Source of the DNA: an uncultured Actinomycetes bacterium | GTDB lineage: Bacteria > Actinomycetota > Thermoleophilia > UBA2241 | NCBI GenBank assembly: GCA_963725665.1 | Contig: CAVRZA010000004.1 | Location: 416,001 to 480,000 of the forward strand | Length of the DNA stretch: 64,000 nucleotides | Direction of reading: 5' to 3' | Shown: piece after piece, positions 1-64,000 of the stretch | Numbering within the stretch: position 1 is the first letter of the stretch | Layout: each line of letters starts with the position of its first letter | The notes under the pieces: model-generated | What the model saw: only the letters and a program-made list of their open reading frames with translations | Told to the model about the DNA's origin: nothing | The model's database searches: none | Translations under genes and position numbers: made by a program

Positions 1-633
1 GACGCCCGACAGGTTGCCGGCTTTGTCGCGCACCACCGGGACGCCGCCGCCGCCGCTGCAGACGATGATCACGCCGTCCTTGACCAGGTCCTTGATCACG
101 TCGCGCTCGACGATGCGCCTCGGGTCGGGGCTCGGCACGACGCGTCGCCAGCCTCGCCCCGCGTCCTCGCGCATCACCACACCCTTCTCGAGAGCGAGCT
201 CCTTGCCGCGCGCCTCCGAGTAGAAGGGTCCCACGGGCTTCGAGGGGGCCGCGAAGGCGGGGTCTGTGGGCGAGACCTCCACTTGGGTGAGCAGGGCGCA
301 GACCGGTACCTCGAGTCTGAGGCGGCGCAGGTGGTTGTCGAGGCTTTGCGCGAACAGGTAGCCGATCTGGCCCTGGCTCTCGGCACCGCAGACGTCCATC
401 GGCATGGGTGGGATCTGGGCGCTGGCGGCCTCGTTCTGGATGAGGAGGTTGCCCACCTGCGGCCCGTTGCCGTGGGTCATGACGACCTGCCAGCCGGCCG
501 CCACGAGGCGCGCGATGCGTCGCGCCGCGGCGTCGACGTTGACGAGCTGCTCTTCGAAGGTGCCGACCTGTCCGGGCTGCAGGATGGCGTTGCCGCCCAA
601 GGCGATGACGACGGTCTTCTTCTCAGCGCTCAA
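1..633 (-). CDS. arcC: Carbamate kinase (3' end beyond window)
   Basis: Manual translation from TTG 633: MSAEKKTVVIALGGNAILQPGQ...THGNGPQVG...MDVCGAESQGQIGY...KPVGPFY...GWRRVVPSP...SGGGGVPV; typical carbamate kinase motifs. Confidence 0.93.
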   Translation of the reverse strand, partial: MSAEKKTVVIALGGNAILQPGQVGTFEEQLVNVDAAARRIARLVAAGWQVVMTHGNGPQVGNLLIQNEAASAQIPPMPMDVCGAESQGQIGYLFAQSLDNHLRRLRLEVPVCALLTQVEVSPTDPAFAAPSKPVGPFYSEARGKELALEKGVVMREDAGRGWRRVVPSPDPRRIVERDVIKDLVKDGVIIVCSGGGGVPVVRDKAGNLSGV

Positions 634-819
634 CCTTGCTCCGTTGCCCGTGGTCGACACTCTGCGGGGGTGCGGCCGGCAGGAGGAGCCAGCCTATCAG
701 AATCGACACGTCCGTCGCCTCGCGACCGATTGCCCGGCTGTGTCCCGGGCCCACCTGCGGACCGGCTCTTCAGGCGGGCGGTGTCGTCCTTCGCTGTCCC
801 GCTGATCCCGGGCATCCGG

Positions 820-1833
820 CTAGCGCAGCAGCGCCTGGCCGATCTCATGCAGCCGGGGATCGGTCGGCAGCTCGTCGATGCCGATGAGCGCCAGCATGAG
901 CGCCTTCTGGAAGTGCATGCGGTTCCCGGCCTGTGGGAAGACGATCGACGCCTCGGAGTCGATCACCTCATCGGCGACCTCCTCGCCGCGCATGGCCGGC
1001 AGGCAGTGCATGAACCTGGCGCCGGGCTTCGTGTGGCTCCAGAACTCGGTGTTGACCTGGAAGGGCTTGAACGCCTTGACCCGGTCCTCGTACTCGGCCT
1101 CCTGGCCGGTCCACCACCAGCAGTCGGTGTAGATGAACTCGGCGCCGTCGATGGCCTCCAGCGGGTCGTTCGTGAGCAGGAACTCGCCACCGTTCTCCGC
1201 CGCCAACCGCCGCGCCGCCTCCGCGATCTCGGGCGCGATCTCGTAGCCGGGAGCGTTGCCGATGCGCACGTTCAGTCCCAGCTTGGTGAGCGTGGTGGCG
1301 AGGGAGTTGCAGGGGTGCGCCGCGTCGCCGACGTAGGCAAACGTGACGCCTGTCAGGCGCCCCGCGTTCTCGAGGATCGTCAGCGCGTCGCTCATCGACT
1401 GCGCCGGGTGGCGCTTCGCGTCCATGCCGTTGATGACCGGCACGGTGGCGTGCTTCGCAAGCTCCTCGATGGTCTCGTTCTTCTTGCAGCGTATCTCGAT
1501 CGCGTCGGAGAGGTAGGAGAGGGTGCGTGCCGTGTCGCCGATGGTCTCGCGGCCGGGCAGGTGGATCTCGCCGGGGCGCAGGTAGAGCGCGTTGCCGCCG
1601 AGCTCGGCGAAGCCGTTCTCGAAGCTGACGCGGGTGCGCGTCGAGGCGGCCTCGAAGATCATGCTCAGGTGCTTGCCGAGGAGGAAGGGCGTGTAGCGCA
1701 CCTCCCCGCGTAGCCTCTTGAGCGCTACGGCGAGCGCGAGCAGGTCGAGCAGCTCCTGCTTGCTGTAGTCGAGGTCGGTGACGTAGTCGCGTCCGCGGAG
1801 GGGGCGTAGTCCGGGAAGGCGCTGATCGCTCAT
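820..1833 (-). CDS. Putrescine/ornithine carbamoyltransferase family protein (closest in appearance to putrescine transcarbamylase)
   Basis: STRTRVSFE, HPAQ and FMHCLP motifs; N-terminal RDYVT and GEIHLPGRETIGDT resemble putrescine transcarbamylase; lacks the ornithine SMG loop (has TDCWWWTG); ATG at 1833. Confidence 0.85.
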   Translation of the reverse strand: MSDQRLPGLRPLRGRDYVTDLDYSKQELLDLLALAVALKRLRGEVRYTPFLLGKHLSMIFEAASTRTRVSFENGFAELGGNALYLRPGEIHLPGRETIGDTARTLSYLSDAIEIRCKKNETIEELAKHATVPVINGMDAKRHPAQSMSDALTILENAGRLTGVTFAYVGDAAHPCNSLATTLTKLGLNVRIGNAPGYEIAPEIAEAARRLAAENGGEFLLTNDPLEAIDGAEFIYTDCWWWTGQEAEYEDRVKAFKPFQVNTEFWSHTKPGARFMHCLPAMRGEEVADEVIDSEASIVFPQAGNRMHFQKALMLALIGIDELPTDPRLHEIGQALLR

Positions 1834-2001
1834 GCTGCAGGACCTCCAGCTCGTCGCACGGGTGCGCCGCCGTCCCTCGTCGCGGCGCTTCGGGTCACGC
1901 GGACACGAAGGGATCCCGCTGGGCGGAGCGATCGTGTCGCTTCTCCCCGGGAGCATTCGCCCTTGCGTCGCGCCCGTGGTCGCAGTGGTCCGCGGCGGGT
2001 C

Positions 2002-2021
2002 TTGACCGGACGGTCGGTCAA
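2002..2021. promoter_or_regulatory. Palindromic operator, probable TetR site 1
   Basis: TTGACCG-GACGGT-CGGTCAA perfect 7-bp inverted repeat in the divergent intergenic region. Confidence 0.7.
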
Positions 2022-2102
2022 CGGGGCAAAGCATAGAACGGTGTCTGGCGCGACGTCAACGACGCGTCGGGTCGTGCTCGGCACGTGGCCCGACGCAGCC
2101 TG

Positions 2103-2122
2103 TTGCCCGGACGGTCGGTCAA
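2103..2122. promoter_or_regulatory. Palindromic operator, probable TetR site 2
   Basis: TTGCCCGGACGGTCGGTCAA, 19/20 identical to site 1, just upstream of TAGAAT (2129-2134). Confidence 0.65.
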
Positions 2123-2172
2123 CGCGTGTAGAATGGCGTGGCTCGCCGCAGACCAGGACGACAGGAGGACGG

Positions 2173-2826
2173 GTGACCGCCAAAGGGCCGCGCGGTGAGT
2201 CGGAGCCGCGGAGGATCTCGCTCGATGACCCCATGGCGACGCTCCCTTCCACGGCGCAGCGCATCCTCGCCGCGGCGCGCGGACTGCTCGAGGTGGACGG
2301 CTTCAGCGCCCTGCGGCTGCAGGCGATCTCGCGGGCGTCTGGCGAGCCAAAGGCGAGCATCGCGTACTACTTCGGCAACAAAGCTGGCCTCGTCGAAGCG
2401 CTCGTCGACTCGTTGATCCACGACGCCAACCTGGCGCTCATCACCGAGACCGAGTTGCTCCCGCTGGGGCAGGAGCGCGTTCATGCGCTCGTCGACGGCG
2501 AGACGCGCATCGTGGCGGACAGCGAGTCGTTTCGCGCCTTCTTCGACGTGCTTCCGCACGTGCTACGCGACGACCGTCTGCGGCCGCGCGTCGCCCGGCT
2601 CTACGACGGCTACCGGGAGACTGTGCTGCGCTGCCTGGGTGCCGGCACCCAGGCAGCGCAGCACAGTCTCCTCCCGCTGGCCATGCTGATGATCGCCATC
2701 GTCGACGGACTGGCCGTCCAGAGAGAGCTCGATCCCGAGCGCGTCGACGTGGCGTCGGCCACGCGGCTCTGGGAGGAGATGATGCAGACGTTCATGGCGC
2801 GCAAGGAGGAGGAGGAATCTCTATGA
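2173..2826 (+). CDS. TetR/AcrR family transcriptional regulator
   Basis: RILAAARGLLEVDGF...ASIAYYFGNKAGL HTH; AGGAGG RBS before GTG 2173; the last codons are supplied by the IS end. Confidence 0.9.
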   Translation: MTAKGPRGESEPRRISLDDPMATLPSTAQRILAAARGLLEVDGFSALRLQAISRASGEPKASIAYYFGNKAGLVEALVDSLIHDANLALITETELLPLGQERVHALVDGETRIVADSESFRAFFDVLPHVLRDDRLRPRVARLYDGYRETVLRCLGAGTQAAQHSLLPLAMLMIAIVDGLAVQRELDPERVDVASATRLWEEMMQTFMARKEEEESL

Positions 2827-4247
2827 CGATGTCAAGCCGCCGCGGCGGACCTGAACATCGTCTCGTCGCGAAGCATCGCCCAGATGACGTTCACCCGCCG
2901 CCGGGCAAGCGCGATCACGGCTTGGTGATGGCGCTTGCCCTCGGCCCGCTTGCGGTCGTAGAAGGCGCGCGAGGGCGGGCTGCGCAGACTGGCGAAGGCG
3001 GATTGGTAGAAGACCCGCTTAAGGACCTTGTTGCCCCCCTGCATACGGCGCACGTTGCCGCTTCGTTTGCCCGAGTCGCGGGCCACCGGGATGAGGCCGG
3101 CGTAGGCGGCCAGGTGGTCGGCGGAGGCGAAGCTGCTCAGCTCGCCCACCGCCACCAGGAACTCAGCGCCCAGGCGGGGGCCCATGCCCGGCAGGCTCAC
3201 CAGGATCTCCGCCTGGGGGTGGGAGAAAAAACGCCGCTCGAGCTCCTGGTCGAGCCGCGCCAGGCGCTCCTTTGTGGCCAGCACCTCGCTCGCCAGGTCG
3301 GCGACGATCGCGGCGCTCACCTCCTCGGCGGGCAGAGAAACGCTCTGGGCGCCCGCCGCCTTAAGGGCGCTCTCGGCCAGCTTGGCCGCTCCCCGGCAGC
3401 CGCGGGCGCGCAGGTAGGCCTCCAGGCGGCGGGCGCCGGCGCGGCGTACCTCGACCGGCGTGCGGTAGCGCTGCACGAGGAGCAGGGCGCCCTTGGTGGT
3501 GAGGTCCAGGGCGCGCTCCAGGCCGGGGAAGACGCCCACCAGCGCCGCGCGCAGGCGGGTGACGGCCCGTGTCTGGTCTTGAACCAGGTCGCGCCGCCGC
3601 GAGGTCAGCAGGGCCAGCTCGGCCAGCACCGCCTCGCTGGGGCGCAGCTCGGAAAGGTCACGGCGCGTGCGTGCCTGTTCGGCGATGATGCGCGCATCGC
3701 GGGCGTCGGTCTTGGCCTCTCCCCGGTAGGCGTCGCGGGAGCGGTTCACGGCCACGCCCGGCAGGTAGAGCACGCGCTCCTCGCCGCTCCACAGCACGGC
3801 CAGGGCGAGGGCGGCGACGCCGCCGGGGATGTCGAGAGCCCAGGTCGTCTGGCCGGCCTGAGCTCTGGCCTCGGCGATCAGCCGCCGCAGCTCGTCCTCG
3901 TCGTTCTCCACCCGGCGAGAGAAGACGAGGCGTCCCTCCTCATCGATCGCCGCCGCCCAGTGGAAGTCCTTGCCCGCGTCGATGCCCACCCACAGCCCAG
4001 CCATGGCCACCTCCTCGCTTCCGCCGACCCCTTGCCCGTGGAGCACCCCGCCGGCACCTCCCTACACAGCGATCGCTCGCCGATCTCTATCAGCGGTCAG
4101 GGCGTCCAAAGGGGCCGAGGGGCCATTCCTCCCGAGCCATGCGAGCGGCAGAGACATGACAGCCATCCTCGACCCTTCTGGGCGTCCCGGACGCTACCGC
4201 AAAGAGGGCTCACAGCAAAGAATCCGTACGCCACAGGAGAAAGGTAG
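2823..4247 (+). CDS. Element-long antisense ORF, equivalent to the IS900 hed ORF
   Basis: 474-codon ORF starting 6 nt after the host GGAGGAGGA RBS and ending 6 nt before the downstream gene start; translation not demonstrated. Confidence 0.45.
   Translation: MTMSSRRGGPEHRLVAKHRPDDVHPPPGKRDHGLVMALALGPLAVVEGARGRAAQTGEGGLVEDPLKDLVAPLHTAHVAASFARVAGHRDEAGVGGQVVGGGEAAQLAHRHQELSAQAGAHARQAHQDLRLGVGEKTPLELLVEPRQALLCGQHLARQVGDDRGAHLLGGQRNALGARRLKGALGQLGRSPAAAGAQVGLQAAGAGAAYLDRRAVALHEEQGALGGEVQGALQAGEDAHQRRAQAGDGPCLVLNQVAPPRGQQGQLGQHRLAGAQLGKVTARACLFGDDARIAGVGLGLSPVGVAGAVHGHARQVEHALLAAPQHGQGEGGDAAGDVESPGRLAGLSSGLGDQPPQLVLVVLHPAREDEASLLIDRRRPVEVLARVDAHPQPSHGHLLASADPLPVEHPAGTSLHSDRSPISISGQGVQRGRGAIPPEPCERQRHDSHPRPFWASRTLPQRGLTAKNPYATGER
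2832..4004 (-). CDS. IS110 transposase/recombinase (DEDD RuvC-like + Tnp20 domain)
   Basis: VGIDAGK, AKTDARDA, SLPGMG, LAAYAGL-P--RDSG, ALARRR motifs; GAGGAGG RBS upstream of ATG 4004. Confidence 0.95.
   Translation of the reverse strand: MAGLWVGIDAGKDFHWAAAIDEEGRLVFSRRVENDEDELRRLIAEARAQAGQTTWALDIPGGVAALALAVLWSGEERVLYLPGVAVNRSRDAYRGEAKTDARDARIIAEQARTRRDLSELRPSEAVLAELALLTSRRRDLVQDQTRAVTRLRAALVGVFPGLERALDLTTKGALLLVQRYRTPVEVRRAGARRLEAYLRARGCRGAAKLAESALKAAGAQSVSLPAEEVSAAIVADLASEVLATKERLARLDQELERRFFSHPQAEILVSLPGMGPRLGAEFLVAVGELSSFASADHLAAYAGLIPVARDSGKRSGNVRRMQGGNKVLKRVFYQSAFASLRSPPSRAFYDRKRAEGKRHHQAVIALARRRVNVIWAMLRDETMFRSAAAA
4010..4235 (-). ncRNA. Predicted IS110 bridge RNA (left-end non-coding region)
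   Basis: Four segments in the canonical order match target and donor: 4151-4159, 4127-4133, 4083-4090, 4059-4065; boundaries approximate. Confidence 0.65.
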
Positions 4248-4253
4248 GGAGGC

Positions 4254-5267
4254 GTGAAGGCGGCGGTCGTATGGGACCCGGCCTACCTGGAGCACGAGAT
4301 GGGTGGGCACCCGGAGGGAGCCGACAGGCTCTCGCACATCCTCGGCTACCTCGAGGCGAGCGATCTCTGGGCCCGTCTTACGGTGGTGAGCCCGCACGCG
4401 GCGACCATCGACGACCTGCTCGCGGTCCACACGCGCGCCTACGTCGAGATCGTCCGTCAGGCCGCCGCGAGCGGCGGCCGCTGGCTCGACCCCGACACCT
4501 ACGTCTCCCCGCGCAGCTTCGACATCGCCCTGCTGGCCGCCGGAGGAGCGCTCGACGCACTGGGCGGCTTCGAGCTCGGGGAGGCCCGCTTCGCGCTCGT
4601 GCGCCCGCCGGGCCATCACGCGCTCCCCGACCGCGCCATGGGGTTCTGCCTCTTCAACAACATCGCCATCGCCGCGCACCGGCTGCTGGCCGAAGGCCTC
4701 GAGCGCATCGCCATCGTGGACTGGGACGTGCACCACGGCAACGGCACGCAGGCCACCTTCATCGACGAGCCGCGGGTGCTCTTCTTCTCGCTGCACCAGT
4801 GGCCGCTCTACCCGGGCAGTGGGTGGTTCGACGAGTGTGGCGTGGGTGAGGGGGAGGGCTACACCGTCAACGTCCCGCTGCCTCCGGGGAGCCACGACGG
4901 CGACTATGCGAGGGCCTTCGACGAGATCGTCGGACCGATCGTCGATCTCTACCGGCCTCAGGCCGTGCTCGTCTCCGCCGGACAGGATCCGCATGCCGAC
5001 GACCCCTTGGCCAGCATGTCGCTCACCGAGGGCGGGTTCGCCCGGCTGGCCCGTCGCGTGCAGGAGCTCGCGCAGCGCCACTGCGAGGGCCGCCTGGCGC
5101 TGACCCTTGAGGGCGGCTACGAGCGCACAGCGACGGCGCACTCCGTGGCCGCCATCTTGCGCGCGCTTCTCGATGAGGATGCACCTGAGGTGGGGGGCGA
5201 GTCGGGTCGCGCCGCCGCCGCTATCGAGCAGGCCCTCAGCGTGCAGCGGGCCTACTGGGAGGTCTAG
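4254..5267 (+). CDS. Histone deacetylase family protein (possible acetylpolyamine deacetylase)
   Basis: GHPE, RPPGHHA, GFCLFNN, DWDVHHGNGT, SAGQD, LEGGY motifs. Confidence 0.93.
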   Translation: MKAAVVWDPAYLEHEMGGHPEGADRLSHILGYLEASDLWARLTVVSPHAATIDDLLAVHTRAYVEIVRQAAASGGRWLDPDTYVSPRSFDIALLAAGGALDALGGFELGEARFALVRPPGHHALPDRAMGFCLFNNIAIAAHRLLAEGLERIAIVDWDVHHGNGTQATFIDEPRVLFFSLHQWPLYPGSGWFDECGVGEGEGYTVNVPLPPGSHDGDYARAFDEIVGPIVDLYRPQAVLVSAGQDPHADDPLASMSLTEGGFARLARRVQELAQRHCEGRLALTLEGGYERTATAHSVAAILRALLDEDAPEVGGESGRAAAAIEQALSVQRAYWEV

Positions 5268-5317
5268 ACGCGACGCGCGCCGGCGCGCCCTCGGGCGCGG
5301 CGACGCGCGTCGCGTCT
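5266..5317. terminator. GC-rich hairpin between convergent genes
   Basis: AGACGCGACGCGCG ... CGCGCGTCGCGTCT inverted repeat. Confidence 0.55.
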
Positions 5318-5351
5318 GCCGGGCCGCATCGCCACGCCCGGAGGCTCGCTT

Positions 5352-6386
5352 TCAGTACTCGACGTCCTCGGCAGTGACGCGGCCCGCGAAGACGCGGTTC
5401 ACGTAGACGGAGTAGGCGATGACCACAGGTACGGCGATCACCGCCACCACTAGCATCAGCACCTGCGTCAGGTGCCCGGAGGCCGCGTTCGAGACCGTGA
5501 CGGCCAGGTCCTTGCTGGCGTCCGAGCGGATCAGCGCGGGATACATGCCGGCCGCGGCGACACCGATGAGCCCGCCGATTGCGATCACCGTGCCGAGAAA
5601 GGCCCGCCAGTCGTTCCCGGTCAGCATGGCCCAGCGGGCGTAGCCGAGGCCGCCGATCAGCACGACCAGCATGAGCCAGCCGGCGGGCCCACCCAGGCCG
5701 TTGCTGAGCTGCTCTTTGGCGACGCTGTTGACGGAGGTAGCCGCCGTGACGACCACGAAGAGCACTACGAAGACGATCTGCATCACCGAGCGCGCCGCGG
5801 CCGTACGTCTCTGGAGGGCTCCTTCAGTCTTCAATGCCGCCCACGATGCCCCCACCATCAGGAACATGGCGAGACCCGTGAGGCCCACGAGCAGCGTGTA
5901 AGGGGTGATGAGGGCGAAGAGCGAGGAGCTCGTGACGTGTGGTCCGCCCCTGCCGGCACGTAGCCCTATCCCCTCGATCAGGTTGCCGACAGCGACGCCG
6001 AAGAGCAGCGCCGGGAGAAGGCTGCCGAGGAAGAACGCCACGTCGAAGACGAATCGCCAGGGGTCTGCTCCGTGGCTGCGGAACTCGAGCGACACGGCGC
6101 GCAGGATCAGGCCGAAGAGGACGAGCATGATGGCGAGGTAGAACGCGCTCATAGCGTTGGCATAGGCGAGGGGGAAGGCGCCGAAGAGGGCGCCCCCGGC
6201 CACGAGGAGCCACACCTCGTTGCCGTCCCAGAGCGGACCTATCGACTGTCGCAGTAGACGCCGTTCCTCTTCGTTGCGCGTGAGGAACGGATAGAGGACC
6301 CCGATGCCCAGGTCGTAGCCGTCGGTAACGGCGTAGATGGCGAGCAACAGGCCGACGAGCAGGAACCAGATCCATTGGAGGCTCAT
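5352..6386 (-). CDS. cydB: Cytochrome bd oxidase subunit II
   Basis: DGYDLGIG, WDGNEVWL, AFPLAY, LILRAVSLEFR motifs. Confidence 0.95.
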   Translation of the reverse strand: MSLQWIWFLLVGLLLAIYAVTDGYDLGIGVLYPFLTRNEEERRLLRQSIGPLWDGNEVWLLVAGGALFGAFPLAYANAMSAFYLAIMLVLFGLILRAVSLEFRSHGADPWRFVFDVAFFLGSLLPALLFGVAVGNLIEGIGLRAGRGGPHVTSSSLFALITPYTLLVGLTGLAMFLMVGASWAALKTEGALQRRTAAARSVMQIVFVVLFVVVTAATSVNSVAKEQLSNGLGGPAGWLMLVVLIGGLGYARWAMLTGNDWRAFLGTVIAIGGLIGVAAAGMYPALIRSDASKDLAVTVSNAASGHLTQVLMLVVAVIAVPVVIAYSVYVNRVFAGRVTAEDVEY

Positions 6387-6390
6387 CTCA

Positions 6391-7755
6391 TCACCTCCCC
6401 TGCGCGCCGGCGGCGGCGACACTGCCGCCGCTCTGCGGCAGCTCGACGGGGACGCGTTCGGGACCCTTCAAGACGAAGCTCGTCATGACCCACGCCCAGG
6501 CGATGAACAGCAGCGCGTAGATCATGGCGAACAGGGCCAGGCTGGCCGCCACTTGCCAGGCCGTCACCGTTGGCGAGGCGCCCGCGGACGTGCGCATAAG
6601 GTCGTAGACGACCCAGGGCTGGCGGCCCACCTCGGCCGTGATCCAGCCGAGCATTATGGCCGCCCACGGCAGGGGCACGGCGATCACCATGATCCACAGG
6701 AACCAGCGGTGGTAGGCGAGCCGGCGTCGCCACAGAAGCCACGCCGCGATGAGCATGATGAGGACGAAAAGCATGCCGAGACCGACCATCAGGTGCCACG
6801 ACTGGAAGACGATCTCGATGGGTGGCCAGTCCCTTTGCGGAAAACGGTCGAGGCCGGTCACGACGGCGTTCGGATCGCGGTCCGCGAGCAGGCTCAGACC
6901 CTTCGGGATCGAGGGGCCGTAGACCTTCTGGCCGTTGATGTCGACGATGCCGAACAAGTAGAGCGGCGCCCCTGCCTTCGTCTCGAAGAGGCCCTCCATG
7001 GCCGCCAGTTTGGCCGGCTGGTGGGCGACCACGACACGGGCGCTCCAGTCACCGATGATGGGGAGCATCACCGCCGAGATCAGCCCCACGGCGATCGCCG
7101 ACGGCAGGGCGCGGTGGGCGAACTGCAGGTGGCGCCCCTTGAGGATGTAGTAGGCGCTGATCGACATGACGACGAAGGCGCCCAGCAGCCAGGCCGCCAG
7201 CACGGTGTGCAGCACGCGCGGGACGGTGGAGTAGTTGATGAGAGCCGCCCACACGTTCGAGAGCTCCGCACGGCCGTCGACGATCTTGTAGCCGGCCGGC
7301 GTCTGCTGCCACGAGTTAGCGATCAGGATCCACACGGCGGACAGGTGGGCGCCGCTGGCGACGAGCCAGGCGGAGAGGTAGTAGAACCTCTTCGAGACGC
7401 GCTTGCGGCCGAAGATGAGGACGCCCATGAAGGTGGACTCGAGGAAGAAGGCGAGCAGTCCCTCGATCGCGAGCGGGGCGCCGAAGACGCCGCCGACGAA
7501 GGTCGAGTAGTTGGACCAGTTGGTGCCGAACGCGAACTCCATGGGCACGCCTGTGGCGACGCCGATGGCCACGTTGACGACGAAGAGCTTGAGCCAGAAC
7601 GTCGCCGCCTGCTTGTCGACCTCGAGGCCGCTCCTGTAGTAGCGACGCTCGGCGAGGACCAGCAGCAAGGAGAGTCCGATGGTCAACGGCGCGAAGATGA
7701 AATGGAAGCCGATCGTGAACGCGAACTGCAGCCGGTCCAGCAAGAGTGCGCTCAT
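6391..7755 (-). CDS. cydA: Cytochrome bd oxidase subunit I
   Basis: RLQFAFTIGFHFIF, FGTNW, FFLESTF, ANSWQQTP, QPAKLAAME, EVGRQPW motifs; ATG at 7755. Confidence 0.95.
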   Translation of the reverse strand: MSALLLDRLQFAFTIGFHFIFAPLTIGLSLLLVLAERRYYRSGLEVDKQAATFWLKLFVVNVAIGVATGVPMEFAFGTNWSNYSTFVGGVFGAPLAIEGLLAFFLESTFMGVLIFGRKRVSKRFYYLSAWLVASGAHLSAVWILIANSWQQTPAGYKIVDGRAELSNVWAALINYSTVPRVLHTVLAAWLLGAFVVMSISAYYILKGRHLQFAHRALPSAIAVGLISAVMLPIIGDWSARVVVAHQPAKLAAMEGLFETKAGAPLYLFGIVDINGQKVYGPSIPKGLSLLADRDPNAVVTGLDRFPQRDWPPIEIVFQSWHLMVGLGMLFVLIMLIAAWLLWRRRLAYHRWFLWIMVIAVPLPWAAIMLGWITAEVGRQPWVVYDLMRTSAGASPTVTAWQVAASLALFAMIYALLFIAWAWVMTSFVLKGPERVPVELPQSGGSVAAAGAQGR

Positions 7756-8181
7756 GAAGGTGGCGTGACCTCCCGGTAGAGATGGTGGGACGATAGCCGG
7801 CTGGGCCGGCGGCTGTTCTCGATGAGGGCCTCCTTTCGCTGTCGGCTCGCCGCGTAGCGCGGTCGCCGCTCGCAAGCGACGCGAGATCTCGCCTGCGTAC
7901 CCCGCGGTATTACACCGGCCGCGTCGGCGGGCCGTCAATGTTTGGCCTCCGACGAGGACGGGTGGCGGCGCGCGCGACCTCGCGGCGCGCGCCGCCGCCC
8001 GCCCCGACAACGAGCATCGCCGACGGCGTCTAAAGAACGGTGACGGGCGGACCGAGTAGAGAGGGTAGATGCCCTGCGGCAGCGGCGCAACGTCACTCTG
8101 GTCGCTGATGCCCAACGTGTGCTACCATGCGTATCAGGGCCGGCCGGATGCCGGCTTTCGTGTTCTGGAGGTCGAGAGACG

Positions 8182-8538
8182 GTGCAGGTCGACGGAGTCC
8201 TCGAGTGCCACGAGTGCTCGATCGTCTGTGAGAAGGTGGTCTATCCGGCGGAGTGCCTGGCCGGCAACTGCCGCTACGTGTATGCGTTCCGCGAGGAAGG
8301 CCGCGTCTACTTCGGCTGCATCGAGAAGGTCTTCGTACACGAGATCGACCTTGAATCGTTTCACGACATCGAGCGCACCAAGGGCGGCTTCGGCGTCGTC
8401 AAGGCGTCGCGCCAGCCGCTCGAGTCGTGCTCCGTCGCCGTGCAGAGCTGCTACCAGTGCGCCGACAGCCCTCTCTGCCGCAACCTGTACTTCCGCAAGC
8501 GCGAACGGCGCGAGATCGAGGCGCTCGGCGAGGGTTAG
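8182..8538 (+). CDS. Small cysteine-rich hypothetical protein
   Basis: GGAGG RBS, GTG start; CHECSIVC, C-x4-C, GC, CSVAVQSCYQC, C; coding-like codon usage. Confidence 0.7.
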   Translation: MQVDGVLECHECSIVCEKVVYPAECLAGNCRYVYAFREEGRVYFGCIEKVFVHEIDLESFHDIERTKGGFGVVKASRQPLESCSVAVQSCYQCADSPLCRNLYFRKRERREIEALGEG

Positions 8539-8618
8539 GCCGGGGCCATGCTCGGCGCCGCGAGTGGGTCGGGGCCGGGGGTGGTACACTAGAGGAGCAG
8601 CGATCGGGCTGTCCTAGT

Positions 8619-8969
8619 GGGGGCGAATCGGTCTCGACATGGACGGACTCAGGTTGGAGCAGCAAGCCGAGGTCCGGTGGCCTCGTTAAACTGCCGGAAA
8701 CGAACATCTGCCGAGGATAACCTCGCGCTCGCTGCCTAAGTAGGCGGCGATGTCACCCCCGGTAGGCCCACGGCCGGGGACGTGGCATCAGCTAGTGGGC
8801 TAGGAGACCGCCGGTCGCCCCGGCCGGCGGCGACCGAAGCCAAGCGGGGCTGGCGCTGCGGATCCGGCCGACGCGGAGTCGCAGGGCGAGACGAAAAGCG
8901 ACGGCTAAGCTTGTAGAGACTCCGCTCGGGCGTCCGTGGACGCGGGTTCGAATCCCGCCGCCTCCACCA
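8619..8969 (+). ncRNA. ssrA: tmRNA
   Basis: 5' GGGGGCGAA...TCGAC, 3' GGTTCGAATCCCGCCGCCTCCACCA tRNA-like end; tag ORF 8710-8739 AEDNLALAA*; TACACT -10 at 8585. Confidence 0.95.
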
Positions 8970-9216
8970 CCTGCGTTCGTTGCCTGCCGCATTCCTTCCG
9001 CTCCTCCAACGTCGCTAACGGCTATCACCATCCTCGTAGCGGGTACGCAGGCTATGATGACGCTCTCCCTCGAGGGACAGGGAAGGTTCCCTCGCAAGGG
9101 TGACGACGGGCGAAGGCCGCGAGGATACCTTCTTGTGCGGGCCGGACAAGCTCGACCGGATCACAAGTGCGATGCGAGCCGTCCGCGGCAACGAACAGCC
9201 ACTTCAGGAGGCGGAC

Positions 9217-10056
9217 ATGGACGACGCGTTGAACCACGAAGAGCAGCGAGTCGCCCGCGAGAGAGGCGGCGCAAGCCCGGAGACCCTCGGACCTGAGGGC
9301 GATGGCGAGCGCGTCGTGGTGGCGCGCGAGCTCACGCGGCGATACGGCAGCGGCGACGCGGCGGTCGATGCGCTGCGCGGCGCCTCCGTCGATCTCTTGC
9401 GCGGCCAGTTCACGGCCGTCATGGGCCCCTCAGGATCGGGCAAGTCCACCCTCATGCACATCCTCGCCGGCCTCGACGAGGCGACCAGCGGTGAGGTGTG
9501 GATCGATGGGGTGAAGATCACCGGTATGAACGATCGCGAGCTGACGCAGCTGCGGCGCGAGAAGGTCGGCTTCATCTTCCAGCAGTTCAACCTGCTGCCG
9601 ATGCTGACCGGCGAGGAGAACGTGACCCTGCCGCTCGAGATAGCCGGCCGCAAGCCCGACCAGGGGTGGATGGCGCGGCTGATCGACGCCGTCGGTCTCG
9701 CCGATCGCAAGGGCCATCGCCCGGCGGAGATGTCAGGTGGCCAGCAACAGCGCGTGGCCGTCGCGCGGGCCCTCGTCAGCAAGCCCGCCGTGGTGTTCGC
9801 CGACGAGCCGACCGGCAACCTCGACTCGAAGACGAGCGACGAGGTGCTGGCGCTCCTGCGCCAGTCGGCCGACGAGTTCGGGCAGACCATCGTCATGGTG
9901 ACGCACGACCCGCACGCGGCGACCATAGCCGACCGCATCCTCTTCCTCCAGGACGGCGTGATCGTGCTCGACAAGGGCAAGATGGGGCGCGACGAGATCT
10001 ACGACGTGGTGAAATCGCTCGAGTCTGACGGTGGCGGGGGAGGGAGCTCGCGATGA
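9217..10056 (+). CDS. ABC transporter ATP-binding protein (LolD/MacB type)
   Basis: GPSGSGKST, MSGGQQQRVA, ADEPTGNLD, VTHD; AGGAGG before ATG 9217. Confidence 0.93.
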   Translation: MDDALNHEEQRVARERGGASPETLGPEGDGERVVVARELTRRYGSGDAAVDALRGASVDLLRGQFTAVMGPSGSGKSTLMHILAGLDEATSGEVWIDGVKITGMNDRELTQLRREKVGFIFQQFNLLPMLTGEENVTLPLEIAGRKPDQGWMARLIDAVGLADRKGHRPAEMSGGQQQRVAVARALVSKPAVVFADEPTGNLDSKTSDEVLALLRQSADEFGQTIVMVTHDPHAATIADRILFLQDGVIVLDKGKMGRDEIYDVVKSLESDGGGGGSSR

Positions 10057-12605
10057 TCCGCATCGCGCTGCGCAGCCTCTGGTCGCGCAAGCTGCGCACG
10101 GTGCTGACGCTGCTGGCCATCCTGCTCGGCGTGGCCATGATCAGCGGCACCTACGTGCTCACCGACCAGATCAACAAGGGCTTCGACGACATCTTCAAGA
10201 AGTCCGAGCAGGGGGTCGACGTCAACATCACGTATAAGTCGGCCTTCACCGGCGCCAACTACTTCGGACCCACCGGCACCCTGCCCGCGTCGCTGCTCAC
10301 CGTGGTGGAGACCACGCCGGGGGTCGCCCAAGCCGCGGGCCAGGTCGGCGCCTCGGGTGCCGTCGTCATCGACGGCAAGACGGTGACGACCGGGGGCGCG
10401 CCGACGCTCGTCTACTCGGCGACCCCTGATCGCTTCAGCGCGAGCACCTACGTGTCCGGCGGGCCGCCGTCTGAAGGCGGTCACGTCTCGATCAACACGA
10501 AACTGGCGCAGGACAAGAACCTGAAGGTCGGCGACCACATCGGGCTGACCACGGCGCACGGGGTCAAGGACGTCATCATCTCGGGCGTCTTCAACTTCGG
10601 GGACTCGACCTCCATCGGCGGCGCGACGCTGGTGCAAACGACGCTCGCCGACGCCCAGGGATGGTACGACATGGTCGGCCAGCTTTCGAGCATCGCCGTC
10701 GCCGCGCGCAGTGGTGTGACGCCCGAGCAGCTTGCCACGAGGCTGAAAGGCACGCTGCCCGCGTACACCGACGTGAAGACCGGCCAGCAGACTGCGGCCG
10801 AGGCGAGCAAGGCCGTAAGCGACGCGCTCGGCAGCGTCCTGACGCCCGCGCTCCTCGCCTTCGGGGGCGTGGCCATCATCGTCGGCGCCTTCATCATCTT
10901 CAACGCCTTTTCGATCACCGTCGCGCAGCGCACGCGTGAGTTCGCCATGCTCCGCTCCCTGGGGGCCTCTCGCCGGCAGGTCTTGCTGACAGTGCTCGGT
11001 GAGGCCCTCGTCATGGGCGTGGCTGCCTCTGTGGTCGGCCTCCTGGCCGGGCTTGGCGTGGCGAAGGGCATCAACGCGCTGTTCAAAGCAGTCGGAGCGG
11101 ACATACCGACCGCCGGCCTGACGCTCGAGCCGCGGACCATCGTCGTCGCCCTGGGCGTCGGCATCGGCGTCGCGGTCCTCGCCGCCATGGCCCCGGCTCT
11201 GCGGGCGACCCGCGTCCCCCCCGTCGCCGCTTTGCAGGAGGGGGCCTCGCTGCCGGAGTCGTTCATCAGCCGCCACAGCACGATCATCGCCGTGGTGTTC
11301 GTCGCGCTCGGCGTGCTGGCACTCACCAGGGGCCTGTTCGCCAGCGACCCGACCAGCCTGCGCCTGCTGTTCCTCGGCGGGGGTGTCATTCTCATCTTCA
11401 TCGCCGTCGCCGTGATGTCGAAGTACTTGGTGCGCCCGGTGGCCGGTGTGGTGGGATGGCCGCTCTCGAAGGTGGCGCGCACCAGCGGCGTCCTGGCGCG
11501 CGAGAACACCACGCGCAACCCCGCGCGCACGGCCGCCACCGCAGCGGCCCTCATGATCGGGCTCGCCGTGGTGGTGTTCGTGGCGGTGTTCGCCCAGGGC
11601 CTGAAGACCTCGTTCGTCGACGCGCTCGATCGATCGCTGCAGGCGTCTTTCGTGATCAGCGGGCAGAACGGCACCCCTATGCCGGCCAAGACCCTCGGCG
11701 CGGTGACGGCCGTGCCGAGCGTCCAGGACGCGGCCAGCCTGTCCTCCACCACCGTCCAGGTGAACAACGACGGCAGGGCGAGCATGGACGCCGTCGAGCC
11801 CGGGTCGTTCGCGCCGATGTGGCGCTTCAAGTGGCTCAGGGGAGGCTCCGACGCGCTGGTGGGGAAGCTCGGCGGCGACGCTGCCCTCGTCGAAGAGCAG
11901 TTCGCGCTCAGGTACAAGCTCAAGCCGGGCTCCTCGTTTACGGCAATGACCTCTACCGGCGAGAAGGCGACCCTCAAGGTCATCGGTGAGTATCGCGACC
12001 CCGTCCTGATGACGGGCTTCACGGTGGCGAAGACGACCTTTGACAGCTTGGCCCCGGAGACGCAGCGGGATCCGATCTTCATCATCGCCAAGACCTCCGG
12101 TGACACTGCGCAGGCGAAGGCGCAGCTCGAGACGGCGCTCAAGACGTTCCCCACGGCCGAGGTCCGGACGAAGTCCGAGTACAACGACTACGTCAAGAAG
12201 AGCGTGAACCAGATCCTTCTGCTTCTCTACGCGCTGCTCGCCGTGAGCGTCATCATCTCGCTCTTCGGGATCGTCAACACCCTGGTACTCTCCGTCTACG
12301 AGCGCACGCGCGAGATCGGCATGTTGCGCGCCATCGGCACGACGCGCAGGCAGATGCGCCGCATCGTGCGCTACGAGAGCGTGATCACCTCGATCATCGG
12401 CGGCGTGCTGGGGACCATCCTGGGCGTGATCTTCGCCTACGTGGTGTCGACCCGCCTTGCGGCGCAGGGCATCACCTTCTCGGTCCCCTGGCTGCAGCTC
12501 GTGGCGTTCCTCATCATCGCGGCCCTCGTGGGCGTGCTGGCCGCCGTGCTGCCGGCGCGGCGAGCCGCCAACCTCAACATCCTCGAGGCCATCCACTACG
12601 AGTGA
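10053..12605 (+). CDS. ABC transporter permease (duplicated MacB/FtsX domains)
   Basis: Two FtsX-type motifs QRTREFAMLRSLGA and ERTREIGMLRAIG; multiple TM segments; ATGA overlap with the ATPase gene. Confidence 0.92.
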   Translation: MIRIALRSLWSRKLRTVLTLLAILLGVAMISGTYVLTDQINKGFDDIFKKSEQGVDVNITYKSAFTGANYFGPTGTLPASLLTVVETTPGVAQAAGQVGASGAVVIDGKTVTTGGAPTLVYSATPDRFSASTYVSGGPPSEGGHVSINTKLAQDKNLKVGDHIGLTTAHGVKDVIISGVFNFGDSTSIGGATLVQTTLADAQGWYDMVGQLSSIAVAARSGVTPEQLATRLKGTLPAYTDVKTGQQTAAEASKAVSDALGSVLTPALLAFGGVAIIVGAFIIFNAFSITVAQRTREFAMLRSLGASRRQVLLTVLGEALVMGVAASVVGLLAGLGVAKGINALFKAVGADIPTAGLTLEPRTIVVALGVGIGVAVLAAMAPALRATRVPPVAALQEGASLPESFISRHSTIIAVVFVALGVLALTRGLFASDPTSLRLLFLGGGVILIFIAVAVMSKYLVRPVAGVVGWPLSKVARTSGVLARENTTRNPARTAATAAALMIGLAVVVFVAVFAQGLKTSFVDALDRSLQASFVISGQNGTPMPAKTLGAVTAVPSVQDAASLSSTTVQVNNDGRASMDAVEPGSFAPMWRFKWLRGGSDALVGKLGGDAALVEEQFALRYKLKPGSSFTAMTSTGEKATLKVIGEYRDPVLMTGFTVAKTTFDSLAPETQRDPIFIIAKTSGDTAQAKAQLETALKTFPTAEVRTKSEYNDYVKKSVNQILLLLYALLAVSVIISLFGIVNTLVLSVYERTREIGMLRAIGTTRRQMRRIVRYESVITSIIGGVLGTILGVIFAYVVSTRLAAQGITFSVPWLQLVAFLIIAALVGVLAAVLPARRAANLNILEAIHYE

Positions 12606-12636
12606 TCCCGCCGCGCCGGACGCGGGGGTGCGGCGG

Positions 12637-12667
12637 GCGGCGGGCTCGCGGTACGCGAGCCCGCCGC
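12637..12667. terminator. Hairpin between convergent permease and lepB
   Basis: GCGGCGGGCTCGCG-GTA-CGCGAGCCCGCCGC, perfect 14-bp stem. Confidence 0.65.
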
Positions 12668-12668
12668 T

Positions 12669-13298
12669 TCAGAGGACTCGGACGCGGCCGAGGGGCCAGT
12701 AGATGAAGAAGGCCCGGCCGATGATGTTGGCGCGCGGCACGGTGCCCCAGTAGCGGCTGTCGTTGCTCTCCGTGCGGTTGTCGCCCATGACGAAGTAGTG
12801 GCCCGGCGGCACGGTGTAGGGGGTGGCCAGTGACCAGGCCTCGACTCCGTCTCCCTCGAACGCGGGGAGGGTCTGCTCCGCGGCTCCCCGCACGCGTCTC
12901 ACGTAGCCCTCGGGCAGCGATCTGCCGTTCACGAAGAGCCGGCCGTTACGCAACGACAGGCGATCGCCGGGCAGGCCGACGACGCGCTTGATGAGCGGGG
13001 TCCCGTTCTCGTGCCCCGGCCAGCGGAAGACGATGATGTCGCCGCGGTGCACGGTGCGGTAGTGATAGACGAGGCGGTCGACGAGCACGCGCTGCCCGGG
13101 CATCAGGGTGTTGGCCATCGAGACCGACGGGATCAGGTAAGGCTTGACGATAAAGGCCTGGATGGCGAGGGCGAGCGTGACGGCGACGAGCGCCGTCAGC
13201 GCGTAGTCGAGCAGTGTGCGGCTGCGACTCTTCTCTCGCGCACTATCGCCCGCCCGCTTGTCGCTTTCGTGCTGTGGTGTGTCGAAATCGCCGGTCAT
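12669..13298 (-). CDS. lepB: Signal peptidase I
   Basis: IPSVSM (Ser), LIKRVVGLPGD (Lys), MGDNRTESNDSRYWG. Confidence 0.95.
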   Translation of the reverse strand: MTGDFDTPQHESDKRAGDSAREKSRSRTLLDYALTALVAVTLALAIQAFIVKPYLIPSVSMANTLMPGQRVLVDRLVYHYRTVHRGDIIVFRWPGHENGTPLIKRVVGLPGDRLSLRNGRLFVNGRSLPEGYVRRVRGAAEQTLPAFEGDGVEAWSLATPYTVPPGHYFVMGDNRTESNDSRYWGTVPRANIIGRAFFIYWPLGRVRVL

Positions 13299-13571
13299 CG
13301 CAGGATGTACCTACGGTAGCAGACGTTCGAGAGCAGAGAAAGTTCGCCGGCGACGGGGGGCGGGGCGGGGAGGGTCGCCCCGCCCCCGTCGCCTCTCGGG
13401 GAGGCTCGCGGGCGGGGAGCGCCGGGGCAACGCTCCCCGCTCGCGAGCCTCCCGCGTCTTGTGCCCGTGCCACATGAAGGCAGGATGAAGGACGAGGGTG
13501 GCAGGCCTGCGAGCTGATGGAGGACCCAGCCGAGGTCGCGGGTGGCGGCCGGAGCGGGCGCTCCGGGGTGA

Positions 13572-14553
13572 CTACGTCGCCGGGACGCCCGCGGCCGACG
13601 CGAGCGGCAGCGAGAGGCGGATGGTCGTCCCCTCGCCCAGCGTGCTCGAGGCCGTCACGGAACCGCGATGGCGTTCCACCGTCCAGCGCGTGATGGCGAG
13701 GCCGAGGCCGCTGCCCCCGCCGCCCCGCGAGCGTGCTTCGTCGCCGCGGTAGAAGCGGTCGAAGATATGCGGCAGCGCGGCCGGCGCGATGCCTTCGCCT
13801 TCGTCGCGGATCTCGATCACCGCACGTCCATCGGCGACCAGAGCCGCGAGCGCGACCTCGTCGCCCGCGTGCGAGTGCTCGATGGCGTTGCGCACGACGT
13901 TGAGCAGAGCGCGTTCGAGGTGCGCGATGTCGCCGTCGACGGTGAGGGGGCCTGCGGCCCTCACCGTGAGCGCGACGTCGCGCTTCTGCGCGAGCGGCCG
14001 CAGCTTCTCGCCGCAACGCCGAGCGAGCACCGCGAGGTCGAGGGGGGTGAAGTGCAGCTCCTCCTGCCGGGCGTCGATGCGCGACACTGTGAGCAGGTCC
14101 TGCACGATGTCGCTCATGCGGTCGACCTCCTCGAGGCCGCTCTCGAGAGCGCGTCCGGCGTCGCTCTGCTGCGGCTCGTGACGCAGCGCGACCTCGAACT
14201 CGGTCTTCATGATGGCCAGCGGGGTGCGCAGCTCGTGCGAGGCGTCGGCGACGAAGCGCTTCTGGGCGGCGAAGTTCTCGCGGATGGGCCGCAGGGTGCG
14301 CCGCGCGTACCAGAAGCCGAGACCACCGATGGCGACCACGATGAGCGCCGTCGATGGCCAGGATCTGCCAGCGCAGCCGCGCGCTCGTGCGCGTGACGAG
14401 CTCCTCTTCGCCGGCCTGGGAGAGATGCCCGCGAGTCACGTCGTGCAGGGCGGTCGTGAAGACGGCGTACGTGGTGATGCCGGAGACGACCAGCAGCACG
14501 ATGACGATCGCCGCGAAGAGCAGGAACAGCCGCGTCGATGCGCGCGAGAACAT
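13572..14553 (-). CDS. Sensor histidine kinase (frameshift near 14345)
   Basis: N-terminal TM part MFSRASTRLFLL... in one frame; FVADASHELRTPL, NVVRNAIEH, DEGEGI, GSGLGL in the next frame. Confidence 0.85.
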
Positions 14554-14666
14554 GTCGCGGCCGCGGCGGGTGTCGTCGGCAGGGCGGGCCTGCCTTCGGC
14601 TGGGGCGAGTCGCGCTCCCGCTGTCGTCACGCGCCGCGGGTCGTTCCCCGCCCTCGATCCCGGGGC

Positions 14667-15350
14667 TCACGAGGGTGGCCGGCGTACGGCGTAGCCGATA
14701 CCGCGCACCGTCTCGATGAGGCTGGGCTCGCCCTCGCGGTCGATCTTGCGCCGCAGGTTGCGCACGTGCACGTCGACGACGTTGCTGAAGGAGTCGAAGC
14801 CCTCGTCCCACACGTGGTCGAGGATCGTGTCGCGGCTGAGCACCTGGTCGGGGTGACGCATGAGCAGCTCCAGGAGCGAGAACTCGCGCGTCGTGAGCTC
14901 GACCTCCCTGTCGCCACGGCGCACCTTGCGAGCGGCCGGATCGAGCGCCACGTCGCCGACGGCGAGCTCGGTCGGCAACGTCTGCGCGGGGCGACGCAAG
15001 AGGGTGCGGATGCGCGCCAGGAGCTCTTCGAACGCGAACGGTTTGACCAGATAGTCGTCGGCTCCGCTGTCGAGGCCGGTCACCTTGTCGCTGGTCGTGT
15101 CCTTGGCCGTCAGCAGGAGGATCGGCGTCGTCACGCCGCGGCCGCGCACCTCGCGGCAGAGGGTGAAGCCGTCGAGTCCGGGCAGCATGACGTCGAGCAC
15201 GACGAGGTCGTACGCCTCCTCGCGCGCGATGATGCGCCGACGCGCCGTCAGGCCGTCGAACACGACGTCGACGGCGTAGCCCTCCGCCTCGAGCCCCCGC
15301 TCGAGCGAGCGGGCGAGCTTCTCGGCATCCTCGACCACCAGTATCCTCAT
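14667..15350 (-). CDS. OmpR-family response regulator
   Basis: ILVVED, LDVMLPGLDG, GADDYLVKPF, ETVRGIGY. Confidence 0.95.
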   Translation of the reverse strand: MRILVVEDAEKLARSLERGLEAEGYAVDVVFDGLTARRRIIAREEAYDLVVLDVMLPGLDGFTLCREVRGRGVTTPILLLTAKDTTSDKVTGLDSGADDYLVKPFAFEELLARIRTLLRRPAQTLPTELAVGDVALDPAARKVRRGDREVELTTREFSLLELLMRHPDQVLSRDTILDHVWDEGFDSFSNVVDVHVRNLRRKIDREGEPSLIETVRGIGYAVRRPPS

Positions 15351-15722
15351 AGTGCCCGTTATACCCCCGTTCGCGAAGCTGCGGCTGCGGGCGGGCGCGG
15401 CGAGCCCCTACGTGCGCCGGCCGCGCCCGCCCGCAGCCTTACGACGCTCCCGTCAGGTAGCGCTCGATCGCCGGTCCGACGCGGGTGGCCACGGTCTCGA
15501 CCGGCGCCGAGGCGAGGGGCTCGACGCGGGTCACGTAGCGCAGCAGCGCGAGCCCGACCAGCTGCGAGCCGACGAGCGTGGCGCGCAGCGGTCCGTCGGG
15601 CGTGTCGAGCAGACGCGCGGCTGGTTCGAGCGCCTCGCGTAGCGTGGCGGGCGCGGGCTACCGTATGATGCGCGGGCCGGCGCCCGCGATCGAACGGCAG
15701 CCCGCGCCCGCCCGACCCGGAG

Positions 15723-16442
15723 GTGCCCGTACGCGTGGATGAACGTCTGCACACGGTCATGGACGAGCTGGCCACCATGGGCAGCCCCGAGAACCGCGCC
15801 GGCATGGCCCGCTACGGCATCAACGTCTCGCAAGCCTTCGGCGTCTCCGTCGTCGAGCTGCGCACCGTCGCCAAGCGGCTCGGCACCGACCACGAGCTCG
15901 CGCTGGGTCTCTGGGAGACCGGCAACCACGAGGCGCGCATCCTTGCCGCCATGGTCGACGACCCGGCGCAGGTGAGCGGCGAGCAGCTCGAGGCGTGGGT
16001 GTCGGCCTTCGACTCCTGGGACCTCTGCGACCAGGTGTGTTCGAACCTCTTCGACCGCACCTCCGCGGCGTACGCGAAGGCCGCCGAGTGGTCCGGCCGC
16101 GACGAGGAGTTCGTCAAGCGCGCCGGCTTCGCCCTCATGGCGACGCTGTCGGTGCACGACAAGGCGGCCGACGAGGCGGCTTTCCTCGCCTTCCTGCCGC
16201 TGGTCGAGCGCGAGGCCGGCGATGAACGCCCCTACGTGAAGAAGGCGGTCAATTGGGCCCTGCGCCAGATCGGTAAGCGCGACCGCGCCCTCAACCGGGC
16301 GGCCATCGCGACGGCCGAGCGCATCAGGGCCCAGGGCTCGCGCAGCGCGCGCTGGATCGCCGGCGACGCGCTGCGCGAGCTACTCTCCGACAAGGTCCAG
16401 CGGCGCCTTGTGAGCGGCCGCGGCCGACAGCCCCGCTTCTAG
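15723..16442 (+). CDS. DNA alkylation repair protein (AlkD-like)
   Basis: FDSWDLCDQ, EEFVKRAGF, DERPYVKKAVNWALRQIGK; start may be 15736. Confidence 0.85.
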   Translation: MPVRVDERLHTVMDELATMGSPENRAGMARYGINVSQAFGVSVVELRTVAKRLGTDHELALGLWETGNHEARILAAMVDDPAQVSGEQLEAWVSAFDSWDLCDQVCSNLFDRTSAAYAKAAEWSGRDEEFVKRAGFALMATLSVHDKAADEAAFLAFLPLVEREAGDERPYVKKAVNWALRQIGKRDRALNRAAIATAERIRAQGSRSARWIAGDALRELLSDKVQRRLVSGRGRQPRF

Positions 16443-16585
16443 GGCCGCTCAGCGCGCCTTGGGGCCCATTGTGGACCCACCACCGGCGGCGTTAAGCTTG
16501 CCCTACGGCGACACGCCGTAGCGGCCGCTCGTGCGAGCGGTCTGGGCAGGGCGGCGGCGTCACGTGATGTCGCGGGGGGCGTGAG

Positions 16586-19186
16586 TTGGCCGTATCAGTT
16601 CCGAACACCACCTTTGGCGAACGCCGGTTCCCATGGCTCGTCCGTCGCGTCGCGTGGCTACGTGCCCATCGCCGTGCGGTGCTCGTGTCGGCCTTCTCCC
16701 TCGTGGCTGCGGTCTTCGTGCTCGATGTCGCGCTGCCTGGCTATCCCCTCGCCGGCTTCTATCTCGTGCCGCTGACTCTGGTCGCCTTCGTGTTCCGCGA
16801 GCGCTTCGCGGCCCTACTGGCCATGCTGTGCCTGGTCCTGACCGTGAGCGTCATGCTGGAACAGCAGCGGACCGGCGGGGTGGAGCTCATGCTCGTCTTG
16901 TTCGGCTGTCTCGCGGCCATCGGCCTCATCTCGTTCGCGCGTCTTCAGCATCAGGTCGAGCGCGTGTCTCGACGCGCGGTAGTGCGCGCGGAACTCGCCG
17001 AGGCGACTGCCGGCATCATCGAACTGTCCAACAGCCGCGCCGACCTCGACGAGGTGGTCCAGTACACGGTGGAGCGGGTCGGCGCACAGGTCGGCGCTGA
17101 CGCCGGCATCCTGCTGCTCCTGCGCGAGGGGGAGTGGGTGGGGATCGCCGGGTACGGCTGGGACGCCGGCGCCCGCGACACGCGGGCGCCGTACGAGGGC
17201 TTCGCACTCGGCATCGAGGCGCTCGAGAGCGACGAGCCGCTGCTCGTGGTGGACGCGGGCCGGGACGAGCGCATCCGCGGCGACGTCGTCGCCGGGCACC
17301 GTCCGGGCAGGCTGCTCGTCGTGCCGCTGCGTGCCTTCGGTCAGGACCTGGGCGTCATCGTCTTGGACCGCCCCGCGGGTGCCGAGCCCCTGACGTCGGA
17401 GCAGCTGCGCTTCGTCTCCGCGGTGGCCGGCCACGCCGCCGTCGCCATTGACAACGCTCGCTTGTTGAACGAGCTCGAGGCCAAACGTCACGGGCTCTCG
17501 CTCGTCGTCGAATCGAGCCTGAGCTTCGCGTCGAGCCTTGACCTCGGCGACGTGCTGCAGACCGTGGTCTTGCGTCTCGTCGAAGTGCTCCAGGTCGACG
17601 AGTGCAACATCTACGTGCTCGAGGATGCAGGCGAGACCATCCGCCGGGTCGCCTCCTACGGTTCCTCCACCCGGAACAGCATCGGGATGAAGTTCGTCCT
17701 GGCGGACTACAACGTGACCAGCGAGGTGGTGGCCAAGGGTCAGGTCATCGTCGCCGGCCTCTCCGACCCACGTGTGAACCCCAAGGAGCGCGGCCTGATG
17801 GTCGCCGACGGCCATCGCTCGCAGGTGACGGTGCCGCTGAAGGTGAGGGACAAGGTCATCGGCATCGTCGAGCTCTACGACAAGCGCGAGTCGCGCTTCT
17901 TCACGGAGGAGGACGCCGACCTCGCCTCTGCAATCGCCCAGTTCGCGGCCCTCGCCATCGACAACGCACGCCTGTTCGGCGCCGAGCACCGGACGACGCG
18001 CCGTCTGCAGCTACTCACCACGCAGCTGCGCGCCCTGGAGGAGGTCGCCTTAGCCGTGAACCAGCTCGTCGATCCGCAGGCGATACTGGACGAGGTGATC
18101 GCCAGAGGGTCGGAGCTGCTCGATGCTCCCCACGGCGCCGTCGTGAGCCGCGACGGGCAGGCGGTGAGGCTGCAGGCGTCCGTCGGCGAGCCGGTGGTCG
18201 GCGGCGCCCGCGAGGAACCCCTGCGTGAGGACCCGTGGCTTGCGCGGCTGCCCGTGTTGCTTGACGGAGCGCTCCCTGTGCGGCCGGCGCGCGCCTCGCT
18301 GCCCGCCGACGGTCGGCTGCTCGTCGTGCCGCTGGCCCCCGGGCGTCTTGGTCCCAGCGGCTCCTTGGTGTTCGCACGCGACGGGAGTCAGTCGGGTTTC
18401 AACACGGAGGATACGGCCCTGGCGACCACGCTGGGAGCTCACCTGAGCGCCGGCCTCGAGCGGGCGATCGCCTACCAGCGCGACCACGAGTTCGCGGGTA
18501 CCTTCCTCGACGCGCTTCTCGTCACGCCGCCGGTCATGCCGGGGCTCGACGCAGCCGTCAGGTGCAAGTGGGCCAGCGACCTGCACCACGGGGGCGACTT
18601 CTACGACTTCGTGAAGCTCCGGGAGGGCCAGCTGATGGTCGTCATCGGCGACCTCTGCGGCAAGGGCTATCACCAGCAGGCAGTCATCGCCAAACTGCGT
18701 TACATGTTGCGCGCCTACGCCGCCGAGGGGTCACCGGGGGAGAGCCTCTCGCGTCTCAACGCGGCGCTGCTCGCCCAGGAGGTGGAGACGCCGCTGACGA
18801 CCCTCGTCGTGGGGTTTCTCGACATCCCCACGCGCCTCTTCGAGTTCGCTGTGGCCGGCCATCCACGGCCGCTCATCCTTGGCGGGCGCGACGAGGTGCC
18901 GTGCAGCAAGTCGGGAAGCTATCCGGTCGGCATCTTCCCGACCGTGTACGAAACGAACCGGGTGATCCTGCCTTCAGAGGCCACGGTCGTCCTCTACACG
19001 GACGGGTTCACCGAGGCCCGCGGCGACAAGGGCTTCTTCGGTGAGCGACGGCTTCTCAACGCCGTGCGGTCGTCGCTCGACAAGCCGGCGAGGGTCATCA
19101 CCATGGACCTCATCGAGCGCGTGCGGCGTCACGCGCGGGGCGACCTGCACGACGACGTCGCGGTCCTCGTCCTCAAGCTGCGTTAG
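16586..19186 (+). CDS. Membrane-anchored multi-GAF SpoIIE/PP2C phosphatase
   Basis: N-terminal TMs, repeated GAF ends (AIDNARL twice), GGDFYD, IGDLCGKG, AGHP, LYTDG, DDVAVL. Confidence 0.9.
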   Translation: MAVSVPNTTFGERRFPWLVRRVAWLRAHRRAVLVSAFSLVAAVFVLDVALPGYPLAGFYLVPLTLVAFVFRERFAALLAMLCLVLTVSVMLEQQRTGGVELMLVLFGCLAAIGLISFARLQHQVERVSRRAVVRAELAEATAGIIELSNSRADLDEVVQYTVERVGAQVGADAGILLLLREGEWVGIAGYGWDAGARDTRAPYEGFALGIEALESDEPLLVVDAGRDERIRGDVVAGHRPGRLLVVPLRAFGQDLGVIVLDRPAGAEPLTSEQLRFVSAVAGHAAVAIDNARLLNELEAKRHGLSLVVESSLSFASSLDLGDVLQTVVLRLVEVLQVDECNIYVLEDAGETIRRVASYGSSTRNSIGMKFVLADYNVTSEVVAKGQVIVAGLSDPRVNPKERGLMVADGHRSQVTVPLKVRDKVIGIVELYDKRESRFFTEEDADLASAIAQFAALAIDNARLFGAEHRTTRRLQLLTTQLRALEEVALAVNQLVDPQAILDEVIARGSELLDAPHGAVVSRDGQAVRLQASVGEPVVGGAREEPLREDPWLARLPVLLDGALPVRPARASLPADGRLLVVPLAPGRLGPSGSLVFARDGSQSGFNTEDTALATTLGAHLSAGLERAIAYQRDHEFAGTFLDALLVTPPVMPGLDAAVRCKWASDLHHGGDFYDFVKLREGQLMVVIGDLCGKGYHQQAVIAKLRYMLRAYAAEGSPGESLSRLNAALLAQEVETPLTTLVVGFLDIPTRLFEFAVAGHPRPLILGGRDEVPCSKSGSYPVGIFPTVYETNRVILPSEATVVLYTDGFTEARGDKGFFGERRLLNAVRSSLDKPARVITMDLIERVRRHARGDLHDDVAVLVLKLR

Positions 19187-20411
19187 CTTCTTTGCCAGAC
19201 CCCGGCTCGGCGGCGGCACCGCGGTCACCCTGCTTCCGGTCAGGCTCTCGATCGCCTGGTCGGCCGGACTCATCTTCGGTCCGAAGACCGCTTCCGCGGT
19301 CATCGTTGTGGGAGTGTGAGAGCTCCACGTGACGCATGATCGCGGTGCGGTCGACGAAGCCGATCAGACGGTCGCCGTGCATGACCGCTACGCGGTCGAC
19401 GTGGTTCTCACCCATCAGCCGTACGGCCTCGGTGACCGGCGTATCCGGGCGCACGCGGACGATGTCCGTCCACGGCGTCATGACCTCACGGACACGGTCG
19501 TCGCCCCACGCCGCGCGTCTGCTGCGCTGCAGGTCGTCGAGGCAGACGACGCCGGCGACGCTCTCCAAGCCGTCCTGCACGGGAAAGCAGCGGCCGCCTC
19601 TCCAGAAGTAGCGCTCGACGGCGGCCTCGAGGGTGATCTCGGGCGGGATGCTCGCGCCGGGCGCCGACATGATGCGCCCGGCGCTCACGCCCTCCAGGGC
19701 GCGTGACTGCACCGACTGCGCGTAGCTCGCCTGCGAGGCCTGTGTGAGCACCCAGCCGATGAAGCCGGTCCACAGGCCGGCCGCGGGGCTCGAGAAGAAC
19801 ATCACGATCCCGCCGGCGATGAGGACGTAGCCGAAGACGTGTCCCGTGCGCGCCGCCCAGCGGGTCGCCTTGACGAAGTCGTGCATGCGCGCCCACAGGA
19901 GCGCGCGCAGCACGCGCCCACCGTCGAGCGGAAACCCCGGCAGCAGATTGAAGACGGCCAGGAGGAGGTTCATCCACCCCAGGTAGACGACGACTGCCGC
20001 GACGGCTTCGGGCAGCGTCGCGAGCGCCGCCGCCGCGAGGCAGACGCCGGCGATGGCGAGGCTCGAGAGCGGGCCGATCGCGGCCATGAACGCCTCGCGG
20101 CCCGGCGACCTCGGCTCCTCCTCGAGGGCGGAGACGCCGCCGAGCAGGAAGAGGGTGATGTGCCTCACGCGGATCCCCTGCGACTGCGCGACGACCGAGT
20201 GGGCCAGCTCGTGCACGACCACCGAGGCGAAGAGGAGCAGCGCCGCGACGACGCTCACAACGTAGGTAGTGGGGGTGCTCCACCAGGGGTAGAGGGCGGG
20301 GAAGACGCTGACGGCCAGCGAGACCGCGACGACGAACAGGATGACGAACCAGCTCACGTGCACGTACACGTCGATGCCGAAGAGACGGGCGATGCGGAGA
20401 CTCGTCTTCAT
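19173..20411 (-). CDS. Site-2 protease (M50) with CBS domains
   Basis: HELAH, FNLLPGFPLDGG, C-terminal CBS pair; ATG at 20411. Confidence 0.92.
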   Translation of the reverse strand: MKTSLRIARLFGIDVYVHVSWFVILFVVAVSLAVSVFPALYPWWSTPTTYVVSVVAALLLFASVVVHELAHSVVAQSQGIRVRHITLFLLGGVSALEEEPRSPGREAFMAAIGPLSSLAIAGVCLAAAALATLPEAVAAVVVYLGWMNLLLAVFNLLPGFPLDGGRVLRALLWARMHDFVKATRWAARTGHVFGYVLIAGGIVMFFSSPAAGLWTGFIGWVLTQASQASYAQSVQSRALEGVSAGRIMSAPGASIPPEITLEAAVERYFWRGGRCFPVQDGLESVAGVVCLDDLQRSRRAAWGDDRVREVMTPWTDIVRVRPDTPVTEAVRLMGENHVDRVAVMHGDRLIGFVDRTAIMRHVELSHSHNDDRGSGLRTEDESGRPGDREPDRKQGDRGAAAEPGSGKEANAA

Positions 20412-20505
20412 CCTGTCGCTCCCGTGAAGCGCCCGGACCGGCGACACCGGTCGTGAAAGCACCACTACTCTTCCCGTGGCCGACCTGGCGGTAACGAGCC
20501 GCGGG

Positions 20506-21842
20506 CTAGGACGAGGATGCGGCGTCGACCGGCGACACGCCGGAGGAGTGGACGATCGTGCCGATGCCGTCGCTCACGACGAGGACGCGCGGCGGGCGAC
20601 CCAGGCGTCGCGCCGTGTCGTCGAGCGCTCGCTCGACGGAGGGGAAGGCGACGAGGCCGAGGCGTCCCGCACAGCGCTTCGTCGGCCGGCTGCAGCACGC
20701 CCACGCGGCAACGCACAAGGACCTTGGCCATCATGTAGGCGCGCTGGCCGCCGGGGCCGAGCGGCTCGCCGCGCCGACCGCGTTCGAGCAGCGTCTCGGG
20801 CCGCTCGGCCCCGGCCATCAGCGCGCCGAAGTTGGCTTCGCCGGGCCCGTCGCCGACACCCTTCTCGACACTGGCGCAGAGCAGGATGAGACCCTCGTCG
20901 GCGACCGGCGAGCGGTCGCCCAGCGCGAGGTAGGTCGCCGCCCGCGTCGCGTGGTAGAGGCTCTCGTTCTTGGGCGCCGGCAGGCCGGCGACGACGAGGT
21001 CGTAGCGGCCCTGCACGGTGCGCAGCCAGGCGTCGCGCTGGCCGCCGGCGAGCGCTGCCTGCGCCGCGCTGGGCTCGCCGGCGGCCAGCGCGACCGCGTG
21101 TCCCTGCGCGTCGACCACGACGTCGAAGGCGAAGCGCAGCGACGTCATCGCCGCGAGCTCTCGAACGACCTCCTGGAAGGGATTGCCCGCGAGCCGTCCG
21201 AGCTCGACGCCGGGCTGGTCGAGAAAGCGCGGATCGTGCGTCCAGGCGATGGTGCGCGCACCGGCGCAGCCGATGGCGACCGTCTTGGCGCCGCCCGAGA
21301 AGCCGGCGTAGAGGTGGGGCTCAACGATGCCCACGGCGACGACGAGGTCGGCACGCGCGAGCTGCAGGTTCATGAACGCCGGTGCGCGGTGGCGCGTCTG
21401 GTTCAGGAAGACGTTGACCTGCCGCAGGCCTTGCGCATCGGTCACCGTGACCCGGCTCGACGCCGCGCCTCCGGCCAGCAGCGACCTTCTCCTCGGTGGT
21501 CGTCGCCCGGTGCACGCCGCAGGCCACCATCACCTGCACCTGATCGTCGGTCACGCCGGCGGCGTTCAGCTCGTCGAGGAGCGCCGGGAGCAGGAGGAAG
21601 GTCGGGCAGGGCCGGCTCCCATCGGGGATGGCGATGACGACCCGTCGGGCGCCGCGGGCCAGCTCGCGCAGGCGAGGCGAGTCGACGGGATGGGCCAGGG
21701 CGTCGGCGATGGCGGCGTGAATCTCCGGCAGCTGGGTGAGGTGAGGAGCGGGCTCGACGTCGAGCGTCGCGGCGCGTGCGGCCAGGCGCTCGACGTCGAG
21801 CGCGATACGCCGCGGTCCGTTGAGCACCCACGCGTCGGCCAT
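20506..21842 (-). CDS. larA: Lactate racemase (LarA) domain protein, two frameshifts (about 21480 and 20680)
   Basis: IPDGSRP, ACGVHR, VEPHLYAGFSGGAK, NPF motifs spread over three frames. Confidence 0.75.
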
Positions 21843-21935
21843 CCTCGCCTCTCCTCTAGCTCCCCCTCCTGGGCGGGGGGTCGCCTTGTGCTCGTGGGGG
21901 TTGGCGCCGTAGAGCGGCAGCCACCAAGGCCAAGT

Positions 21936-22148
21936 TCACCAGGGCCACCGGCCGGAGGGCATCTTGGGCGGGTACCAGAGGGCGCACACGATCATCAGGA
22001 CCGGGCCGACGATGGGTGCGATTGCGGCGAGGAAGCCGACGAAGAGCCAGTTGAGGAGCGAGCGCCCCGTCTTCTTGGCCACGCGGGAGCCGAGGTACAG
22101 GCAGAGCACCAGCTGTACCGCGAAGACGGTGAGCCAGATCACTCCCAT
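21936..22148 (-). CDS. Small membrane protein
   Basis: 70 aa, two hydrophobic segments, RBS overlapping the upstream stop region. Confidence 0.6.
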   Translation of the reverse strand: MGVIWLTVFAVQLVLCLYLGSRVAKKTGRSLLNWLFVGFLAAIAPIVGPVLMIVCALWYPPKMPSGRWPW

Positions 22149-22158
22149 GGCCTTCCCC

Positions 22159-24336
22159 TCACGTCGACGTGTCCGCGGGCGCGTCGGCGCGCTCGTAGCG
22201 CGCGAGAAGGGCCGCGACGGCCGCGCGCAGCGCGGCCGTCGCGGCCGGCGGCACGAGCGGCACCGCCTCGCCGCCGAAGGGCAGCAAGTGCGCCACCAGC
22301 CAGTGCTCGCCGACGTAGGGTTGGGCGGCCACGCAGGACCCGTCGGGCAGCGCCTCGACCGGCTGACGTTCCTCGATCCAGCGCCGCACGGTCTGAGCGT
22401 ACCAGACCGCCGCCGTACGCGAGGCGTACCGTTCGCTGCCTGGGATGCCCTCGCGGCGGTAGAGGTCGAGCTCCATGTCGGCGCGCGGCGGGAAACGCTC
22501 CTCGAGCACGCGGACGCTCTTCGTCGTGGCCACCCGGAACGTGCGCCGGCCTTCCGAAGTGCGGCAGTAGCTGACGTAGTACCACTCGCCGCGGCTGCGC
22601 ACGAGCAGATACGGCTCGACGACTCGCCTTGTGCTGCGCCCGGTGCCCTCCGACCAGTACTCTATCTGGAGCAGACGCCGCTTGCGGATGGCGTCGTTGA
22701 CCGCGTCGAGCACCCCCTCCTCGAGGGGAAGGGCGTCGGCGGTGCCCAGCGCGGGCGACGTGGCGCTGCGCGCGGCGGCCAGCTTGGCGGCCGCCGCGCG
22801 CAGCGCCGCTCCATGTTTCACCGGGAGCTGGCCGCCGACGAGCTCCACGGCCAACAGCAGGACGTCGGCCTGCAGCGGCGAGAGGCGCGCGGGGTTGGCG
22901 AACGCGGGCCCGGCGAGGTCGCAGGTGACGTGCAGCCGGCCGCGCTCGAACTCGGCGTAGACGATGGCGCCGTCGCCGCCGAAGTTGACCAGGTTGAGCA
23001 GGCGCACGTCGGCCTTGAGGTCGTCGAGCGGGACCTCGAGATCGGCCGCCACGCGGGCGGGGTCGAGGTCGCCCTCCTCGCCCTCGCGGCACGAGCGCAG
23101 GAGGTAGGTGAGCAGCGTCGAGAGGCGCGTGAAGCGGTCGGCCTCGACGTGCCAGTCGCCACCCTCGCCGGCGGCCCGGGCACGGTCCATGCTTCGAGGT
23201 CCGCTGGCGCCGGTCTTCGCTCCGCCGCCCTCGCCTGCAGCGGCGCCGGCGGCGAGCCGCAAGGCCGCCTCGAGTCGCGCTTCGTCGACGGCCGGCGGCG
23301 CGTCGAGGCGCCGGCCCAGGAGGTGCAACTGAGCCACCAGCAGTGAGCGCAGCTCGGCCGGCGCCTCGAGCTCGGCGGCCTCGCCGAGGCCCAGCACCCA
23401 ATTGACGAGTTGCGGGCCGGAGCTGTACGCGGTCGCGAAGCGCACCGCCCCGTCGGGCAGACGCTCGAGGGCGCCGTTGCCGGCGAAGTGAGCCTCCACC
23501 CACCAGGCCATGTCGCCGTCGATGCGCACCTTGGCCTCGCCTCGCACACCGCCGAGCTGCCAAGGAGCGCGGTCGAGGTAGTCGGCCAGCTCGAAGCGCG
23601 ACGGCGGCGCGAAGTCGTGCGGCGCGCGCGTCGCGTGCCGCACGCGCGAGCGGATGCGCGAGAGGCGAAAGGTGCGCACCGCCTCACGCAGGTGGCACCA
23701 CGCCAGCAGGTACCATTCGTCGCCGACCAGCAGCAGACTGTAGGGGTCGACGGTCCGTGTCAACGTCTCGTCGCGCTCGATGGCGTAGTAGTCGAAGACG
23801 ACCGTCTTACGCTCGCCTACGGCGGCCTCGAGCTTGGGGAGCAGGGAGGAGGCGGGCGCGCCGCCGCCCGCGACGACCGCGAGCGGCGGCGCGCCCGCCT
23901 CGGCCAGCAACTCCGGACGCCCGTGCGCGAGGCTCAACAGGGCGAGGCGCAGCGGCTGCGAGAAGGCGAAGCGGTCCTGGAGCACGAAGAGGCAGGCCGC
24001 CAGGGCGGATATCTCGTCGTCTGTGAGGTCGATGGGCGGCAGGTGGTAGCTCGAGGGGTGCAGCGAGTAGGCTTCGGTGCCGGCCTCGTCGTCGAAGTCG
24101 CGCCTGATCTCGATGCCTAGCTCGGCGAGCTCCGCGCGGTCCTCGTGGAAGCGGCGCTTGAAGGCCTCGTCGGTCATCAGCGGGTAGCCCTCGACGCGCT
24201 CGCGGACCTGCTGCGCCGTGGCCGGCTGCCCGCGGCGGCAGAGCAGGAAGGCCACGAGCGAGAGACGCCGGATCAGCTTGTCGGCGTCGCGCGAGAAGCC
24301 TTTCTCGCGGGGAGCTCTGCGGGGAGGTTCGCTCAT
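22159..24336 (-). CDS. pafBC: Fused PafBC-type HTH-WYL-WCX transcriptional activator
   Basis: AFKRRFHEDRAELAELGI (PafB HTH), RTVDPY...WYLLAWC...RTFRLSRI, second module RVVEPY...WYYVSYC...RTFRV. Confidence 0.85.
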   Translation of the reverse strand: MSEPPRRAPREKGFSRDADKLIRRLSLVAFLLCRRGQPATAQQVRERVEGYPLMTDEAFKRRFHEDRAELAELGIEIRRDFDDEAGTEAYSLHPSSYHLPPIDLTDDEISALAACLFVLQDRFAFSQPLRLALLSLAHGRPELLAEAGAPPLAVVAGGGAPASSLLPKLEAAVGERKTVVFDYYAIERDETLTRTVDPYSLLLVGDEWYLLAWCHLREAVRTFRLSRIRSRVRHATRAPHDFAPPSRFELADYLDRAPWQLGGVRGEAKVRIDGDMAWWVEAHFAGNGALERLPDGAVRFATAYSSGPQLVNWVLGLGEAAELEAPAELRSLLVAQLHLLGRRLDAPPAVDEARLEAALRLAAGAAAGEGGGAKTGASGPRSMDRARAAGEGGDWHVEADRFTRLSTLLTYLLRSCREGEEGDLDPARVAADLEVPLDDLKADVRLLNLVNFGGDGAIVYAEFERGRLHVTCDLAGPAFANPARLSPLQADVLLLAVELVGGQLPVKHGAALRAAAAKLAAARSATSPALGTADALPLEEGVLDAVNDAIRKRRLLQIEYWSEGTGRSTRRVVEPYLLVRSRGEWYYVSYCRTSEGRRTFRVATTKSVRVLEERFPPRADMELDLYRREGIPGSERYASRTAAVWYAQTVRRWIEERQPVEALPDGSCVAAQPYVGEHWLVAHLLPFGGEAVPLVPPAATAALRAAVAALLARYERADAPADTST

Positions 24337-24514
24337 CGTCCCGATGGTACCGAAAAAGCGCGCAGGCGGGCCAGTGGCGCGCCCGCGCGCATCAGTCCAC
24401 GTCGGCCGATGTGTGCTCGTCACGCCTGCGCAAGGAGGGCGGCGGCGCGCAAGAGCGCGCCGCCGCCCCTGGCGTCAAGCAAGCGGCGCGGACAGCGAAG
24501 ACCGGCTCGGTGTC

Positions 24515-25573
24515 TCAGGACGTCGCCTTGCCGACGCACCGTTTCGTCACGAAGGGCGAGGTGACTGCCCTGACGAGCGCTTCGTAGTCGACGGCGAACG
24601 AGACTTCGTCGCCGGTCGCCAGGGGCTCGGGAACGGCGAGGACGGCGACGTCGCTCGTCATGCCGGCGATGTAGGCGCCCTCCAAAAGGGGCCGCATGCC
24701 GTGGGGCTCGCAGTCCCGTCTGCCCACGTAGAGAAGGGCGTACCAGGCGTCCTGCTGAGGCAGCCGCACGTCGGGCTCGCGACCGAAGGCGTCGCGTCCC
24801 ATGAGGCCCCCGGGAGCAGGCGGCTTGCGGAAGCACTCGAGGACGGTCGCGGTGAGTACGGGGTCGCGCGGCTCGAGGCCCTCGATCGGAGAGGCCGAGA
24901 CGATGTCCCAGCCGTGGAAGAGCGCCACGCCACAGCGCAGCTCGGTGCGAAAGCGCGGCCGGTAGCCGTCGACGTACTGCAGACAGCAGGTTCCCCCCAG
25001 CGAGAGGAGTGGCTCGGCGGCACAGGAGTCCGCCAGCGCCGCGAGGACCCCCTCGGCGCGCGCGAAGAGCTCGTGGCTGGGGAGCTGTCCCGAGAGGCAG
25101 GCGAAGTTGACGGCGACGCCGGCGAGGCTCACTCCGGAGAGCCGGCCGAGCTCGGCGGCGACCGCCGCGGCGTGCTCGGGGAGCACGCCTTCACGGCGGT
25201 CGCCTAGGTCGACCGTGAGCAGGACCTCGATGGGGTCACCGGGCGCGCGCTCGCCAAGTGCGCGCGCGATCTCAGGCCGGCTCAGGTGCACGCGGTCGGC
25301 GATCTGCGCCACCGTCTCGACCTCGTCTGGTTGCGGGGCGCGGATGAACGCGAGCGGGCCGAGCGCCCGCGCGGCGAGCCGGGTCATGGCCGGCAGGCGC
25401 GAGTCGGCGAGGCCGGTACAGCCGCCCTCGAGGAGCGCCTGCCCGATGGCCGGCTCGCCGTCGACTGCCTTGGTGACGCCCACGAGCTCGAGGCCGCTTG
25501 CTCGCAGGCGCCCGGAGAGAGCGCGCGCGTTGGCGCGCACGACGTCGAGGTCGATGGTGAGCGTCGGGTTCAT
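24515..25573 (-). CDS. Alanine/ornithine racemase family PLP enzyme
   Basis: LTIDL, GVTKA (PLP Lys), LADSRL, DLGDRREG, NFACLSG, SLGGT. Confidence 0.85.
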   Translation of the reverse strand: MNPTLTIDLDVVRANARALSGRLRASGLELVGVTKAVDGEPAIGQALLEGGCTGLADSRLPAMTRLAARALGPLAFIRAPQPDEVETVAQIADRVHLSRPEIARALGERAPGDPIEVLLTVDLGDRREGVLPEHAAAVAAELGRLSGVSLAGVAVNFACLSGQLPSHELFARAEGVLAALADSCAAEPLLSLGGTCCLQYVDGYRPRFRTELRCGVALFHGWDIVSASPIEGLEPRDPVLTATVLECFRKPPAPGGLMGRDAFGREPDVRLPQQDAWYALLYVGRRDCEPHGMRPLLEGAYIAGMTSDVAVLAVPEPLATGDEVSFAVDYEALVRAVTSPFVTKRCVGKATS

Positions 25574-25766
25574 ACGGCTTTCCTTTCTCATCGGCGCTCG
25601 CGTCCGTGCCTCGGCCACGGACTCCGGCAGTATACCGGAGCACTATGGCGGCGTTTCACGCCTGCGAGGGAGCCTTATACTCGTAAGGCCGTCGCGACAG
25701 TAGCGAGGGCAGGGCACGAGGATGGCCCGACGGTGCGGCCGATGATCACCGAGAGAGGGAGCGCGC

Positions 25767-27170
25767 ATGGAGCTCGAGCGCAGTCTTGAAGTCCGTGACG
25801 GTCACCTGCTGATGGATGGTGTCGACGTCGTCGCGCTGGCGAGTCAGCTCGAGACGCCGTTCTTCCTCTACTCCGAGCGGCAGTTGCGCTGGAACATCGA
25901 GGGGCTGCGCAACGCCTTCACGCGCCGCCATCTCGACACGGAGATCTTCTTCGCCAGCAAGGCGTGTTCGAACCTGTGGTTCCTGGACCAGGTGCGGCGT
26001 TGCGGCATCAGCGTCGAGGTGAACTCGGCTGGGGAGCTCTGGAAGGCGCTGAAAGCGGGGTTCACGCCCGACCAGATCGTCTTCAACGGCGTCGCCAAGA
26101 CACGCTCTGAGATAAGCCAGGCAATCGAGCACGAGATCCGCGCCATCGTGGTCGACTCCCTCAATGAGCTGGAGCGCATCGCCGACGTGGCGCGCGAGCG
26201 CCGCAAGCCGGCGAGGGTCAGCCTGCGGGTGGATGTCGAGGTCGAGACGCTCACCCACCCCGAGATCCAGACGTCGCACGGCGCCAAGGCCGGCATCGAC
26301 ATCGACGACGCACACGACGCGTTCGGGTTCGCCGCCGCGCACGAGCTCCTCGATCTAAGGGGCATGCACATGCACATCGGGTCGCAGATCACCGGCGTCG
26401 AGCCCTACGTGCAGGCGATGGAGACGGCGCTCGATCTCATCGACCGTGTCGAGCGAAGCTTCGAGACAAACCTCGAACATGTCGACGCCGGTGGCGGGTT
26501 CGCCATCCCCTACCGCAACGAGCCCGTGTGCGATCCTCAGGACTACCTCTGCTCGCGACGCACGGCGGACGACTACGCCGAGGCGATCTGTGGGGTGCTG
26601 GAACGGCGGCGCCCCGATCTGCGGCTCTTCCTCGAGCCGGGCAGATCGGTCGCCGCCAGCGCCGCCCTGCTCGTGACACGCATCGAGAACGAGAAGACCA
26701 AGGGCTTGCGCGACGGCAGTGGGCGCCGGGTGGGCACGGACCGCTGGCTGACGATCGATGCCGGTTTCAACGTGCTCCTGGACCACGTCTCGGTCGACTG
26801 GTACTTCCCCGCTCTCGTGGCCAACAAGGCCGGCGAGGAGCACACGGCGCAGTTCCGCCTTGCGGGTCCGCTCTGTGACGGGGGTGACGTGGTGCCGGGA
26901 GAGCCGGGCACCCCGTACCGGCTGCTGCCGGCCGACACTACGGTCGGGGACCTGGTGGCGCTGCTGAACGTGGGCGCTTACACGCTCGAGACCATGTTCC
27001 CGTACAACGCGCGCCCGAGGGCGGCGGCCTACGCGGTCACCGGCAAAGAGGTGGTCCAGATCCGCGAGCAGGATTCGTTCAGCGACATGGTGGCCCACGA
27101 CCGGCCGCTGCCGCCGCAGGCCGGCGCGTCGGGGTCGGGCAAGGCCTCGGACGGGCGGCCGAGCGGCTAG
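25767..27170 (+). CDS. lysA: Diaminopimelate decarboxylase family
   Basis: TPFFLY, FASKA, FNGVAKT, HMHIGSQI, GGGF, EPGRS, GPLCDGGD, GAY. Confidence 0.85.
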   Translation: MELERSLEVRDGHLLMDGVDVVALASQLETPFFLYSERQLRWNIEGLRNAFTRRHLDTEIFFASKACSNLWFLDQVRRCGISVEVNSAGELWKALKAGFTPDQIVFNGVAKTRSEISQAIEHEIRAIVVDSLNELERIADVARERRKPARVSLRVDVEVETLTHPEIQTSHGAKAGIDIDDAHDAFGFAAAHELLDLRGMHMHIGSQITGVEPYVQAMETALDLIDRVERSFETNLEHVDAGGGFAIPYRNEPVCDPQDYLCSRRTADDYAEAICGVLERRRPDLRLFLEPGRSVAASAALLVTRIENEKTKGLRDGSGRRVGTDRWLTIDAGFNVLLDHVSVDWYFPALVANKAGEEHTAQFRLAGPLCDGGDVVPGEPGTPYRLLPADTTVGDLVALLNVGAYTLETMFPYNARPRAAAYAVTGKEVVQIREQDSFSDMVAHDRPLPPQAGASGSGKASDGRPSG

Positions 27171-27181
27171 AGATGGCGCGG

Positions 27182-28292
27182 TCAGCCTAGGACGAAGTCG
27201 GCCAGCTGCTCGACCACGGGCAGCTCGACAGATCGCAAGCAGTAGTCCTCGGTCTGCTTCAGGCTGACGCGCGGCAGGTGTGCGTTGTGCGGCGCCAGCC
27301 GGTGGGCGCCCTGGGGGCGGGTGGCGTCGAGCCCGTGCAGCCGGGCGCGCCGTGCGAGCTCGGCGGCGGCGCCGGGCGACGGGGTGAGGACCGGAAGCAC
27401 GTCGTAGCTCGGCTCGGCGCCGGGCAGGTAGCCCGGGGGGAAGGCGAACGTGGCCTTCCCTGACGAGCGCTCACGGAGGCTCTCGACGATCGTCCGTCGT
27501 TCGGCGATGCGTTGTCGCAGGCGTCTCGATGCTGCGCACCCCCGCTGCGGCCGCCGCCTCGTTGATGCGGTAGCCGTTGCCGAGGATGGTCTCGACGTCG
27601 TGCTCGAAGATCTCGTCGCCGGGCGCCGCGGCCGTCGAGCGCAGTCCCTCGATCCGGCCGCGCACTGCGTCGTCGGCGCAGGCCACCAGACCGCCGCCGT
27701 CGGGCGTGCGCTGGAGCGCGAAGGCGCCCGTGACCCCGAACGAGCCGACCGGACGACCAGCGAGGCGGGCGCCGAGGGCGTCCCAGCAGACCTCGATCAG
27801 GGCCAGGCCGCGCTCGTCGGCGAGCTCGGCGAGTGCCTCTGCGGGCGCCGGGTGGCCGGCCGTGTGGTAGACGATGATCGCCCGGGTGGCGCGGCTCAAG
27901 CGGCGAGCCACGTCGTGCGGGTCGAGGACCGGGGTCTCGGGGGCGACGATGTCGGCGAAGACGGGCCTGCCTCCCGCGAAGAGCACGAGGTTCGCCAGCG
28001 GAGGAGGCACGAGCGCCGGCAGGACGACCTCGTCGCCAAGGGCGAGGTCGAGAGCGAGCAGCGCCAGATGGGCCGCGGCGACGCCGCCGGCGACGGGAAC
28101 GACCTCGCGTTGCAGCAGCTCCGCGCCGCGTCGCGCCAGCTCCCGGGCCTCGCGTCCCTGTGTGAGCCAGCCCGACTTGAGGGCTTCATTCGTGCTCTCG
28201 TCGAGGCCGTCGAGCCTCTCGCCGGGACGCCGTGGGAAGGGGATCACGTTCTCCCCGCCGCGTGGCCGGTCCTCACTCCGGGTCTCGGTCAT
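27182..28292 (-). CDS. Degenerate DegT/DnrJ aminotransferase-fold protein (frameshifted near 27500-27400)
   Basis: SGWLTQG, AHLALLAL, GDEVVLP, PVFADI, G-GYR; PLP-binding motifs altered. Confidence 0.6.
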
Positions 28293-28537
28293 GCTGGCCT
28301 TGCGCCTCCGGCTCTCGCGTCCTGGCCGCGTCGGCTCCGTAGGTGGTCACGCATGCGGGAGCGGCGCGGCGCGGCCCGGAGGGCCGCGCCGCGCCGCCCA
28401 GGCCTGCTAGCGCCTGGATACCCGGAATCGGGGCAAAGGCCACCTGTCGCCCGTAGGCGTCGGTCGGCCACGCGGGCGGACCGGCGGGCTCAACAGGCTC
28501 GGCGGGCGAGCGAGGGCGCGCCGCTCGTGCGGCGCTT

Positions 28538-29738
28538 TCAGTAGATGATGATCTGCTGGCGAGTGTGCGCGAACCGGTAGTGTGTCGCGCTCGTGCCGAG
28601 CTTCCAGTAGACGTGGTAGTGGTCGGTCGTGTGGGCGTCGACCACCTTCTGCCCGCTGGAGTTGGTGCCGGCGAGCTCGGCGACGTGGTCCCAGGTGCCG
28701 TCGCCGGTCCAGTCGTAGTAGACGAAGTCGCCTCTGGCGCAGTCGCCGATCGAGCTCACGACGTCGGTGTAGCGGGCGTTCCAGAACTGCATCTGGGGGA
28801 TCACGGCGATCCAACTGTGGCTCCAGGTGTCGTCGCCGGGCGAGGAGGTGCTCTGCTTGTCGTACCACCAGCCCTGCTCGTAGGCGCCGGGGACCTTTGG
28901 GAAGCCGCCGGCGAACATGGTCTGGGAGCCGAAGTTGGCGCAGTCGGCGGAGAAGGCGAAGTAGGTGGGGTTGTACGAGAGGGCGTACTTGTCGGCGTAG
29001 GCCTTCGCCGCGTCGCGGTCGTAGTAGAGGATGGCGCGGTAGCCGAGGCGCGTCTTCGGGACGATACCGGGGCCTCTGTCGGGCCCGGAGCCTGTGGGAT
29101 AGAGGGGCGGGATCTCCTGCGCCGGGCGCCGCCGGGCCGGCGGACAGGCCGGCCGGGGCTCGAGCCGAGACGGCGAAGGCGCGGCTCCTGGCTTCGCTGC
29201 GGGCCGCCGCGGCGCGGACGGCCGTCTGCGGCGCCCCTCCGGCCTCGAGGTAGCGTGGCGCGAGGTCGTCGAAGTACGCGTCGCCGGCGACGAGCCACCG
29301 GCCGGCGACGAGCCGCAGGGCGATGGTGTGATCGAGCCCGGTGGCCTCACGGTCGCGGCTGCCGTCGGCGGTCGTCCATGTGACGGTGGTCACGGCGTGC
29401 GCTTTGACCGTGGCGCTGCGCCCGTCGGGCGCCAGCGTGACGGCGCCGACTGCGACTCGGCACTCGCTGGTCGTGAGCGTCTGGCTGAGCGCGGCGTGTC
29501 CGCGGCGCACTCCGCGGGCGATGAGCTGCTCGCTGGCGAGCTGACGCCAGCCGGGCAGGCAGAGACCGCGCAGACCCGCGCCGCCGGCGAGGCAGGCCGC
29601 GGCTCGCGCACGCAGGTAGGCGGCGGCGGCGTCACCGGGCGAGCCCGGTGACGCCGCCGCCTCAGGAACGTGCGCGAGCGCAAGGACGGCGAGCAGCGAC
29701 AACACGGCCGCCGCTCGCGGCAGGGAGGAGTGATGCAT
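28538..29738 (-). CDS. Secreted putative amidase domain (Amidase_6-like) protein, frameshift near 29130
   Basis: Signal peptide; YDRDAAKAYADKY, DCANFGSQ, GDFVYYDW, DH, DAHT. Confidence 0.8.
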
Positions 29739-29759
29739 GGGTGACCCCTTTCGCTAGGG

Positions 29760-30326
29760 TTACGGGCTCGTCGAGACGGCTGCGATCAGCCACTCCCCCG
29801 TTGTCACCCTCCTCGTGAGCGTGAAGAAGACGTCGTTGATGCCGTCGGTCAGTGGGCTGCGCCAGGTGACGGTGGCCGTGAATCCGACCAGTAGCGTCAC
29901 CTCGTCGTCGGCCGGCCCACCCCAGGCCTGAGCCGATTCGAAACCCATGCGTCGCACGGCGTGCAGTTCGCGCAGCGGCCAGACCGCCGGCCCCGTGAGC
30001 AGCCGTCGCGCGGCCGCGTAGCGATGCTGGTCGACGAGATGGCAGAACCGCCGCACGACGGCCGTGGCCGCGAGGACGCGTGCCCCGGCCGACAGCGCTG
30101 TGGCGCTGGCGCGGACCGCTGGGCTGAGGGTCTGCGGTGGAGACCCGGCGGCGCTCGCTGCGGCGGAAGCTCCGGTGAAGCCTTGCGGCGACCCCGCACC
30201 GCTAGAGCCGCAGCCGCCCGTCACCACCCAGACAATGGGCGTCGAGGTGACGAGCATGAGGCTGAGCGCGATGCGGCTGATGCGGAGCAGGCCGGCGGGA
30301 GCAGCCGGCGCGGGGCGGCGGTCCAT
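29760..30326 (-). CDS. Hypothetical exported/lipoprotein
   Basis: Hydrophobic N-terminus ending GGC, Ser/Ala linker, C-terminal W-I-AVSTSP. Confidence 0.55.
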   Translation of the reverse strand: MDRRPAPAAPAGLLRISRIALSLMLVTSTPIVWVVTGGCGSSGAGSPQGFTGASAAASAAGSPPQTLSPAVRASATALSAGARVLAATAVVRRFCHLVDQHRYAAARRLLTGPAVWPLRELHAVRRMGFESAQAWGGPADDEVTLLVGFTATVTWRSPLTDGINDVFFTLTRRVTTGEWLIAAVSTSP

Positions 30327-30525
30327 GGGTCTGAGTGTGCGCCGCCGTCGGGAGAAGTGCGAGATGACGATCGGCTGTGGAGGGTGACGTTCGACCGCGA
30401 CGCGACCGCACGCCGGTCGCCGCCGCTCCCGAAGGCGTCGCCTGTCTTCAGCGCGTCGCCCGTGGCAGAATCAGTCTCAGTGGATCCGTCCTCGCCGAAC
30501 CTCCCGCCGACCGGTGAGCCGCCGA

Positions 30526-30600
30526 CCGGCGCGCCCCCGCCGGCGCGCCGCCCGCCGGCGCGCCACCTGCCGGCGCGCCGCCGGCCGACGCGCCCCCCGC
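30526..30600 (+). repeat. About 15-bp tandem repeat (CCGGCGCGCC-core), encoding PAGAP repeats
   Basis: Four to five copies visible; in frame with the downstream Gate-domain ORF (PAGAPPADAPPAFSVAVRRDLRSGVRS). Confidence 0.7.
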
Positions 30601-30637
30601 GTTCTCCGTCGCCGTACGCCGCGACCTACGGAGCGGA

Positions 30638-31036
30638 GTGCGATCCGGTCTGCACACCTTCTGGATCCTCGCGCGCGCCATGATCCCGGCGTACTTGCTG
30701 GCGCTGGTCCTCAAGGAGCTCGGGGTCATCGACTGGCTGGCCCACGCGGCGGGGCCCGTGATGTCGCTCCTGGGCCTTCCGGGCGACGCCGCGGTGCCGC
30801 TGCTGCTCGCCTACATCCTCAACCTTTACGCCGCCGTGGGGGCCATGCAGGCGCTCACTCTGAGCGCGCAGCAGATCACCGTGCTCGCCCTGGCGATACT
30901 CATCGGCCACAACCTGCTCGTCGAGGGTGCCGTGCAGCGGCGCACAGGGATGAATCCCTTCTTCTTCGGCGCCCTGCGAGTGGTGGCAGGCCTTGCGTGC
31001 GGCGCCGTGGCCAACCTGATCATGAACGCTCTGTGA
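30638..31036 (+). CDS. Nucleoside recognition (Gate) domain membrane protein A
   Basis: PVMSLLGLPGDAAVPL, NLYAAVG, HNLLVEG; probably extends 5' to about 30480. Confidence 0.8.
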   Translation: MRSGLHTFWILARAMIPAYLLALVLKELGVIDWLAHAAGPVMSLLGLPGDAAVPLLLAYILNLYAAVGAMQALTLSAQQITVLALAILIGHNLLVEGAVQRRTGMNPFFFGALRVVAGLACGAVANLIMNAL

Positions 31037-31086
31037 GGATGCCGTGACGACGACGCGACGGCACGTGCGCGAAGAACGGGGAAGAA

Positions 31087-31542
31087 GTGGCTGACTTCAT
31101 CCGTACCTTCCTCGCGGGCAGCTTGGACCTGCTCATCCGGGTGTTCGTCATCGTCGTGCCCATCATGGTGGTGCTCGAGCTCTTCGAGGGGAGCAGGCCC
31201 TTCGCGGCCCTGGTGCGCGGCTGGTCGCGCCTCGTGGGACGACTCGGTCTCACCGAGGAGACGGCCGCTCCTACGCTCATCGGGTTCCTCTTCGGCATCG
31301 CCTATGGCGGCGGCGTGATCGTCCGCGACACCGAGCGTCACGGCCTCGGGCGTCGGCAAGTGTTTCTGATGAGCGTCTTCCTGAGCATGGTGCACGCCAT
31401 CGTCGAGGACAGCCTGGTGCTCGTCGCCGTCGGAGCGAGCGCCCTCTGGATCTTCGGCTTCCGCACCGTCTGGGCGATCGGCGTGACGGCCGTCTTGGGC
31501 GCCGCCGCGACGGCGTTCGCGCGGCGGCGGCGCCGGTCGTGA
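31087..31542 (+). CDS. Nucleoside recognition (Gate) domain membrane protein B
   Basis: GFLFGIAYGGGVI, HAIVEDSLV. Confidence 0.8.
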   Translation: MADFIRTFLAGSLDLLIRVFVIVVPIMVVLELFEGSRPFAALVRGWSRLVGRLGLTEETAAPTLIGFLFGIAYGGGVIVRDTERHGLGRRQVFLMSVFLSMVHAIVEDSLVLVAVGASALWIFGFRTVWAIGVTAVLGAAATAFARRRRRS

Positions 31543-31604
31543 TCGGGGCGCGGCGAGTCGGACGGGGACCCGGCGTAGACGCCTCGATCCGAGAGCGTTC
31601 ATTC

Positions 31605-31633
31605 TTGACCAAGCTTATCCAGTTTGTCATTCT
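31605..31633 (+). promoter_or_regulatory. Sigma70-type promoter overlapped by a probable Rrf2 operator; leaderless start
   Basis: TTGACC-17 bp-CATTCT, 6 nt before GTG 31640; imperfect inverted repeat TGACCAAG...GTTTGTCA. Confidence 0.6.
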
Positions 31634-31639
31634 GAAGCT

Positions 31640-32083
31640 GTGAACATCTCGGCCAAGAGCAGGTACGCGGTGCGCGCGCTGGTCGAGCTCGCCGAGCGCG
31701 CGGAGGCGGCGCCGGGCAAGCCCGTCCGGCTGGGCGACATCGCCGAAACGCGTGACATCCCGCCGCAGTTCCTCGAGCAGCTCTTCTCCTCGCTGCGTCG
31801 CTCGGGCCTCTTGCGCAGCCACCGCGGCGCCAGCGGTGGCTTCAGCTTCGCCCGGCGCCCCGAGGAGATCACCGTGTTGGAGGTCGTCGAGGCTCTCGAC
31901 GGTCTCCTCTCTCCGGCGACTTGCACGCAGGGCGAGTGCGACCGGCTCGACGGCTGCGGCGCCGCGGGCGTGTGGATCGAAGCCAAACAGGCTCTCGAAG
32001 AGGTGCTGGGGCGTGCCACCATCGCCGGCCTGCTCGAGCGCGAGCGCCGTGCCAGAGCGCGTCCGGCGATGTACTACATCTAG
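31640..32083 (+). CDS. Rrf2 family regulator (CymR/IscR-like)
   Basis: KSRYAVRAL, FLEQLFSSLRRSGL, RGASGGF, three Cys, MYYI C-terminus typical of CysK-binding tails. Confidence 0.9.
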   Translation: MNISAKSRYAVRALVELAERAEAAPGKPVRLGDIAETRDIPPQFLEQLFSSLRRSGLLRSHRGASGGFSFARRPEEITVLEVVEALDGLLSPATCTQGECDRLDGCGAAGVWIEAKQALEEVLGRATIAGLLERERRARARPAMYYI

Positions 32084-32131
32084 GTGCGGCGTAGCGGGTC
32101 GCAGGCAGAGCACCGACGCCAGGGAGAACTG

Positions 32132-33082
32132 ATGAAGGTCGCAGGCAACGTCACGGAGCTCATCGGGCACACGCCGCTCGTGAGACTGGCACGTCTCTCA
32201 GATGAGTCGGGGGCGACGATCGTCGGCAAGCTCGAGTCGTTCAACCCCGGTGGGAGCGTGAAGGACCGTATCGGCCTCGCCATGCTCGACGCTGCCGAAC
32301 GTGACGGCGGCATCGCCCCGGGACGCACGACCATCATCGAGCCGACGAGCGGCAACACCGGCATCGCACTCGCCATGGTCGCGGCCGCGCGCGGGTACGA
32401 GATCGTCCTCACCATGCCTGAGACCATGAGCCTCGAGCGTCGCACCCTGTTCAGGGCCTACGGCGCGCGGCTCGTGCTCACGCCGGGCGCCGAGGGCATG
32501 AGCGGCGCCATCGCCAAGGCAAAGGAGCTGGCCGCGAGCGACCCGCATGCTTTCGTCCCGCAGCAGTTCGAGAACCCCCACAACCCGCGCATCCATCGCG
32601 AGACGACGGGCGAGGAGATCTGGCGCGACACCGACGGCGAGGTCGACGTGTTCGTGGCCGCCGTCGGCACGGGCGGCACGTTGACGGGCGTCGGCCAAGT
32701 GCTCAAGGAGCGCAAGCCCGGCGTGCACGTGGTGGCAGTGGAGCCTGAGCAGTCGTCGGTGCTCTCGGGCGGGCCGGCGGGGCCGCACAAGATCCAGGGC
32801 ATCGGAGCCGGCTTCGTGCCCGCCGTGCTCGACCGGGAGTCCTACGACGAGGTCCTGTGCGTGGGCGACGACGACGCCATCGAGACGGCGCGCCGGCTGG
32901 CGCGCGACGAGGGGCTCCTCGTCGGTATCTCGGCCGGCGCCAATGCTTTCGCCGCGTTCGAGGTCGGCCGGCGCAGCGAGAACGCCGGCAAGCTGATCGT
33001 GACCGTCCTCTGCGACACGGGCGAGCGCTACCTCTCGACGCCGCTCTTCGCTGAGCCTGCCGCCGTTCTCGGGTTGGGATGA
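32132..33082 (+). CDS. cysK: Cysteine synthase A
   Basis: [41 protein letters not shown]. Confidence 0.95.
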
Positions 33083-33089
33083 GCGCGGC

Positions 33090-33947
33090 ATGAGCCTGCG
33101 CGACGACGAGCGAGAGCGGTACGGCCGCCACCTGGTGATCCCCGACATCGGGGAAGAGGGGCAGGAGCGGCTCAAGCGCGGCAGCGTGCTCGTGGTCGGC
33201 ACGGGAGGTCTCGGCTCACCGGCGCTCTTCTATCTCGCCGCCGCCGGAGTCGGGAGGCTGGGAATCGTCGACAGCGACGTGGTCGAGCTCTCGAATCTAC
33301 AGCGGCAGATCCTGCATGCGACCGACGACCTGGGGCGCGCCAAGACAGAGAGCGGGGCCGCGACCCTGCGGGCGCTCAACCCCGACGTCACCGTCGAGCG
33401 CCATCAGGTGCGCTGCGACGCCGCCAACGCGGGCGAGCTCGTGAGCGCCTACGACGTCGTGATCGACGCGGTCGACAACTTCGCTAGCCGCTTCCTTCTG
33501 AACGACGCCTGCGTGCTCGCGCGCAAGACGCTTGTCGAGGGAGCCATCCTGCGCTTCACGGGCCTTGCGATCACAATCAGGGGTGGGGAGACGGCCTGCT
33601 ACCGCTGTCTGTTCCCGCGCGAACCGGAGAAGGAGGACGCGCCGACGACGGCTGAGGCGGGGGTCTTCGGGCCTGTACCGGGCGTGATCGGGGCGGTGCA
33701 GGCGGCCGAAGCCATCAAGGTGCTCGTCGGCTTCGGCCGCCCGCTCTACGACCGCCTGCTGCAGGTCGACCTGGCCGATATGAGCTTCACGGAGGTCGAG
33801 GTCGCGCGCGACCCGGCCTGCCCGGTGTGCGGCGAGCGGCCCACCATCACTGATCTCAGTCGAGATGAGAGGGCGGCCGCGTCAGCGCACGAGACAGGCG
33901 CCGGCCCCAGCGGCCACGAGACGAGTGTCGGGGAGGCGAGGGCGTGA
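33090..33947 (+). CDS. moeB: MoeB/ThiF family adenylyltransferase
   Basis: RYGRH, GTGGLG, DVVELSNLQRQ, CYRC, CPVC. Confidence 0.88.
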   Translation: MSLRDDERERYGRHLVIPDIGEEGQERLKRGSVLVVGTGGLGSPALFYLAAAGVGRLGIVDSDVVELSNLQRQILHATDDLGRAKTESGAATLRALNPDVTVERHQVRCDAANAGELVSAYDVVIDAVDNFASRFLLNDACVLARKTLVEGAILRFTGLAITIRGGETACYRCLFPREPEKEDAPTTAEAGVFGPVPGVIGAVQAAEAIKVLVGFGRPLYDRLLQVDLADMSFTEVEVARDPACPVCGERPTITDLSRDERAAASAHETGAGPSGHETSVGEARA

Positions 33948-34810
33948 GCGCTGTCGTCGGCGATCGGGCGCGCGAGGGCGGCCGCGGCGAGGCCGCGGCC
34001 GCCCTCGCGCGCCTCGAGAGCGTGCTGGCGCCGCTGCCGTCGGTCTGCGTCGCCTTCTCGGGCGGCGTCGACTCGACCCTCGTGCTGGCCGCCGCGGCGC
34101 GCGTGCTCGGACCCGAGCGCGTCGTGGCCTTCACGGCGGCGTCCGAGACGTACCGTCCCGACGAGCTCGCGCAGGCGCGCGAGCTGGCGGCCGCCTTCGG
34201 CGTCCGCCAGCTTGTCGTCGAGACGCGCGAGCTCGACGACCCGCGCTTCGCCGCGAACCCCAGGGAGCGCTGTTACTACTGCAAGACGCACTTGGTCGAG
34301 GAGATGATGCGCGTGGCGCGCGACAACGGTGCCGACGCGCTGCTCGACGGCGCCAACTCCGACGACCTGGGCGACGAGCGTCCCGGCCTCCGGGCGGCGC
34401 ACGAGCACGGCGTGCGTCACCCTCTGATCGAGGCCGGCCTGACGAAGGACGACGTGCGCGCCGTGTCGGGGCTGCTCGCGCTGCCGACGGCCGAGAAGCC
34501 CCAGCAGGCCTGTCTCGCCTCGCGCCTGCCGTACGGCAGTCCTATCACACCTGAGAAGCTGCACCAGATCGGGGCCGCCGAGGATGTCCTGCGCGAGCTC
34601 GGCTTCGGTCAGTGCCGCGTGCGTCATCACGGCGAGACGGCGCGCATCGAGGTCGATGCCGACGAGATCGAGCGCGCAGCCGGCGCACCCGTACGCGAAG
34701 AGCTGGTGCGCCGGCTGCGCGCCCTGGGCTTCACCTACGTGACTCTTGATTTGAGGGGCTTTCGTTCGGGAAGCATGAACGAGGTGAGGACATGGACGCC
34801 AGACCAGTAG
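33944..34810 (+). CDS. larE: LarE-type ATP-dependent sulfur insertase
   Basis: [10 protein letters not shown]-loop, [28 protein letters not shown]. Confidence 0.9.
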
Positions 34811-35742
34811 AGGTCGAGGAGACACCGTCCGCGGCCGGCGCGGGACGCGGGGAGACGGCGTCCGCGATGGCTGCAGGACGCCGGGAGGCATCACTCGCGG
34901 TCGAGGCGGGGCGCGACGAGTCATCGTCGATGAACGGAGGACGGCCCAGTGTGACGCGCGCGGTCGTCGACGGCGTGTCGTTCGCGGCGCGGCTGGCTCG
35001 CTTCGGGCGTCGCGAACTGGAGCGCGCGCGACGCGACGTGCGGGCCGTCAAGGAGCGTGACCCAGCGGCCACGAGCGCCGTCGAGATCGTCACCTCCTAT
35101 TCCGGCTTGCACGCGCTCTGGCTGCACCGGTTCGCCCATCCGCTCTACGAGCACCGCGTGCCTCTCGCGCCGCGCTGGATCTCGCAGTTCAGTCGCTTCC
35201 TCACCGGGATCGAGATCCACCCCGGTGCGAGGATCGGCGAGTCGTTCTTCATCGACCACGGCTCAGGGGTGGTCATCGGCGAGACCACGGAGGTGGGCGA
35301 CAACGTCACTCTCTACCAGGGTGTGACGCTGGGCGGTACGGGCAAGGAGACCGGCAAACGGCACCCCACGCTGGGCGACAACATCGTCGTTGGGGCCGGC
35401 GCGCAGCTGCTCGGCTCCATCAGGATAGGAGACAACGCGCGCATCGGCGCCGGCAGCGTCGTCGTGCACGACGTGCCACGCGACTCGACCGTCGTCGGCA
35501 ACCCCGGCCACCCCGTGCTTCTCGAAGGGCAGCGCGTCGGCATCCCCGACATCGACTACACGCACCTCCCCGACCCCGTGGCCGAGGCCATGCGCTGCCT
35601 GGTGAAGCGCATCGTCGAGCTCGAGAACGAGCTCGACGACCTCTACCCCGAGCGCAAAGAGAAGCGCAGGGCCAAGACCGCCTACGCCGAGCGGCGCATC
35701 ACGGAGTACATGAGCGAGTTCGCCGGAGGGGCCGGCATCTGA
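34792..35742 (+). CDS. cysE: Serine O-acetyltransferase (start uncertain)
   Basis: [34 protein letters not shown]. Confidence 0.92.
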
Positions 35743-35875
35743 AGGCGACCGCTTCGGCGAGGCGCCGGCGACGATCGGCGGCGGCGGCGCTCACTGCGGC
35801 GGCATCCCGGTCGTTGCTCAGGGGTATGCTACGATGCGACGACCCGCCACCCGCCTAGGAGCGTGAACTAAGACC

Positions 35876-36178
35876 GTGAGCCACGTACGACGCCTCGTCC
35901 TCGACGTCCTCAAGCCGCATCAGCCAACCATGCTGACGCTGGCCGACAAGCTCGGCGACCTCGAGGGCGTGCAGGGCATCGACATCAGCCTGCTCGAGAT
36001 CGACAGCAAGGTCGAGAACATCAAGATCACCCTGGAGGGCACCGACATCGACTACGAGGAGGTCTCCGAGGTGATCCAGGAGAGCGGCGGCAGCATCCAC
36101 TCCATCGACAAGGTCTCCACGGGCAAACGCCTCGTCGAGGAGGCGGAGACGCCGCAGGACGCGGGCTGGCCGCGGTGA
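35876..36178 (+). CDS. DUF211 family protein
   Basis: RRLVLDVLKPH...KITLEG...GGSIHSID signature. Confidence 0.85.
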   Translation: MSHVRRLVLDVLKPHQPTMLTLADKLGDLEGVQGIDISLLEIDSKVENIKITLEGTDIDYEEVSEVIQESGGSIHSIDKVSTGKRLVEEAETPQDAGWPR

Positions 36179-36227
36179 CGGCCGGTCCGGCGGCTGACCT
36201 CTGACCTCCACACGCCCGGCGGGCGCC

Positions 36228-36821
36228 ATGTCGTGGATCCGCGACAAGGTCGAACTACTCCAGCACTATCACACGGTCTCCGGGGCGGGCGAGATCGTGC
36301 GCCGCTACTTCGCCATGAACGCCTTCGACGGCGTGCTGACGACTCTCGGCGTGCTCGTCGGGGCCTATCTGGGCGGCGTCGAGAACCGGGGGACGATCAT
36401 CACCGTCGTGCTGACGACCGCCGTTGGCATGAGCGTCTCGGGGTTCTACGGCTCGTACCTGGTCGAGAAGGCCGAGCGTGGCCGGGCCATGCGCGAGCTC
36501 GAGGAATCAACGCTGTCGAGCCTCGAGAACACCGACATCGCCTCGGCCTCCAGATACGCGACCATCCTCATCGCGGTGGTCGACGGCGCCTCGCCGTTCG
36601 GCGCCGCGCTGCTGTGCATCGTCCCGTTCTTCTTCGCCGACGCGGTGACGGTCAGGGCGGAGTACATCGCCGCCCTGGGCGTCGCCTTCGTCGAGATGTT
36701 CCTGCTCGGCGTGTACCTGGGACGCATCTCGCGCGAGCGCTGGCTGTGGGCGGGGGCCAAGTTCATGGCCGCCGGGCTGGTCGCCCTCGGGCTCAGCCTG
36801 CTGCTCGAGGGCCGCTTCTGA
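36228..36821 (+). CDS. VIT1/CCC1-like membrane protein (archaeal type)
   Basis: RRYFAMNAFDGVLTTLG, SGFYGSYLVEKAER, multiple TMs. Confidence 0.8.
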   Translation: MSWIRDKVELLQHYHTVSGAGEIVRRYFAMNAFDGVLTTLGVLVGAYLGGVENRGTIITVVLTTAVGMSVSGFYGSYLVEKAERGRAMRELEESTLSSLENTDIASASRYATILIAVVDGASPFGAALLCIVPFFFADAVTVRAEYIAALGVAFVEMFLLGVYLGRISRERWLWAGAKFMAAGLVALGLSLLLEGRF

Positions 36822-36845
36822 TGCCGCGGCGCCGACAGTAGGAAG

Positions 36846-39239
36846 ATGACGATGACCGCGGCGGAGTCGCCCCTGCTCGCCGGCCTCAACCAGCCGCAGC
36901 GCGAGGCGGTCGAGCACTACGAGGGCCCCCTGCTCATCCTCGCCGGCGCGGGGTCGGGCAAGACCCGGGTGCTCACGCATCGCGTGGCCTACCTGATCTA
37001 CGCCTACGGGGTGCGACCCGAGGAGATCCTCGCCATCACGTTCACCAACAAGGCCGCCGGCGAGATGAAGCAGCGCATCGGGCAACTCATCGGCCCCATC
37101 GCGCGCACCATGTGGATCAGCACCTTCCACTCCATGTGCGCCCGCATCCTGCGCCGCGAGGCCAAGCGCCTGGGGTACAAGTCGACGTTCTCGATCTACG
37201 ACGAGGACGACCGCCGTCGGCTGATCAAGCGCTGCCTCGAGGAGCTCGACCTCGACCCCAAGCGGCTGCCGCCCGAGGCCCTCGTGCGCACCATCTCCGA
37301 CGCCAAGAACCAGCTCCAGGACCCTGAAACGTTCAAGGAGCAGGTGGGGAGCTTCTTCGCCCAGCACGCGGCACGCGTCTACGAGCTCTACGAGAAGAAG
37401 CTCATGGAGAACAACGCCATGGACTTCGACGACCTGCTCATGAAGACGGTCAACCTCTTCGAGCTCTTCCCCGACCGGCTGGCGCACTACCAGCGCACGT
37501 TCCGCTTCGTCCTCGTCGACGAGTACCAGGACACCAACCACGCGCAGTACCGGCTCGCCAACCTGCTCGCCGGCGGGCACCGCAACCTCGCCGTGGTCGG
37601 CGACGACGACCAGTCGATCTACTCCTGGCGCGGCGCCGACATCCGCAACATCCTCGAGTTCGAGCGCGACTACCCCGACGCCAAGGTGATCAGGCTAGAG
37701 CAGAACTACCGCTCCACGCAGCGCATCCTCGACGCCGCCAACGCCGTCGTACGCCACAACCGCGAGCGCAAGGGCAAGCATCTGTGGACGGCCGAGGGCG
37801 AGGGCGCGCTCGTCAAGGTCGTCGAGGTCAACGACGAGCGCGCCGAGGCCCAGTTCGTGGCCAGCGAGGTGCAGAAGCTACTCGAGGGCGAGGCCGACGA
37901 GACGCCGGCCGACAGGCTGCGCAAGGCCGGCCTGTTCGGCCGCGACGAGGGTGCGCGGCAGCCGCAGGACGCGGCCGCGCGATCGGCCGCTGCTGCGCGA
38001 TCGCGCGGCGCTGCCTCAAGTGGCGCCTCCTCGGGCGGCCCGTCCGTCGATGCCTACACGCCCGACCAGATCGCCGTGCTCTACCGCACCAACGCGCAGT
38101 CGCGCGTGATCGAGGAGGAGTTCGGCCGCTACGCCATCAGCTACCAGGTGATCGGCGGCACGAAGTTCTACGAGCGCGCCGAGATCCGCGACCTCCTCGC
38201 CTACCTCTGGGTGATCCAGAACCCAGACGACGAGCAGCGCCTGCTGCGTATCGTCAACACGCCGCGGCGCGGCATCGGCAAGACCACGCTGCAGCGGCTG
38301 CAAGGCGAGGCGGCGACCATGGGGGAGACCCTGTGGGACGTGATGGCGCGCGTGGAGGAGGTGCCCGCCGTCACGTCCGGCGCGGCCGCGTCGCTGACGC
38401 AGTTCGTGAAGCTGATCGACGACCTCCGCGGCCTGGCCGCCGACAAGAAGGCCGCGGAGGTCGTCCGCGCCGTGCTCGAGCACTCGGGCTACGAGGCGGC
38501 CCTTCGCGCGCAGAGGACCCTCGAAGCGGAGGGCCGCCTCGAGAACCTCGAGGAGCTCGTCGGCGTCGCCCAGGAGTTCGACGAACGCAGACAGCAGGCC
38601 GGCGAGGAGCCCAGGCTGCAGGAGTTCCTGCAGGAGGTCTCACTCTTCGCCGACACCGACGCGCTGGTCGAGAACGAGGCCAAGATCACCCTCATGACCT
38701 TGCACAACGCCAAGGGGCTCGAGTTCCCGGTGGTCTTCATCACCGGCATGGAGGAGGGCGTCTTCCCTCATCAGCGCTCCCTCGACGAGCAGAACATCGA
38801 GGAGGAGCGCCGCCTCGCCTACGTCGGCATCACGCGCGCCATGCGTCGCCTCTACCTGGTGCACGCGCGGGCGCGCAACCTGTGGGGCAGCTCGCTGTAC
38901 GGCATCCCGTCGCGCTTTCTGGGTGAGCTGCCCTCCGACCAGGTGCAGAAGGTCACCGTGGGACAGGCGCTGCGCTACAATGCCGCCTCGGGGGGGTGGG
39001 ACACCGGGCCATCCTGGGGTCGCCGCGGCGCTGCGGGCGAGCGGGCGGGAAGCGCACTCGGCGAGCAGGTCGTGGAGCAGTACTTCGCGCCCGGCGACCG
39101 CGTGCTGCACGCCACGCTCGGCGAGGGCACGGTGCTCTCCATGGAGCACGGTGGCATCGTGCTCGTGCGCTTCGAGAACGACGGCTCCGAGCGCCGCCTC
39201 ATGGCCAGTGTGGCACCGCTCAAGAAGCTGCGCGGCTGA
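36846..39239 (+). CDS. pcrA: ATP-dependent DNA helicase PcrA/UvrD
   Basis: AGAGSGKT, TFTNKAA, DEYQDTN, QNYRST, HNAKGLEF, EERRLAYVGITRA, C-terminal Tudor-like domain. Confidence 0.96.
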   Translation: MTMTAAESPLLAGLNQPQREAVEHYEGPLLILAGAGSGKTRVLTHRVAYLIYAYGVRPEEILAITFTNKAAGEMKQRIGQLIGPIARTMWISTFHSMCARILRREAKRLGYKSTFSIYDEDDRRRLIKRCLEELDLDPKRLPPEALVRTISDAKNQLQDPETFKEQVGSFFAQHAARVYELYEKKLMENNAMDFDDLLMKTVNLFELFPDRLAHYQRTFRFVLVDEYQDTNHAQYRLANLLAGGHRNLAVVGDDDQSIYSWRGADIRNILEFERDYPDAKVIRLEQNYRSTQRILDAANAVVRHNRERKGKHLWTAEGEGALVKVVEVNDERAEAQFVASEVQKLLEGEADETPADRLRKAGLFGRDEGARQPQDAAARSAAAARSRGAASSGASSGGPSVDAYTPDQIAVLYRTNAQSRVIEEEFGRYAISYQVIGGTKFYERAEIRDLLAYLWVIQNPDDEQRLLRIVNTPRRGIGKTTLQRLQGEAATMGETLWDVMARVEEVPAVTSGAAASLTQFVKLIDDLRGLAADKKAAEVVRAVLEHSGYEAALRAQRTLEAEGRLENLEELVGVAQEFDERRQQAGEEPRLQEFLQEVSLFADTDALVENEAKITLMTLHNAKGLEFPVVFITGMEEGVFPHQRSLDEQNIEEERRLAYVGITRAMRRLYLVHARARNLWGSSLYGIPSRFLGELPSDQVQKVTVGQALRYNAASGGWDTGPSWGRRGAAGERAGSALGEQVVEQYFAPGDRVLHATLGEGTVLSMEHGGIVLVRFENDGSERRLMASVAPLKKLRG

Positions 39240-39332
39240 CACGGCACAGTCAGGAGGCGTGGGGTCGCTTCCGGGCGGCGCCGACATCGCCGATGTCGTG
39301 CAGGTCATGGGATAAGCCAGGTAGGAGGATCG

Positions 39333-40343
39333 ATGGTGGACGGACGAGTGGCGGGTGGGCCTGCGGGGCACGACTACGACGCATTCGTGAGCTACAAGAG
39401 TGAGGACGTCACCGTGGTCAGAGCCGTGGCCGACGGGTTGATCGCGGCCGGCGCCCGCGTCTGGTTCGCGGAGTACGAGATCCTGCTCTCCGGTCGAGAG
39501 CGCTTCCAGGAGCGGATCGACGAGGGCATCCGCCGCTCGGCCTATGGGTTGGTGTTCACCAACGACCGCTTCGTCGGTTCGCCCTACTGCCGACGTGAGC
39601 TCGACCAACTGCTCGAGTTCGCCGGTCCCGAGCGCATCATGGAGATCACGCTGCCCCGCGAAGAAGGGCCGCACCGTGAGTACCCCTCGCTCGACCGCAG
39701 CGACTTGCTCGACCTGCGAGATCCCGACGAGATCCTGCGGCGCGCGGGTGCGCGGCTCGGGATATCACCCGTCGAGCGACCCCGACCGAGGCGCCGAGGA
39801 TACCGGGACCCCGCCGGCCACCACAGCGGGACGAAGGGACAGCCTGAGGCGTACGAGGGGTCTCTCCTTGGCCGGCCCTACCGGATAGCGCTCAGCGGCT
39901 GGACGATCGAGAAGGACCCGGCCCGCGATCCGCGCTATGCGGGGTGGGCCCCCGAGTTCAAGTACGCCGTCAAGCGGCCGGTCCTCATCGTCAACGTGGT
40001 GGCCGGCACCGAGGTCTCGCCCGAAGCGCAGCGTCTCCAGGAGGTCGAAGGCGACCGGGCCGTCTATGAATTCCTCCTCGCATATGCGCCGCGTCATCTG
40101 GGCACGATCGGGGCCGAAGCACGTGGCGTACACCTGCTGCTCAAAGACGGACGCAGCCAGATGGGTCTGACCTACTTCATGGACGACTACTGGACGCGGA
40201 AGGTGTCGGTCATCATCCCCAACGAAGCGGTGTCGGCGGCTGGCGAATTCGTGTTCACCTTCGGGCTCTTCGGTTCGTTCCGGGAGTATTGCCTCATGAC
40301 TCGACTAATGGACGATCTCGTCCTCTCGCTCACCTGGGATTGA
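39333..40343 (+). CDS. TIR domain protein with unknown C-terminal domain
   Basis: YDAFVSYKSED, VWFAE, SPYCRREL (catalytic Glu). Confidence 0.8.
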   Translation: MVDGRVAGGPAGHDYDAFVSYKSEDVTVVRAVADGLIAAGARVWFAEYEILLSGRERFQERIDEGIRRSAYGLVFTNDRFVGSPYCRRELDQLLEFAGPERIMEITLPREEGPHREYPSLDRSDLLDLRDPDEILRRAGARLGISPVERPRPRRRGYRDPAGHHSGTKGQPEAYEGSLLGRPYRIALSGWTIEKDPARDPRYAGWAPEFKYAVKRPVLIVNVVAGTEVSPEAQRLQEVEGDRAVYEFLLAYAPRHLGTIGAEARGVHLLLKDGRSQMGLTYFMDDYWTRKVSVIIPNEAVSAAGEFVFTFGLFGSFREYCLMTRLMDDLVLSLTWD

Positions 40344-40458
40344 ATGAGCCGACTCCAACGAGAGACGATGGAGACCGCGGGTGCCCGGTATCTCGCGGCG
40401 CCCCGACATATAGTCGCGCGAGGCCGCGAGGGCCTCGCCGGCGAGGAAGGGGGATGAG

Positions 40459-40755
40459 GTGGGTCTCTTCGGTTCCGACAGCGCCGAGGGCGTCGTGAAG
40501 TCCATCCAGTCAGCGTACCCAGACCTGGACGTCGCAGCGGAGGTCCAGAAGCAGTCGTTCGGCAAGTGTCTCTGTGTTGTCATCCGCGACGAGCAGGGAT
40601 CCGGGCTGGATGGCGATCAGGCACGCGAGATCGCGCAGCGCGCATGGACGATCGCCCACGACAACGCCAGCAAAGAGTACGTTCTCGTGAGCGCCATCGA
40701 CGCGGAGGGCGGCGAATGGCTTGTCGACGAGTCGGGAACGGCTTCCAAGTTCTAG
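40459..40755 (+). CDS. Hypothetical protein
   Basis: 98-aa ORF with purine-rich RBS and coding-like composition. Confidence 0.55.
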   Translation: MGLFGSDSAEGVVKSIQSAYPDLDVAAEVQKQSFGKCLCVVIRDEQGSGLDGDQAREIAQRAWTIAHDNASKEYVLVSAIDAEGGEWLVDESGTASKF

Positions 40756-40823
40756 GGGTATCGTCTACCGGGCAGTGACCCCCATGGGCGAGCATTGCGT
40801 CGTCGCGTGAGTCTCGCCCGAGT

Positions 40824-43190
40824 CTAGATCCGCGCGATCACCTCCGCGATCCACGCGTCGAGCGAGGCGTGGCCGAAAGGCGCTTGTACTCCTTTGTCCG
40901 CCAACCAGCGCTCGGCCTTGCCCGCCGGCAGGGCCCACTCGTCGGAGCGGTCGGCGTAGTCGCGGCGCAGGATGTGCAGCGCCGCGAGCGTCGCCACGGC
41001 CGCTTCGCCCTCTTGACCGCCAAGACCGAGCTCCTCAGTCGCGGTCCGCAGGGCGTCCAGCTCAAGACCGCTCACCGCCGCGAACGCCTCGCTTGCCGGC
41101 CACGAGCCGTCGGCGCGCTGGAGGACGATCAGGACGGTGAGAGGATCGTCTGCGGCAGGGCTCAGGTCGTCGCGAGGGGAGTAGGCGAAGGTGGGGCCAC
41201 CCGCGTCGATGGCCATCGGCGCCAGTGGCGAGAAACCCATCGCGCGGTGCGCACGACCTCCGGCTGGAGACGGCGCCGCGGCCATCATCGAGGTGAACAT
41301 GCTCAGCCGTTCGGTGCCGTGCCAGTCCTTCAGCAGCGCGACCGGGACGCGGCGCAACTCGGCTTTGCCGACGGCGCCGCGCTCCTCGTCGCTGCGCTCC
41401 TCTATGGCCACGAAGCTCGTCTCGGACGACATCAGGGAGTAGCGCTTGCCGAGCGCGACGATCGCCTCCTTCGCCTTGCCGGCCTTGCGCTCCGCCTGCG
41501 CTGAGCCGCCCGCGCCGAAGAGCGCGCCGCGGCCCTCCTCAAGGTCGCGGATCGCCTCGCGCGCCAGGAGCCGCGGGATCGTGAGGTCGGCCTCGACGTC
41601 GTCGAGATCGACTGTGGCCGGCAGGCGCATCTCGCCCTCCGCAGTCTTCTGCACCACGGCAACCTCCACGACCTGCTTGGCCGCGCGAGCCGCATTCGCC
41701 TTGTCTTTGGGCACCCGCCCGTAGACCGTCAAGGTCGAGCCGGGGAAGAGCGGCGGCAGATCGGCCGGCGCCACGAGGTCGGGCTCGAGCCCTCCCCAGT
41801 CGATGGTCACGTCGCCCGGCTCGCCGGCGCCGACGCGTGCCATCTGGCGCATCACCTTGGGTTCGACGCGCTCGTTGGGGTGCACGAACTCGGCCCAGCC
41901 GCCCGACGCCCGCGCCAGTCCGCGCACCAGCTGGTCGGAGGCGCCGTAGCCAATCCCCAGAGTGAAGATGGTGGCGTTGTCGGCGTGGCGTGAGGCCAGG
42001 GCGATGACCTCGTCCTCGTTGCCGACCTCACCGTCGGTCAGTAGCAACACGCGCAGCGGCAGCTCGCCGCGCCGGCCGCCCAGAACGTCTTGCAGCGGCT
42101 TGAGGATCTCCGTCCCACCGAGGTCGGCGTCGACCGCCTTCACGGCCTTCGTCGCCTCGTCGAGGGAGTTCTGATCGAAGGCGCGGCTCTCGGCGAAGAG
42201 CTTCTCGTAGGTGCTGCCGAAGCCGACCACGTTGAACGAGTCACCCTCCTGGAGCGAGCGCAGGCAGAGCAGCAGGGCATTGCGTGCCGCGTCGATGCTC
42301 GAGTGCATCATCGACCCCGAGCGGTCGAGCACGAAGATCACTTCGGCCGCCTTGCGGCGATCTTCGACGGCCGGCGCAAGGTCGAGCATGATCACTGTGT
42401 CGCCCTGCTCGTCCTCTGCGACCAGGGCGTTCGTTACCGCCTGCGCCGCCATGCTGAAGGTGACGACGACGTCCTGATCGAGCTGGATGTCGCTGCCGGC
42501 CAGGTCGACGCGCGCCCGCCGACCGCTCATCTGCACCTGTACGGGGTGCGAAGGGCACTCCACCGACGTGACGTCGCTCCAGCCCTCGAAGTCGATGCCC
42601 AGGGTGAGGCCGTAGGGCACATCTCCCATGACGGTCGGCGGCGCGAGGTGCGCGAGCTCCGCAGGGTCCATCGTCTTGAGCTTCTCGGGCGGGATGTAGC
42701 GCGGCGCGACCGTGGTCGGGATCTTGAGGCGCACCTGGTCGCCGAAGCGATCCAGCGGCGCGACGTAGGAGAGCCGCACGACCGCCGCCTGCCCGGGCAG
42801 CAGGTTGCCGACGCTGGCCGTGAACAGGTTCGGCCGATCTTGGTCGAGGAGGTAGGCGCCGTCGCCGCGCGCCATGGCCGCGTCGTACTCCTCGAAGGCT
42901 TTCTCAGCCCCCTCGATGACGCCGACGATGCACCGGTCGTCGATCTCGACCTCGAAGCCGCAGACGGCCGCCGACTCTTCGAGAGGGAAGGAGTAGACGG
43001 CCTCGACGGTGACCGTCTCACGGTTGAAGTAGCGCTGTGAGACGGTCACCGTCGAGGCCGTCCCCCGCGCGTTGACGTCGATGACGACGCCGGTCAGCGG
43101 CACATCGTGCTCGCCGACGAGCAAGCCGGTGGTGCGTTTCTCAGACGACTCGAACGAGCCGTCCTCGCCTGAACCATATCTCAACGACAT
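40824..43190 (-). CDS. VIT-vWA domain protein (VWA5A-like)
   Basis: VIT (QRYFN..EAVYSFPL), MIDAS DRSGSM, LLTDGEV, S--TSFVA, LQRADGSW. Confidence 0.9.
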   Translation of the reverse strand: MSLRYGSGEDGSFESSEKRTTGLLVGEHDVPLTGVVIDVNARGTASTVTVSQRYFNRETVTVEAVYSFPLEESAAVCGFEVEIDDRCIVGVIEGAEKAFEEYDAAMARGDGAYLLDQDRPNLFTASVGNLLPGQAAVVRLSYVAPLDRFGDQVRLKIPTTVAPRYIPPEKLKTMDPAELAHLAPPTVMGDVPYGLTLGIDFEGWSDVTSVECPSHPVQVQMSGRRARVDLAGSDIQLDQDVVVTFSMAAQAVTNALVAEDEQGDTVIMLDLAPAVEDRRKAAEVIFVLDRSGSMMHSSIDAARNALLLCLRSLQEGDSFNVVGFGSTYEKLFAESRAFDQNSLDEATKAVKAVDADLGGTEILKPLQDVLGGRRGELPLRVLLLTDGEVGNEDEVIALASRHADNATIFTLGIGYGASDQLVRGLARASGGWAEFVHPNERVEPKVMRQMARVGAGEPGDVTIDWGGLEPDLVAPADLPPLFPGSTLTVYGRVPKDKANAARAAKQVVEVAVVQKTAEGEMRLPATVDLDDVEADLTIPRLLAREAIRDLEEGRGALFGAGGSAQAERKAGKAKEAIVALGKRYSLMSSETSFVAIEERSDEERGAVGKAELRRVPVALLKDWHGTERLSMFTSMMAAAPSPAGGRAHRAMGFSPLAPMAIDAGGPTFAYSPRDDLSPAADDPLTVLIVLQRADGSWPASEAFAAVSGLELDALRTATEELGLGGQEGEAAVATLAALHILRRDYADRSDEWALPAGKAERWLADKGVQAPFGHASLDAWIAEVIARI

Positions 43191-43432
43191 CGGTCTGTCC
43201 CCCTATCGATCGTCGTGTGTGCGGATACACGACACAGCCCTCAGAATGTCAAAAGGGATGCCCTCGCCCACGGGGCCACACTGCCACCGGCGGGGCACGT
43301 CACGGGCGTTGTCGCTCGGGGAGGCCAGACGGAGCTGGACTGCTGGGCGGCTCGCCAGTGCATTGCGCCCCAGACCGTGCGGAGATGGCGTAATCGTGAG
43401 CAGCCGCAGACCTGCAGGCGACACGACCCGGC

Positions 43433-46173
43433 CTATTTGCCGCGCCGCGTCCCCCGCGCCGCCGGTCTCGCCCGGCTGCCGGCCTCGACGATCACGTAAC
43501 GGGCCTTCTCCACAATGTCGGGGTAGTACCTCACGTTGTTGCGGTCCTTCTCTTTGTCCTCCTCGCTCAGAGTCGGGTACTGCACGAGGCAGGGGTGCTT
43601 CTTCGCCTTGTCGTCGCGGACCAGGCTGTGAGTCCAGCCGTCGCGGTACTTCTGCTCCATCCAGCCATCGTGCTCGTCTTCGGCCAGCCGCTCCATGTCA
43701 CCCTCAAGGATGCCCAGCACCTTGGCCCTCGTCAGAGTCGGCGGGTGGTCTTCGGCAACGACTGCCAGTCCCACGAGCGCCAGCACCCGCGGGATGCGGG
43801 CCGCTGCGGCGATGTTGTCCGCCTTCACACCGTCGGGCAGCTCGGGGTAGGGCACGTCGATGTCGGGCTGAATCGGCCATCCCTCCTTGTGGCACAGCTC
43901 ACGGAAATGATCGTGCACGGCCGGCGCGAGCTCCTCGCTGTTCATCTTGAAGGGCCGGTCGCAGTCGACCAGTTCCATGAACTCGTCGTAGTCGACGTGC
44001 AGCGAGAGCTGGTCCTCGGGCGGTAGGGAGGAACGCCTGAGGCCCGACAGCCCGCCGCCCCTGGTGAGCCCCATGATCGTTTCGAGCGACCGCGCCCCGT
44101 GCTCGTACTTGCCGATCTCAAGGAAGGCGGTGAGCAGCCCGCTGTCGATGTCCATCTCGTCGCCCTCGGCAGCGCCGACGAACCCGCCGGTGGCGCGCAT
44201 GAGCAGAGCGCGACGGATGGGGAAGGAGAGGTCGCGGGGAGCATCGTCGTCGACCCATTTGCCTGTCTTGGCGTCGTACTTCTGGCGCCGGTTCGGGCCG
44301 GCGACGTTCAGGTAGCCGTTCAGCCGGCTGACGAAGTCGGGGCCCTTCGCGAGCTTGAACTTCTCGAACCTCGAGAGGCCCTTCTCGCCCTCGCCGGCGG
44401 TGGCGTCGTCGGCCTCGGGGCCCGTTTCTTCGTGCGGCGAGAAGTTGGCGAAGTCGTAGCTTGTGCCGCCGGCGAAGACGAACACGCACTTGCCGATCGG
44501 GTGCGTGACCTGGCCCTCCTGAAACGCGCCGTCTTGCATGGGCGCCAGCAGGTACTGCAGCCACATGTACTCGCGCGAGTCGAACTCGTCCCAGAACACG
44601 ACCGGCGTGGTGCCGCCCAGCACCTTGTCGCGCACCTGGTGGAAGGCGCCGATGAGCTCTCCGGGATCGGAGTACTGCGAGAGGTTGAACTCGAGTATGG
44701 GCACAGCGTCGCCCAGCACCGTCTTGGCGATCTGCTTGACGCCGAACGACTTGCCCGAACCGGGGGCACCGAAGACGGCGATCGACAAGGGCTTGGAGGG
44801 GCGCTGCGTCCTCTCATAGCCCTTGATGAGGCGCTCGAGACCGCGCAAGCTCTCTATCTCGACGCGATCGACCACCAGCAGCTTGCCGAACCTGGCGTAG
44901 GGAAGCTCGTCGACCAGTGCCCGGGGTCCGAACAGGGCCACACGCCGCGCCAGGCCGTAGAGCGGGCGCGCGGCCGCACCTCCCGGCTCGCCCGAGACGA
45001 TCGTCCAGGCCTTCGACTTGCCCGCCGAGGCCACCGTCGCCGGTACGTCGGCGATCCTGTATCGGCATGACGGCTTGAGCAGATCCTCGACGACCGGCTC
45101 GGGCGGGAACCCCTGCCTGGCTATGCGATCGGCGCCGCCGTCGCCGCCGTCGGCCGCGCCGTGGCCGACACGCAGCAGGTGACGCATGGCCGAGAGACCG
45201 CGCATGATGCCGGCGCCGATGTCGGGTCCGGCCTCATCGGCGCCAGGGCCGGTGCCCGCGCCGGTTGGGGCCACGTCGGAGGCGGCCAGCTCCGCCACGA
45301 TCGCCGCCACAAGGCACGACGTGCCGCCCCAGACCTGGCCGGTCACGCTCCGTGCCCAGGCTCCCTCGAGCCCCCGGGGTCGAAGACGAGCCGGTACCGG
45401 GACATGCCGTCGGCGCGTCTGCCGAGCCACAGGGCGCCGTCGGTGCCCAGGCTGACGACCAGGTGCCGGCACTTCGTCAGGTCCGAGATGCTCTTGTTGA
45501 GCGTCAGCTCCTGCAACAGGTCCTGCGCGGTGTGCTCCCACGAGAGCCCCTCGGTGATGCTGACCTCTTCCTGGCGAAGATCGGCGGCCGACACCACCAC
45601 GACGAGGCGGTCGCAGAATCTCTTGCAGGCCTGGCGCCACAGGTCGCCCTGGGCGACGGGGGCGGACGTCTTGAGGACGACCCAGTCCACGGCCGCCGGC
45701 TTGCCGTCACGGAACTCCGCAGGCCAAGCGAGTTCGTTGGTGCGGTGGCGGAAGCCGAGAGCCCCGTCGTCGAGCACGACGATCGAGGCCGCCGCCGCAC
45801 GCGGGGGTGCCTCCGCATAGCTTGTGTTGTGCTCGAGGCTGTCGCCGTAGCCGAGGTTGCCGGTGATGCGCCAGACCCGGCCCTTGCCCTTGTCTCCGGC
45901 GGGGCAAGGGGTCAGGAGCGAGTAGGACTCAACCAACCTGTTCTTGGGCGTGGTGCCCATGCCGAACTCGACCGCGAACGGCTCGGGTGCGGCGGCGCCA
46001 AGCTTCTCGAGGACCCTGAAGAGCAGCTTGGCGCCGCCGGTCTCCTGATGGATCGACGTGCCCTGCTTGCCGTGTGCGTACGGCTTGTCGCGCGCGCCCT
46101 CGTAGATGTGGTAGTCGACGACCACGTCGCCGGCGACCACGACGGTCTTGATGAGAGCTTCTTTGGTCGTCAC
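43433..46173 (-). CDS. PfkB-like / AAA+ ATPase / tandem RyR domain protein (frameshift near 45360)
   Basis: N-terminal VVVAGDVVVD; Walker A GAPGSGKS, Walker B VFWDEFD; C-terminal RyR LAEDEHDGW...GW...HPCLVQY-LSEEDKEKDR. Confidence 0.8.
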
Positions 46174-46271
46174 GGCGTCCCTCCCACCCATGCGATCCTC
46201 ATCGCTTGCGGAGTCCTGAACGCCATTCTCTCGTAGTCTATGGGGAGTGCGATAGTGCTACGGCGTTCGGC

Positions 46272-46304
46272 GGGCGGCGGGGCGGCTGTGCCGCCCCGCC
46301 GCCC
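46272..46304. repeat. Intergenic palindrome, copy 1
   Basis: GGGCGGCGGGGCGGC-TGT-GCCGCCCCGCCGCCC. Confidence 0.7.
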
Positions 46305-46456
46305 AGCAACCCGGCCGCACCATCGAGCCTCCAGCGCTCGCTTCTTCGCGCCTACGGCGGTATAAGGACTTCAGCAACGGTGGCGGACTCACCGGTTTTG
46401 CCCGGTCGGCGGCCGGTGTGGTGAGGCCGCAGGCGGCGATGTGGGGGGCAGCGCAG

Positions 46457-47506
46457 ATGTCTGAGGTAGGGTCCAAGTCGGCTTTCGTCATCATGCCGTT
46501 CGCGCCGGAGTTCAGGGCCGGATACGACGACGTGATCGCGCCGGGGATGCGCGCCGCCGGCCTGGCGTGCGTACGCGCCGACCAGGAGGCGCTCGGCAAC
46601 ATCCACGGGATGATGTTCGAGCGCATCTTCGAGTCGCCCGTCGTCATCGCCGACGTCTCGGGCGCCAACCCCAACGTCTTCTACGAGCTCGGCATCTCCC
46701 ACAGCACGGCGCGCAAGACCATCACGGTCGTGCGTGAGGACTTCCGCGACCGCATCCCGTTCGACATCGCGCCGTACCGGGTGCTGATCTACCCGATGCG
46801 GCCCGACGACTCCTGCAGCGACGAGGAGATGGCGGCGTATGAGAAGGCGGCGAGCGAGGCGGCCGCCTCGCTCGCCGCCTCCCTCGCGGCCATCCTCGAG
46901 GCAGACGCGGAGGGCATCGCCAACCCGGTCCAGGACTTCCTCGCGAAGCGCTCGCCGCTCACCTGCAGCGAGAGTAGGCACGTCGACTCCCTGAAGGAGA
47001 CCCACGAGGAGGAGATGGTCGTCGGCGCCGTCGCCGAGATCGTCGGTGTCGGCATCACCTGCGCGCACTTCGCGAAGCTGCTGACACGCGTCATCGAGGA
47101 GGGTGTGCGGACCGCGCCGTTGCGCGTTCGTCTTCTCGCCCTCGACCCCGACGACCGCGACGGCTGGCGCTACGTCTACCACCTGCGCGAAGGCCGTGCC
47201 CTGCCCGACGACGAGTTCGACGAGCTGTTCGCCGAGGATCGCGTGATCATCCGGCGCACCTCGCGATTCATCGAGAGACTCAACCTGAGGGACGACTTCG
47301 ACGGCGAGGTGTCCTACTTTTCGGGCATCCCGGTGTTCTGGGCCTACGCCGTCGACGGCGAGCGCATGTTCGTCGGCAACCTCGCGATGAACCGCTTCTC
47401 CGCTCGCCTTCCCGTCTCGGTGCTCGTGAAGGACGACCCGCGCACGCGCACCGTCTATCGCTACTACGCATCCGCGATCGAGGCGCTGAGAGCTGCGGCG
47501 AAGTAG
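46457..47506 (+). CDS. Nucleoside-2-deoxyribosyltransferase/TIR-like domain fused to a PLD-like (DUF5919-type) domain
   Basis: SAFVIMPF, RAD, IADVSGANPNVFYELG, IPFDI; C-terminal VRLLALDP... Confidence 0.7.
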   Translation: MSEVGSKSAFVIMPFAPEFRAGYDDVIAPGMRAAGLACVRADQEALGNIHGMMFERIFESPVVIADVSGANPNVFYELGISHSTARKTITVVREDFRDRIPFDIAPYRVLIYPMRPDDSCSDEEMAAYEKAASEAAASLAASLAAILEADAEGIANPVQDFLAKRSPLTCSESRHVDSLKETHEEEMVVGAVAEIVGVGITCAHFAKLLTRVIEEGVRTAPLRVRLLALDPDDRDGWRYVYHLREGRALPDDEFDELFAEDRVIIRRTSRFIERLNLRDDFDGEVSYFSGIPVFWAYAVDGERMFVGNLAMNRFSARLPVSVLVKDDPRTRTVYRYYASAIEALRAAAK

Positions 47507-47599
47507 CCGGGCGGACAAGACCGGCGCTCATCTCGACGGCCGCGTCGGCGGTAGACTCAGCACTGGCACCGCCGGTCGACCGAATCGACTTCGGAGGGT

Positions 47600-48529
47600 A
47601 TGGGGGCGATGGGGGCACCGTGGCATGAGCCGCTCAGACTGCTGTGCGCCGACGCGTGCGACGTCGCCGGCTCCGGCGCGCCCCGTCGAGACCGTTCTCT
47701 TCTTCGTCGCTCGCTGGTGCCAGAAGGAGACCGGCGGGCCGAACCCGACGTCGCCGCCCTCGACCAGGACCACGTCGCGGACATCGCGGCGCGTGTGGTC
47801 CGCAACCTCGACGACGACGGCGCCCGCGTCGACCGGCTCGTGGCTGGCGACGCGGGCGCCTGGACCGAGCTGCGCCGTCTGCTCTACGCGAGCGCCTGCT
47901 CGCGCGCCGACGCGGCGGCCGCCGAGTACGCCGACGAGGCGCTGCAGAAGATCGCCATCGTGCTGCTCACCGGCACGCCTCCGTCCCGGGCGGCCGCGCA
48001 GCTCGCCGAGGCGATCGAAGGTCCCCGCAACGAGTACGTCTTCACCTCGCCCTTCCCGTTCTGGGCGCGCGCCGTGGTCATCAACCTGATCGTCGACGAC
48101 AAACGGCGCCAAGGCGCGCGAGCGTGAGGCGCCGCGGGTGCACGCCACGCGGAAGCCCCCCTGCCTCGACGCGGCCACGCTCGAGCGCGCGCACAAGGCG
48201 CTGCCGGGGCTCCTCGACGCCGTCCGCGAGCTGCCGCCCGTGCAGCGCTCGGTGATGGTCTGGACGCTGGCGCGGCGCGACCTCGATCCGGTCGCCGAGC
48301 GCCTGCGCGAGCTCGCCCCCGACCTGTTCGGCGAGACGGGGGATGGGGCGGTGGCCTCCGACCACGACATCGCCGAGCGCCTCGGCACCACCACGCGACT
48401 GGTGGCCGCCAACCGTTCGGTCGCGCGCTGCAAGCTGGCTGCGCGCGACCCCTACTGGAAGCTGCTGCTCGACATGCTTCTGCCCCACCGGAGCACCCGC
48501 CCCACCCGGAGGAGGACCACGATGGATGA
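47600..48529 (+). CDS. ECF-type sigma factor (frameshifts near 48120 and 48500)
   Basis: Sigma2-like WTELRRLL..ADEALQK..FPFWARAVVINLIVD; sigma4-like LPPVQRSV..DIAERLGTT..NRSVARCKL. Confidence 0.65.
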
Positions 48530-49503
48530 GCACCGGTCCGCCCAGTCGATCCTGCAGCGCGCGCTCGCGCGCGGCACGCTCGAGGGCGTCGCGACGGCCG
48601 CCGCCGCGGTCGATCCCGCCGAGCTCGAACGGGCGCTCGCCCACATCGCGTCCTGCGAGGAGTGCAGCCGCCGCTTTGACCTCGCCGAGACGGCCGCGTG
48701 GTTGGAGAGTAGGGAGGAAACCCACGCGATGGCACAGGTACCAGTCGATCCCGCAGCACTCTTCGAGTCCGCCCTCACGGCGGCGCTCTCCGACCCCGAC
48801 GACATCGTCCGCCGGCGCGCGGCCGAGCGGCTGGGCGAGATGACGAGGCTGGGGGCGGCGGCGGTCGACGCGCTCGTCGCGGCCGCGGGAGAGGACCGCG
48901 ACGAGCGCGTCCGCGCCGCCGCCCTCACCGCCCTCCAGCGCCTCGACACCCAGGTCTCCCTTCCCCAGTGGGTGATCGACGTGTGGTCGGCGGCGCCGGC
49001 GGAGGCGGCCCCTACTTGGCGGGTGTGCTGGCTCGCCTCGCCGCCCCCGCCGGCGCCAACGACCGGCGTCACGCGTCTGGCGGGCGCCGAGACGCAGGAC
49101 GACGAGACCGTCGTGCTCTCCGGCGAGCGCGGGGTGAGCGGGCGCGTCTCGCGCGAGCCCGACGGCCTCTGGCTGACGGTCGAGGGCCTGCCGGCCGAGG
49201 TCGAGGACACGAAGCCGGTGGTCGCCGTCCCGGGGGCGCTCGAGGTGGAGGAGATCACGGTCGTGTGGGCCGGAGACGAGCCCGGGCTGATCGCCGCCTC
49301 CGAGCCGGTCTCCGAGGGTCGCTGCGGGTGCGGCTGGGGAAGGTCGAGGAAGGCGGACGGAGGCGCGCTGCGGCAGCGGCGCCTCCGCCGTCGCGCCGCA
49401 GACGCGGCGCGCGCTGCCGTCGCGGAGCCCCGCCGCGCCGCCGCGCCACGCTCTTCGACCAGATCTACCTCCTCCACCCGAGAGCCCCGCGAAGAAGGTT
49501 TGA
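48522..49503 (+). CDS. Zinc-finger (HxxxCxxC) anti-sigma factor with HEAT repeats (frameshifted)
   Basis: GGAGGAGG RBS, ATG 48522; AHIASCEEC; LSDPDDIVRRRAAERLG and DRDERVRAAALTAL HEAT repeats; 3' end approximate. Confidence 0.65.
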
Positions 49504-49533
49504 CCTTCGGCACGCCGCCGGCGTGTTCTGGGC

Positions 49534-50439
49534 ATGGACGGGCCTGCTTCTCGTCTTCGCGGGAGGCCGGCGATCGCCGCCGTCGCGTCGGCTCGGCTCA
49601 CGTCCGACGGCCTCGTCATCCTCGGCATCCTTCTCGTCGCATCGTCGCGGTCGTCCTCCTGGACGTGGGACAAGCGCGCCGCGCGCCGGGCGAAGGCCGC
49701 GGCGCTCGCGGCGCAGCCGGCGCCGCAGTGGGCGATCTCGCTCCTCGTCGACGCCGACGAGAAGTCCGGCATCCTGCGCCCGATCGTGCAGCTCCTCGGC
49801 CCCCAGCTTCCCTCCGACATCACCGTGGATCTCCACGTCGGCGACGAGCGCGGCGACGTGCGCCTGACCACCGAGCGCCGCTTCAGCGACCCCGCGACGA
49901 GGACCGACCTCGTGCTGGGGACGCTCGCGGTCCCCGACGGCGTCTCCGTCGCCGAGGCCGCCCTCTGCGACTGGACCGTCGTGGTCAGCCACGACGGCCA
50001 CGAGATCGCGCGCCGCCGCGGTCCGCTGGCCGCCGCCCCGCGCCTGAACGACGAGGCCGAGCTGCAGGCGCCCGACCTGGAGCCGGAGCCCGATGTGGAG
50101 CCGCCGCCGCCCGCGACCCCCGATCCGGTCCGTCACCTGAGATGGACGATCGGCCTGTCGTGTTCCGTCTGCGGCTGCGCCATCGGGGGCTACCTGCTGA
50201 CCACGCTGTCGGCCTGGCTGTGGTTCGTCGCCGTGCCGCTGTTCCTGCTGGCGGCCATCCTTCTGGTGGCTGCCGCCCTCGTGCTCCACACCCCGTGCCC
50301 GCTGTGCGGGCGACTCACCACCGTGGTCGGGCGCACCGGAGCCCAGCGCTGCGACGCGTGCGCCAGGTTCACACTCACGCCGGTGTGGGTGAGATGGCTG
50401 CCGTTTGATGATCTCCCCGCGCCCGCGTGTCTCGGGTGA
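49534..50439 (+). CDS. Membrane protein with C-terminal zinc ribbon
   Basis: N-terminal TM, soluble beta-rich region, two TMs, CPLC...CDAC. Confidence 0.6.
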   Translation: MDGPASRLRGRPAIAAVASARLTSDGLVILGILLVASSRSSSWTWDKRAARRAKAAALAAQPAPQWAISLLVDADEKSGILRPIVQLLGPQLPSDITVDLHVGDERGDVRLTTERRFSDPATRTDLVLGTLAVPDGVSVAEAALCDWTVVVSHDGHEIARRRGPLAAAPRLNDEAELQAPDLEPEPDVEPPPPATPDPVRHLRWTIGLSCSVCGCAIGGYLLTTLSAWLWFVAVPLFLLAAILLVAAALVLHTPCPLCGRLTTVVGRTGAQRCDACARFTLTPVWVRWLPFDDLPAPACLG

Positions 50440-50465
50440 GAGCGCGACGCAGGCGGAGGCCACCG

Positions 50466-50934
50466 ATGACGCTGTACCAGGCTGGAGCATCGCCGCAGAG
50501 CACCCCGAGGCGGCCGGCGCGCACTGGTCGGACCACGCCCTACGGGCGCTGGCGCCTGGCCGCCGAGTCCGAGGCCATGAAGCGCTTTCCGGGTTTCAGC
50601 CTGCACCTGCCGGAGGGCGGCAACCTCACCTGGGCGGGCGTCCTGCGCAGCACCTTCAACCGGCGCAAGCGCTACCTCGTGAAGGTGACCTACCCCGACC
50701 GCTTCCCCCACGAGGCGCCGGTCGTGACCATCGAGAAGCCGGCCCTCGACCGAGAAGACGCCCCACCTTCTGGGCGGCAACCGTCCCTGTCTGTACCGCG
50801 GCCTGAACGGCCCGCGCAACGGGTACGACCCGGCGCGGACCACGGCGGCGACGCTGGTCGCCTGGACGGCGCTCTGGATCCACGCCTACGAGACCTGGAA
50901 GGCCACCGGCACCTGGCCGGGAAGCGAGGAATGA
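50466..50934 (+). CDS. Prokaryotic E2 (ubiquitin-conjugating-like) protein, one-base frameshift at the C run 50761-50764
   Basis: W-G-L, VKVTYPDRFPHEAPVV, then +1 frame APHLLGGNRPCLY...YDPARTTAATLVAWTALWIHAYETWKATGTWPG; Cys codon at 50788. Confidence 0.75.
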
Positions 50935-50935
50935 G

Positions 50936-51938
50936 ATGACGGCGCTCGCACGACGCTCGACCTCGGTGCGGACCTTCTGCCGCGCGGCCGGACGCGCGCT
51001 GCGGCGCCGCCGTCGCGATCGGTCGCGCCGCTGCATCGGTCGCGCCGCTGCGTCCGGCCAAGCGCCGGCACGCGGTCGCGCCGGCGACCGCGACCGTGCT
51101 GGTGCGCCCCGAGGTGCTGCGCACGATCTCGGTGGGGTCGCGCGCGCGGGAGACGACGAGACCGGCGGACCGTTCTTCGGCACCGTCCAGCGCACGTGGG
51201 ACGGCGACGGGTACCGCTTCGTCGCCGCCCTGCTGGGCACCCTGCCGCCGGGGCCGGCCGTGGACGGCGGCCCCGGATCGGTCGGCCTCGGCGCGCGCAG
51301 CGACGGTGAGCGCGCCGCGTCGGCGCTGCGCTGGCTGCGCGAGACGACCGGGCTCGACCTGCTCCACTTCGGCGACTGGCACCGGCACCCGTTCGGCAGT
51401 CCGCAGCCCTCCGGCGGCGACCAGCGCACGGCCCGCGAGATGTGGGAGCTGACGGCCGCGCCGCTCTGGCTGACGGCGATCGCCGTCGACGACGCGACCT
51501 CCGAGCGGGACTCCGGCGCCGAGGACAACGTCGTGACGCTGACGCGGTCGCAGCGCCTGGACCAGGAGATCCACTTCTACCAGGAGTGCGAGCCGCACGG
51601 GCTCGTGCCGGTGCGCGTGCGCATCGACGCCGAGACGGCGCCCAGGCTGCCGCCGCTGCCGTGGTACATCGTCGACCCGGCGCGCTTCGCCGCCGAGTGC
51701 CGCCTGCTGCTCGCCAACGGCTTCCGGCCGGCGCTGCAGCCGGTCATGCCCGGCGCGCGTCCGGCGGTCATCCTGCGGCTCGAGCGCGACGGCGGCGACC
51801 CGCTGACGGTCGAGACCGGCCTGCGGCATCCCTACGAGGAGCCGCTGGTGCGCGACGCCAAGGGGCGCCGCATCCGGCTGCGCTCGGCGTGGTCGCCGGA
51901 GCGCTTCATCGTCGACCTGCTGCAGGGAGGTGGCCTAG
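50936..51938 (+). CDS. JAB/MPN metalloprotease fused to a C-terminal E2-like domain (frameshifts)
   Basis: ETGG...GDWHRHP...PSGGD JAMM motif; C-terminal PWY..RFAAEC..HPYEEP..WSPERFIVDL; probable TAG at 51936-51938. Confidence 0.75.
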
Positions 51939-52752
51939 GTGACCGACTCGCGCCGGCAGAGGCTCGAGGGCCTCTACGACACGCCGTGCCCTGCGCGAGA
52001 AGCGCGTCGTGGTGGTCGGCCTCGGCTCGGGCGGCTCGACGGTCGCCCTCGAGCTGGCCAAGGCCGGCGTCGCGCGCTTCACGCTGATCGACCCCGACAC
52101 GCTGGAAGAGGCGAACCTGATCCGCCACGAGTGCGACGACCGCTACCTCGGTGAGAACAAGGCGGTCGCGGTGGCGGATCTCATCCGCCACCGCGACCCC
52201 GAGGCCGAGGTCGAGGTGCTGGCGGCCGACGTGTTCGACCTGGGCGAACGTCTGGAGCGGCTCGTCGCCGGCGCGGACCTGGTGGCCGTCTGCACCGACG
52301 CCGAGCCGCCCAAGCACCTGCTCAACGAGCTCTGCACGGTGGCCGGCACGCCGGCGGTGTACGCGGGCGTGTACGCGCGGGCCGCCGGCGGCGAGGTGAT
52401 CCGCTGCGCCGGCGGCCCCGACGACGCCTGCTACGCCTGCGTGACCTCGGTGCTCAAGGAGACGGCGCAGACGCCGGTCGACGAGGCCGAGCTCGACTAC
52501 GGCGCCGTCGACGCCGACGGCACGCTGCACGGCGCGCCCGGCCTGGGCCTCGACGTGCGCCTGATCGCCCTGCTCCACGCCAAGGTCTGCCTGGCGACGC
52601 TCGTGCCCGAGCTGGCCCTGGACGCCAACGTGGTGCTGTTCGGCAACCAGGCGATGGAGGGTCTCTTCCCGCGCCCGCTGGCCAGCGCGCTGGTGCAGGT
52701 GGCGCGGCAGGAGGAGTGCATGATGTGCCGCCCGCTGCGCGGGGAGCTTTAG
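51939..52752 (+). CDS. E1/ThiF-family activating enzyme (frameshift near 51990)
   Basis: GLGSGGS, IDPDTLEEANLIRH, NKA, CYAC, DYG, PGL--DV, CMMC. Confidence 0.85.
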
Positions 52753-52765
52753 GCCCCGCACCCGC

Positions 52766-53138
52766 TCAGGCCCAGGCGATGATGCCCAGGCCGCGGTCGG
52801 CACAGATACGGAAGAGCTTCTGCAGGTCGCGGATCTCGCCGGGACTGGGCGTGGAGTACTCGTCGAGGTCGAGCCGCTCGCAGACCGTGTCGGGGTCGCA
52901 CTCGGCCAGCTTGTCGGCCATCTCGGCGACCGTCTCGGGCGGGAGCCACTCCTGGTAGAGGGACTCGCCGGTGACCTCGCTAGACGAACCAGCTGTAGAC
53001 CTTGCCGCGGAACGAGGTGACGCCGTCGCTGAACATGCTGCCGCAGAGCTGGATACCGGACTCGGTGAGGGCGCGCTCGTCCTCGGGGGTGAGCGTGGTC
53101 TCGTCCGGCGTGCGCGAGATGATGTTGTCGAGTCCCAT
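52766..53138 (-). CDS. Hypothetical MGLD-family protein (frameshift near 52980), paralog of 59680-60039
   Basis: MGLD...LC...SFRGKVY...EWLPPE-V--MA...CDP...C-DRGLG-IAW. Confidence 0.7.
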
Positions 53139-53214
53139 CGCCGACCTCCCCTCTCCTGCTTGGCAACCTGTCCCTCGAGGCGCGGACGCCAAGCACGGCG
53201 CGGTCGATCTTGCC

Positions 53215-53682
53215 TCAGGCCCCGCCCAAGATCATTCGTATCACCAGCACGACGAGGGCCACGACGATCACGCTCCCCACGATCACCGAGGTGGCGACCG
53301 GGTAGGCGCGGAAGGCCGCGACAACGGGGAGGCCGAAGATGAGGCCGAAGACCACGGCACCGACTGCGAACCCCGCCACGCCGCTGACACCCCAGTCGAT
53401 CCCGGAGCCGAAGGCCCAGGCGATACCGGTCAGAAGCCCCATGAACAGCGTGCCGAGGAGGAACGCTACGACAAAGAAGGCCACCCAGGAGGCGACGCCG
53501 CGGGCGAACCACGACGCACGGCCGGACGCGCTCTTGCTCCTCTTGGCGCCGGAGCTGCCCTTCGCTGCGCCCTGCTGCTGGGCCTCCCGCTTGAGCGCTT
53601 CCCATTCGTCGTCTGTTAGAGGCCGGCCGAGCACCTCCGCGACCTGGTTTCTGACCTGGCTCTCGGTCCCCTCGAAGTCCAC
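53215..53682 (-). CDS. Hypothetical membrane protein
   Basis: GGAG RBS, GTG 53682, three to four TM segments. Confidence 0.6.
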   Translation of the reverse strand: MDFEGTESQVRNQVAEVLGRPLTDDEWEALKREAQQQGAAKGSSGAKRSKSASGRASWFARGVASWVAFFVVAFLLGTLFMGLLTGIAWAFGSGIDWGVSGVAGFAVGAVVFGLIFGLPVVAAFRAYPVATSVIVGSVIVVALVVLVIRMILGGA

Positions 53683-53796
53683 TCCTGCCTCCCTACGACC
53701 CGGCGAGTGTCTCACAAGGGCCTACCTCAAACAACGCGGACGGCCTTTGATGTCGGCGCGTCTCGCCCGTCTCTGGGTTGAAACGGGAGGTGCAAG

Positions 53797-53997
53797 ATGA
53801 CGGGCAACGGTAACGAAACCGGGCGCGGCGCCCGCGCCGGTCAGCTCAGTCCGCAGGACGTCGAGCGCCTGTTCGACGGCGGATATCGCGACATCGAGAT
53901 CCTGCCCGACGGCACGCTGCGAGAGACCGTCCGCGGCGGCAATCCCGTCGACGAGGCGGTCACGCGGACGCTCAAGACCGAGCGCACCTGGTACTGA
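53797..53997 (+). CDS. 66-aa orphan peptide
   Basis: GGGAGG RBS 6 nt upstream; high-GC third positions; internal LRETVRGG; ends TLKTERTWY. Confidence 0.7.
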   Translation: MTGNGNETGRGARAGQLSPQDVERLFDGGYRDIEILPDGTLRETVRGGNPVDEAVTRTLKTERTWY

Positions 53998-54049
53998 GTC
54001 ACCGCGCACCCGCGACCTCGACGACCGCGGCGGACTGCAGCGGTGAGGA

Positions 54050-54088
54050 ATGGGGCGGCGGGGCGGCTGCGCCGCCCCGCCGCCCCAT
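54050..54088. repeat. Intergenic palindrome, copy 2 (possible terminator of the peptide gene)
   Basis: ATGGGGCGGCGGGGCGGC-TGC-GCCGCCCCGCCGCCCCAT, near-identical to 46272-46304. Confidence 0.7.
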
Positions 54089-54350
54089 CGATCCCAACGG
54101 CCACTCGCATCGCCCCGCCCGTGGCGACAAGAGGGGTCTGTGGAGCGGGCGCCGGTGCGCTGGTACAATCGAAAGCAGACGCACCGAATGGGGGAGGGTG
54201 CATGGGCGATTTGCGGGGACTTCATGACCAGAGCCGAACGGCACCCGCCACGCGTGCCCGCGCCGCCCGCCCCGATTCCTTCGTCCCCGTCGCCTCGGCG
54301 GACAGCACTTGTCCCAGCCCGGCGGCCCCGGATCGCATGAGGAGGCAGCA

Positions 54351-54860
54351 GTGACTGGAGAGAATGACAAGTTCGGCGTCGATTTCGGCGACCTTGGGGT
54401 ACAGCAGCCCAGACCGGAGCCGGCCACGTTCACACCGGCGCGTCCCGCGACGACCCGGCGGGGCGGCGGCGGCAAGGCGGTCAGGGTGATCTTCAGCCTC
54501 ATCGGCCTGGTGGCCGGCGTGCTGGGCGCCATCTACGCCTACCGGGCCACCTCGTCGTGGTTCCTCGTCGTCTTCACGTTCTTTCTGGTCCAGTGGCTCA
54601 TCGGCCGCGGCTTCGGCCAGGTCCTCACCGAGCGACGCAAGGTGCAGCGCTTCTTCTACTACCTCATCCCCACGGTCACGGCTGTCGGCGCCCTCTACTT
54701 GGCGCAGCGCCTTTGGGACACGTGGTGGCTGTCGGTGGTGCTCGGCGTCTGCGTCGGCTTCTTCATCGGCATGATCGCCGTGGCGCTCCTCTTCCCGGGC
54801 GTCGCCTTGCAGGAGACGGAGGATTCCACGAGCAGGGCCAAGGCGCAGTTCGGACTGTAG
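54351..54860 (+). CDS. Four-TM hypothetical membrane protein
   Basis: GAGGAGG RBS, GTG 54351, four hydrophobic segments. Confidence 0.65.
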   Translation: MTGENDKFGVDFGDLGVQQPRPEPATFTPARPATTRRGGGGKAVRVIFSLIGLVAGVLGAIYAYRATSSWFLVVFTFFLVQWLIGRGFGQVLTERRKVQRFFYYLIPTVTAVGALYLAQRLWDTWWLSVVLGVCVGFFIGMIAVALLFPGVALQETEDSTSRAKAQFGL

Positions 54861-54946
54861 CGTCGGGCGGCGGGATTGAATGGCTCGCGCGGACGGGGGT
54901 AGGGTCTAAAGGAGGAGCGGCTCGCTACACGACGGGCGCGTGACAC

Positions 54947-56680
54947 ATGACAGAGAGCTCAGACACCGGCACAGGCGAAGGTGCCAAGTTCGGCATCTTC
55001 ATCAGCTACCGCCGCAGGGACACGGCGGCCGGCTACGCAGGCCGCCTCCGGGGCGATCTCAGGCGCGAGCTCCCTGATGCGGAGATCTTCTTCGACGTCG
55101 AGTCGATGCCGCAGTTCATCGGCAAGAAGTTCTCGGTGATCATCGACAGGACGCTCGCCTCCTCCGACGTGCTGCTGGCGATGATCGGTACCGAATGGGC
55201 CGCCATCACCAAGGAGCGCGAGCAGGACAAGAGGGACTGGGTGCGCCGCGAGATCGCGGCGGCGCTCGAGCGCGACATCAGGGTCGTACCGCTGCTCGTC
55301 GAGGGCGCGGTCATGCCCGACGAGGACGAGCTACCGGAGGACATCGCCGACCTAGCCGAGTTTCAGGCCCACGACATTGGTAACAAGACCTGGGACCACG
55401 GCGTTCGGACCATCGCCGCCATGATCAGGGAAGCCCAGGCGGAGAAAGGGCTGGTTGCCAAGCCTGAGCAACCGCCCGGGCGGGAGCCCGAGCCCGAGGC
55501 CGAGATGACCGCCGGGCCGCAGCCCGAGTCGGCGGCCGCGCGCGAAGAGGAGGAGAGGCGCAAGCGGGCCATGGCCGACATGCTGAGCATGGCCCAGGCG
55601 GCGAAGATGCCGGTGGCCGAGGCTGAGCCGCCCATCGTCGAACCCGCTGCCGAGGCGGAGGCCGAGACTACAGCCGCTCGCGAGGCCGCGGCGGCGGCCA
55701 CCCGCGAAGCCGAAGAGAAGGCCGCTCGCGAGGCGGAGGAGAAGGCGCAGCGCGCACAAGAGGCCAAGGCCAAGCGCGCGGCCGCCGCCAAGGCCAGACG
55801 CGAGGCTGCCGCCAAGGCCAAACCTGAAGAAGAGGAGAGGCTCAAGCGCGAGGCCGCAGAGAGCTCCGGCCACCGACCCCTCAGCGAGATCCTCGACGAG
55901 ACCGGCCTCACCTATCGCCAGGTCGGCAACGCGTTCGGGCTGCTGTTCCACGCCGAGAAGGCCGAGCAGGTGGCCGTCGCGGTGCAGGACGTGGCCCACG
56001 ATATCGTCCTCTTCAGCACGCCGAGCCCCAACCCCGGGGGCTCCAAGGAGGAGAGTTGGCTGCACAATCTCCTGCGCCTGAGCCTCGCGGCCGACTACAT
56101 CAAGGCGGTCGCCAGGGGCTCCGACGTGCGCCTGGCCTGCGAGATCCCGCGCGCGATGCTCACTCCCAAGGTCGCCGAGGGCCTGATCCGCGGCCTCGCC
56201 TACCTGGCCGACTCCACCGCTAACGACTTCACCAGCGACGCCGGCTGGCGCGAGCTGCAGCTGGGCTGTGCCCAGCGGCAGAGCCACTTCTTCGACATCG
56301 ACGCCGAGCAGGCCAAGGCCGAGGTCGAGCGCCTGGCAGAGAAGAAGGGCATCAGGACCGACAGCGAGGGAGGCAGCCTGCGTCTGCACCTGCCGCTGGC
56401 CGGCACCGAGACCAGGGTGGTCGTGCACACCTCGAGCACGGTGGTCAGCTTCGCGGCCTACTTCTCCGACCTGAAGCCCAGCGGCGACAAGGTCGCCTAC
56501 ATGCGCCGCATGCTCGAGCTGTCGGGCACCGTCGACGTCGCGCGGCTGGTCTTGGACTCCGACGGCGACGCGGCCTTCTTCTACGAGGTGCCCGAGGTGG
56601 CGCCCGACACCCTCGACCAGATCGAGGCGCAGTTCACCATGCTGCTGATCGGCATGGCGGTGGTGCACGTCGGGGCCTAG
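54947..56680 (+). CDS. TIR domain - Ala/Glu/Lys coiled coil - tandem YbjN/CesT-like domain protein
   Basis: IFISYRRRD, DWVRREI; TolA-like linker; two C-terminal repeats with L-L----------LDSDGD pattern. Confidence 0.75.
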   Translation: MTESSDTGTGEGAKFGIFISYRRRDTAAGYAGRLRGDLRRELPDAEIFFDVESMPQFIGKKFSVIIDRTLASSDVLLAMIGTEWAAITKEREQDKRDWVRREIAAALERDIRVVPLLVEGAVMPDEDELPEDIADLAEFQAHDIGNKTWDHGVRTIAAMIREAQAEKGLVAKPEQPPGREPEPEAEMTAGPQPESAAAREEEERRKRAMADMLSMAQAAKMPVAEAEPPIVEPAAEAEAETTAAREAAAAATREAEEKAAREAEEKAQRAQEAKAKRAAAAKARREAAAKAKPEEEERLKREAAESSGHRPLSEILDETGLTYRQVGNAFGLLFHAEKAEQVAVAVQDVAHDIVLFSTPSPNPGGSKEESWLHNLLRLSLAADYIKAVARGSDVRLACEIPRAMLTPKVAEGLIRGLAYLADSTANDFTSDAGWRELQLGCAQRQSHFFDIDAEQAKAEVERLAEKKGIRTDSEGGSLRLHLPLAGTETRVVVHTSSTVVSFAAYFSDLKPSGDKVAYMRRMLELSGTVDVARLVLDSDGDAAFFYEVPEVAPDTLDQIEAQFTMLLIGMAVVHVGA

Positions 56681-56705
56681 CGGCGGGGGGGCGGGGGCGG
56701 CACCA

Positions 56706-56790
56706 GGGCGTTCAGGTGATCTTCGTCCTCTTCGGCCGGCCGGTGTGCTGGCCGCAACTACGCCTACCGGGCCACCTCGTCGTGGTTCGT
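56706..56790 (+). repeat. Degenerate duplicate of 54476-54563
   Basis: 31-bp exact match CTACGCCTACCGGGCCACCTCGTCGTGGTTC at 54533-54563 and 56758-56788, plus upstream similarity. Confidence 0.8.
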
Positions 56791-56894
56791 GCTGTAGCGC
56801 CGTGGCGGCAGCCGCGCCCGGCGCCGATATCAGTATCGGGGCTTCGTGCCTCCCGTTCACTGTGTCGGCCTTCAGGGACAGGAGGTAGGCGGCC

Positions 56895-57872
56895 GTGAAC
56901 TTCATCATCGAGTCTGAGGCTCCGGACTTCGTCGCAGACGTCGACGCGGCCGGCGTCGGCGCCCTCTGGGTCTCTCCCCACGGCACGATCCTGTTCGCGG
57001 GCACGGGCAGTGGCCAGGTGGTGGAGCTGAACGCGTTGACCGGCGAACGACTCGCGAGCCACGTGGTCTGCTCCTCGGAATCATCGTTGGGCGCCTGCAG
57101 TCTGCAGTCCTGCTCGGCGGACCCTGAGCGCACCATGATCGCCTGGGCAGCCGGCGGCGGCCACGTGGGAGTGATCGGCGTCGCGAGCGGTACGGTGACT
57201 TACCGCTTCGATGAGCCGCGGCCCATGGCGATGGCATGGTGCGCCCTCGATCCCAAAGGGCGCGGCTTGTGGCACACAGCCGCACCAAGCCACGCGCTCG
57301 TCGAGTTCCCCACGCACGTCGTCCTCATCGACGTCGCCTCCGGCCGCGGGCTGGCCGACCTGCGACGGCGCCCCGGGAGCCTCCTCGGTCTGCGCCAGCC
57401 GGGTCTCAGCTCGGTCGCTCTGAGCGACGACGGAAGGCACCTCGCCCTCGGCTGTCGCGACGGCACCGTGGGACTCTTCGACGCCATCGGCTTCAAACGA
57501 CTGGAGCACAAACGCGCGCACTGGGACCTGGTCTCGGTCTGCGCCTTCAGTCCTGACGGCCAGTGCCTCGTCACCGGCGGCTACAAGCACGCTCCCGAAG
57601 TCAAGGTCTGGTCGCTTCCCGGACTCTCCAAGCTGGCGACGTTCGAGGGCCACCGGGGAGGCGTCTGGAGCTGCGCAATGAGCCCCGACGGCGAGATCAT
57701 CGCCTGTGGCACGGGGGACGGGCTCATCACCTTGCACGACCTGTCTCAGAGTCGACGGGAGCAGACCTTCGAGGGTCACACGGACGTCGTCGCTGCGGTC
57801 GCTTTCGCACCCAGCGGACGCCGTCTCTTCTCGGCGTCGGGCGACGGCACGGTGCGGGCGTCGTCTGTGTAG
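56895..57872 (+). CDS. WD40 repeat protein
   Basis: AH..VSVCAFSPDG, GHRGGVWSCAMSPDG, GHTDVVAAVAFAPSG. Confidence 0.88.
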   Translation: MNFIIESEAPDFVADVDAAGVGALWVSPHGTILFAGTGSGQVVELNALTGERLASHVVCSSESSLGACSLQSCSADPERTMIAWAAGGGHVGVIGVASGTVTYRFDEPRPMAMAWCALDPKGRGLWHTAAPSHALVEFPTHVVLIDVASGRGLADLRRRPGSLLGLRQPGLSSVALSDDGRHLALGCRDGTVGLFDAIGFKRLEHKRAHWDLVSVCAFSPDGQCLVTGGYKHAPEVKVWSLPGLSKLATFEGHRGGVWSCAMSPDGEIIACGTGDGLITLHDLSQSRREQTFEGHTDVVAAVAFAPSGRRLFSASGDGTVRASSV

Positions 57873-57941
57873 GAGGCGACCCGGCCGCGATCTCGAGGGG
57901 ACTGGTGACGTGTAGCGCAAGCGCCGGCATCGAGCAGAGGA

Positions 57942-58991
57942 GTGAGTCGGCCCGCGCAACCACGGCTTGTCCACGTCCTGCGCGGCCACAGTGGCGCGGT
58001 GACCGACTGCCGCTTCTCGCGCGACGGGCGGCTGGCGGTCAGCGCCGGCGTCGACCTCTCCGTGCGTGTCTGGGATCTGACCAGCGGCGGGCGGGTGTGC
58101 GTGGCCGGCGAGCCGCGCGACATGAGTATGTCGGCCGATCCGAAAGCGATGGCGCACTACGCGCTGGCACGTGTCATCTCTGCCTACGCCGGCGCCATCC
58201 GGTGCTGTGCTTTCGACTCCGAGGGGCGCCGCGCGCTCGCGGTCGGTCCCGGCGAGACACTGACGCTGTGGGATGCAGCCAGCGGAGCCGCGCTCAGCCA
58301 AGTCGACGACCCGGGCGGGCACGTGCAGGGCGTGTTGATCGACGACCAGCGCGACGCCCTCTCCGTGCACCTCGCCACCGACGAGCACGAGTACCTGCGC
58401 GCGGAGTTCTCAATGGACGACGGCCGTCAGACCGAGCTCGAACACCGGCCGCTGCCAACCTTGCACGTCGTCGGCAGTCCTGACGGTCGGCGCGCGGTCG
58501 TCGTCGACCCCGACGGCCTGATGCAGGTCGCCGACTTCACGACCATGCCTGAGACCGAGCCTATGTGGGCCGAGCGCGCCTGCATCGTGTGGCTGAATGC
58601 CCACGACCGCACCGGCGGCGTCGATACGCGAGGTCGCTGTGTGGCCGCGGGCAACCGCTACTGTGCCAGGGCGGAGCTGGGGCGGGCCGATGTGTTCGAC
58701 ATGGTCGAGCATCGGCCCGCCCCGTCGCTCCCCGGCCACCCGGACAGCGTCATCACCGCGCTCGACGTCGCGCCGGACCGCGCCCTCGCGGCCACGACCG
58801 CCCTCGACAAGACCGCGCGCTTGTGGGACCTCGAGACCGGGCAGGAGGTGGCGCGCATCGAGTGCGAGCAGGCCACCGAGACGTGCGCCCTGTCGCCCGA
58901 CGGCCGCCGCCTGCTCGTAGGCACCGGGCTGCTCGAGGTTGCCGAGCCCGGTGGGCCTTACGGTGAGGTCCAAGTCTGGCGGATCGACTGA
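57942..58991 (+). CDS. WD40 repeat protein
   Basis: GHSGAVTDCRFSRDG..VRVWD, TLTLWD, GHPDSVIT..DKTARLWD. Confidence 0.85.
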   Translation: MSRPAQPRLVHVLRGHSGAVTDCRFSRDGRLAVSAGVDLSVRVWDLTSGGRVCVAGEPRDMSMSADPKAMAHYALARVISAYAGAIRCCAFDSEGRRALAVGPGETLTLWDAASGAALSQVDDPGGHVQGVLIDDQRDALSVHLATDEHEYLRAEFSMDDGRQTELEHRPLPTLHVVGSPDGRRAVVVDPDGLMQVADFTTMPETEPMWAERACIVWLNAHDRTGGVDTRGRCVAAGNRYCARAELGRADVFDMVEHRPAPSLPGHPDSVITALDVAPDRALAATTALDKTARLWDLETGQEVARIECEQATETCALSPDGRRLLVGTGLLEVAEPGGPYGEVQVWRID

Positions 58992-59174
58992 CCGGACTAG
59001 GTGGAGCGCCCGGGCTGGCACAGACAGCCGCAGGGCCGGCAAGCTGCATACGCTCAGGCGTGCTGCGCTGCGCGTGGATAGGCAGGGGGCACATGGCGCT
59101 CCCCGGTCGTTGACAGTCGAGCTCACTAGACGCATTGTAGGGGCATCGTCGTCCTACGATATTGGGGAGGAGCC

Positions 59175-59612
59175 GTGGCCGTCAGGGATTCATACACCGC
59201 ATCGGAGTGGCGGACGCTCGAGTTCGCGCTGCTGTGGGCGTTCATGGGCGTCGCCTACGTCGACGGCAACGTTGATGAAGCCGAGTTCGGCGTGCTCGCA
59301 AAGGAGCTGGCGGAGTCACTTCTCTACAAGGACGAGCTTACACGCAACGTGCTCACGTCGATCGCCGCCGACCTCGAAGGGACGATGAAAGACTTCTTTG
59401 CGGATGGGCGTAACTTCCTCACAGGGCTCCAGGAAGCGGCAGCCGTCCTGGCGGCAAAGGCTGCGTCGGAGAGTGCGGACGATCTCAAGAAGACCATCCT
59501 CGCGATCTGTGCTCGCGCTGCCGCGGCATCGGGCACACCCGGCGACGAGATATCAGCGGACGAGAATCTGGCTTTCGGGGCGGTCGCGGCCGCACTCGGG
59601 GTCAGGCTCTAG
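59175..59612 (+). CDS. TerB-like protein
   Basis: VAYVDGNVDEAE and AAASG...ISADE metal-binding-type repeats. Confidence 0.65.
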   Translation: MAVRDSYTASEWRTLEFALLWAFMGVAYVDGNVDEAEFGVLAKELAESLLYKDELTRNVLTSIAADLEGTMKDFFADGRNFLTGLQEAAAVLAAKAASESADDLKKTILAICARAAAASGTPGDEISADENLAFGAVAAALGVRL

Positions 59613-59679
59613 CTCGCTCCATCGACTCGGTCCGGCGGTCGCTCTCGGGTACGGTCGCCGACGAGGAGGATGGGGGACC

Positions 59680-60039
59680 ATGGGGCTCGACACCTACGCT
59701 TCGCGCTTGCGTGACGAGATCGTGCTGACACCCGCCGACGAGGCCGCCTTCGCTGGTCTCGACCTGCCGCTGTGTGAGTGGACCACTGGCGGCTCCTTCC
59801 GCGGCAAGGTCTACCTCGACGTGGTCGACCGGGTGGCCGGCATGAACCTGGGCGAGGAGTGGATCCCGCCCGAGGACGTGGCCCGCATGGCGCAGGCCTT
59901 TGAAGCCTGCGACCCCGAGTCGGTGGCGGCCGCCTCGCAGAACGACCACTATCCGGTGGACGCCGACGAGGTGCGTGCCCTGCGCGCCCTGTTGCGGCTC
60001 TGCGCCGAGCGCGGCATTGGGCTCGTCGGGTCGTGGTGA
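59680..60039 (+). CDS. Hypothetical MGLD-family protein, paralog of 52766-53138
   Basis: MGLD...LC...SFRGKVY...EWIPPEDV..MA...CDP...CAERGIGLVGSW. Confidence 0.75.
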   Translation: MGLDTYASRLRDEIVLTPADEAAFAGLDLPLCEWTTGGSFRGKVYLDVVDRVAGMNLGEEWIPPEDVARMAQAFEACDPESVAAASQNDHYPVDADEVRALRALLRLCAERGIGLVGSW

Positions 60040-60406
60040 GACGGAGCGACGACTAACTGCTGGCACGGCGGGCATTGCGCGGACTGGGGCGGTACCGGAC
60101 GCGCCGCCTTCCGCTCGGTTGGAGCCGCCGCTGTTGCGGAGCGACCAGCCACGGCTTCGTGAATCCGCCGAAGACGCTACAGTGCGCGCCAGGACGGATA
60201 CGACCTGCCGCGCAGCGAGTGAAGGGACCGCGACGTACCATTGCGCTAGTCGCCGCGGTCCGACGGGCGTATAACAGGCAAGGAGAGCGCGAGAGAACCC
60301 GGAGCGTGGTAGCCGCGGCGTCGCGGCTCTGGCTCGCGCAAACGGCTGGGGGGGCGATGCCGCACACAACGCGCACGTTTCGAGTCTTCGTTCTCATGGA
60401 GAGCAT

Positions 60407-60931
60407 GTGACGGCGGCCGAACGGGTGGTCCGCGTGGGGGTCACGGGCCACCGCACGTTCGCCGATGTCGATGCGGTCGCGGTGCGCGTGCGTGCCGTCC
60501 TCGGGCGTCTGCTGCGCCTCGCGGGCGACGAGGGCGACGGCGCCCGGGTGCGGCTCGAGGTGATCTCGCCGCTCGCCGAGGGCGCCGACCGCCTCGTCGC
60601 CCGCGAGGCGCTCGCCCTGCCCGGCGCGACCCTGGTGGCGGCACTGCCCTTCCCCCAAAGCGACTACGCGCAGGACTTCGCCAGCGAGCAGTCGCAGCGC
60701 GAGTACAGCGATCTCCTTGCTCGGGCGCAGGCGGTCGAGGTGATGCCGCCGGTGGCCACGCGCGAGGCCGGCTACGAACAGGTCGGCCGTTGGGTCGTCG
60801 ACCACAGCGACGCTGTCGTCGCTCTCTGGGACGGAGAGCTCTCTCGCGACCAGGGTGGTACGTCCGGGGCCGTCGCGTATGCTGCGAAGCGTGGTGTGCC
60901 GTTGCTCTGGGTGCACGTGAGCCGGCCCTAG
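60407..60931 (+). CDS. SLOG (YpsA-like) domain protein
   Basis: VGVTGHR, SPLAEGAD, LPF, ALWDG...GGT motifs. Confidence 0.82.
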   Translation: MTAAERVVRVGVTGHRTFADVDAVAVRVRAVLGRLLRLAGDEGDGARVRLEVISPLAEGADRLVAREALALPGATLVAALPFPQSDYAQDFASEQSQREYSDLLARAQAVEVMPPVATREAGYEQVGRWVVDHSDAVVALWDGELSRDQGGTSGAVAYAAKRGVPLLWVHVSRP

Positions 60932-60948
60932 GAAGGGGTGGGGGACCC

Positions 60949-62772
60949 GTGACGGAGAACGGCACGCCGGATCGATTCCGTCGGTCTCTCCGACGCCGTC
61001 TCACGCACCGACTACGAGCGATCCAATGGCCACTGGTCGGCGTTGCGGCTGCGCTGGCGATCGTGCTGGGCTACATAGGATTCAAGGAGTACTACGAGAT
61101 TGTCGGGGAGCAGCGCGGCTTCTGGGATGTCCTGTATTCTGACTTGCAGCTGTTCCCGCTGCAGTCGGGTCTGACGACCGGCCCTGTCCCCTGGCAACTC
61201 AACGTCGCCCGCTTCCTCGCTCCCGCCGTCACCACGGTCACAGCCGCGGCGGCCATCGCTGCCCTGCTCAGCGAACGCCTGCGACTGGCCCGCCTGCGTT
61301 ACCTCCGCGACCACACCGTTGTCTGCGGCCTCGGCCGCAAGGGGCTCATGATCGCCGAGAGTCTGGCGCGCCGCGGCGAGCGTGTCTTGGTCGTCGAGAG
61401 CGACGAGCAGAACGACTATCTCGATCGCTGCCGGGAGCGCGGCGTGCCGGTCCTGTTCGGGGATGCTGCCGACCCCCGGCTGCTGGGGCGCGCGCGCGTC
61501 GACCGCGCCCGGCGGGTCGTGGCCGTCACCGGCGACGACGGCGTGAATGCCGAGGTCGCCGTCGCGTGCCGGGGGCTGGTCACGGGCCGCCGCGGCTCGC
61601 CCCTCGACTGCTTCGTGCACCTCGTCGACACTCAGCTCTGCCGGCTCCTCTACGAGCAGGAGCTCCGCTTGGCAGGACGCGATTCCCTGCGGCTCGAGTT
61701 CTTCGACGTCCACCATCGCTGCGCTCGCGCGCTGCTGAACGAGTTCCCGTTCTTCGCGGCGGACGTTGTCACGGGAAGACCGACGGGGTCGATACCGGCC
61801 TCTCGGCCTCACGTCCTCGTCGTGGGCTGCGGCCGGACCGGCCAGGACCTCATCGTGCAGGCTGCCCGCCAGTGGTGGCGTGAGCATCGTGATTCGGGCG
61901 AGCGCTTCTGGGTCACGATCGTCGACTGGCACGCGCTCGCGCGGCTCGAGGGTCTGCGCCTCCGTTACCCGCGCCTCGGCGATGCGTGCGAGGTGACGCC
62001 GGTGGAGCTCGACGTCACGTCCCCCGAGTTCGAGCACGCCGCCTTTCTGGGCGGCGGTGACGGCGTGCCCGCCGTCACCGCCGCCTACATCTGTCTCGAC
62101 GACGACTCGCGCAGCCTGTCGGCGGGTCTCGCCCTGCTGCCGCGCACGCGTGCCGCGGGCATCCTCGTCGTCGTGCGCATGATGGAGGAGGTCGGACTGG
62201 CGACGCTCGCCACCGGCGACAAGGACGGCGGCACGGAGCTGCGTGCCTTCGGCGTGCTCGGCTACGTGTGCGCGCCCGAGCGGCTCTTCGCCGGCATGCA
62301 CGAGACCCTCGCCAGGGCGGTCCACGAGGACTTCGTCGCCGGGCGCCTGCAGGCCGGCGAGAGCTCCGCGACGAACCCGGCTCTCGTGGACTGGGACGAG
62401 CTGCCCCCCGGCCTGCGTGAGTCGAACCTCGATCAGGCGGCGCACATCTTCGAGAAGCTGCGCGAGGTCGACTGCGACCTAGCCCCGCTCACCGATTGGA
62501 ACGCGGAGTCCTTCACCTTCACGCGGGAGCAGGTCGAGAAGCTGGCCGAGATGGAGCACGTCCGTTTTGTGAAGGAGCGTCTCGACGCGGGCTGGACGTA
62601 CCAGCCGGGACCGAAGGACATCGCCAGGAAGTCGAGCCCCTACCTGAGGCCGTGGGACGACCTGAGCGACGGCGAGAAGGAGTTCGACCGTCGCGCGGTG
62701 CGCGACCTGCCGCTCATCCTGGCCGACGTCGGCCTGCAGATCGTCCGACGCGACGGCGAGGAGGGCGCATGA
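60949..62772 (+). CDS. Two-TM (channel-like) - tandem TrkA-N - RyR domain protein
   Basis: TM-pore-like YSDLQLF-TM; HTVVCGLGRKG, GDA; second VVGCGRTG; RyR LARAVHE..WDELP..SN, LAEMEHVRF..GW..LRPWDDLSDGEKEFDR. Confidence 0.85.
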   Translation: MTENGTPDRFRRSLRRRLTHRLRAIQWPLVGVAAALAIVLGYIGFKEYYEIVGEQRGFWDVLYSDLQLFPLQSGLTTGPVPWQLNVARFLAPAVTTVTAAAAIAALLSERLRLARLRYLRDHTVVCGLGRKGLMIAESLARRGERVLVVESDEQNDYLDRCRERGVPVLFGDAADPRLLGRARVDRARRVVAVTGDDGVNAEVAVACRGLVTGRRGSPLDCFVHLVDTQLCRLLYEQELRLAGRDSLRLEFFDVHHRCARALLNEFPFFAADVVTGRPTGSIPASRPHVLVVGCGRTGQDLIVQAARQWWREHRDSGERFWVTIVDWHALARLEGLRLRYPRLGDACEVTPVELDVTSPEFEHAAFLGGGDGVPAVTAAYICLDDDSRSLSAGLALLPRTRAAGILVVVRMMEEVGLATLATGDKDGGTELRAFGVLGYVCAPERLFAGMHETLARAVHEDFVAGRLQAGESSATNPALVDWDELPPGLRESNLDQAAHIFEKLREVDCDLAPLTDWNAESFTFTREQVEKLAEMEHVRFVKERLDAGWTYQPGPKDIARKSSPYLRPWDDLSDGEKEFDRRAVRDLPLILADVGLQIVRRDGEEGA

Positions 62773-62850
62773 CCGGCGAGCGCCTCGGCGGCCGCGTCTC
62801 GGCGACAAGCCGACCGAGTCGGCGCGCCCGCCACGAGTCGGGGGAGCCCC

Positions 62851-64000
62851 ATGGGTAACGATACCGGCTGCAGCATCGCCGTCCTGGTCGTCTTCGCCGC
62901 GCTGGCCGTATTGCTCGCCATCCTCGGCGACAGTGTGCTCACCGGGGCGCTGGTTTTCGCCGGCATCCTGCTTGTGATGCACGGTAGCAACCGCGCCGCA
63001 GGGGGCGGGGCCGTGCAAGGATGGACGGAGATCGTGGCTGGGGTCGGGGCGACCGCCGCCGCCATGTGGCTGGGCGGCATGGGCGGACGCTGGTGGTGGC
63101 TGCCCGTGTGGCTGTTTCTGGGCTACGTCGTGTTGTTCAACGGTAACAAGGCACGGCTGACGGACAGGCGTCATGGGGATTCACTGATCGCCTTCGGCGT
63201 GCTCCTCATGATCTTCAGCGTGCTGGCGCCGCTGTGGGTCTACCCGGCGCTCGCCTCGGAGGCTCCCGAGAGCGCCGTCGGCTTCTCCGTGAGCGATGGC
63301 CTCGGCGCCGCATGGGATCTGGTCGGCACGGTCGTCACGTCGCTGTGGGGCTGGCTGAACCTGCTGTTCGTGGTCTTCATCGGGGTCGCGATGTGGCGCC
63401 GCCACGGGGCGTGGGTGCTGCCCGCGCTCGTGCTGGCGGCCGCCTTCGTCGTCGGCGGCTTCTCCAGCAGCGCCGGCGCCGACCTCGCGGCTGCCGCCGG
63501 CCACAGCCCGGCTTCGTGGATGAAGAGCCTGGTCCTGGCCTCCAACGACCATTGGGGCACCGCCGGCTGGGGCATCCTGCTGCTCGGCCTCGGTCTCGTG
63601 GCGTTCGCGGCGCCGCTGTTGCGCAAGCTCCTGGCCATCAACCGGGTGGTCATGGCGGCCGAGGTGGTCAAGCGTCGTGAGGGCGACGAGGCGTCGCTTC
63701 GCTACATGGTGGAGCGCGGCTGCGGGCCGGGCACGATGATGCTCGTTTTGTCGGCGTTCCAGGGGCTCATCGTGGGCATCGGGATCGCCCTCTGGGTCGG
63801 GCTGCGGTGGGCGGCCGGCACGGCCGGGGCGCTGCCCTTCGATCCCTTCCGCATCCCCGATCTCGCGGTACCGAACTTCAGGCCGGTCTGGCAGCTCTCG
63901 TACTTCGCCCTGGCCGTGGCGGTCGGTGCGTCGGCCGTCCTCGCCAGCCGCATCATGGTGCGCCTGCGGGTCTCGGAGCGCGTGCCGGTGCTGACCAACC
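62851..64000 (+). CDS. Polytopic membrane protein, C-terminal part YidC/Oxa1-like (truncated by window end)
   Basis: Manual translation open to the window end; WGILLL..APL, helical hairpin, GCGP, IALW, F-IPDL pattern. Confidence 0.5.
   Translation, partial: MGNDTGCSIAVLVVFAALAVLLAILGDSVLTGALVFAGILLVMHGSNRAAGGGAVQGWTEIVAGVGATAAAMWLGGMGGRWWWLPVWLFLGYVVLFNGNKARLTDRRHGDSLIAFGVLLMIFSVLAPLWVYPALASEAPESAVGFSVSDGLGAAWDLVGTVVTSLWGWLNLLFVVFIGVAMWRRHGAWVLPALVLAAAFVVGGFSSSAGADLAAAAGHSPASWMKSLVLASNDHWGTAGWGILLLGLGLVAFAAPLLRKLLAINRVVMAAEVVKRREGDEASLRYMVERGCGPGTMMLVLSAFQGLIVGIGIALWVGLRWAAGTAGALPFDPFRIPDLAVPNFRPVWQLSYFALAVAVGASAVLASRIMVRLRVSERVPVLTN

What the first reader, a model, noticed from the sequence alone, without database searches (positions are those of the whole stretch)
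4010..4250. IS110 bridge RNA guides readable in sequence and programmed against Shine-Dalgarno plus start codon
Seen on the minus strand, in 5'-3' order: UCAUGUCUC (4159-4151) matches the target arm TCACGCCTC spanning the GTG start, with two U-G wobbles. GGGAGGA (4133-4127) can pair with the TCCTCC anti-SD arm. AUAGAGAU (4090-4083) matches one element end and GUAGGGA (4065-4059) pairs with the other end TCCCTAC. Known: IS110 bridge RNAs have LTG-RTG-LDG-RDG guides in this order, and IS900-type elements insert between RBS and start codon. Inference: the guide spells CAT (anti-ATG, wobbling to GTG) plus an SD, making this a recombinase aimed generically at translation initiation sites.
Basis: partly seen in the sequence, partly recalled or inferred. 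Interest (0 to 1): 0.75.

Follow-up and report, generated by a model that had tools for sequence, protein, structure and literature searches.

The report
IS110 bridge RNA targeting gene starts
This is an ordinary IS110-family mobile element whose guide ("bridge") RNA can be read straight from the DNA and steers insertion into the ribosome-binding site just ahead of a gene's start codon, a habit long known from its relative IS900.

Summary
All four strings sit at the stated coordinates. They match the flanks and ends of a 1,434-bp IS110-family element (minus strand, 2817-4248) flanked by a TC core on each side. A second, identical copy elsewhere in the genome has a left flank identical 9/9 to the proposed LTG. 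A consensus fold of 10 homologues puts the four segments in the unpaired sides of two internal loops. A covariance model finds this RNA upstream of the transposase gene in 89 of 93 sources, with 28 of 35 pairs showing compensatory changes. Across homologues the guides track their own flanks: LTG 6.63/9 against 4.28 for non-cognate pairs, and RTG 6.32/7 against 3.97. Handshake guides are also present. Both copies sit inside a Shine-Dalgarno sequence, 3 nt before a GTG or ATG start. "Generic" aim is overstated. The 14-nt code leaves 0 exact and 17 wobble-tolerant free sites, against 2,217 SD-start-like strings. Targeting of translation initiation signals is published for IS900. Verdict: a new member of a known kind. 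An element-spanning antisense, hed-like ORF is a side lead.

The parts
2817..4248 (-). IS110-family element, 1,432 bp between the two core copies (1,434 bp with one core)
   Evidence: The stretch 2815-4250 (1,436 bp, both cores included) is identical in the second copy, L002 1507-2942, and the flanks are unrelated. The right-end boundary lies at a fixed distance from TTGACW across homologues.
4249..4250 (-). Left copy of the core dinucleotide TC
   Evidence: The same dinucleotide lies at both junctions of both copies. In the family, TC is the core at 56 of 74 right junctions, and the core is the same on both sides in 53 of 58 elements.
4251..4257 (-). Left target (LT) of copy 1, TCACGCC. It contains CAC, the complement of the GTG start (4254-4256) of the deacetylase-family gene.
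4244..4248 (-). Right donor (RD), CCTAC, the first bases of the left end
   Evidence: With the core it is the exact complement of the RDG.
4241..4246 (-). -10-like hexamer TACCTT. In a circular form it would lie 17 nt from the right-end TTGACA.
   Evidence: Spacing counted. TANNNT is kept in 8 of the 9 distinct homologue left ends listed (the exception is TACCTG in L024). The match to TATAAT is only 3 of 6, so this is an inference.
4037..4182 (-). Bridge RNA core, as matched by covariance model R1
   Evidence: It is the only R1 hit in the 64-kb window: 129.8 bits, E 1.8e-23. In this sequence 33 of 35 consensus pairs are canonical.
4109..4178 (-). Target-binding loop module: outer stem 4178-4162 with 4123-4109, and inner hairpin 4149-4136
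   Evidence: In helix 1, 14 of 15 pairs show changes on both sides.
4151..4159 (-). LTG, UCAUGUCUC, on the 5' side of the first internal loop
   Evidence: Unpaired in the consensus structure. It matches the copy-2 flank 9/9 and copy 1 with 7 identities plus 2 U:G.
4127..4133 (-). RTG, GGGAGGA, on the 3' side of the first internal loop
   Evidence: It pairs with TC-CTCCT in both copies. It pairs 7/7 with TC-CTCCC in L028, whose transposase is 81% identical.
4125..4126 (-). Handshake guide of the target loop, AU, which pairs with donor positions 6-7 (AT)
   Evidence: The scheme is from PMC11208158. In the family this guide pairs 2/2 with the donor in 51 of 58 elements, and 2/2 with its own target in 7 of 58.
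4041..4107 (-). Donor-binding loop module: outer stem 4107-4093 with 4055-4041, and inner hairpin 4080-4069
4083..4090 (-). LDG, AUAGAGAU, on the 5' side of the second internal loop
   Evidence: It is identical to right-end bases 2824-2817. In the family the cognate mean is 7.48/8 against 5.34 for non-cognate pairs.
4059..4065 (-). RDG, GUAGGGA, on the 3' side of the second internal loop
   Evidence: It is the complement of TC-CCTAC, 4250-4244.
4057..4058 (-). Handshake guide of the donor loop, GG, which pairs with target positions 6-7 (CC in copy 1; TC in copy 2 with one G:T)
2832..4004 (-). Transposase (bridge recombinase) gene, 390 aa from ATG 4004. An upstream GTG at 4046 is also in frame.
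   Evidence: D9, D58, D100, D103 and S311 are invariant in 10 homologues. Residues 264-384 (Tnp domain) match the IS621 and ISCro4 chains at E about 1e-12.
2830..2835 (-). -35 hexamer TTGACA, overlapping the transposase stop codon
   Evidence: TTGAC[AT] lies at the same distance (5 + 8 nt) from the core in nearly all homologues with a right end.
2817..2824 (-). Left donor (LD), ATAGAGAT, the last 8 bases of the right end
2815..2816 (-). Right copy of the core dinucleotide TC
2810..2814 (-). Right target (RT), CTCCT. It is the complement of part of the host Shine-Dalgarno run GGAGGAGGAGGA.
2823..4247 (+). Antisense ORF of 474 codons spanning the whole element (hed-like). Its ATG lies 6 nt after the core, behind the host SD. 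Its stop, TAG 4245-4247, lies 6 nt before the host GTG and in the same frame.
   Evidence: It is intact in 23 of 54 unique homologue guide sets, including all 13 that sit at an SD plus start. No NCBIfam family matches it. Coding status is not shown.
1963..2826 (+). Host TetR-family gene. Its last codons now run into the element's right end (…EEEESL*).
4254..5267 (+). Host histone-deacetylase-family gene, whose SD was the insertion site
   Evidence: In relatives of genus g6 (L004, L007) a TetR-family-like ORF end, an SD and an ATG precede the orthologue.

Best explanation
The region is the left-end non-coding part of an intact IS110-family insertion sequence, and it encodes a canonical bridge RNA.

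The RNA forms two stem-enclosed internal loops. [quoted passage not shown] In the second, the LDG (4090-4083) and RDG (4065-4059) do the same with the element's own right and left ends, which abut in the excised circle.

Recombination occurs at a shared TC core. Two-nucleotide handshake guides behind the RTG and RDG pair with the other DNA after strand exchange.

This element's target loop reads TCAYGYC-TC-CTCCY. On the other strand this is a Shine-Dalgarno run followed after 3 nt by ATG or GTG. The element therefore lands inside the SD of a gene, in one orientation, as IS900-type elements do.

Shown here: the sequence matches, the loop placement, the structural covariation, the guide-flank covariation, and two independent insertions at SD plus start. 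Inferred: transcription from a junction promoter in the circle, RNA-protein complex formation, and the chemistry.
For: - Family: Pfam PF01548 plus PF02371. NCBIfam NF033542 scores 233.9 bits against a cutoff of 140. The Tnp domain matches IS621 (8wt6) and ISCro4 (9t56) chains.
- Two copies: they are identical over 1,436 bp with unrelated flanks. The LTG matches the copy-2 flank 9/9.
- Chance: all four matches together occur in 0 of 20,000 shuffles.
- Structure: RNAalifold on 10 homologues gives 35 pairs, 24 with compensatory change, and all four segments lie in loop sides. Model R1 matches 89 of 93 sources, always upstream of the transposase match and on its strand. On 82 distinct rows, 92.4% of cells are paired against 38-54% when the partners are slid, and 28 of 35 pairs change on both sides against 14-20 when slid.
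- Guide against flank, cognate against non-cognate: LTG 6.63/9 against 4.28 (59 unique pairs); RTG 6.32/7 against 3.97 (57 pairs); LDG 7.48/8 against 5.34 (33 pairs).
- Handshake guides: the target-loop guide pairs 2/2 with the donor in 51 of 58 elements, and 2/2 with its own target in 7 of 58.
- Geometry: 7 + 2 + 5 nt, the same as IS621 positions 1-7, core 8-9 and 10-14 (passages of PMC11208158). The strand rules are as in PMC11208160.
- SD plus start: copy 1 has GA-GGC-GTG opening a 337-aa deacetylase-family ORF. Copy 2 has GA-GAC-ATG opening a 148-aa ORF.
- Published parallel: the IS900 target motif CATGNNNNNNTCTCCTT (PMC8141618).
Against: - There are no expression data. No RNA run holds the stretch, so transcription and RNA ends are unknown.
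- No empty site or circle junction was recovered, so the pre-insertion sequences are reconstructions.
- The junction -10 is weak (TACCTT, 3 of 6), and the promoter scan found 0 sites in the integrated element.
- Rfam has no matching family.
- The single-sequence fold is not better than shuffles (z -0.85).
- Unlike IS621, the LDG does not reach the core. The two bases after it match the core at 0 of 2 positions in 57 of 73 elements.
- The pair counts come from an alignment fitted to the model and lean towards it.
- The homologues are related, so the cognate against non-cognate contrasts are not independent samples.
- RDG-RD agreement is circular here, because the RDG was used to locate the left end.
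- Near-cognate SD-start sites remain unoccupied. One example is TCACGCCTCCTCCT on contig C2, which opens a 232-aa ORF.
Confidence: 0.9

Rival explanations
1. The element is a bridge-RNA IS, but the SD-plus-start-codon content of its guides is incidental. The loops simply hold some 14-nt address that happens to resemble an SD followed by a start. No selection aims the element at translation initiation sites.
For: - Homologues with other loop sequences sit at unrelated sites. One large subclade sits at GAGAATTCC-TC-TTCCACG, with no start codon nearby.
- By my criteria only 13 of 54 unique guide sets lie at an SD plus start.
- The genome has only 17 wobble-tolerant free sites against 2,217 SD-start-like strings.
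Against: - Both of the 2 copies are at SD plus start, in the same orientation.
- The 13 SD-start guide sets differ in sequence and in spacing (start 1-7 nt from the core), so the class recurs with different addresses.
- IS900 shows the same habit (motif in PMC8141618; Doran 1997, title only).
- All 13 of these carry an intact element-spanning antisense ORF whose ATG sits 6 nt behind the host SD, against 10 of 41 others.
Confidence: 0.15
2. The 4005-4250 region is only a structured 5' leader that regulates transposase expression. The matches to flanks and ends are protein-recognised subterminal repeats, not RNA guides.
For: - The region lies directly upstream of the transposase ATG, with an SD at its 3' end.
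- There is no direct evidence here that the RNA acts in trans.
- Small RNAs have been proposed to modulate recombinase expression for ISPpu9 (passage of PMC11208160).
Against: - The target-side matches (LTG, RTG) are to host DNA outside the element. They change with the insertion site among homologues while the stems are kept by compensatory change.
- The strand asymmetry (the 5' loop side is same-sense, the 3' side antisense) and the handshake pattern reproduce the solved IS621 scheme.
Confidence: 0.03

Closest known systems
IS621 and related IS110-group elements with a left-end bridge RNA (Durrant et al. 2024, PMC11208160; Hiraizumi et al. 2024, PMC11208158; passages read)
   Same: - Two-domain DEDD/Tnp recombinase.
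- RNA encoded in a long left end upstream of the gene.
- Two internal loops in the order LTG, RTG, LDG, RDG. The 5' loop sides pair with the bottom strand and the 3' sides with the top strand.
- 14-nt target geometry with the core at positions 8-9.
- 2-nt handshake guides.
- A -35 box in the right end that meets a -10-like box in the left end only in the circle.
   Different: - The core is TC (NC, with C kept in 72 of 74 right junctions) instead of CT.
- The RTG is 7 nt, whereas the IS621 wild type has 4 nt.
- The LDG stops at the core rather than including it.
- Only the C-terminal domain aligns to the IS621 chain by phmmer.
- The natural target is an SD plus start codon. (That IS621 itself targets REP-type repeats is recalled; I did not see it in a call.)
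IS900 of Mycobacterium avium subsp. paratuberculosis and its hed ORF (Conde et al. 2021, PMC8141618, passages read; Doran et al. 1997, title only)
   Same: - IS110 family.
- Inserts in one orientation at a motif made of the complement of ATG plus the complement of an SD.
- Carries an antisense ORF spanning the whole element that depends on host translation signals.
   Different: - The IS900 motif is CATG-N6-TCTCCTT. Here it is CAYG-YC-TC-CTCCY, so the spacing and the exact address differ.
- The antisense ORF here has its own ATG, whereas IS900 hed is described as lacking an RBS and start codon.
- Protein similarity to IS900 was not tested, because no IS900 sequence was available in the tools.
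- I found no paper in the library that holds both 'bridge RNA' and 'IS900'.
seekRNA of IS1111/IS110-type elements (Siddiquee et al. 2024, PMC11187229, passages read)
   Same: An RNA derived from the non-coding region co-determines the target, with short matches to both target strands. The non-coding region lies upstream of the gene in the IS110 type.
   Different: This is the same phenomenon under another name. The paper's tested elements are mostly IS1111-type, with the RNA downstream of the gene and the two strand matches in reversed order.

Membership tests
IS110-family bridge-RNA recombinase system (IS110 group) | Recombinase with an N-terminal RuvC-like DEDD domain and a C-terminal Tnp domain | tested here: met
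   PF01548 at E 1.5e-46 (residues 6-160) and PF02371 at E 4e-20 (residues 266-349). NF033542 scores 233.9 bits against a cutoff of 140.
IS110-family bridge-RNA recombinase system (IS110 group) | Conserved acidic tetrad and catalytic serine | tested here: met
   D9, D58, D100, D103 and S311 are invariant in 10 homologues with 39-63% identity to the window's protein. S311-G312 aligns with an S-G in the ISCro4 chain. Equivalence with IS621 S241 and its tetrad is inferred, not aligned here. The second acidic residue is D, not E.
IS110-family bridge-RNA recombinase system (IS110 group) | Long non-coding left end encoding an RNA with two stem-enclosed internal loops | tested here: met
   The left end is 244 nt (4248-4005). 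Consensus fold. The model matches 89 of 93 sources. 28 of 35 pairs have compensatory change. 33 of 35 pairs are canonical in this copy.
IS110-family bridge-RNA recombinase system (IS110 group) | First loop: the 5' side is same-sense to the left flank plus core, and the 3' side is complementary to the core plus right flank | tested here: met
   9/9 for copy 2; 7 identities plus 2 U:G for copy 1; RTG has 6 Watson-Crick pairs plus 1 G:T. Family covariation.
IS110-family bridge-RNA recombinase system (IS110 group) | Second loop: guides match the element's own right end (LD) and left end (RD), each including the core | tested here: inconclusive
   LDG matches 8/8 and RDG 7/7 with the core. But the LDG does not extend over the core: the next two bases match it at 0 of 2 positions in 57 of 73 elements. 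The feature is met apart from core coverage by the LDG.
IS110-family bridge-RNA recombinase system (IS110 group) | Handshake guides 3' of the RTG and RDG that pair with the non-cognate DNA | tested here: met
   AU against donor AT. GG against target CC (copy 1) or TC (copy 2). Family counts.
IS110-family bridge-RNA recombinase system (IS110 group) | The same core dinucleotide at both junctions, with no terminal inverted repeats and no longer target duplication | tested here: met
   TC lies at 4250-4249 and at 2816-2815, and in copy 2. The core is the same on both sides in 53 of 58 homologues. An inverted-repeat search of the ends was not run separately.
IS110-family bridge-RNA recombinase system (IS110 group) | [quoted passage not shown] | tested here: inconclusive
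   TTGACA (6/6), 17 nt, then TACCTT (3/6, with T1, A2 and T6 kept), counted. No promoter-like site was found in the integrated form. No circle junction was seen in contigs.
IS110-family bridge-RNA recombinase system (IS110 group) | The RNA is expressed, binds the recombinase and dictates target choice | not testable with these tools
   No RNA run was listed for the stretch.
IS900-type elements that target translation initiation signals | Insertion between or inside the SD and the start codon, in a fixed orientation | tested here: met
   True for 2 of 2 copies. The core lies 3 nt before GTG or ATG, and the transposase is antisense to the host gene.
IS900-type elements that target translation initiation signals | Target motif CATG-N6-TCTCCTT | tested here: not met
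   Here the reconstructed target is TCA[C/T]G[C/T]C-TC-CTCCT. It has the same two components but a different spacing and sequence. The element works like IS900 but does not share its address.
IS900-type elements that target translation initiation signals | An antisense ORF (hed) spanning the element | tested here: met
   The + strand ORF 2823-4247 has 474 codons. Whether it is translated is unknown.
IS900-type elements that target translation initiation signals | Close protein relationship to the IS900 transposase | not tested
   No IS900 sequence was available in the collections I searched.

The most novel reading that the evidence does not exclude
In this clade the bridge-RNA address and the element's ends may be co-adapted so that insertion splices the element into a host translation unit.

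- The RTG is itself an SD sequence, so the element lands inside a host SD.
- The right end supplies an ATG exactly 6 nt behind that SD. This ATG opens an antisense ORF of about 475 codons spanning the whole element.
- The left end supplies that ORF's stop codon together with a replacement SD (TAGGGAGG), 6 nt before the displaced host start codon and in the same frame.
- Both the hed-like protein and the host gene could then be translated from the host message.

The support is correlative. All 13 unique guide sets at SD plus start have the ORF intact, against 10 of the 41 others. Broken elements average 6.1 stops in that frame.

G+C content (0.68 against 0.63) and shared ancestry confound this.
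Probability: 0.3. Interest if true: 0.6.

Novelty: new member of a known kind. Interest (0 to 1): 0.35.

Why it matters
The finding gives a base-by-base, RNA-guided explanation for a habit of IS900-type elements first described in 1997: insertion at translation initiation signals. I did not find this link stated in the held library. No paper holds both 'bridge RNA' and 'IS900'. 'Shine-Dalgarno' does not occur in 11 of the 12 papers listed, including the two 2024 Nature papers and the other bridge-RNA mechanism papers.

In practice it adds about 50 distinct natural guide sets with a TC/NC core, a 7-nt RTG and an LDG that stops at the core. That is useful comparative material for bridge-recombinase engineering. 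It also flags that in this genome a TetR/deacetylase gene pair and one other gene have had their SD region rebuilt by the element.

Tried and rejected
- Rfam: no bridge-RNA family matched at E <= 1 in 2600-4500. The only strong hits were microRNA models on an unrelated palindrome.
- Single-sequence fold of 4005-4250: z -0.85, so it was uninformative. Only the comparative fold was useful.
- Empty site: 41 related genomes were searched with the deacetylase-family gene flank. 33 had a match, but the best was 77% identical (other genera), and their TetR/deacetylase junctions differ. The exact pre-insertion sequence was therefore not recovered.
- Genome-contig scan with the single protein: 4 loci only.
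- Class-level genome search: 7 of 401 genomes at E <= 1e-40.
- Sequencing runs: no RNA holder was listed. Contigs of 4 DNA metagenome runs covered parts of the element and stopped near its ends (2809, 2821, 4252). They showed no joints, so neither an empty site nor a circle junction was seen.
- Other core placements (AT, CT, or TC shifted by 3 nt) were considered by eye. I dropped them because only TC at 4250-4249 and 2816-2815 fits LTG, RTG, RDG and both handshake guides together, and it agrees with the fixed TTGACW + 13 nt rule in homologues.
- A one-base DNA bulge that would let the LDG cover the core was rejected. It fails for GC-core elements.
- My guess that L020 and L021 are inserted in a tRNA gene: ARAGORN found 0 genes. 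Not supported.
- Promoter scan of the integrated element: 0 sites.
- The antisense ORF has no NCBIfam match.
- Rows dropped: of 89 model matches, 2 were truncated. Of the remaining 87, the left junction could be placed in 67 and the right junction in 76. The rest ended at a contig end, or lacked an RDG complement or a TTGACW. The counts use unique guide/flank combinations only.
- Supplementary files of papers were not consulted (closed).
Full report
**What is there.** On the minus strand of the window lies a 390-codon gene (4004-2832). It has the two domains of IS110-family recombinases: PF01548 at E 1.5e-46 and PF02371 at E 4e-20. It passes NCBIfam's model 'IS110 family RNA-guided transposase' with 233.9 bits against a cutoff of 140. 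Its C-terminal domain aligns with the solved IS621 and ISCro4 transposases at E about 1e-12. D9, D58, D100, D103 and S311 are invariant among 10 homologues. The gene is preceded by a 244-nt non-coding left end (4248-4005) and followed by a very short right end (2831-2817). The element sits between a TetR-family gene (+ strand, 1963-2826) and a histone-deacetylase-family gene (+ strand, GTG at 4254).

**A second copy fixes the boundaries.** The genome holds one more copy, on contig C11. The stretch 2815-4250 (1,436 bp) is identical in both copies, and the sequences beyond are unrelated apart from short target-like strings. Read on the transposase strand, the junctions are:
- copy 1: …TTCACGCC-TC-CCTACC… and …CATAGAGAT-TC-CTCCTCC…
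- copy 2: …TTCATGTC-TC-CCTACC… and …CATAGAGAT-TC-CTCCTCT…

The element is thus flanked by the same TC dinucleotide on both sides, as IS110 elements are flanked by their core (passages of PMC11208158).

**Checking the observation.**
- UCAUGUCUC (4159-4151) equals the copy-2 left flank plus core 9/9. It matches copy 1 with two U:G wobbles.
- GGGAGGA (4133-4127) pairs with the core plus right flank TC-CTCCT, with one G:T.
- AUAGAGAU (4090-4083) equals the last 8 nt of the right end.
- GUAGGGA (4065-4059) is the complement of the core plus the first 5 nt of the left end.

In 20,000 shuffles of the left end, each match is rare on its own (0.0003, 0.045, 0.0003 and 0.018, in the order above). All four never occurred together.

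The strand logic is exactly that published for IS621. [quoted passage not shown] I add two features. The two bases after the RTG (AU) pair with donor positions 6-7 (AT). The two bases after the RDG (GG) pair with target positions 6-7 (CC in copy 1; TC in copy 2 with one G:T). These are the handshake guides of Hiraizumi et al..

**Are the segments in loops?** A single-sequence fold is uninformative (z -0.85) and Rfam has no matching family, so I used homologues.
- Sources: 4 loci from species genomes, 6 further genomes out of 400 of the same class and 80 metagenome loci.
- RNAalifold on 10 sequences gives 35 pairs, 24 with compensatory change. They form two stem-enclosed internal loops, each closed by a short hairpin.
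- A covariance model built from these finds one match in each of 89 of 93 sources. Each match is upstream of the transposase match and on its strand. The model hits only once in the 64-kb window, at 4182-4037.
- The four sources without a match are L018, L070, L073 and L103. Three of them have at most 101 nt upstream of the gene.
- On 82 distinct rows, 92.4% of cells are paired, against 38-54% when the partners are slid. 28 of 35 pairs change on both sides, against 14-20 when slid. That alignment was fitted to the model and so leans towards it.
- In the window's copy 33 of 35 pairs are canonical. The four segments lie wholly in the unpaired loop sides: 4161-4150, 4135-4124, 4092-4081 and 4068-4056.

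**Do the guides follow the flanks?** I placed right ends by a guide-independent rule: TTGAC[AT] + 13 nt, then the core. I placed left ends by the complement of the RDG. I then compared each loop side with its own flank and with the flanks of other elements.

| Guide | Unique pairs | Cognate mean | Non-cognate mean |
|---|---|---|---|
| LTG | 59 | 6.63 of 9 | 4.28 (sd 1.20) |
| RTG | 57 | 6.32 of 7 | 3.97 |
| LDG | 33 | 7.48 of 8 | 5.34 |

For the RTG, 51 of 57 pairs score at least 6. The RDG comparison is circular and I do not count it. Six of the 59 LTG pairs score only 3. Three copies in one assembly (L104, L105, L107) match on the left target but not the right.

The target-loop handshake guide pairs 2/2 with the donor in 51 of 58 elements, and 2/2 with its own target in 7 of 58. 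The donor-loop guide pairs 2/2 with the target in 19 of 57, and 2/2 with its own donor in 4 of 57.

There are three differences from IS621. The core is NC (TC 56, GC 12, AC 4, other 2, of 74 right junctions) rather than CT. The RTG is 7 nt. The LDG stops at the core.

**What the guides address.** On the host-gene strand the reconstructed target of copy 1 is …GGAGGAG-GA-GGC-GTG…, and that of copy 2 is …GAGGAG-GA-GAC-ATG…. Each is a Shine-Dalgarno run with the core inside it, 3 nt before the start codon of a 337-aa and a 148-aa ORF respectively.

The aim is not generic. The genome contains no further exact 14-mer and 17 wobble-tolerant ones. Five of those 17 open ORFs of more than 200 aa. By comparison there are 2,217 GGAGG-N4-9-RTG strings. 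Among 54 unique homologue guide sets with both junctions, 13 lie at an SD-like string plus a start codon. For this I required an ORF of at least 60 aa, or one running off the contig, starting within 8 nt of the core. The other 41 do not meet these criteria, and they include a large subclade at GAGAATTCC-TC-TTCCACG.

**How it most likely works.** This part is inferred by analogy with IS621, apart from the sequence facts above.
1. Excision abuts the right and left ends. A perfect TTGACA (2835-2830) then lies 17 nt from TACCTT (4246-4241). No promoter-like site exists in the integrated form.
2. The RNA is made from the circle and binds the recombinase.
3. Its second loop holds the circle junction and its first loop holds a host SD-start site.
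4. The strands are exchanged at the TC core, with the handshake bases stabilising the exchanged top strands.

**Comparison with what is known.** The system is a member of the IS110 group with left-end bridge RNAs. In target habit it behaves like IS900. For IS900 a motif CATGNNNNNNTCTCCTT and an antisense, host-expression-dependent ORF (hed) are described (PMC8141618). [quoted passage not shown] The address here differs in spacing and sequence, so it is not the IS900 motif.

I found no paper holding both 'bridge RNA' and 'IS900'. The main text of PMC11208160 has no occurrence of IS900, start codon or Mycobacterium. 'Shine-Dalgarno' has no occurrence in 11 of the 12 papers listed, including the bridge-RNA mechanism papers. 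The seekRNA paper does not discuss such targets. Supplements were closed and may contain predictions for such elements.

**Side lead.** The + strand carries a 474-codon ORF (2823-4247) spanning the element.
- Its ATG lies 6 nt after the core, directly behind the host SD. In copy 1 it overlaps the TetR stop codon as ATGA.
- Its TAG stop (4245-4247) lies in the left-end tip, 6 nt before the host GTG and in the same frame. It is embedded in a new SD-like GGGAGG.
- The same ORF is intact in 23 of 54 unique homologue guide sets. These include all 13 at SD plus start and 10 of the 41 others. Broken ones average 6.1 stops in that frame.
- Intact elements are richer in G+C (0.68 against 0.63), and the sets are related. 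This is a correlation, not proof of coding.

**Verdict.** It is a new member of a known kind, of moderate interest mainly as comparative material and for the hed-like lead.

Noticed in passing
window 2823-4247 (+): A 474-codon antisense ORF spans the whole element. Its ATG lies 6 nt behind the host SD, and its stop lies 6 nt before the displaced host start codon, in the same frame. It is intact in 23 of 54 unique homologue guide sets, including all 13 that sit at an SD plus start. It resembles IS900 hed.
   Followed up: partly
window 2616-2671: A perfect 56-bp palindrome with no spacer (28-nt arms) lies inside the TetR-family ORF. It caused the microRNA 'hits' in Rfam. The arm is unique in the genome. 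The genome nevertheless holds 27 perfect spacer-less palindromes of 40-70 bp, far above chance. Whether they are a real feature or an assembly artefact was not resolved.
   Followed up: partly
L104, L105, L107 (three copies in one metagenome assembly): The three copies share the same guides. All three left flanks match the LTG (TCATGCC-GC), but the right flanks (TGTCC, AGCCT, TGCCT) do not match the RTG-predicted CACCT. These look like insertions matched on one half only.
   Followed up: no
L022 around 1260-1283 and downstream of its right end: The left-flank string ATCGAAAAGTTGACC recurs about 10 nt downstream of the right junction, followed by ACC. This suggests a second, unoccupied copy of the target, or a repeat family used as the target.
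   Followed up: no
About 20 metagenome loci (e.g. L029, L031, L037, L063, L097): A subclade with the target-loop sequences TTGAGAATTCCT and GGAAGA is always found at GAGAATTCC-TC-TTCCACG-like sites with no start codon nearby, and its antisense ORF is broken. The target may be a dispersed repeat.
   Followed up: no
G000 contig C2 (minus strand; site TCACGCCTCCTCCT) and C8 (TCACGCCTCCTCCC): These are unoccupied near-cognate SD-start-like sites. The C2 site has the same 14 nt as the reconstructed copy-1 target and opens a 232-aa ORF.
   Followed up: partly
L018 about 870-960: A degenerate relative has a donor-loop-like segment (…TAATAGAGATTGGCG…GTAGGGAGC…), no target loop, and a transposase ORF cut at 49 codons. 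The covariance model did not match it.
   Followed up: no

Follow-up and report, generated by a model that had tools for sequence, protein, structure and literature searches.

We describe a bacterial gene cassette in which an E2, a JAB peptidase and an E1 are encoded in fixed order, and which constitutes a real gene family of the ubiquitin-like tagging type. The family is apparently undescribed, judging from a comparison of known system types by their defining features; no description of the cassette was found in the searchable literature, and earlier surveys may hold one. The tag is likely to be a small, disordered protein that has a Trp-Tyr motif and not a ubiquitin fold, and we infer that this protein is conjugated. 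The copy studied here lies in a stretch of 64,000 nucleotides (the window) and has one-base frame breaks in all three enzyme genes. That it is a copy of a conserved cassette of the ubiquitination type with the Trp-Tyr protein as modifier, and with indels that are likelier to be consensus errors, is a reading to which we give an even chance. The features of the region, in window coordinates, are as follows.

47600..48530, plus strand: sigma-like protein (regions 2 and 4), split across two frames near 48127-48138
48522..49500, plus strand: HEAT-repeat protein with a zf-HC2-like motif (anti-sigma-like); Pfam HEAT_2 2.7e-9, zf-HC2 0.055
49534..50439, plus strand: membrane partner protein, conserved before the E2 in related loci L004, L005 and L006
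50466..50934, plus strand: E2; active site with an invariant His...Cys-Leu motif, its Cys codon near 50788; frame broken by a net +1 at 50750-50755
50936..51938, plus strand: JAB/JAMM peptidase with a putative UEV-like domain (UBC fold without Cys) at its C-terminus; frame broken at 51133-51136 (-1) and at 51923 (+1)
51939..52752, plus strand: single-domain ThiF/MoeB-type E1; GTG start; net +1 frame break at 51982-51987; Pfam ThiF 4e-29
52766..53715, minus strand: two genes between the E1 and the small ORF; no Pfam family
53797..53997, plus strand: 66-aa protein ending ...TRTLKTERTWY, intact, with high GC3 in its frame; candidate modifier

Between 50466 and 52752 a Cys-bearing E2 is followed by a JAB peptidase whose C-terminal domain is UEV/E2-like, and then by a single-domain ThiF-type E1; the GC3 plot, three-frame translation and tblastn with intact homologs concur in placing all three genes on the plus strand. 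In G023, an ortholog 85% identical to the window copy, the three genes are intact. The original prediction had named a Cys-bearing E2, a JAB peptidase and an E1 with an ATP loop and a Zn site; translation, profile matches and fold matches confirmed the three assignments. The E2 reads from an ATG at 50466 to a frame shift near 50750-50755 and then through ...HLLGGNRPCLY... to a stop at about 50934. Its catalytic Cys is invariant (13 of 13 E2 sequences). The PADLOC E2 profile matched the window fragment at 1.1e-13 and the intact ortholog at 3.4e-24, and Pfam matches of intact E2s to UQ_con, Prok-E2_A/B and RWD all fell under the cut-offs.

The JAB gene probably has an additional frame break between 50975 and 51035. 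Its motifs ETGG and HxH-x7-S-xx-D are intact in the window by translation and family alignment, and the JAMM motif E..HxH..S..D is invariant across that alignment. The match to Prok-JAB (4e-4) lies under Pfam's cut-off, and the predicted model gives strong fold matches to BRCC36 (Z 17.9) and Cap3 (Z 15.5). The second E2-like domain predicted for this protein was borne out at the level of fold: model residues 219-311 match the Tsg101 UEV (Z 8.6, rmsd 2.8, 91 aligned residues), the Vps23 UEV (Z 8.3) and several E2s (Z 7.4-7.9), which suggests a UEV or inactive-E2 fold. The domain has no invariant Cys in the family alignment, no Pfam match, and no significant similarity by hhalign (4.5%) to the cassette's own E2.

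The window E1 carries GLGSGG (the GxGSxG ATP loop), CYAC...CMMC (two CxxC pairs) and DYG in the crossover loop. As had been predicted, this loop is without Cys; in all 130 sequences compared, Cys is absent there and the Tyr (Y194) is invariant. Family members have 270-340 aa and one ThiF domain. By sequence, the nearest solved relatives are MoeB (1e-26), ThiF, UBA5 and MccB (7e-21), and BubCD is only distant (4.7e-8, against 1e-26 for MoeB). In the Bub E1, a Tyr of the crossover loop serves as the catalytic residue (Ye et al., bioRxiv 10.1101/2024.11.21.623953).

The order E2, JAB with its C-terminal domain, E1 is kept in 15 further loci from two or three phyla, and the cassette is under purifying selection, with dN/dS of 0.22-0.54 between G023 and the window. 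In one Chloroflexota order it is near-universal (119 of 151 genomes) and single-copy, with housekeeping genes as neighbours; in Thermoleophilia it is sporadic (2 of 41 genomes) and sits amid TIR/RyR/WD40 genes. The TIR/RyR conflict island of the original prediction is thus true of the source genome and does not describe the Chloroflexota setting, because of which a defence role is not to be assumed for the family. The Chloroflexota order includes the cultured Aggregatilinea lenta. Across the Chloroflexota phylum, a JAB-CTD profile, which is Actinomycetota-biased and reaches only 1e-23 on its own control, matched 1 of 201 genomes, a weak result, and a small-protein profile matched 2 of 201. A plasmid search returned no match for the cassette, and the viral contigs searched gave only three matches, each to the JAB domain only.

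Profile scans of the window ORFs between 36 and 63 kb detected no cyclase, beta-grasp Ubl or PRTRC gene beside the cassette, in agreement with the prediction that no cyclase, GG-ended Ubl or ParB/PRTRC gene is adjacent. The flank scan covered 56 proteins from 13 related loci (54 of 96 candidate flank ORFs and 2 from L005). Since the homologous loci likewise have neither a GG-ended Ubl nor a CD-NTase, the window copy is not a deletion remnant.

Inspection of the neighbourhoods of E1 homologs for a co-occurring small ORF, as had been proposed, brought out the Trp-Tyr protein family, which stands beside the E1 in 14 of the 14 loci that extend beyond it. The small ORF is directly 3' of the E1 in L005 and in all 12 Chloroflexota loci; in G023 and the window it is close by. 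The original prediction of a variant system that conjugates something other than a classical Ubl stands insofar as the system is distinct and has no GG-ended Ubl or CD-NTase, but it overlooked the candidate moiety at 53797-53997 within its own range. The family comprises 1687 database clusters without a Pfam family, and its members share a conserved (K/R)xR(A/T)WY motif with 0-11 variable residues behind it. KRRAWY is present in all of the 120 best database relatives, followed by no residue in 5, one in 54, two in 28 and three in 26. The Actinomycetota subtype mostly ends exactly in ...TWY, and some few family members have more than 100 residues beyond the motif. About half of the Chloroflexota small proteins have exactly one residue after the Tyr; some one-residue extensions may merely reflect overlap with the start of the next gene. 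Matches in the ESM Atlas were to Chloroflexota clusters only. A low-confidence model (pLDDT 54) shows a single helix and a single hairpin instead of a beta-grasp fold. In L015, a repeat search resolved the ORF after the E1 into two 64-aa repeats, each ending ...TLNKPRTWG, and Tandem Repeats Finder reported no repeats in this locus; the ORF looks like a poly-modifier precursor. To our knowledge, E1 substrates all end in Gly, Ala or Asn, and a bulky C-terminal Trp-Tyr is unlike them; alternatively, the motif could serve for docking.

The two minus-strand genes probably lie outside the cassette proper. The first (52766-53192) is of a 141-aa type, split near 52994 in the window and intact in G023, and the second (53215-53715) encodes a 166-aa membrane protein; the pair is not at the corresponding position in L005, where the small ORF comes directly after the E1. 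Upstream, the membrane partner has a TM helix at its N-terminus, then a beta-rich domain of about 100 aa, two more TM helices and a CxxC...CxxC ribbon. It matched no Pfam or PADLOC family, and its central domain is related (hhalign 72%, E 3.4e-5) to the TM proteins that precede the E2 in Chloroflexota loci. In its Actinomycetota form, the cassette has the sigma-like/HEAT pair further upstream. The sigma-like gene is one uninterrupted ORF in G023 and is conserved upstream in L004, L005 and L006. Of the ECF/anti-sigma pair originally predicted, the sigma call is weak (Sigma70_r4_2 E 0.04-0.05, under the cut-off) and the HEAT/zf-HC2 partner is better supported; the latter has a homolog in L005 and an ill-defined 3' end, the coding frame changing near 49440-49570.

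The predicted indel positions are consistent with the alignment to G023. Contigs from four unrelated metagenomes are without the window indels at 50750, 51136, 51983 and 52994, having one base fewer than the window at 50750 and at 51983 and one base more behind 51136 and behind 52994; these contigs come from relatives rather than from the source organism and therefore do not tell error from mutation. None of the public sequencing runs contains more than 0.11 of the stretch's words. A codon-model Viterbi scan, which took the place of a GC3-block scan that missed known breaks, counted about 537 frameshift-like junctions over the whole genome, or 14 per 100 kb; its false-positive rate on isolate loci is about 4 per 100 kb. 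The junctions occur across the assembly at about 3.5 times the control rate and are clumped; elsewhere the scan found 2 in 49 kb of isolate-genome loci and 10 in 18 kb of another long-read MAG locus. A further candidate frame break was noted around 28.5-30.6 kb.

Consensus error of long-read metagenome assembly is a likelier source of these indels than true inactivation. A true pseudogene cluster in the source genome, in which real one-base indels have left a dead system, is a somewhat unlikely but serious alternative, and is a matter separate from the function of the family. It would account for five breaks within 2.3 kb, with more in the sigma-like, HEAT-protein and 52766-53192 genes, and recent real inactivation keeps some probability because the breaks lie outside long homopolymers and cluster in the cassette while the essential rpoB and rpoC are free of interruptions. 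Genuine decay agrees poorly, however, with indels that are solely of the +/-1 type, larger deletions being absent, and with aligned codons between window and G023 that contain zero stops in four genes and one stop in the E1. Codon bias is kept in every shifted frame, and the dN/dS values given above likewise speak against it, as do the assembly-wide, clumped excess of junctions and the G+C content of the cassette region (0.745), the highest in the window.

We propose that the membrane partner, the Cys E2, the JAB-UEV metallopeptidase, the homodimer-type single-domain E1 and the largely disordered Trp-Tyr protein would act together. The JAB peptidase would cut off residues beyond Trp-Tyr, and the E1 would adenylate the exposed C-terminal carboxylate and may carry the small protein as an oxyester on its invariant crossover-loop Tyr, as in Bub E1s. 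The small protein would then be handed to the E2 Cys and linked by the E2 to targets, possibly at the membrane partner, and the JAB-UEV protein would also take it off again. In its full form, this is a Pup-like disordered mini-protein activated at Trp-Tyr and passed from E1 Tyr oxyester to E2 Cys thioester, which is housekeeping in the Chloroflexota order and was borrowed into Thermoleophilia conflict islands; we advance it tentatively, at rather less than even probability.

Several other readings of the same genes have to be weighed. The small protein may be a regulator, adaptor or target, with the E1 activating, for example, the tail of the membrane partner or no protein modifier at all, which we regard as unlikely though deserving attention. 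The membrane partner ends ...LG in the window and G023, the small-protein model is not beta-grasp, and outside Actinomycetota an SL(D/E)(D/E)LL-type C-terminal motif is shared by 10 of 10 E1s and 6 of 7 membrane partners, counts that are partly circular since the pattern was written after the sequences were viewed. This motif is followed by 0-40 variable residues, and in L015 the E1 and the membrane partner end exactly in ...LL. Against such a role for the partner's tail, 6 of 12 Chloroflexota loci have no membrane partner next to the cassette while the small protein is present every time, the extreme C-termini of the partners are not conserved, and the L015 tandem units ending ...RTWG suit a tag precursor. 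It is improbable that the E1 modifies the small-protein C-terminus in a non-conjugating pathway for sulfur transfer or a peptide natural product (ThiF/MoeB, CysO-Mec or MccB/PaaA types). MoeB, ThiF, UBA5 and MccB are the E1's nearest solved relatives, and MccB and PaaA act on peptide C-termini other than Gly; yet no such pathway needs the Cys-bearing E2 and UEV-like domain that are invariant in the cassette, the E1 of only about 280 aa is without an MccB-type N-terminal peptide clamp, and rhodanese, ThiS/MoaD, cysteine synthase and peptide-export genes were not found nearby. A degenerate type II CBASS remnant, with Cap2/Cap3-like genes that have lost cyclase and effector, is very improbable and already contradicted. 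The best defence-library matches are CBASS models (PDLC00876 for the E2, 3.4e-24; PDLC00829 for E1-E2, 2.3e-35), and Cap3 is among the top JAB-domain fold matches, but cyclase and effector families are absent from the window neighbours and the 56 scanned flanking proteins, and a remnant would hardly be conserved under purifying selection throughout most of one order or have separate E2 and E1 genes and a Cys-less E1 loop.

Whether the proteins belong to the described Bub, Bil or Cap2-Cap3 groups, as the original prediction asked, was examined feature by feature, and the cassette lacks the defining features of CBASS type II, Bil, Bub, 6A-MBL and PRTRC. Its E2 and E1 are closest to the profiles of type II CBASS (Cap2 E2-E1 fusion and Cap3 JAB; operon type 6b of Iyer et al. 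2006). The two also have in common a homodimer-type single adenylation domain, a JAB with an intact JAMM motif and Cap3-like fold, and a conjugated moiety, candidate in the cassette, that is not a beta-grasp Ubl. In contrast to type II CBASS, no CD-NTase or effector was found with the cassette, E2 and E1 are separate genes in 16 of 16 loci rather than fused as in Cap2, and the E1 has an invariant Tyr in place of the catalytic Cys. The putative UEV-like domain on the JAB, the small Trp-Tyr protein and the membrane partner set it further apart, and unlike the sporadic type II CBASS it is near-universal within one Chloroflexota order.

Bub (6E/DUF6527) resembles the cassette in its JAB peptidase, its single adenylation domain and a Cys-less E1 crossover loop with an invariant Tyr, on which the Ubl~Tyr oxyester forms. 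Bub E2s use Ser whereas the cassette E2 Cys is invariant, and the modifiers of Bub are Ubls of the beta-grasp fold with a terminal Gly, unlike the Trp-Tyr protein with its low-confidence, non-beta-grasp model. The DUF6527 protease BubE and the Ubl-E2 or JAB-E1 fusions of Bub were not found with the cassette; Pfam scans of the window or flanks gave no match to PF20137 (BubE, DUF6527), and those of window ORFs or flanking proteins no Ubl family. Bil (BilABCD, types I/II) likewise has separate E2, JAB and E1 genes and a separate small modifier gene, but BilA is an ISG15-like double beta-grasp, which the small protein is not in its low-confidence model, and BilD is a multidomain E1 (IAD-AAD-CYS), whereas the cassette E1 is a Cys-less single domain of about 280 aa. 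6A-MBL is a triple E2-E1-JAB fusion with a metallo-beta-lactamase; the cassette genes are separate, no MBL gene was found nearby, and model NF058523, whose cut-off is 320, scored 67.7 and 19.5 bits. The PRTRC ThiF model TIGR03736 reached 15 bits against 144.75, and no ParB family was found nearby. Sulfur-carrier models were similarly distant (adenyl_thiF 82 bits against 275, MoeB 67 against 449), with no ThiS/MoaD, ThiG or MoaE among window ORFs and flanking proteins.

In concept, the cassette with its candidate tag resembles pupylation (Pup/PafA/Dop) of Actinobacteria, in which the tag is small, intrinsically disordered and not beta-grasp, and the system is lineage-wide and housekeeping-like. 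The enzymology is unrelated, pupylation using glutamine-synthetase-like ligases rather than E1, E2 and JAB, and homology is not claimed. All characterised E1/E2 pathways known to us, in bacteria as in eukaryotes, have a beta-grasp Ubl as cargo, except for CBASS, where an enzyme's tail is moved; a dedicated Trp-Tyr tag without the beta-grasp fold, if true, would broaden the range of known E1 substrates. The cassette may serve housekeeping protein tagging rather than phage defence, and it is directly testable because it is near-universal and single-copy in an order with a cultured member, Aggregatilinea lenta. A Tyr-bearing, Cys-less E1 paired with a Cys-bearing E2 would join the recently described oxyester chemistry of Bub to classical thioester transfer.

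Three plus-strand genes were resolved within 50466-52752 of the window using a GC3 frame plot and three-frame translation, and together they make up a cassette of an E2, a JAB peptidase with a C-terminal UEV-like domain (JAB-CTD) and a single-domain E1:

Start 50466 (ATG), plus strand: E2, reading ...KVTYPDRFPHEAPVV..., a frame change near 50755, then ...HLLGGNRPCLY...WPGSEE
Second gene within 50466-52752, plus strand: JAB protein carrying ETGG plus HxH-x7-S-xx-D, then about 100 more residues
Start 51939 (GTG), plus strand: E1, with a frame change near 51985, then GLGSGG, CYAC, DYG and CMMC

Motifs, GC3 plot and profile matches all bear out the trio named in the original prediction. Profile searches matched the E2 to a CBASS-type E2 of PADLOC (1.1e-13), the E1 to the PADLOC E1-E2 model PDLC00829 (2.3e-36) and Pfam ThiF (4e-29), and the JAB protein to Pfam Prok-JAB at 4e-4, which is under the family cut-off. 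Matches to NCBIfam ThiF, MoeB, 6A-MBL cap2_3 and PRTRC ThiF all fell far under their cut-offs.

The frame breaks that had been suspected in all three genes were located by alignment to the intact genes of G023, a relative belonging to another genus. Its region is syntenic with the window at 77-87% nucleotide identity, and all three genes are unbroken there (E2, 155 aa; JAB protein, 311 aa; E1, 282 aa). Relative to G023, the window carries frame changes of net +1 at 50750-50755, -1 at 51133, +1 at 51923 and net +1 at 51982-51987; the switches at about 51134-51140 and 51983-51988 were confirmed by homologs P0008 and P0234, and the JAB N-terminus probably holds one more between 50975 and 51035. 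Neighboring genes are also split relative to G023, namely a sigma-like gene, a HEAT-protein gene and the following:

52766-53192, minus strand: gene of no Pfam family, split by a missing base near 52994; the G023 version is intact (141 aa)

These breaks could be consensus errors or a true inactivation of the cassette in the source genome (G000), a 3.7-Mb assembly of 12 contigs and ~70% G+C. The rpoB and rpoC genes of this genome are uninterrupted (open frames of 1243 and 1421 aa), which counts against a uniformly poor assembly. In G000, codon-model segmentation counted 537 frameshift-like junctions (14 per 100 kb), clumped at up to 9 in 6 kb. Control loci gave 2 junctions in 49 kb (three isolate-genome loci) and 1 in 12.6 kb (a short-read MAG locus), and the same scan found 10 in 18 kb at the G023 locus, which comes from another long-read-style MAG; these rates were counted for assembly noise. 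No public sequencing run contains the window stretch (best share of words, 0.11), and contigs of relatives from four metagenomes are without the window's indels at 50750, 51136, 51983 and 52994. When read through the breaks, the window genes show dN/dS values of 0.22-0.54 against G023, with no stops among the aligned codons of four genes and one stop in E1. Every break is a +/-1 event, and the cassette region has the highest G+C in the window (0.745). We consider consensus errors the more probable explanation, and true inactivation in G000 the less probable one. Elsewhere in the window, codon-model junctions were placed at 14346, 21482, 27523, 29120, 30377 and 34752, and several other genes are seemingly split, for instance on the minus strand at 13.6-15.3 kb and at 28.5-30.6 kb.

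Among species-representative genomes, a search located 21 related loci. The E2/JAB-CTD/E1 order is kept in G023, in an Actinomycetota MAG (L005), in 12 Chloroflexota loci and in L015, a 35% G+C locus from a 1.4-Mb genome; it is also kept in a Gaiellaceae locus (L006) whose contig stops inside the JAB gene. The His...Cys-Leu signature of the E2 is invariant in 13 of 13 sequences. The intact E2 matched PADLOC E2 model PDLC00876 (3.4e-24) and fell under the cut-offs of all Pfam E2 families, and the E1 matched PDLC00829 (2.3e-35). The E1 family comprises 264 clusters at E <= 1e-20. In an alignment of 130 sequences, neither CxxC pair varies, DYG keeps its Tyr in 100% and the crossover loop is free of Cys at every position; the Cys-less DYG loop first remarked in the window holds for the family. 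The solved E1s closest in sequence are MoeB (1e-26), ThiF, UBA5 and MccB, followed at greater distance by Cap2 (8e-13) and BubCD (5e-8).

Database searching at E <= 1e-3 gave 113 clusters for the JAB-CTD protein, almost all of them full-length, with identities of 44-88%. In the family alignment, the JAMM residues are invariant, and the extension carries invariant LPxLPW, RFxxExRLL, T..YP...P and F..D motifs with no conserved Cys. A fold search was performed with a predicted model of the G023 protein (pLDDT 83.6). The N-terminal domain matched BRCC36 (Z 17.9), Rpn11 homologs, Cap3 (15.5), a Bil deubiquitinase (12.7) and BubCD (10.6). Residues 219-311 matched solely UBC-fold proteins, with Tsg101 (Z 8.6) and Vps23 (8.3), both inactive UEV domains, at the top, then FANCL and E2s (7.3-7.9). 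The second E2-like domain originally assigned to this protein is therefore upheld as a predicted fold, but sequence profiles reveal no E2-like match in it.

Comparison of the neighborhoods of E1 homologs revealed a co-occurring small ORF. In L005, an ORF of 61-63 aa lies directly 3' of E1 and ends in ...TRTLKTERTWY, and all 12 Chloroflexota loci carry an ORF of 85-110 aa directly after E1 that ends in ...SLRKRRAWY plus 0-6 residues. Homologs are present in G023 and in the window, and L015 has a tandem form:

53797-53997 of the window, plus strand: homolog of the L005 ORF, intact, with high GC3 in its own frame
L015:9610-10023, plus strand: tandem small-protein ORF of 137 aa with two repeated units, directly after E1

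E1 and the small ORF lie ~40 nt apart in L005, ~1 kb apart in the window and ~5.8 kb apart in G023, where the additional DNA has weaker codon bias.

At E <= 1e-3, the small-protein profile collected 1687 clusters, which are without a Pfam domain and are either unnamed or labeled "hypothetical"; KRRAWY plus 0-11 variable residues is present in each of the best 120. When 50%-identity representatives were searched exhaustively, 71 clusters were obtained, among which Actinomycetota-type proteins mostly terminate exactly at ...TWY, a few members replace Tyr with Phe, and a few run more than 100 residues past the motif. PADLOC and ESM Atlas returned nothing informative for this protein. Its predicted model is poor (pLDDT 54), with a single helix and a single hairpin ahead of or beside a basic, flexible tail, and is not a beta-grasp. 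The L015 repeat consists of 135-nt copies of 90% identity set 192 nt apart, and each unit ends in ...TLNKPRTWG, in which Gly replaces Tyr, before a short acidic tail; as judged from its sequence, this ORF looks like a poly-modifier precursor.

Ubl precursors that are trimmed by their own peptidase have a strictly conserved C-terminal motif and a variable, dispensable extension. Because the conserved C-terminal motif, the variable extension and the tandem-unit form match this pattern, the small protein would be the precursor of a tag, trimmed by the peptidase after the C-terminal motif as Ubl precursors are. We infer this mechanism solely from anatomy and co-occurrence. The suggestion that the conjugated moiety is not a classical Ubl stands at its core but was incomplete, as what is conjugated is probably the Trp-Tyr protein encoded at 53797-53997.

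Cassettes of the Actinomycetota form have three genes in front of them, which encode a sigma-like protein, a HEAT/zf-HC2 protein and a membrane protein. Of the ECF/anti-sigma pair proposed here, the HEAT/zf-HC2 protein was recovered, but the sigma call is weak, consisting of a region-4 match only. Membrane proteins positioned before E2 in 6 of 12 Chloroflexota loci, as well as in L015, are related to the central domain of the Actinomycetota membrane protein (hhalign 72%, E 3.4e-5). Outside the Actinomycetota, an SL(D/E)(D/E)LL-type motif occurs within the last 6-46 residues of 10/10 E1s and 6/7 membrane proteins (L007-L016 and L020; e.g. L013:8831-9694 and L011:6049-7035), and in L015 both the E1 and its membrane partner stop exactly at ...LL. 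The pattern, which was written after the sequences had been seen, is absent from the C-terminal tails of 33 control proteins. UBA5 has an E2-binding tail, and by analogy with it the motif may be a common docking peptide.

In the Chloroflexota order to which L011 and L013 belong, 119 of 151 genomes carry the small protein, at one copy per genome; within this order, the family makes up a lineage-wide system. Of 201 genomes sampled evenly across Chloroflexota, 2 have the small protein (the centre genome and one also in the order search). E1 occurs in 2 of 41 relatives of G000, itself counted; among 101 genomes from the order of L015, that of L015 alone has the L015-type E1. No plasmid matched the cassette, and viral contigs gave matches to the JAB domain only.

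Around the window cassette, WD40 proteins lie at 56.9-59.0 kb, and profile scans identified the following:

39315-40337, plus strand: TIR protein
40827-43169, minus strand: VIT-vWA protein
43478-45370, minus strand: AAA-type ATPase-RyR protein
54947-56680, plus strand: TIR protein
60919-62766, plus strand: TrkA_N-RyR protein

Such a neighborhood is typical of NTP-dependent conflict systems. The proposed TIR/RyR conflict island thus applies to the window, with its TIR, RyR and WD40 genes, but not to the Chloroflexota loci, where flanking genes are housekeeping (NUDIX, Fe-S assembly, ribosomal protein S20, transporters and response regulators). The L005 cassette neighbors TPR-CHAT and RelA_SpoT proteins. 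By eye, the C-terminal half of the TIR protein at 54947-56680 resembles the C-terminal part of the TPR-CHAT protein at L005:1-3573 (...LLR.S..A.Y.KAV...). In a single Chloroflexota locus, a ribosome quality-control gene of NFACT/RqcH type (L018:3346-5124, plus strand) precedes the cassette by ~2 kb.

The full-text literature searched, a scope beyond which Burroughs et al. 2009, 2011 and 2015 lie, holds no account of this cassette class or of another Tyr-loop E1 family. Operon types 6a-6e were defined by Iyer et al. 2006 (PMC1779556), and in none, as set out there, is a small protein with a non-Gly end encoded together with a separate Cys-E2, a JAB peptidase that has a UBC-like domain at its C-terminus and a separate E1 of one domain. 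Among 56 flank proteins scanned at the homologous loci, there was no cyclase, Ubl, MBL or DUF6527 protein. With separate genes, a Cys-less E1 loop and a Cys E2, the cassette agrees with the original prediction of a system that is not CBASS, Bil or Bub and that is without a classical Ubl. CBASS type II differs in that its Cap2 is a fusion whose E1 part has a Cys and its substrate is a CD-NTase, and Bil in having a multidomain E1 and an ISG15-like Ubl. According to the Bub preprint (bioRxiv 10.1101/2024.11.21.623953), the E2 of Bub uses Ser, its Ubl is a beta-grasp protein ending in Gly and BubE is present, whereas its E1 shares with that of the cassette a Cys-less, Tyr-bearing loop.
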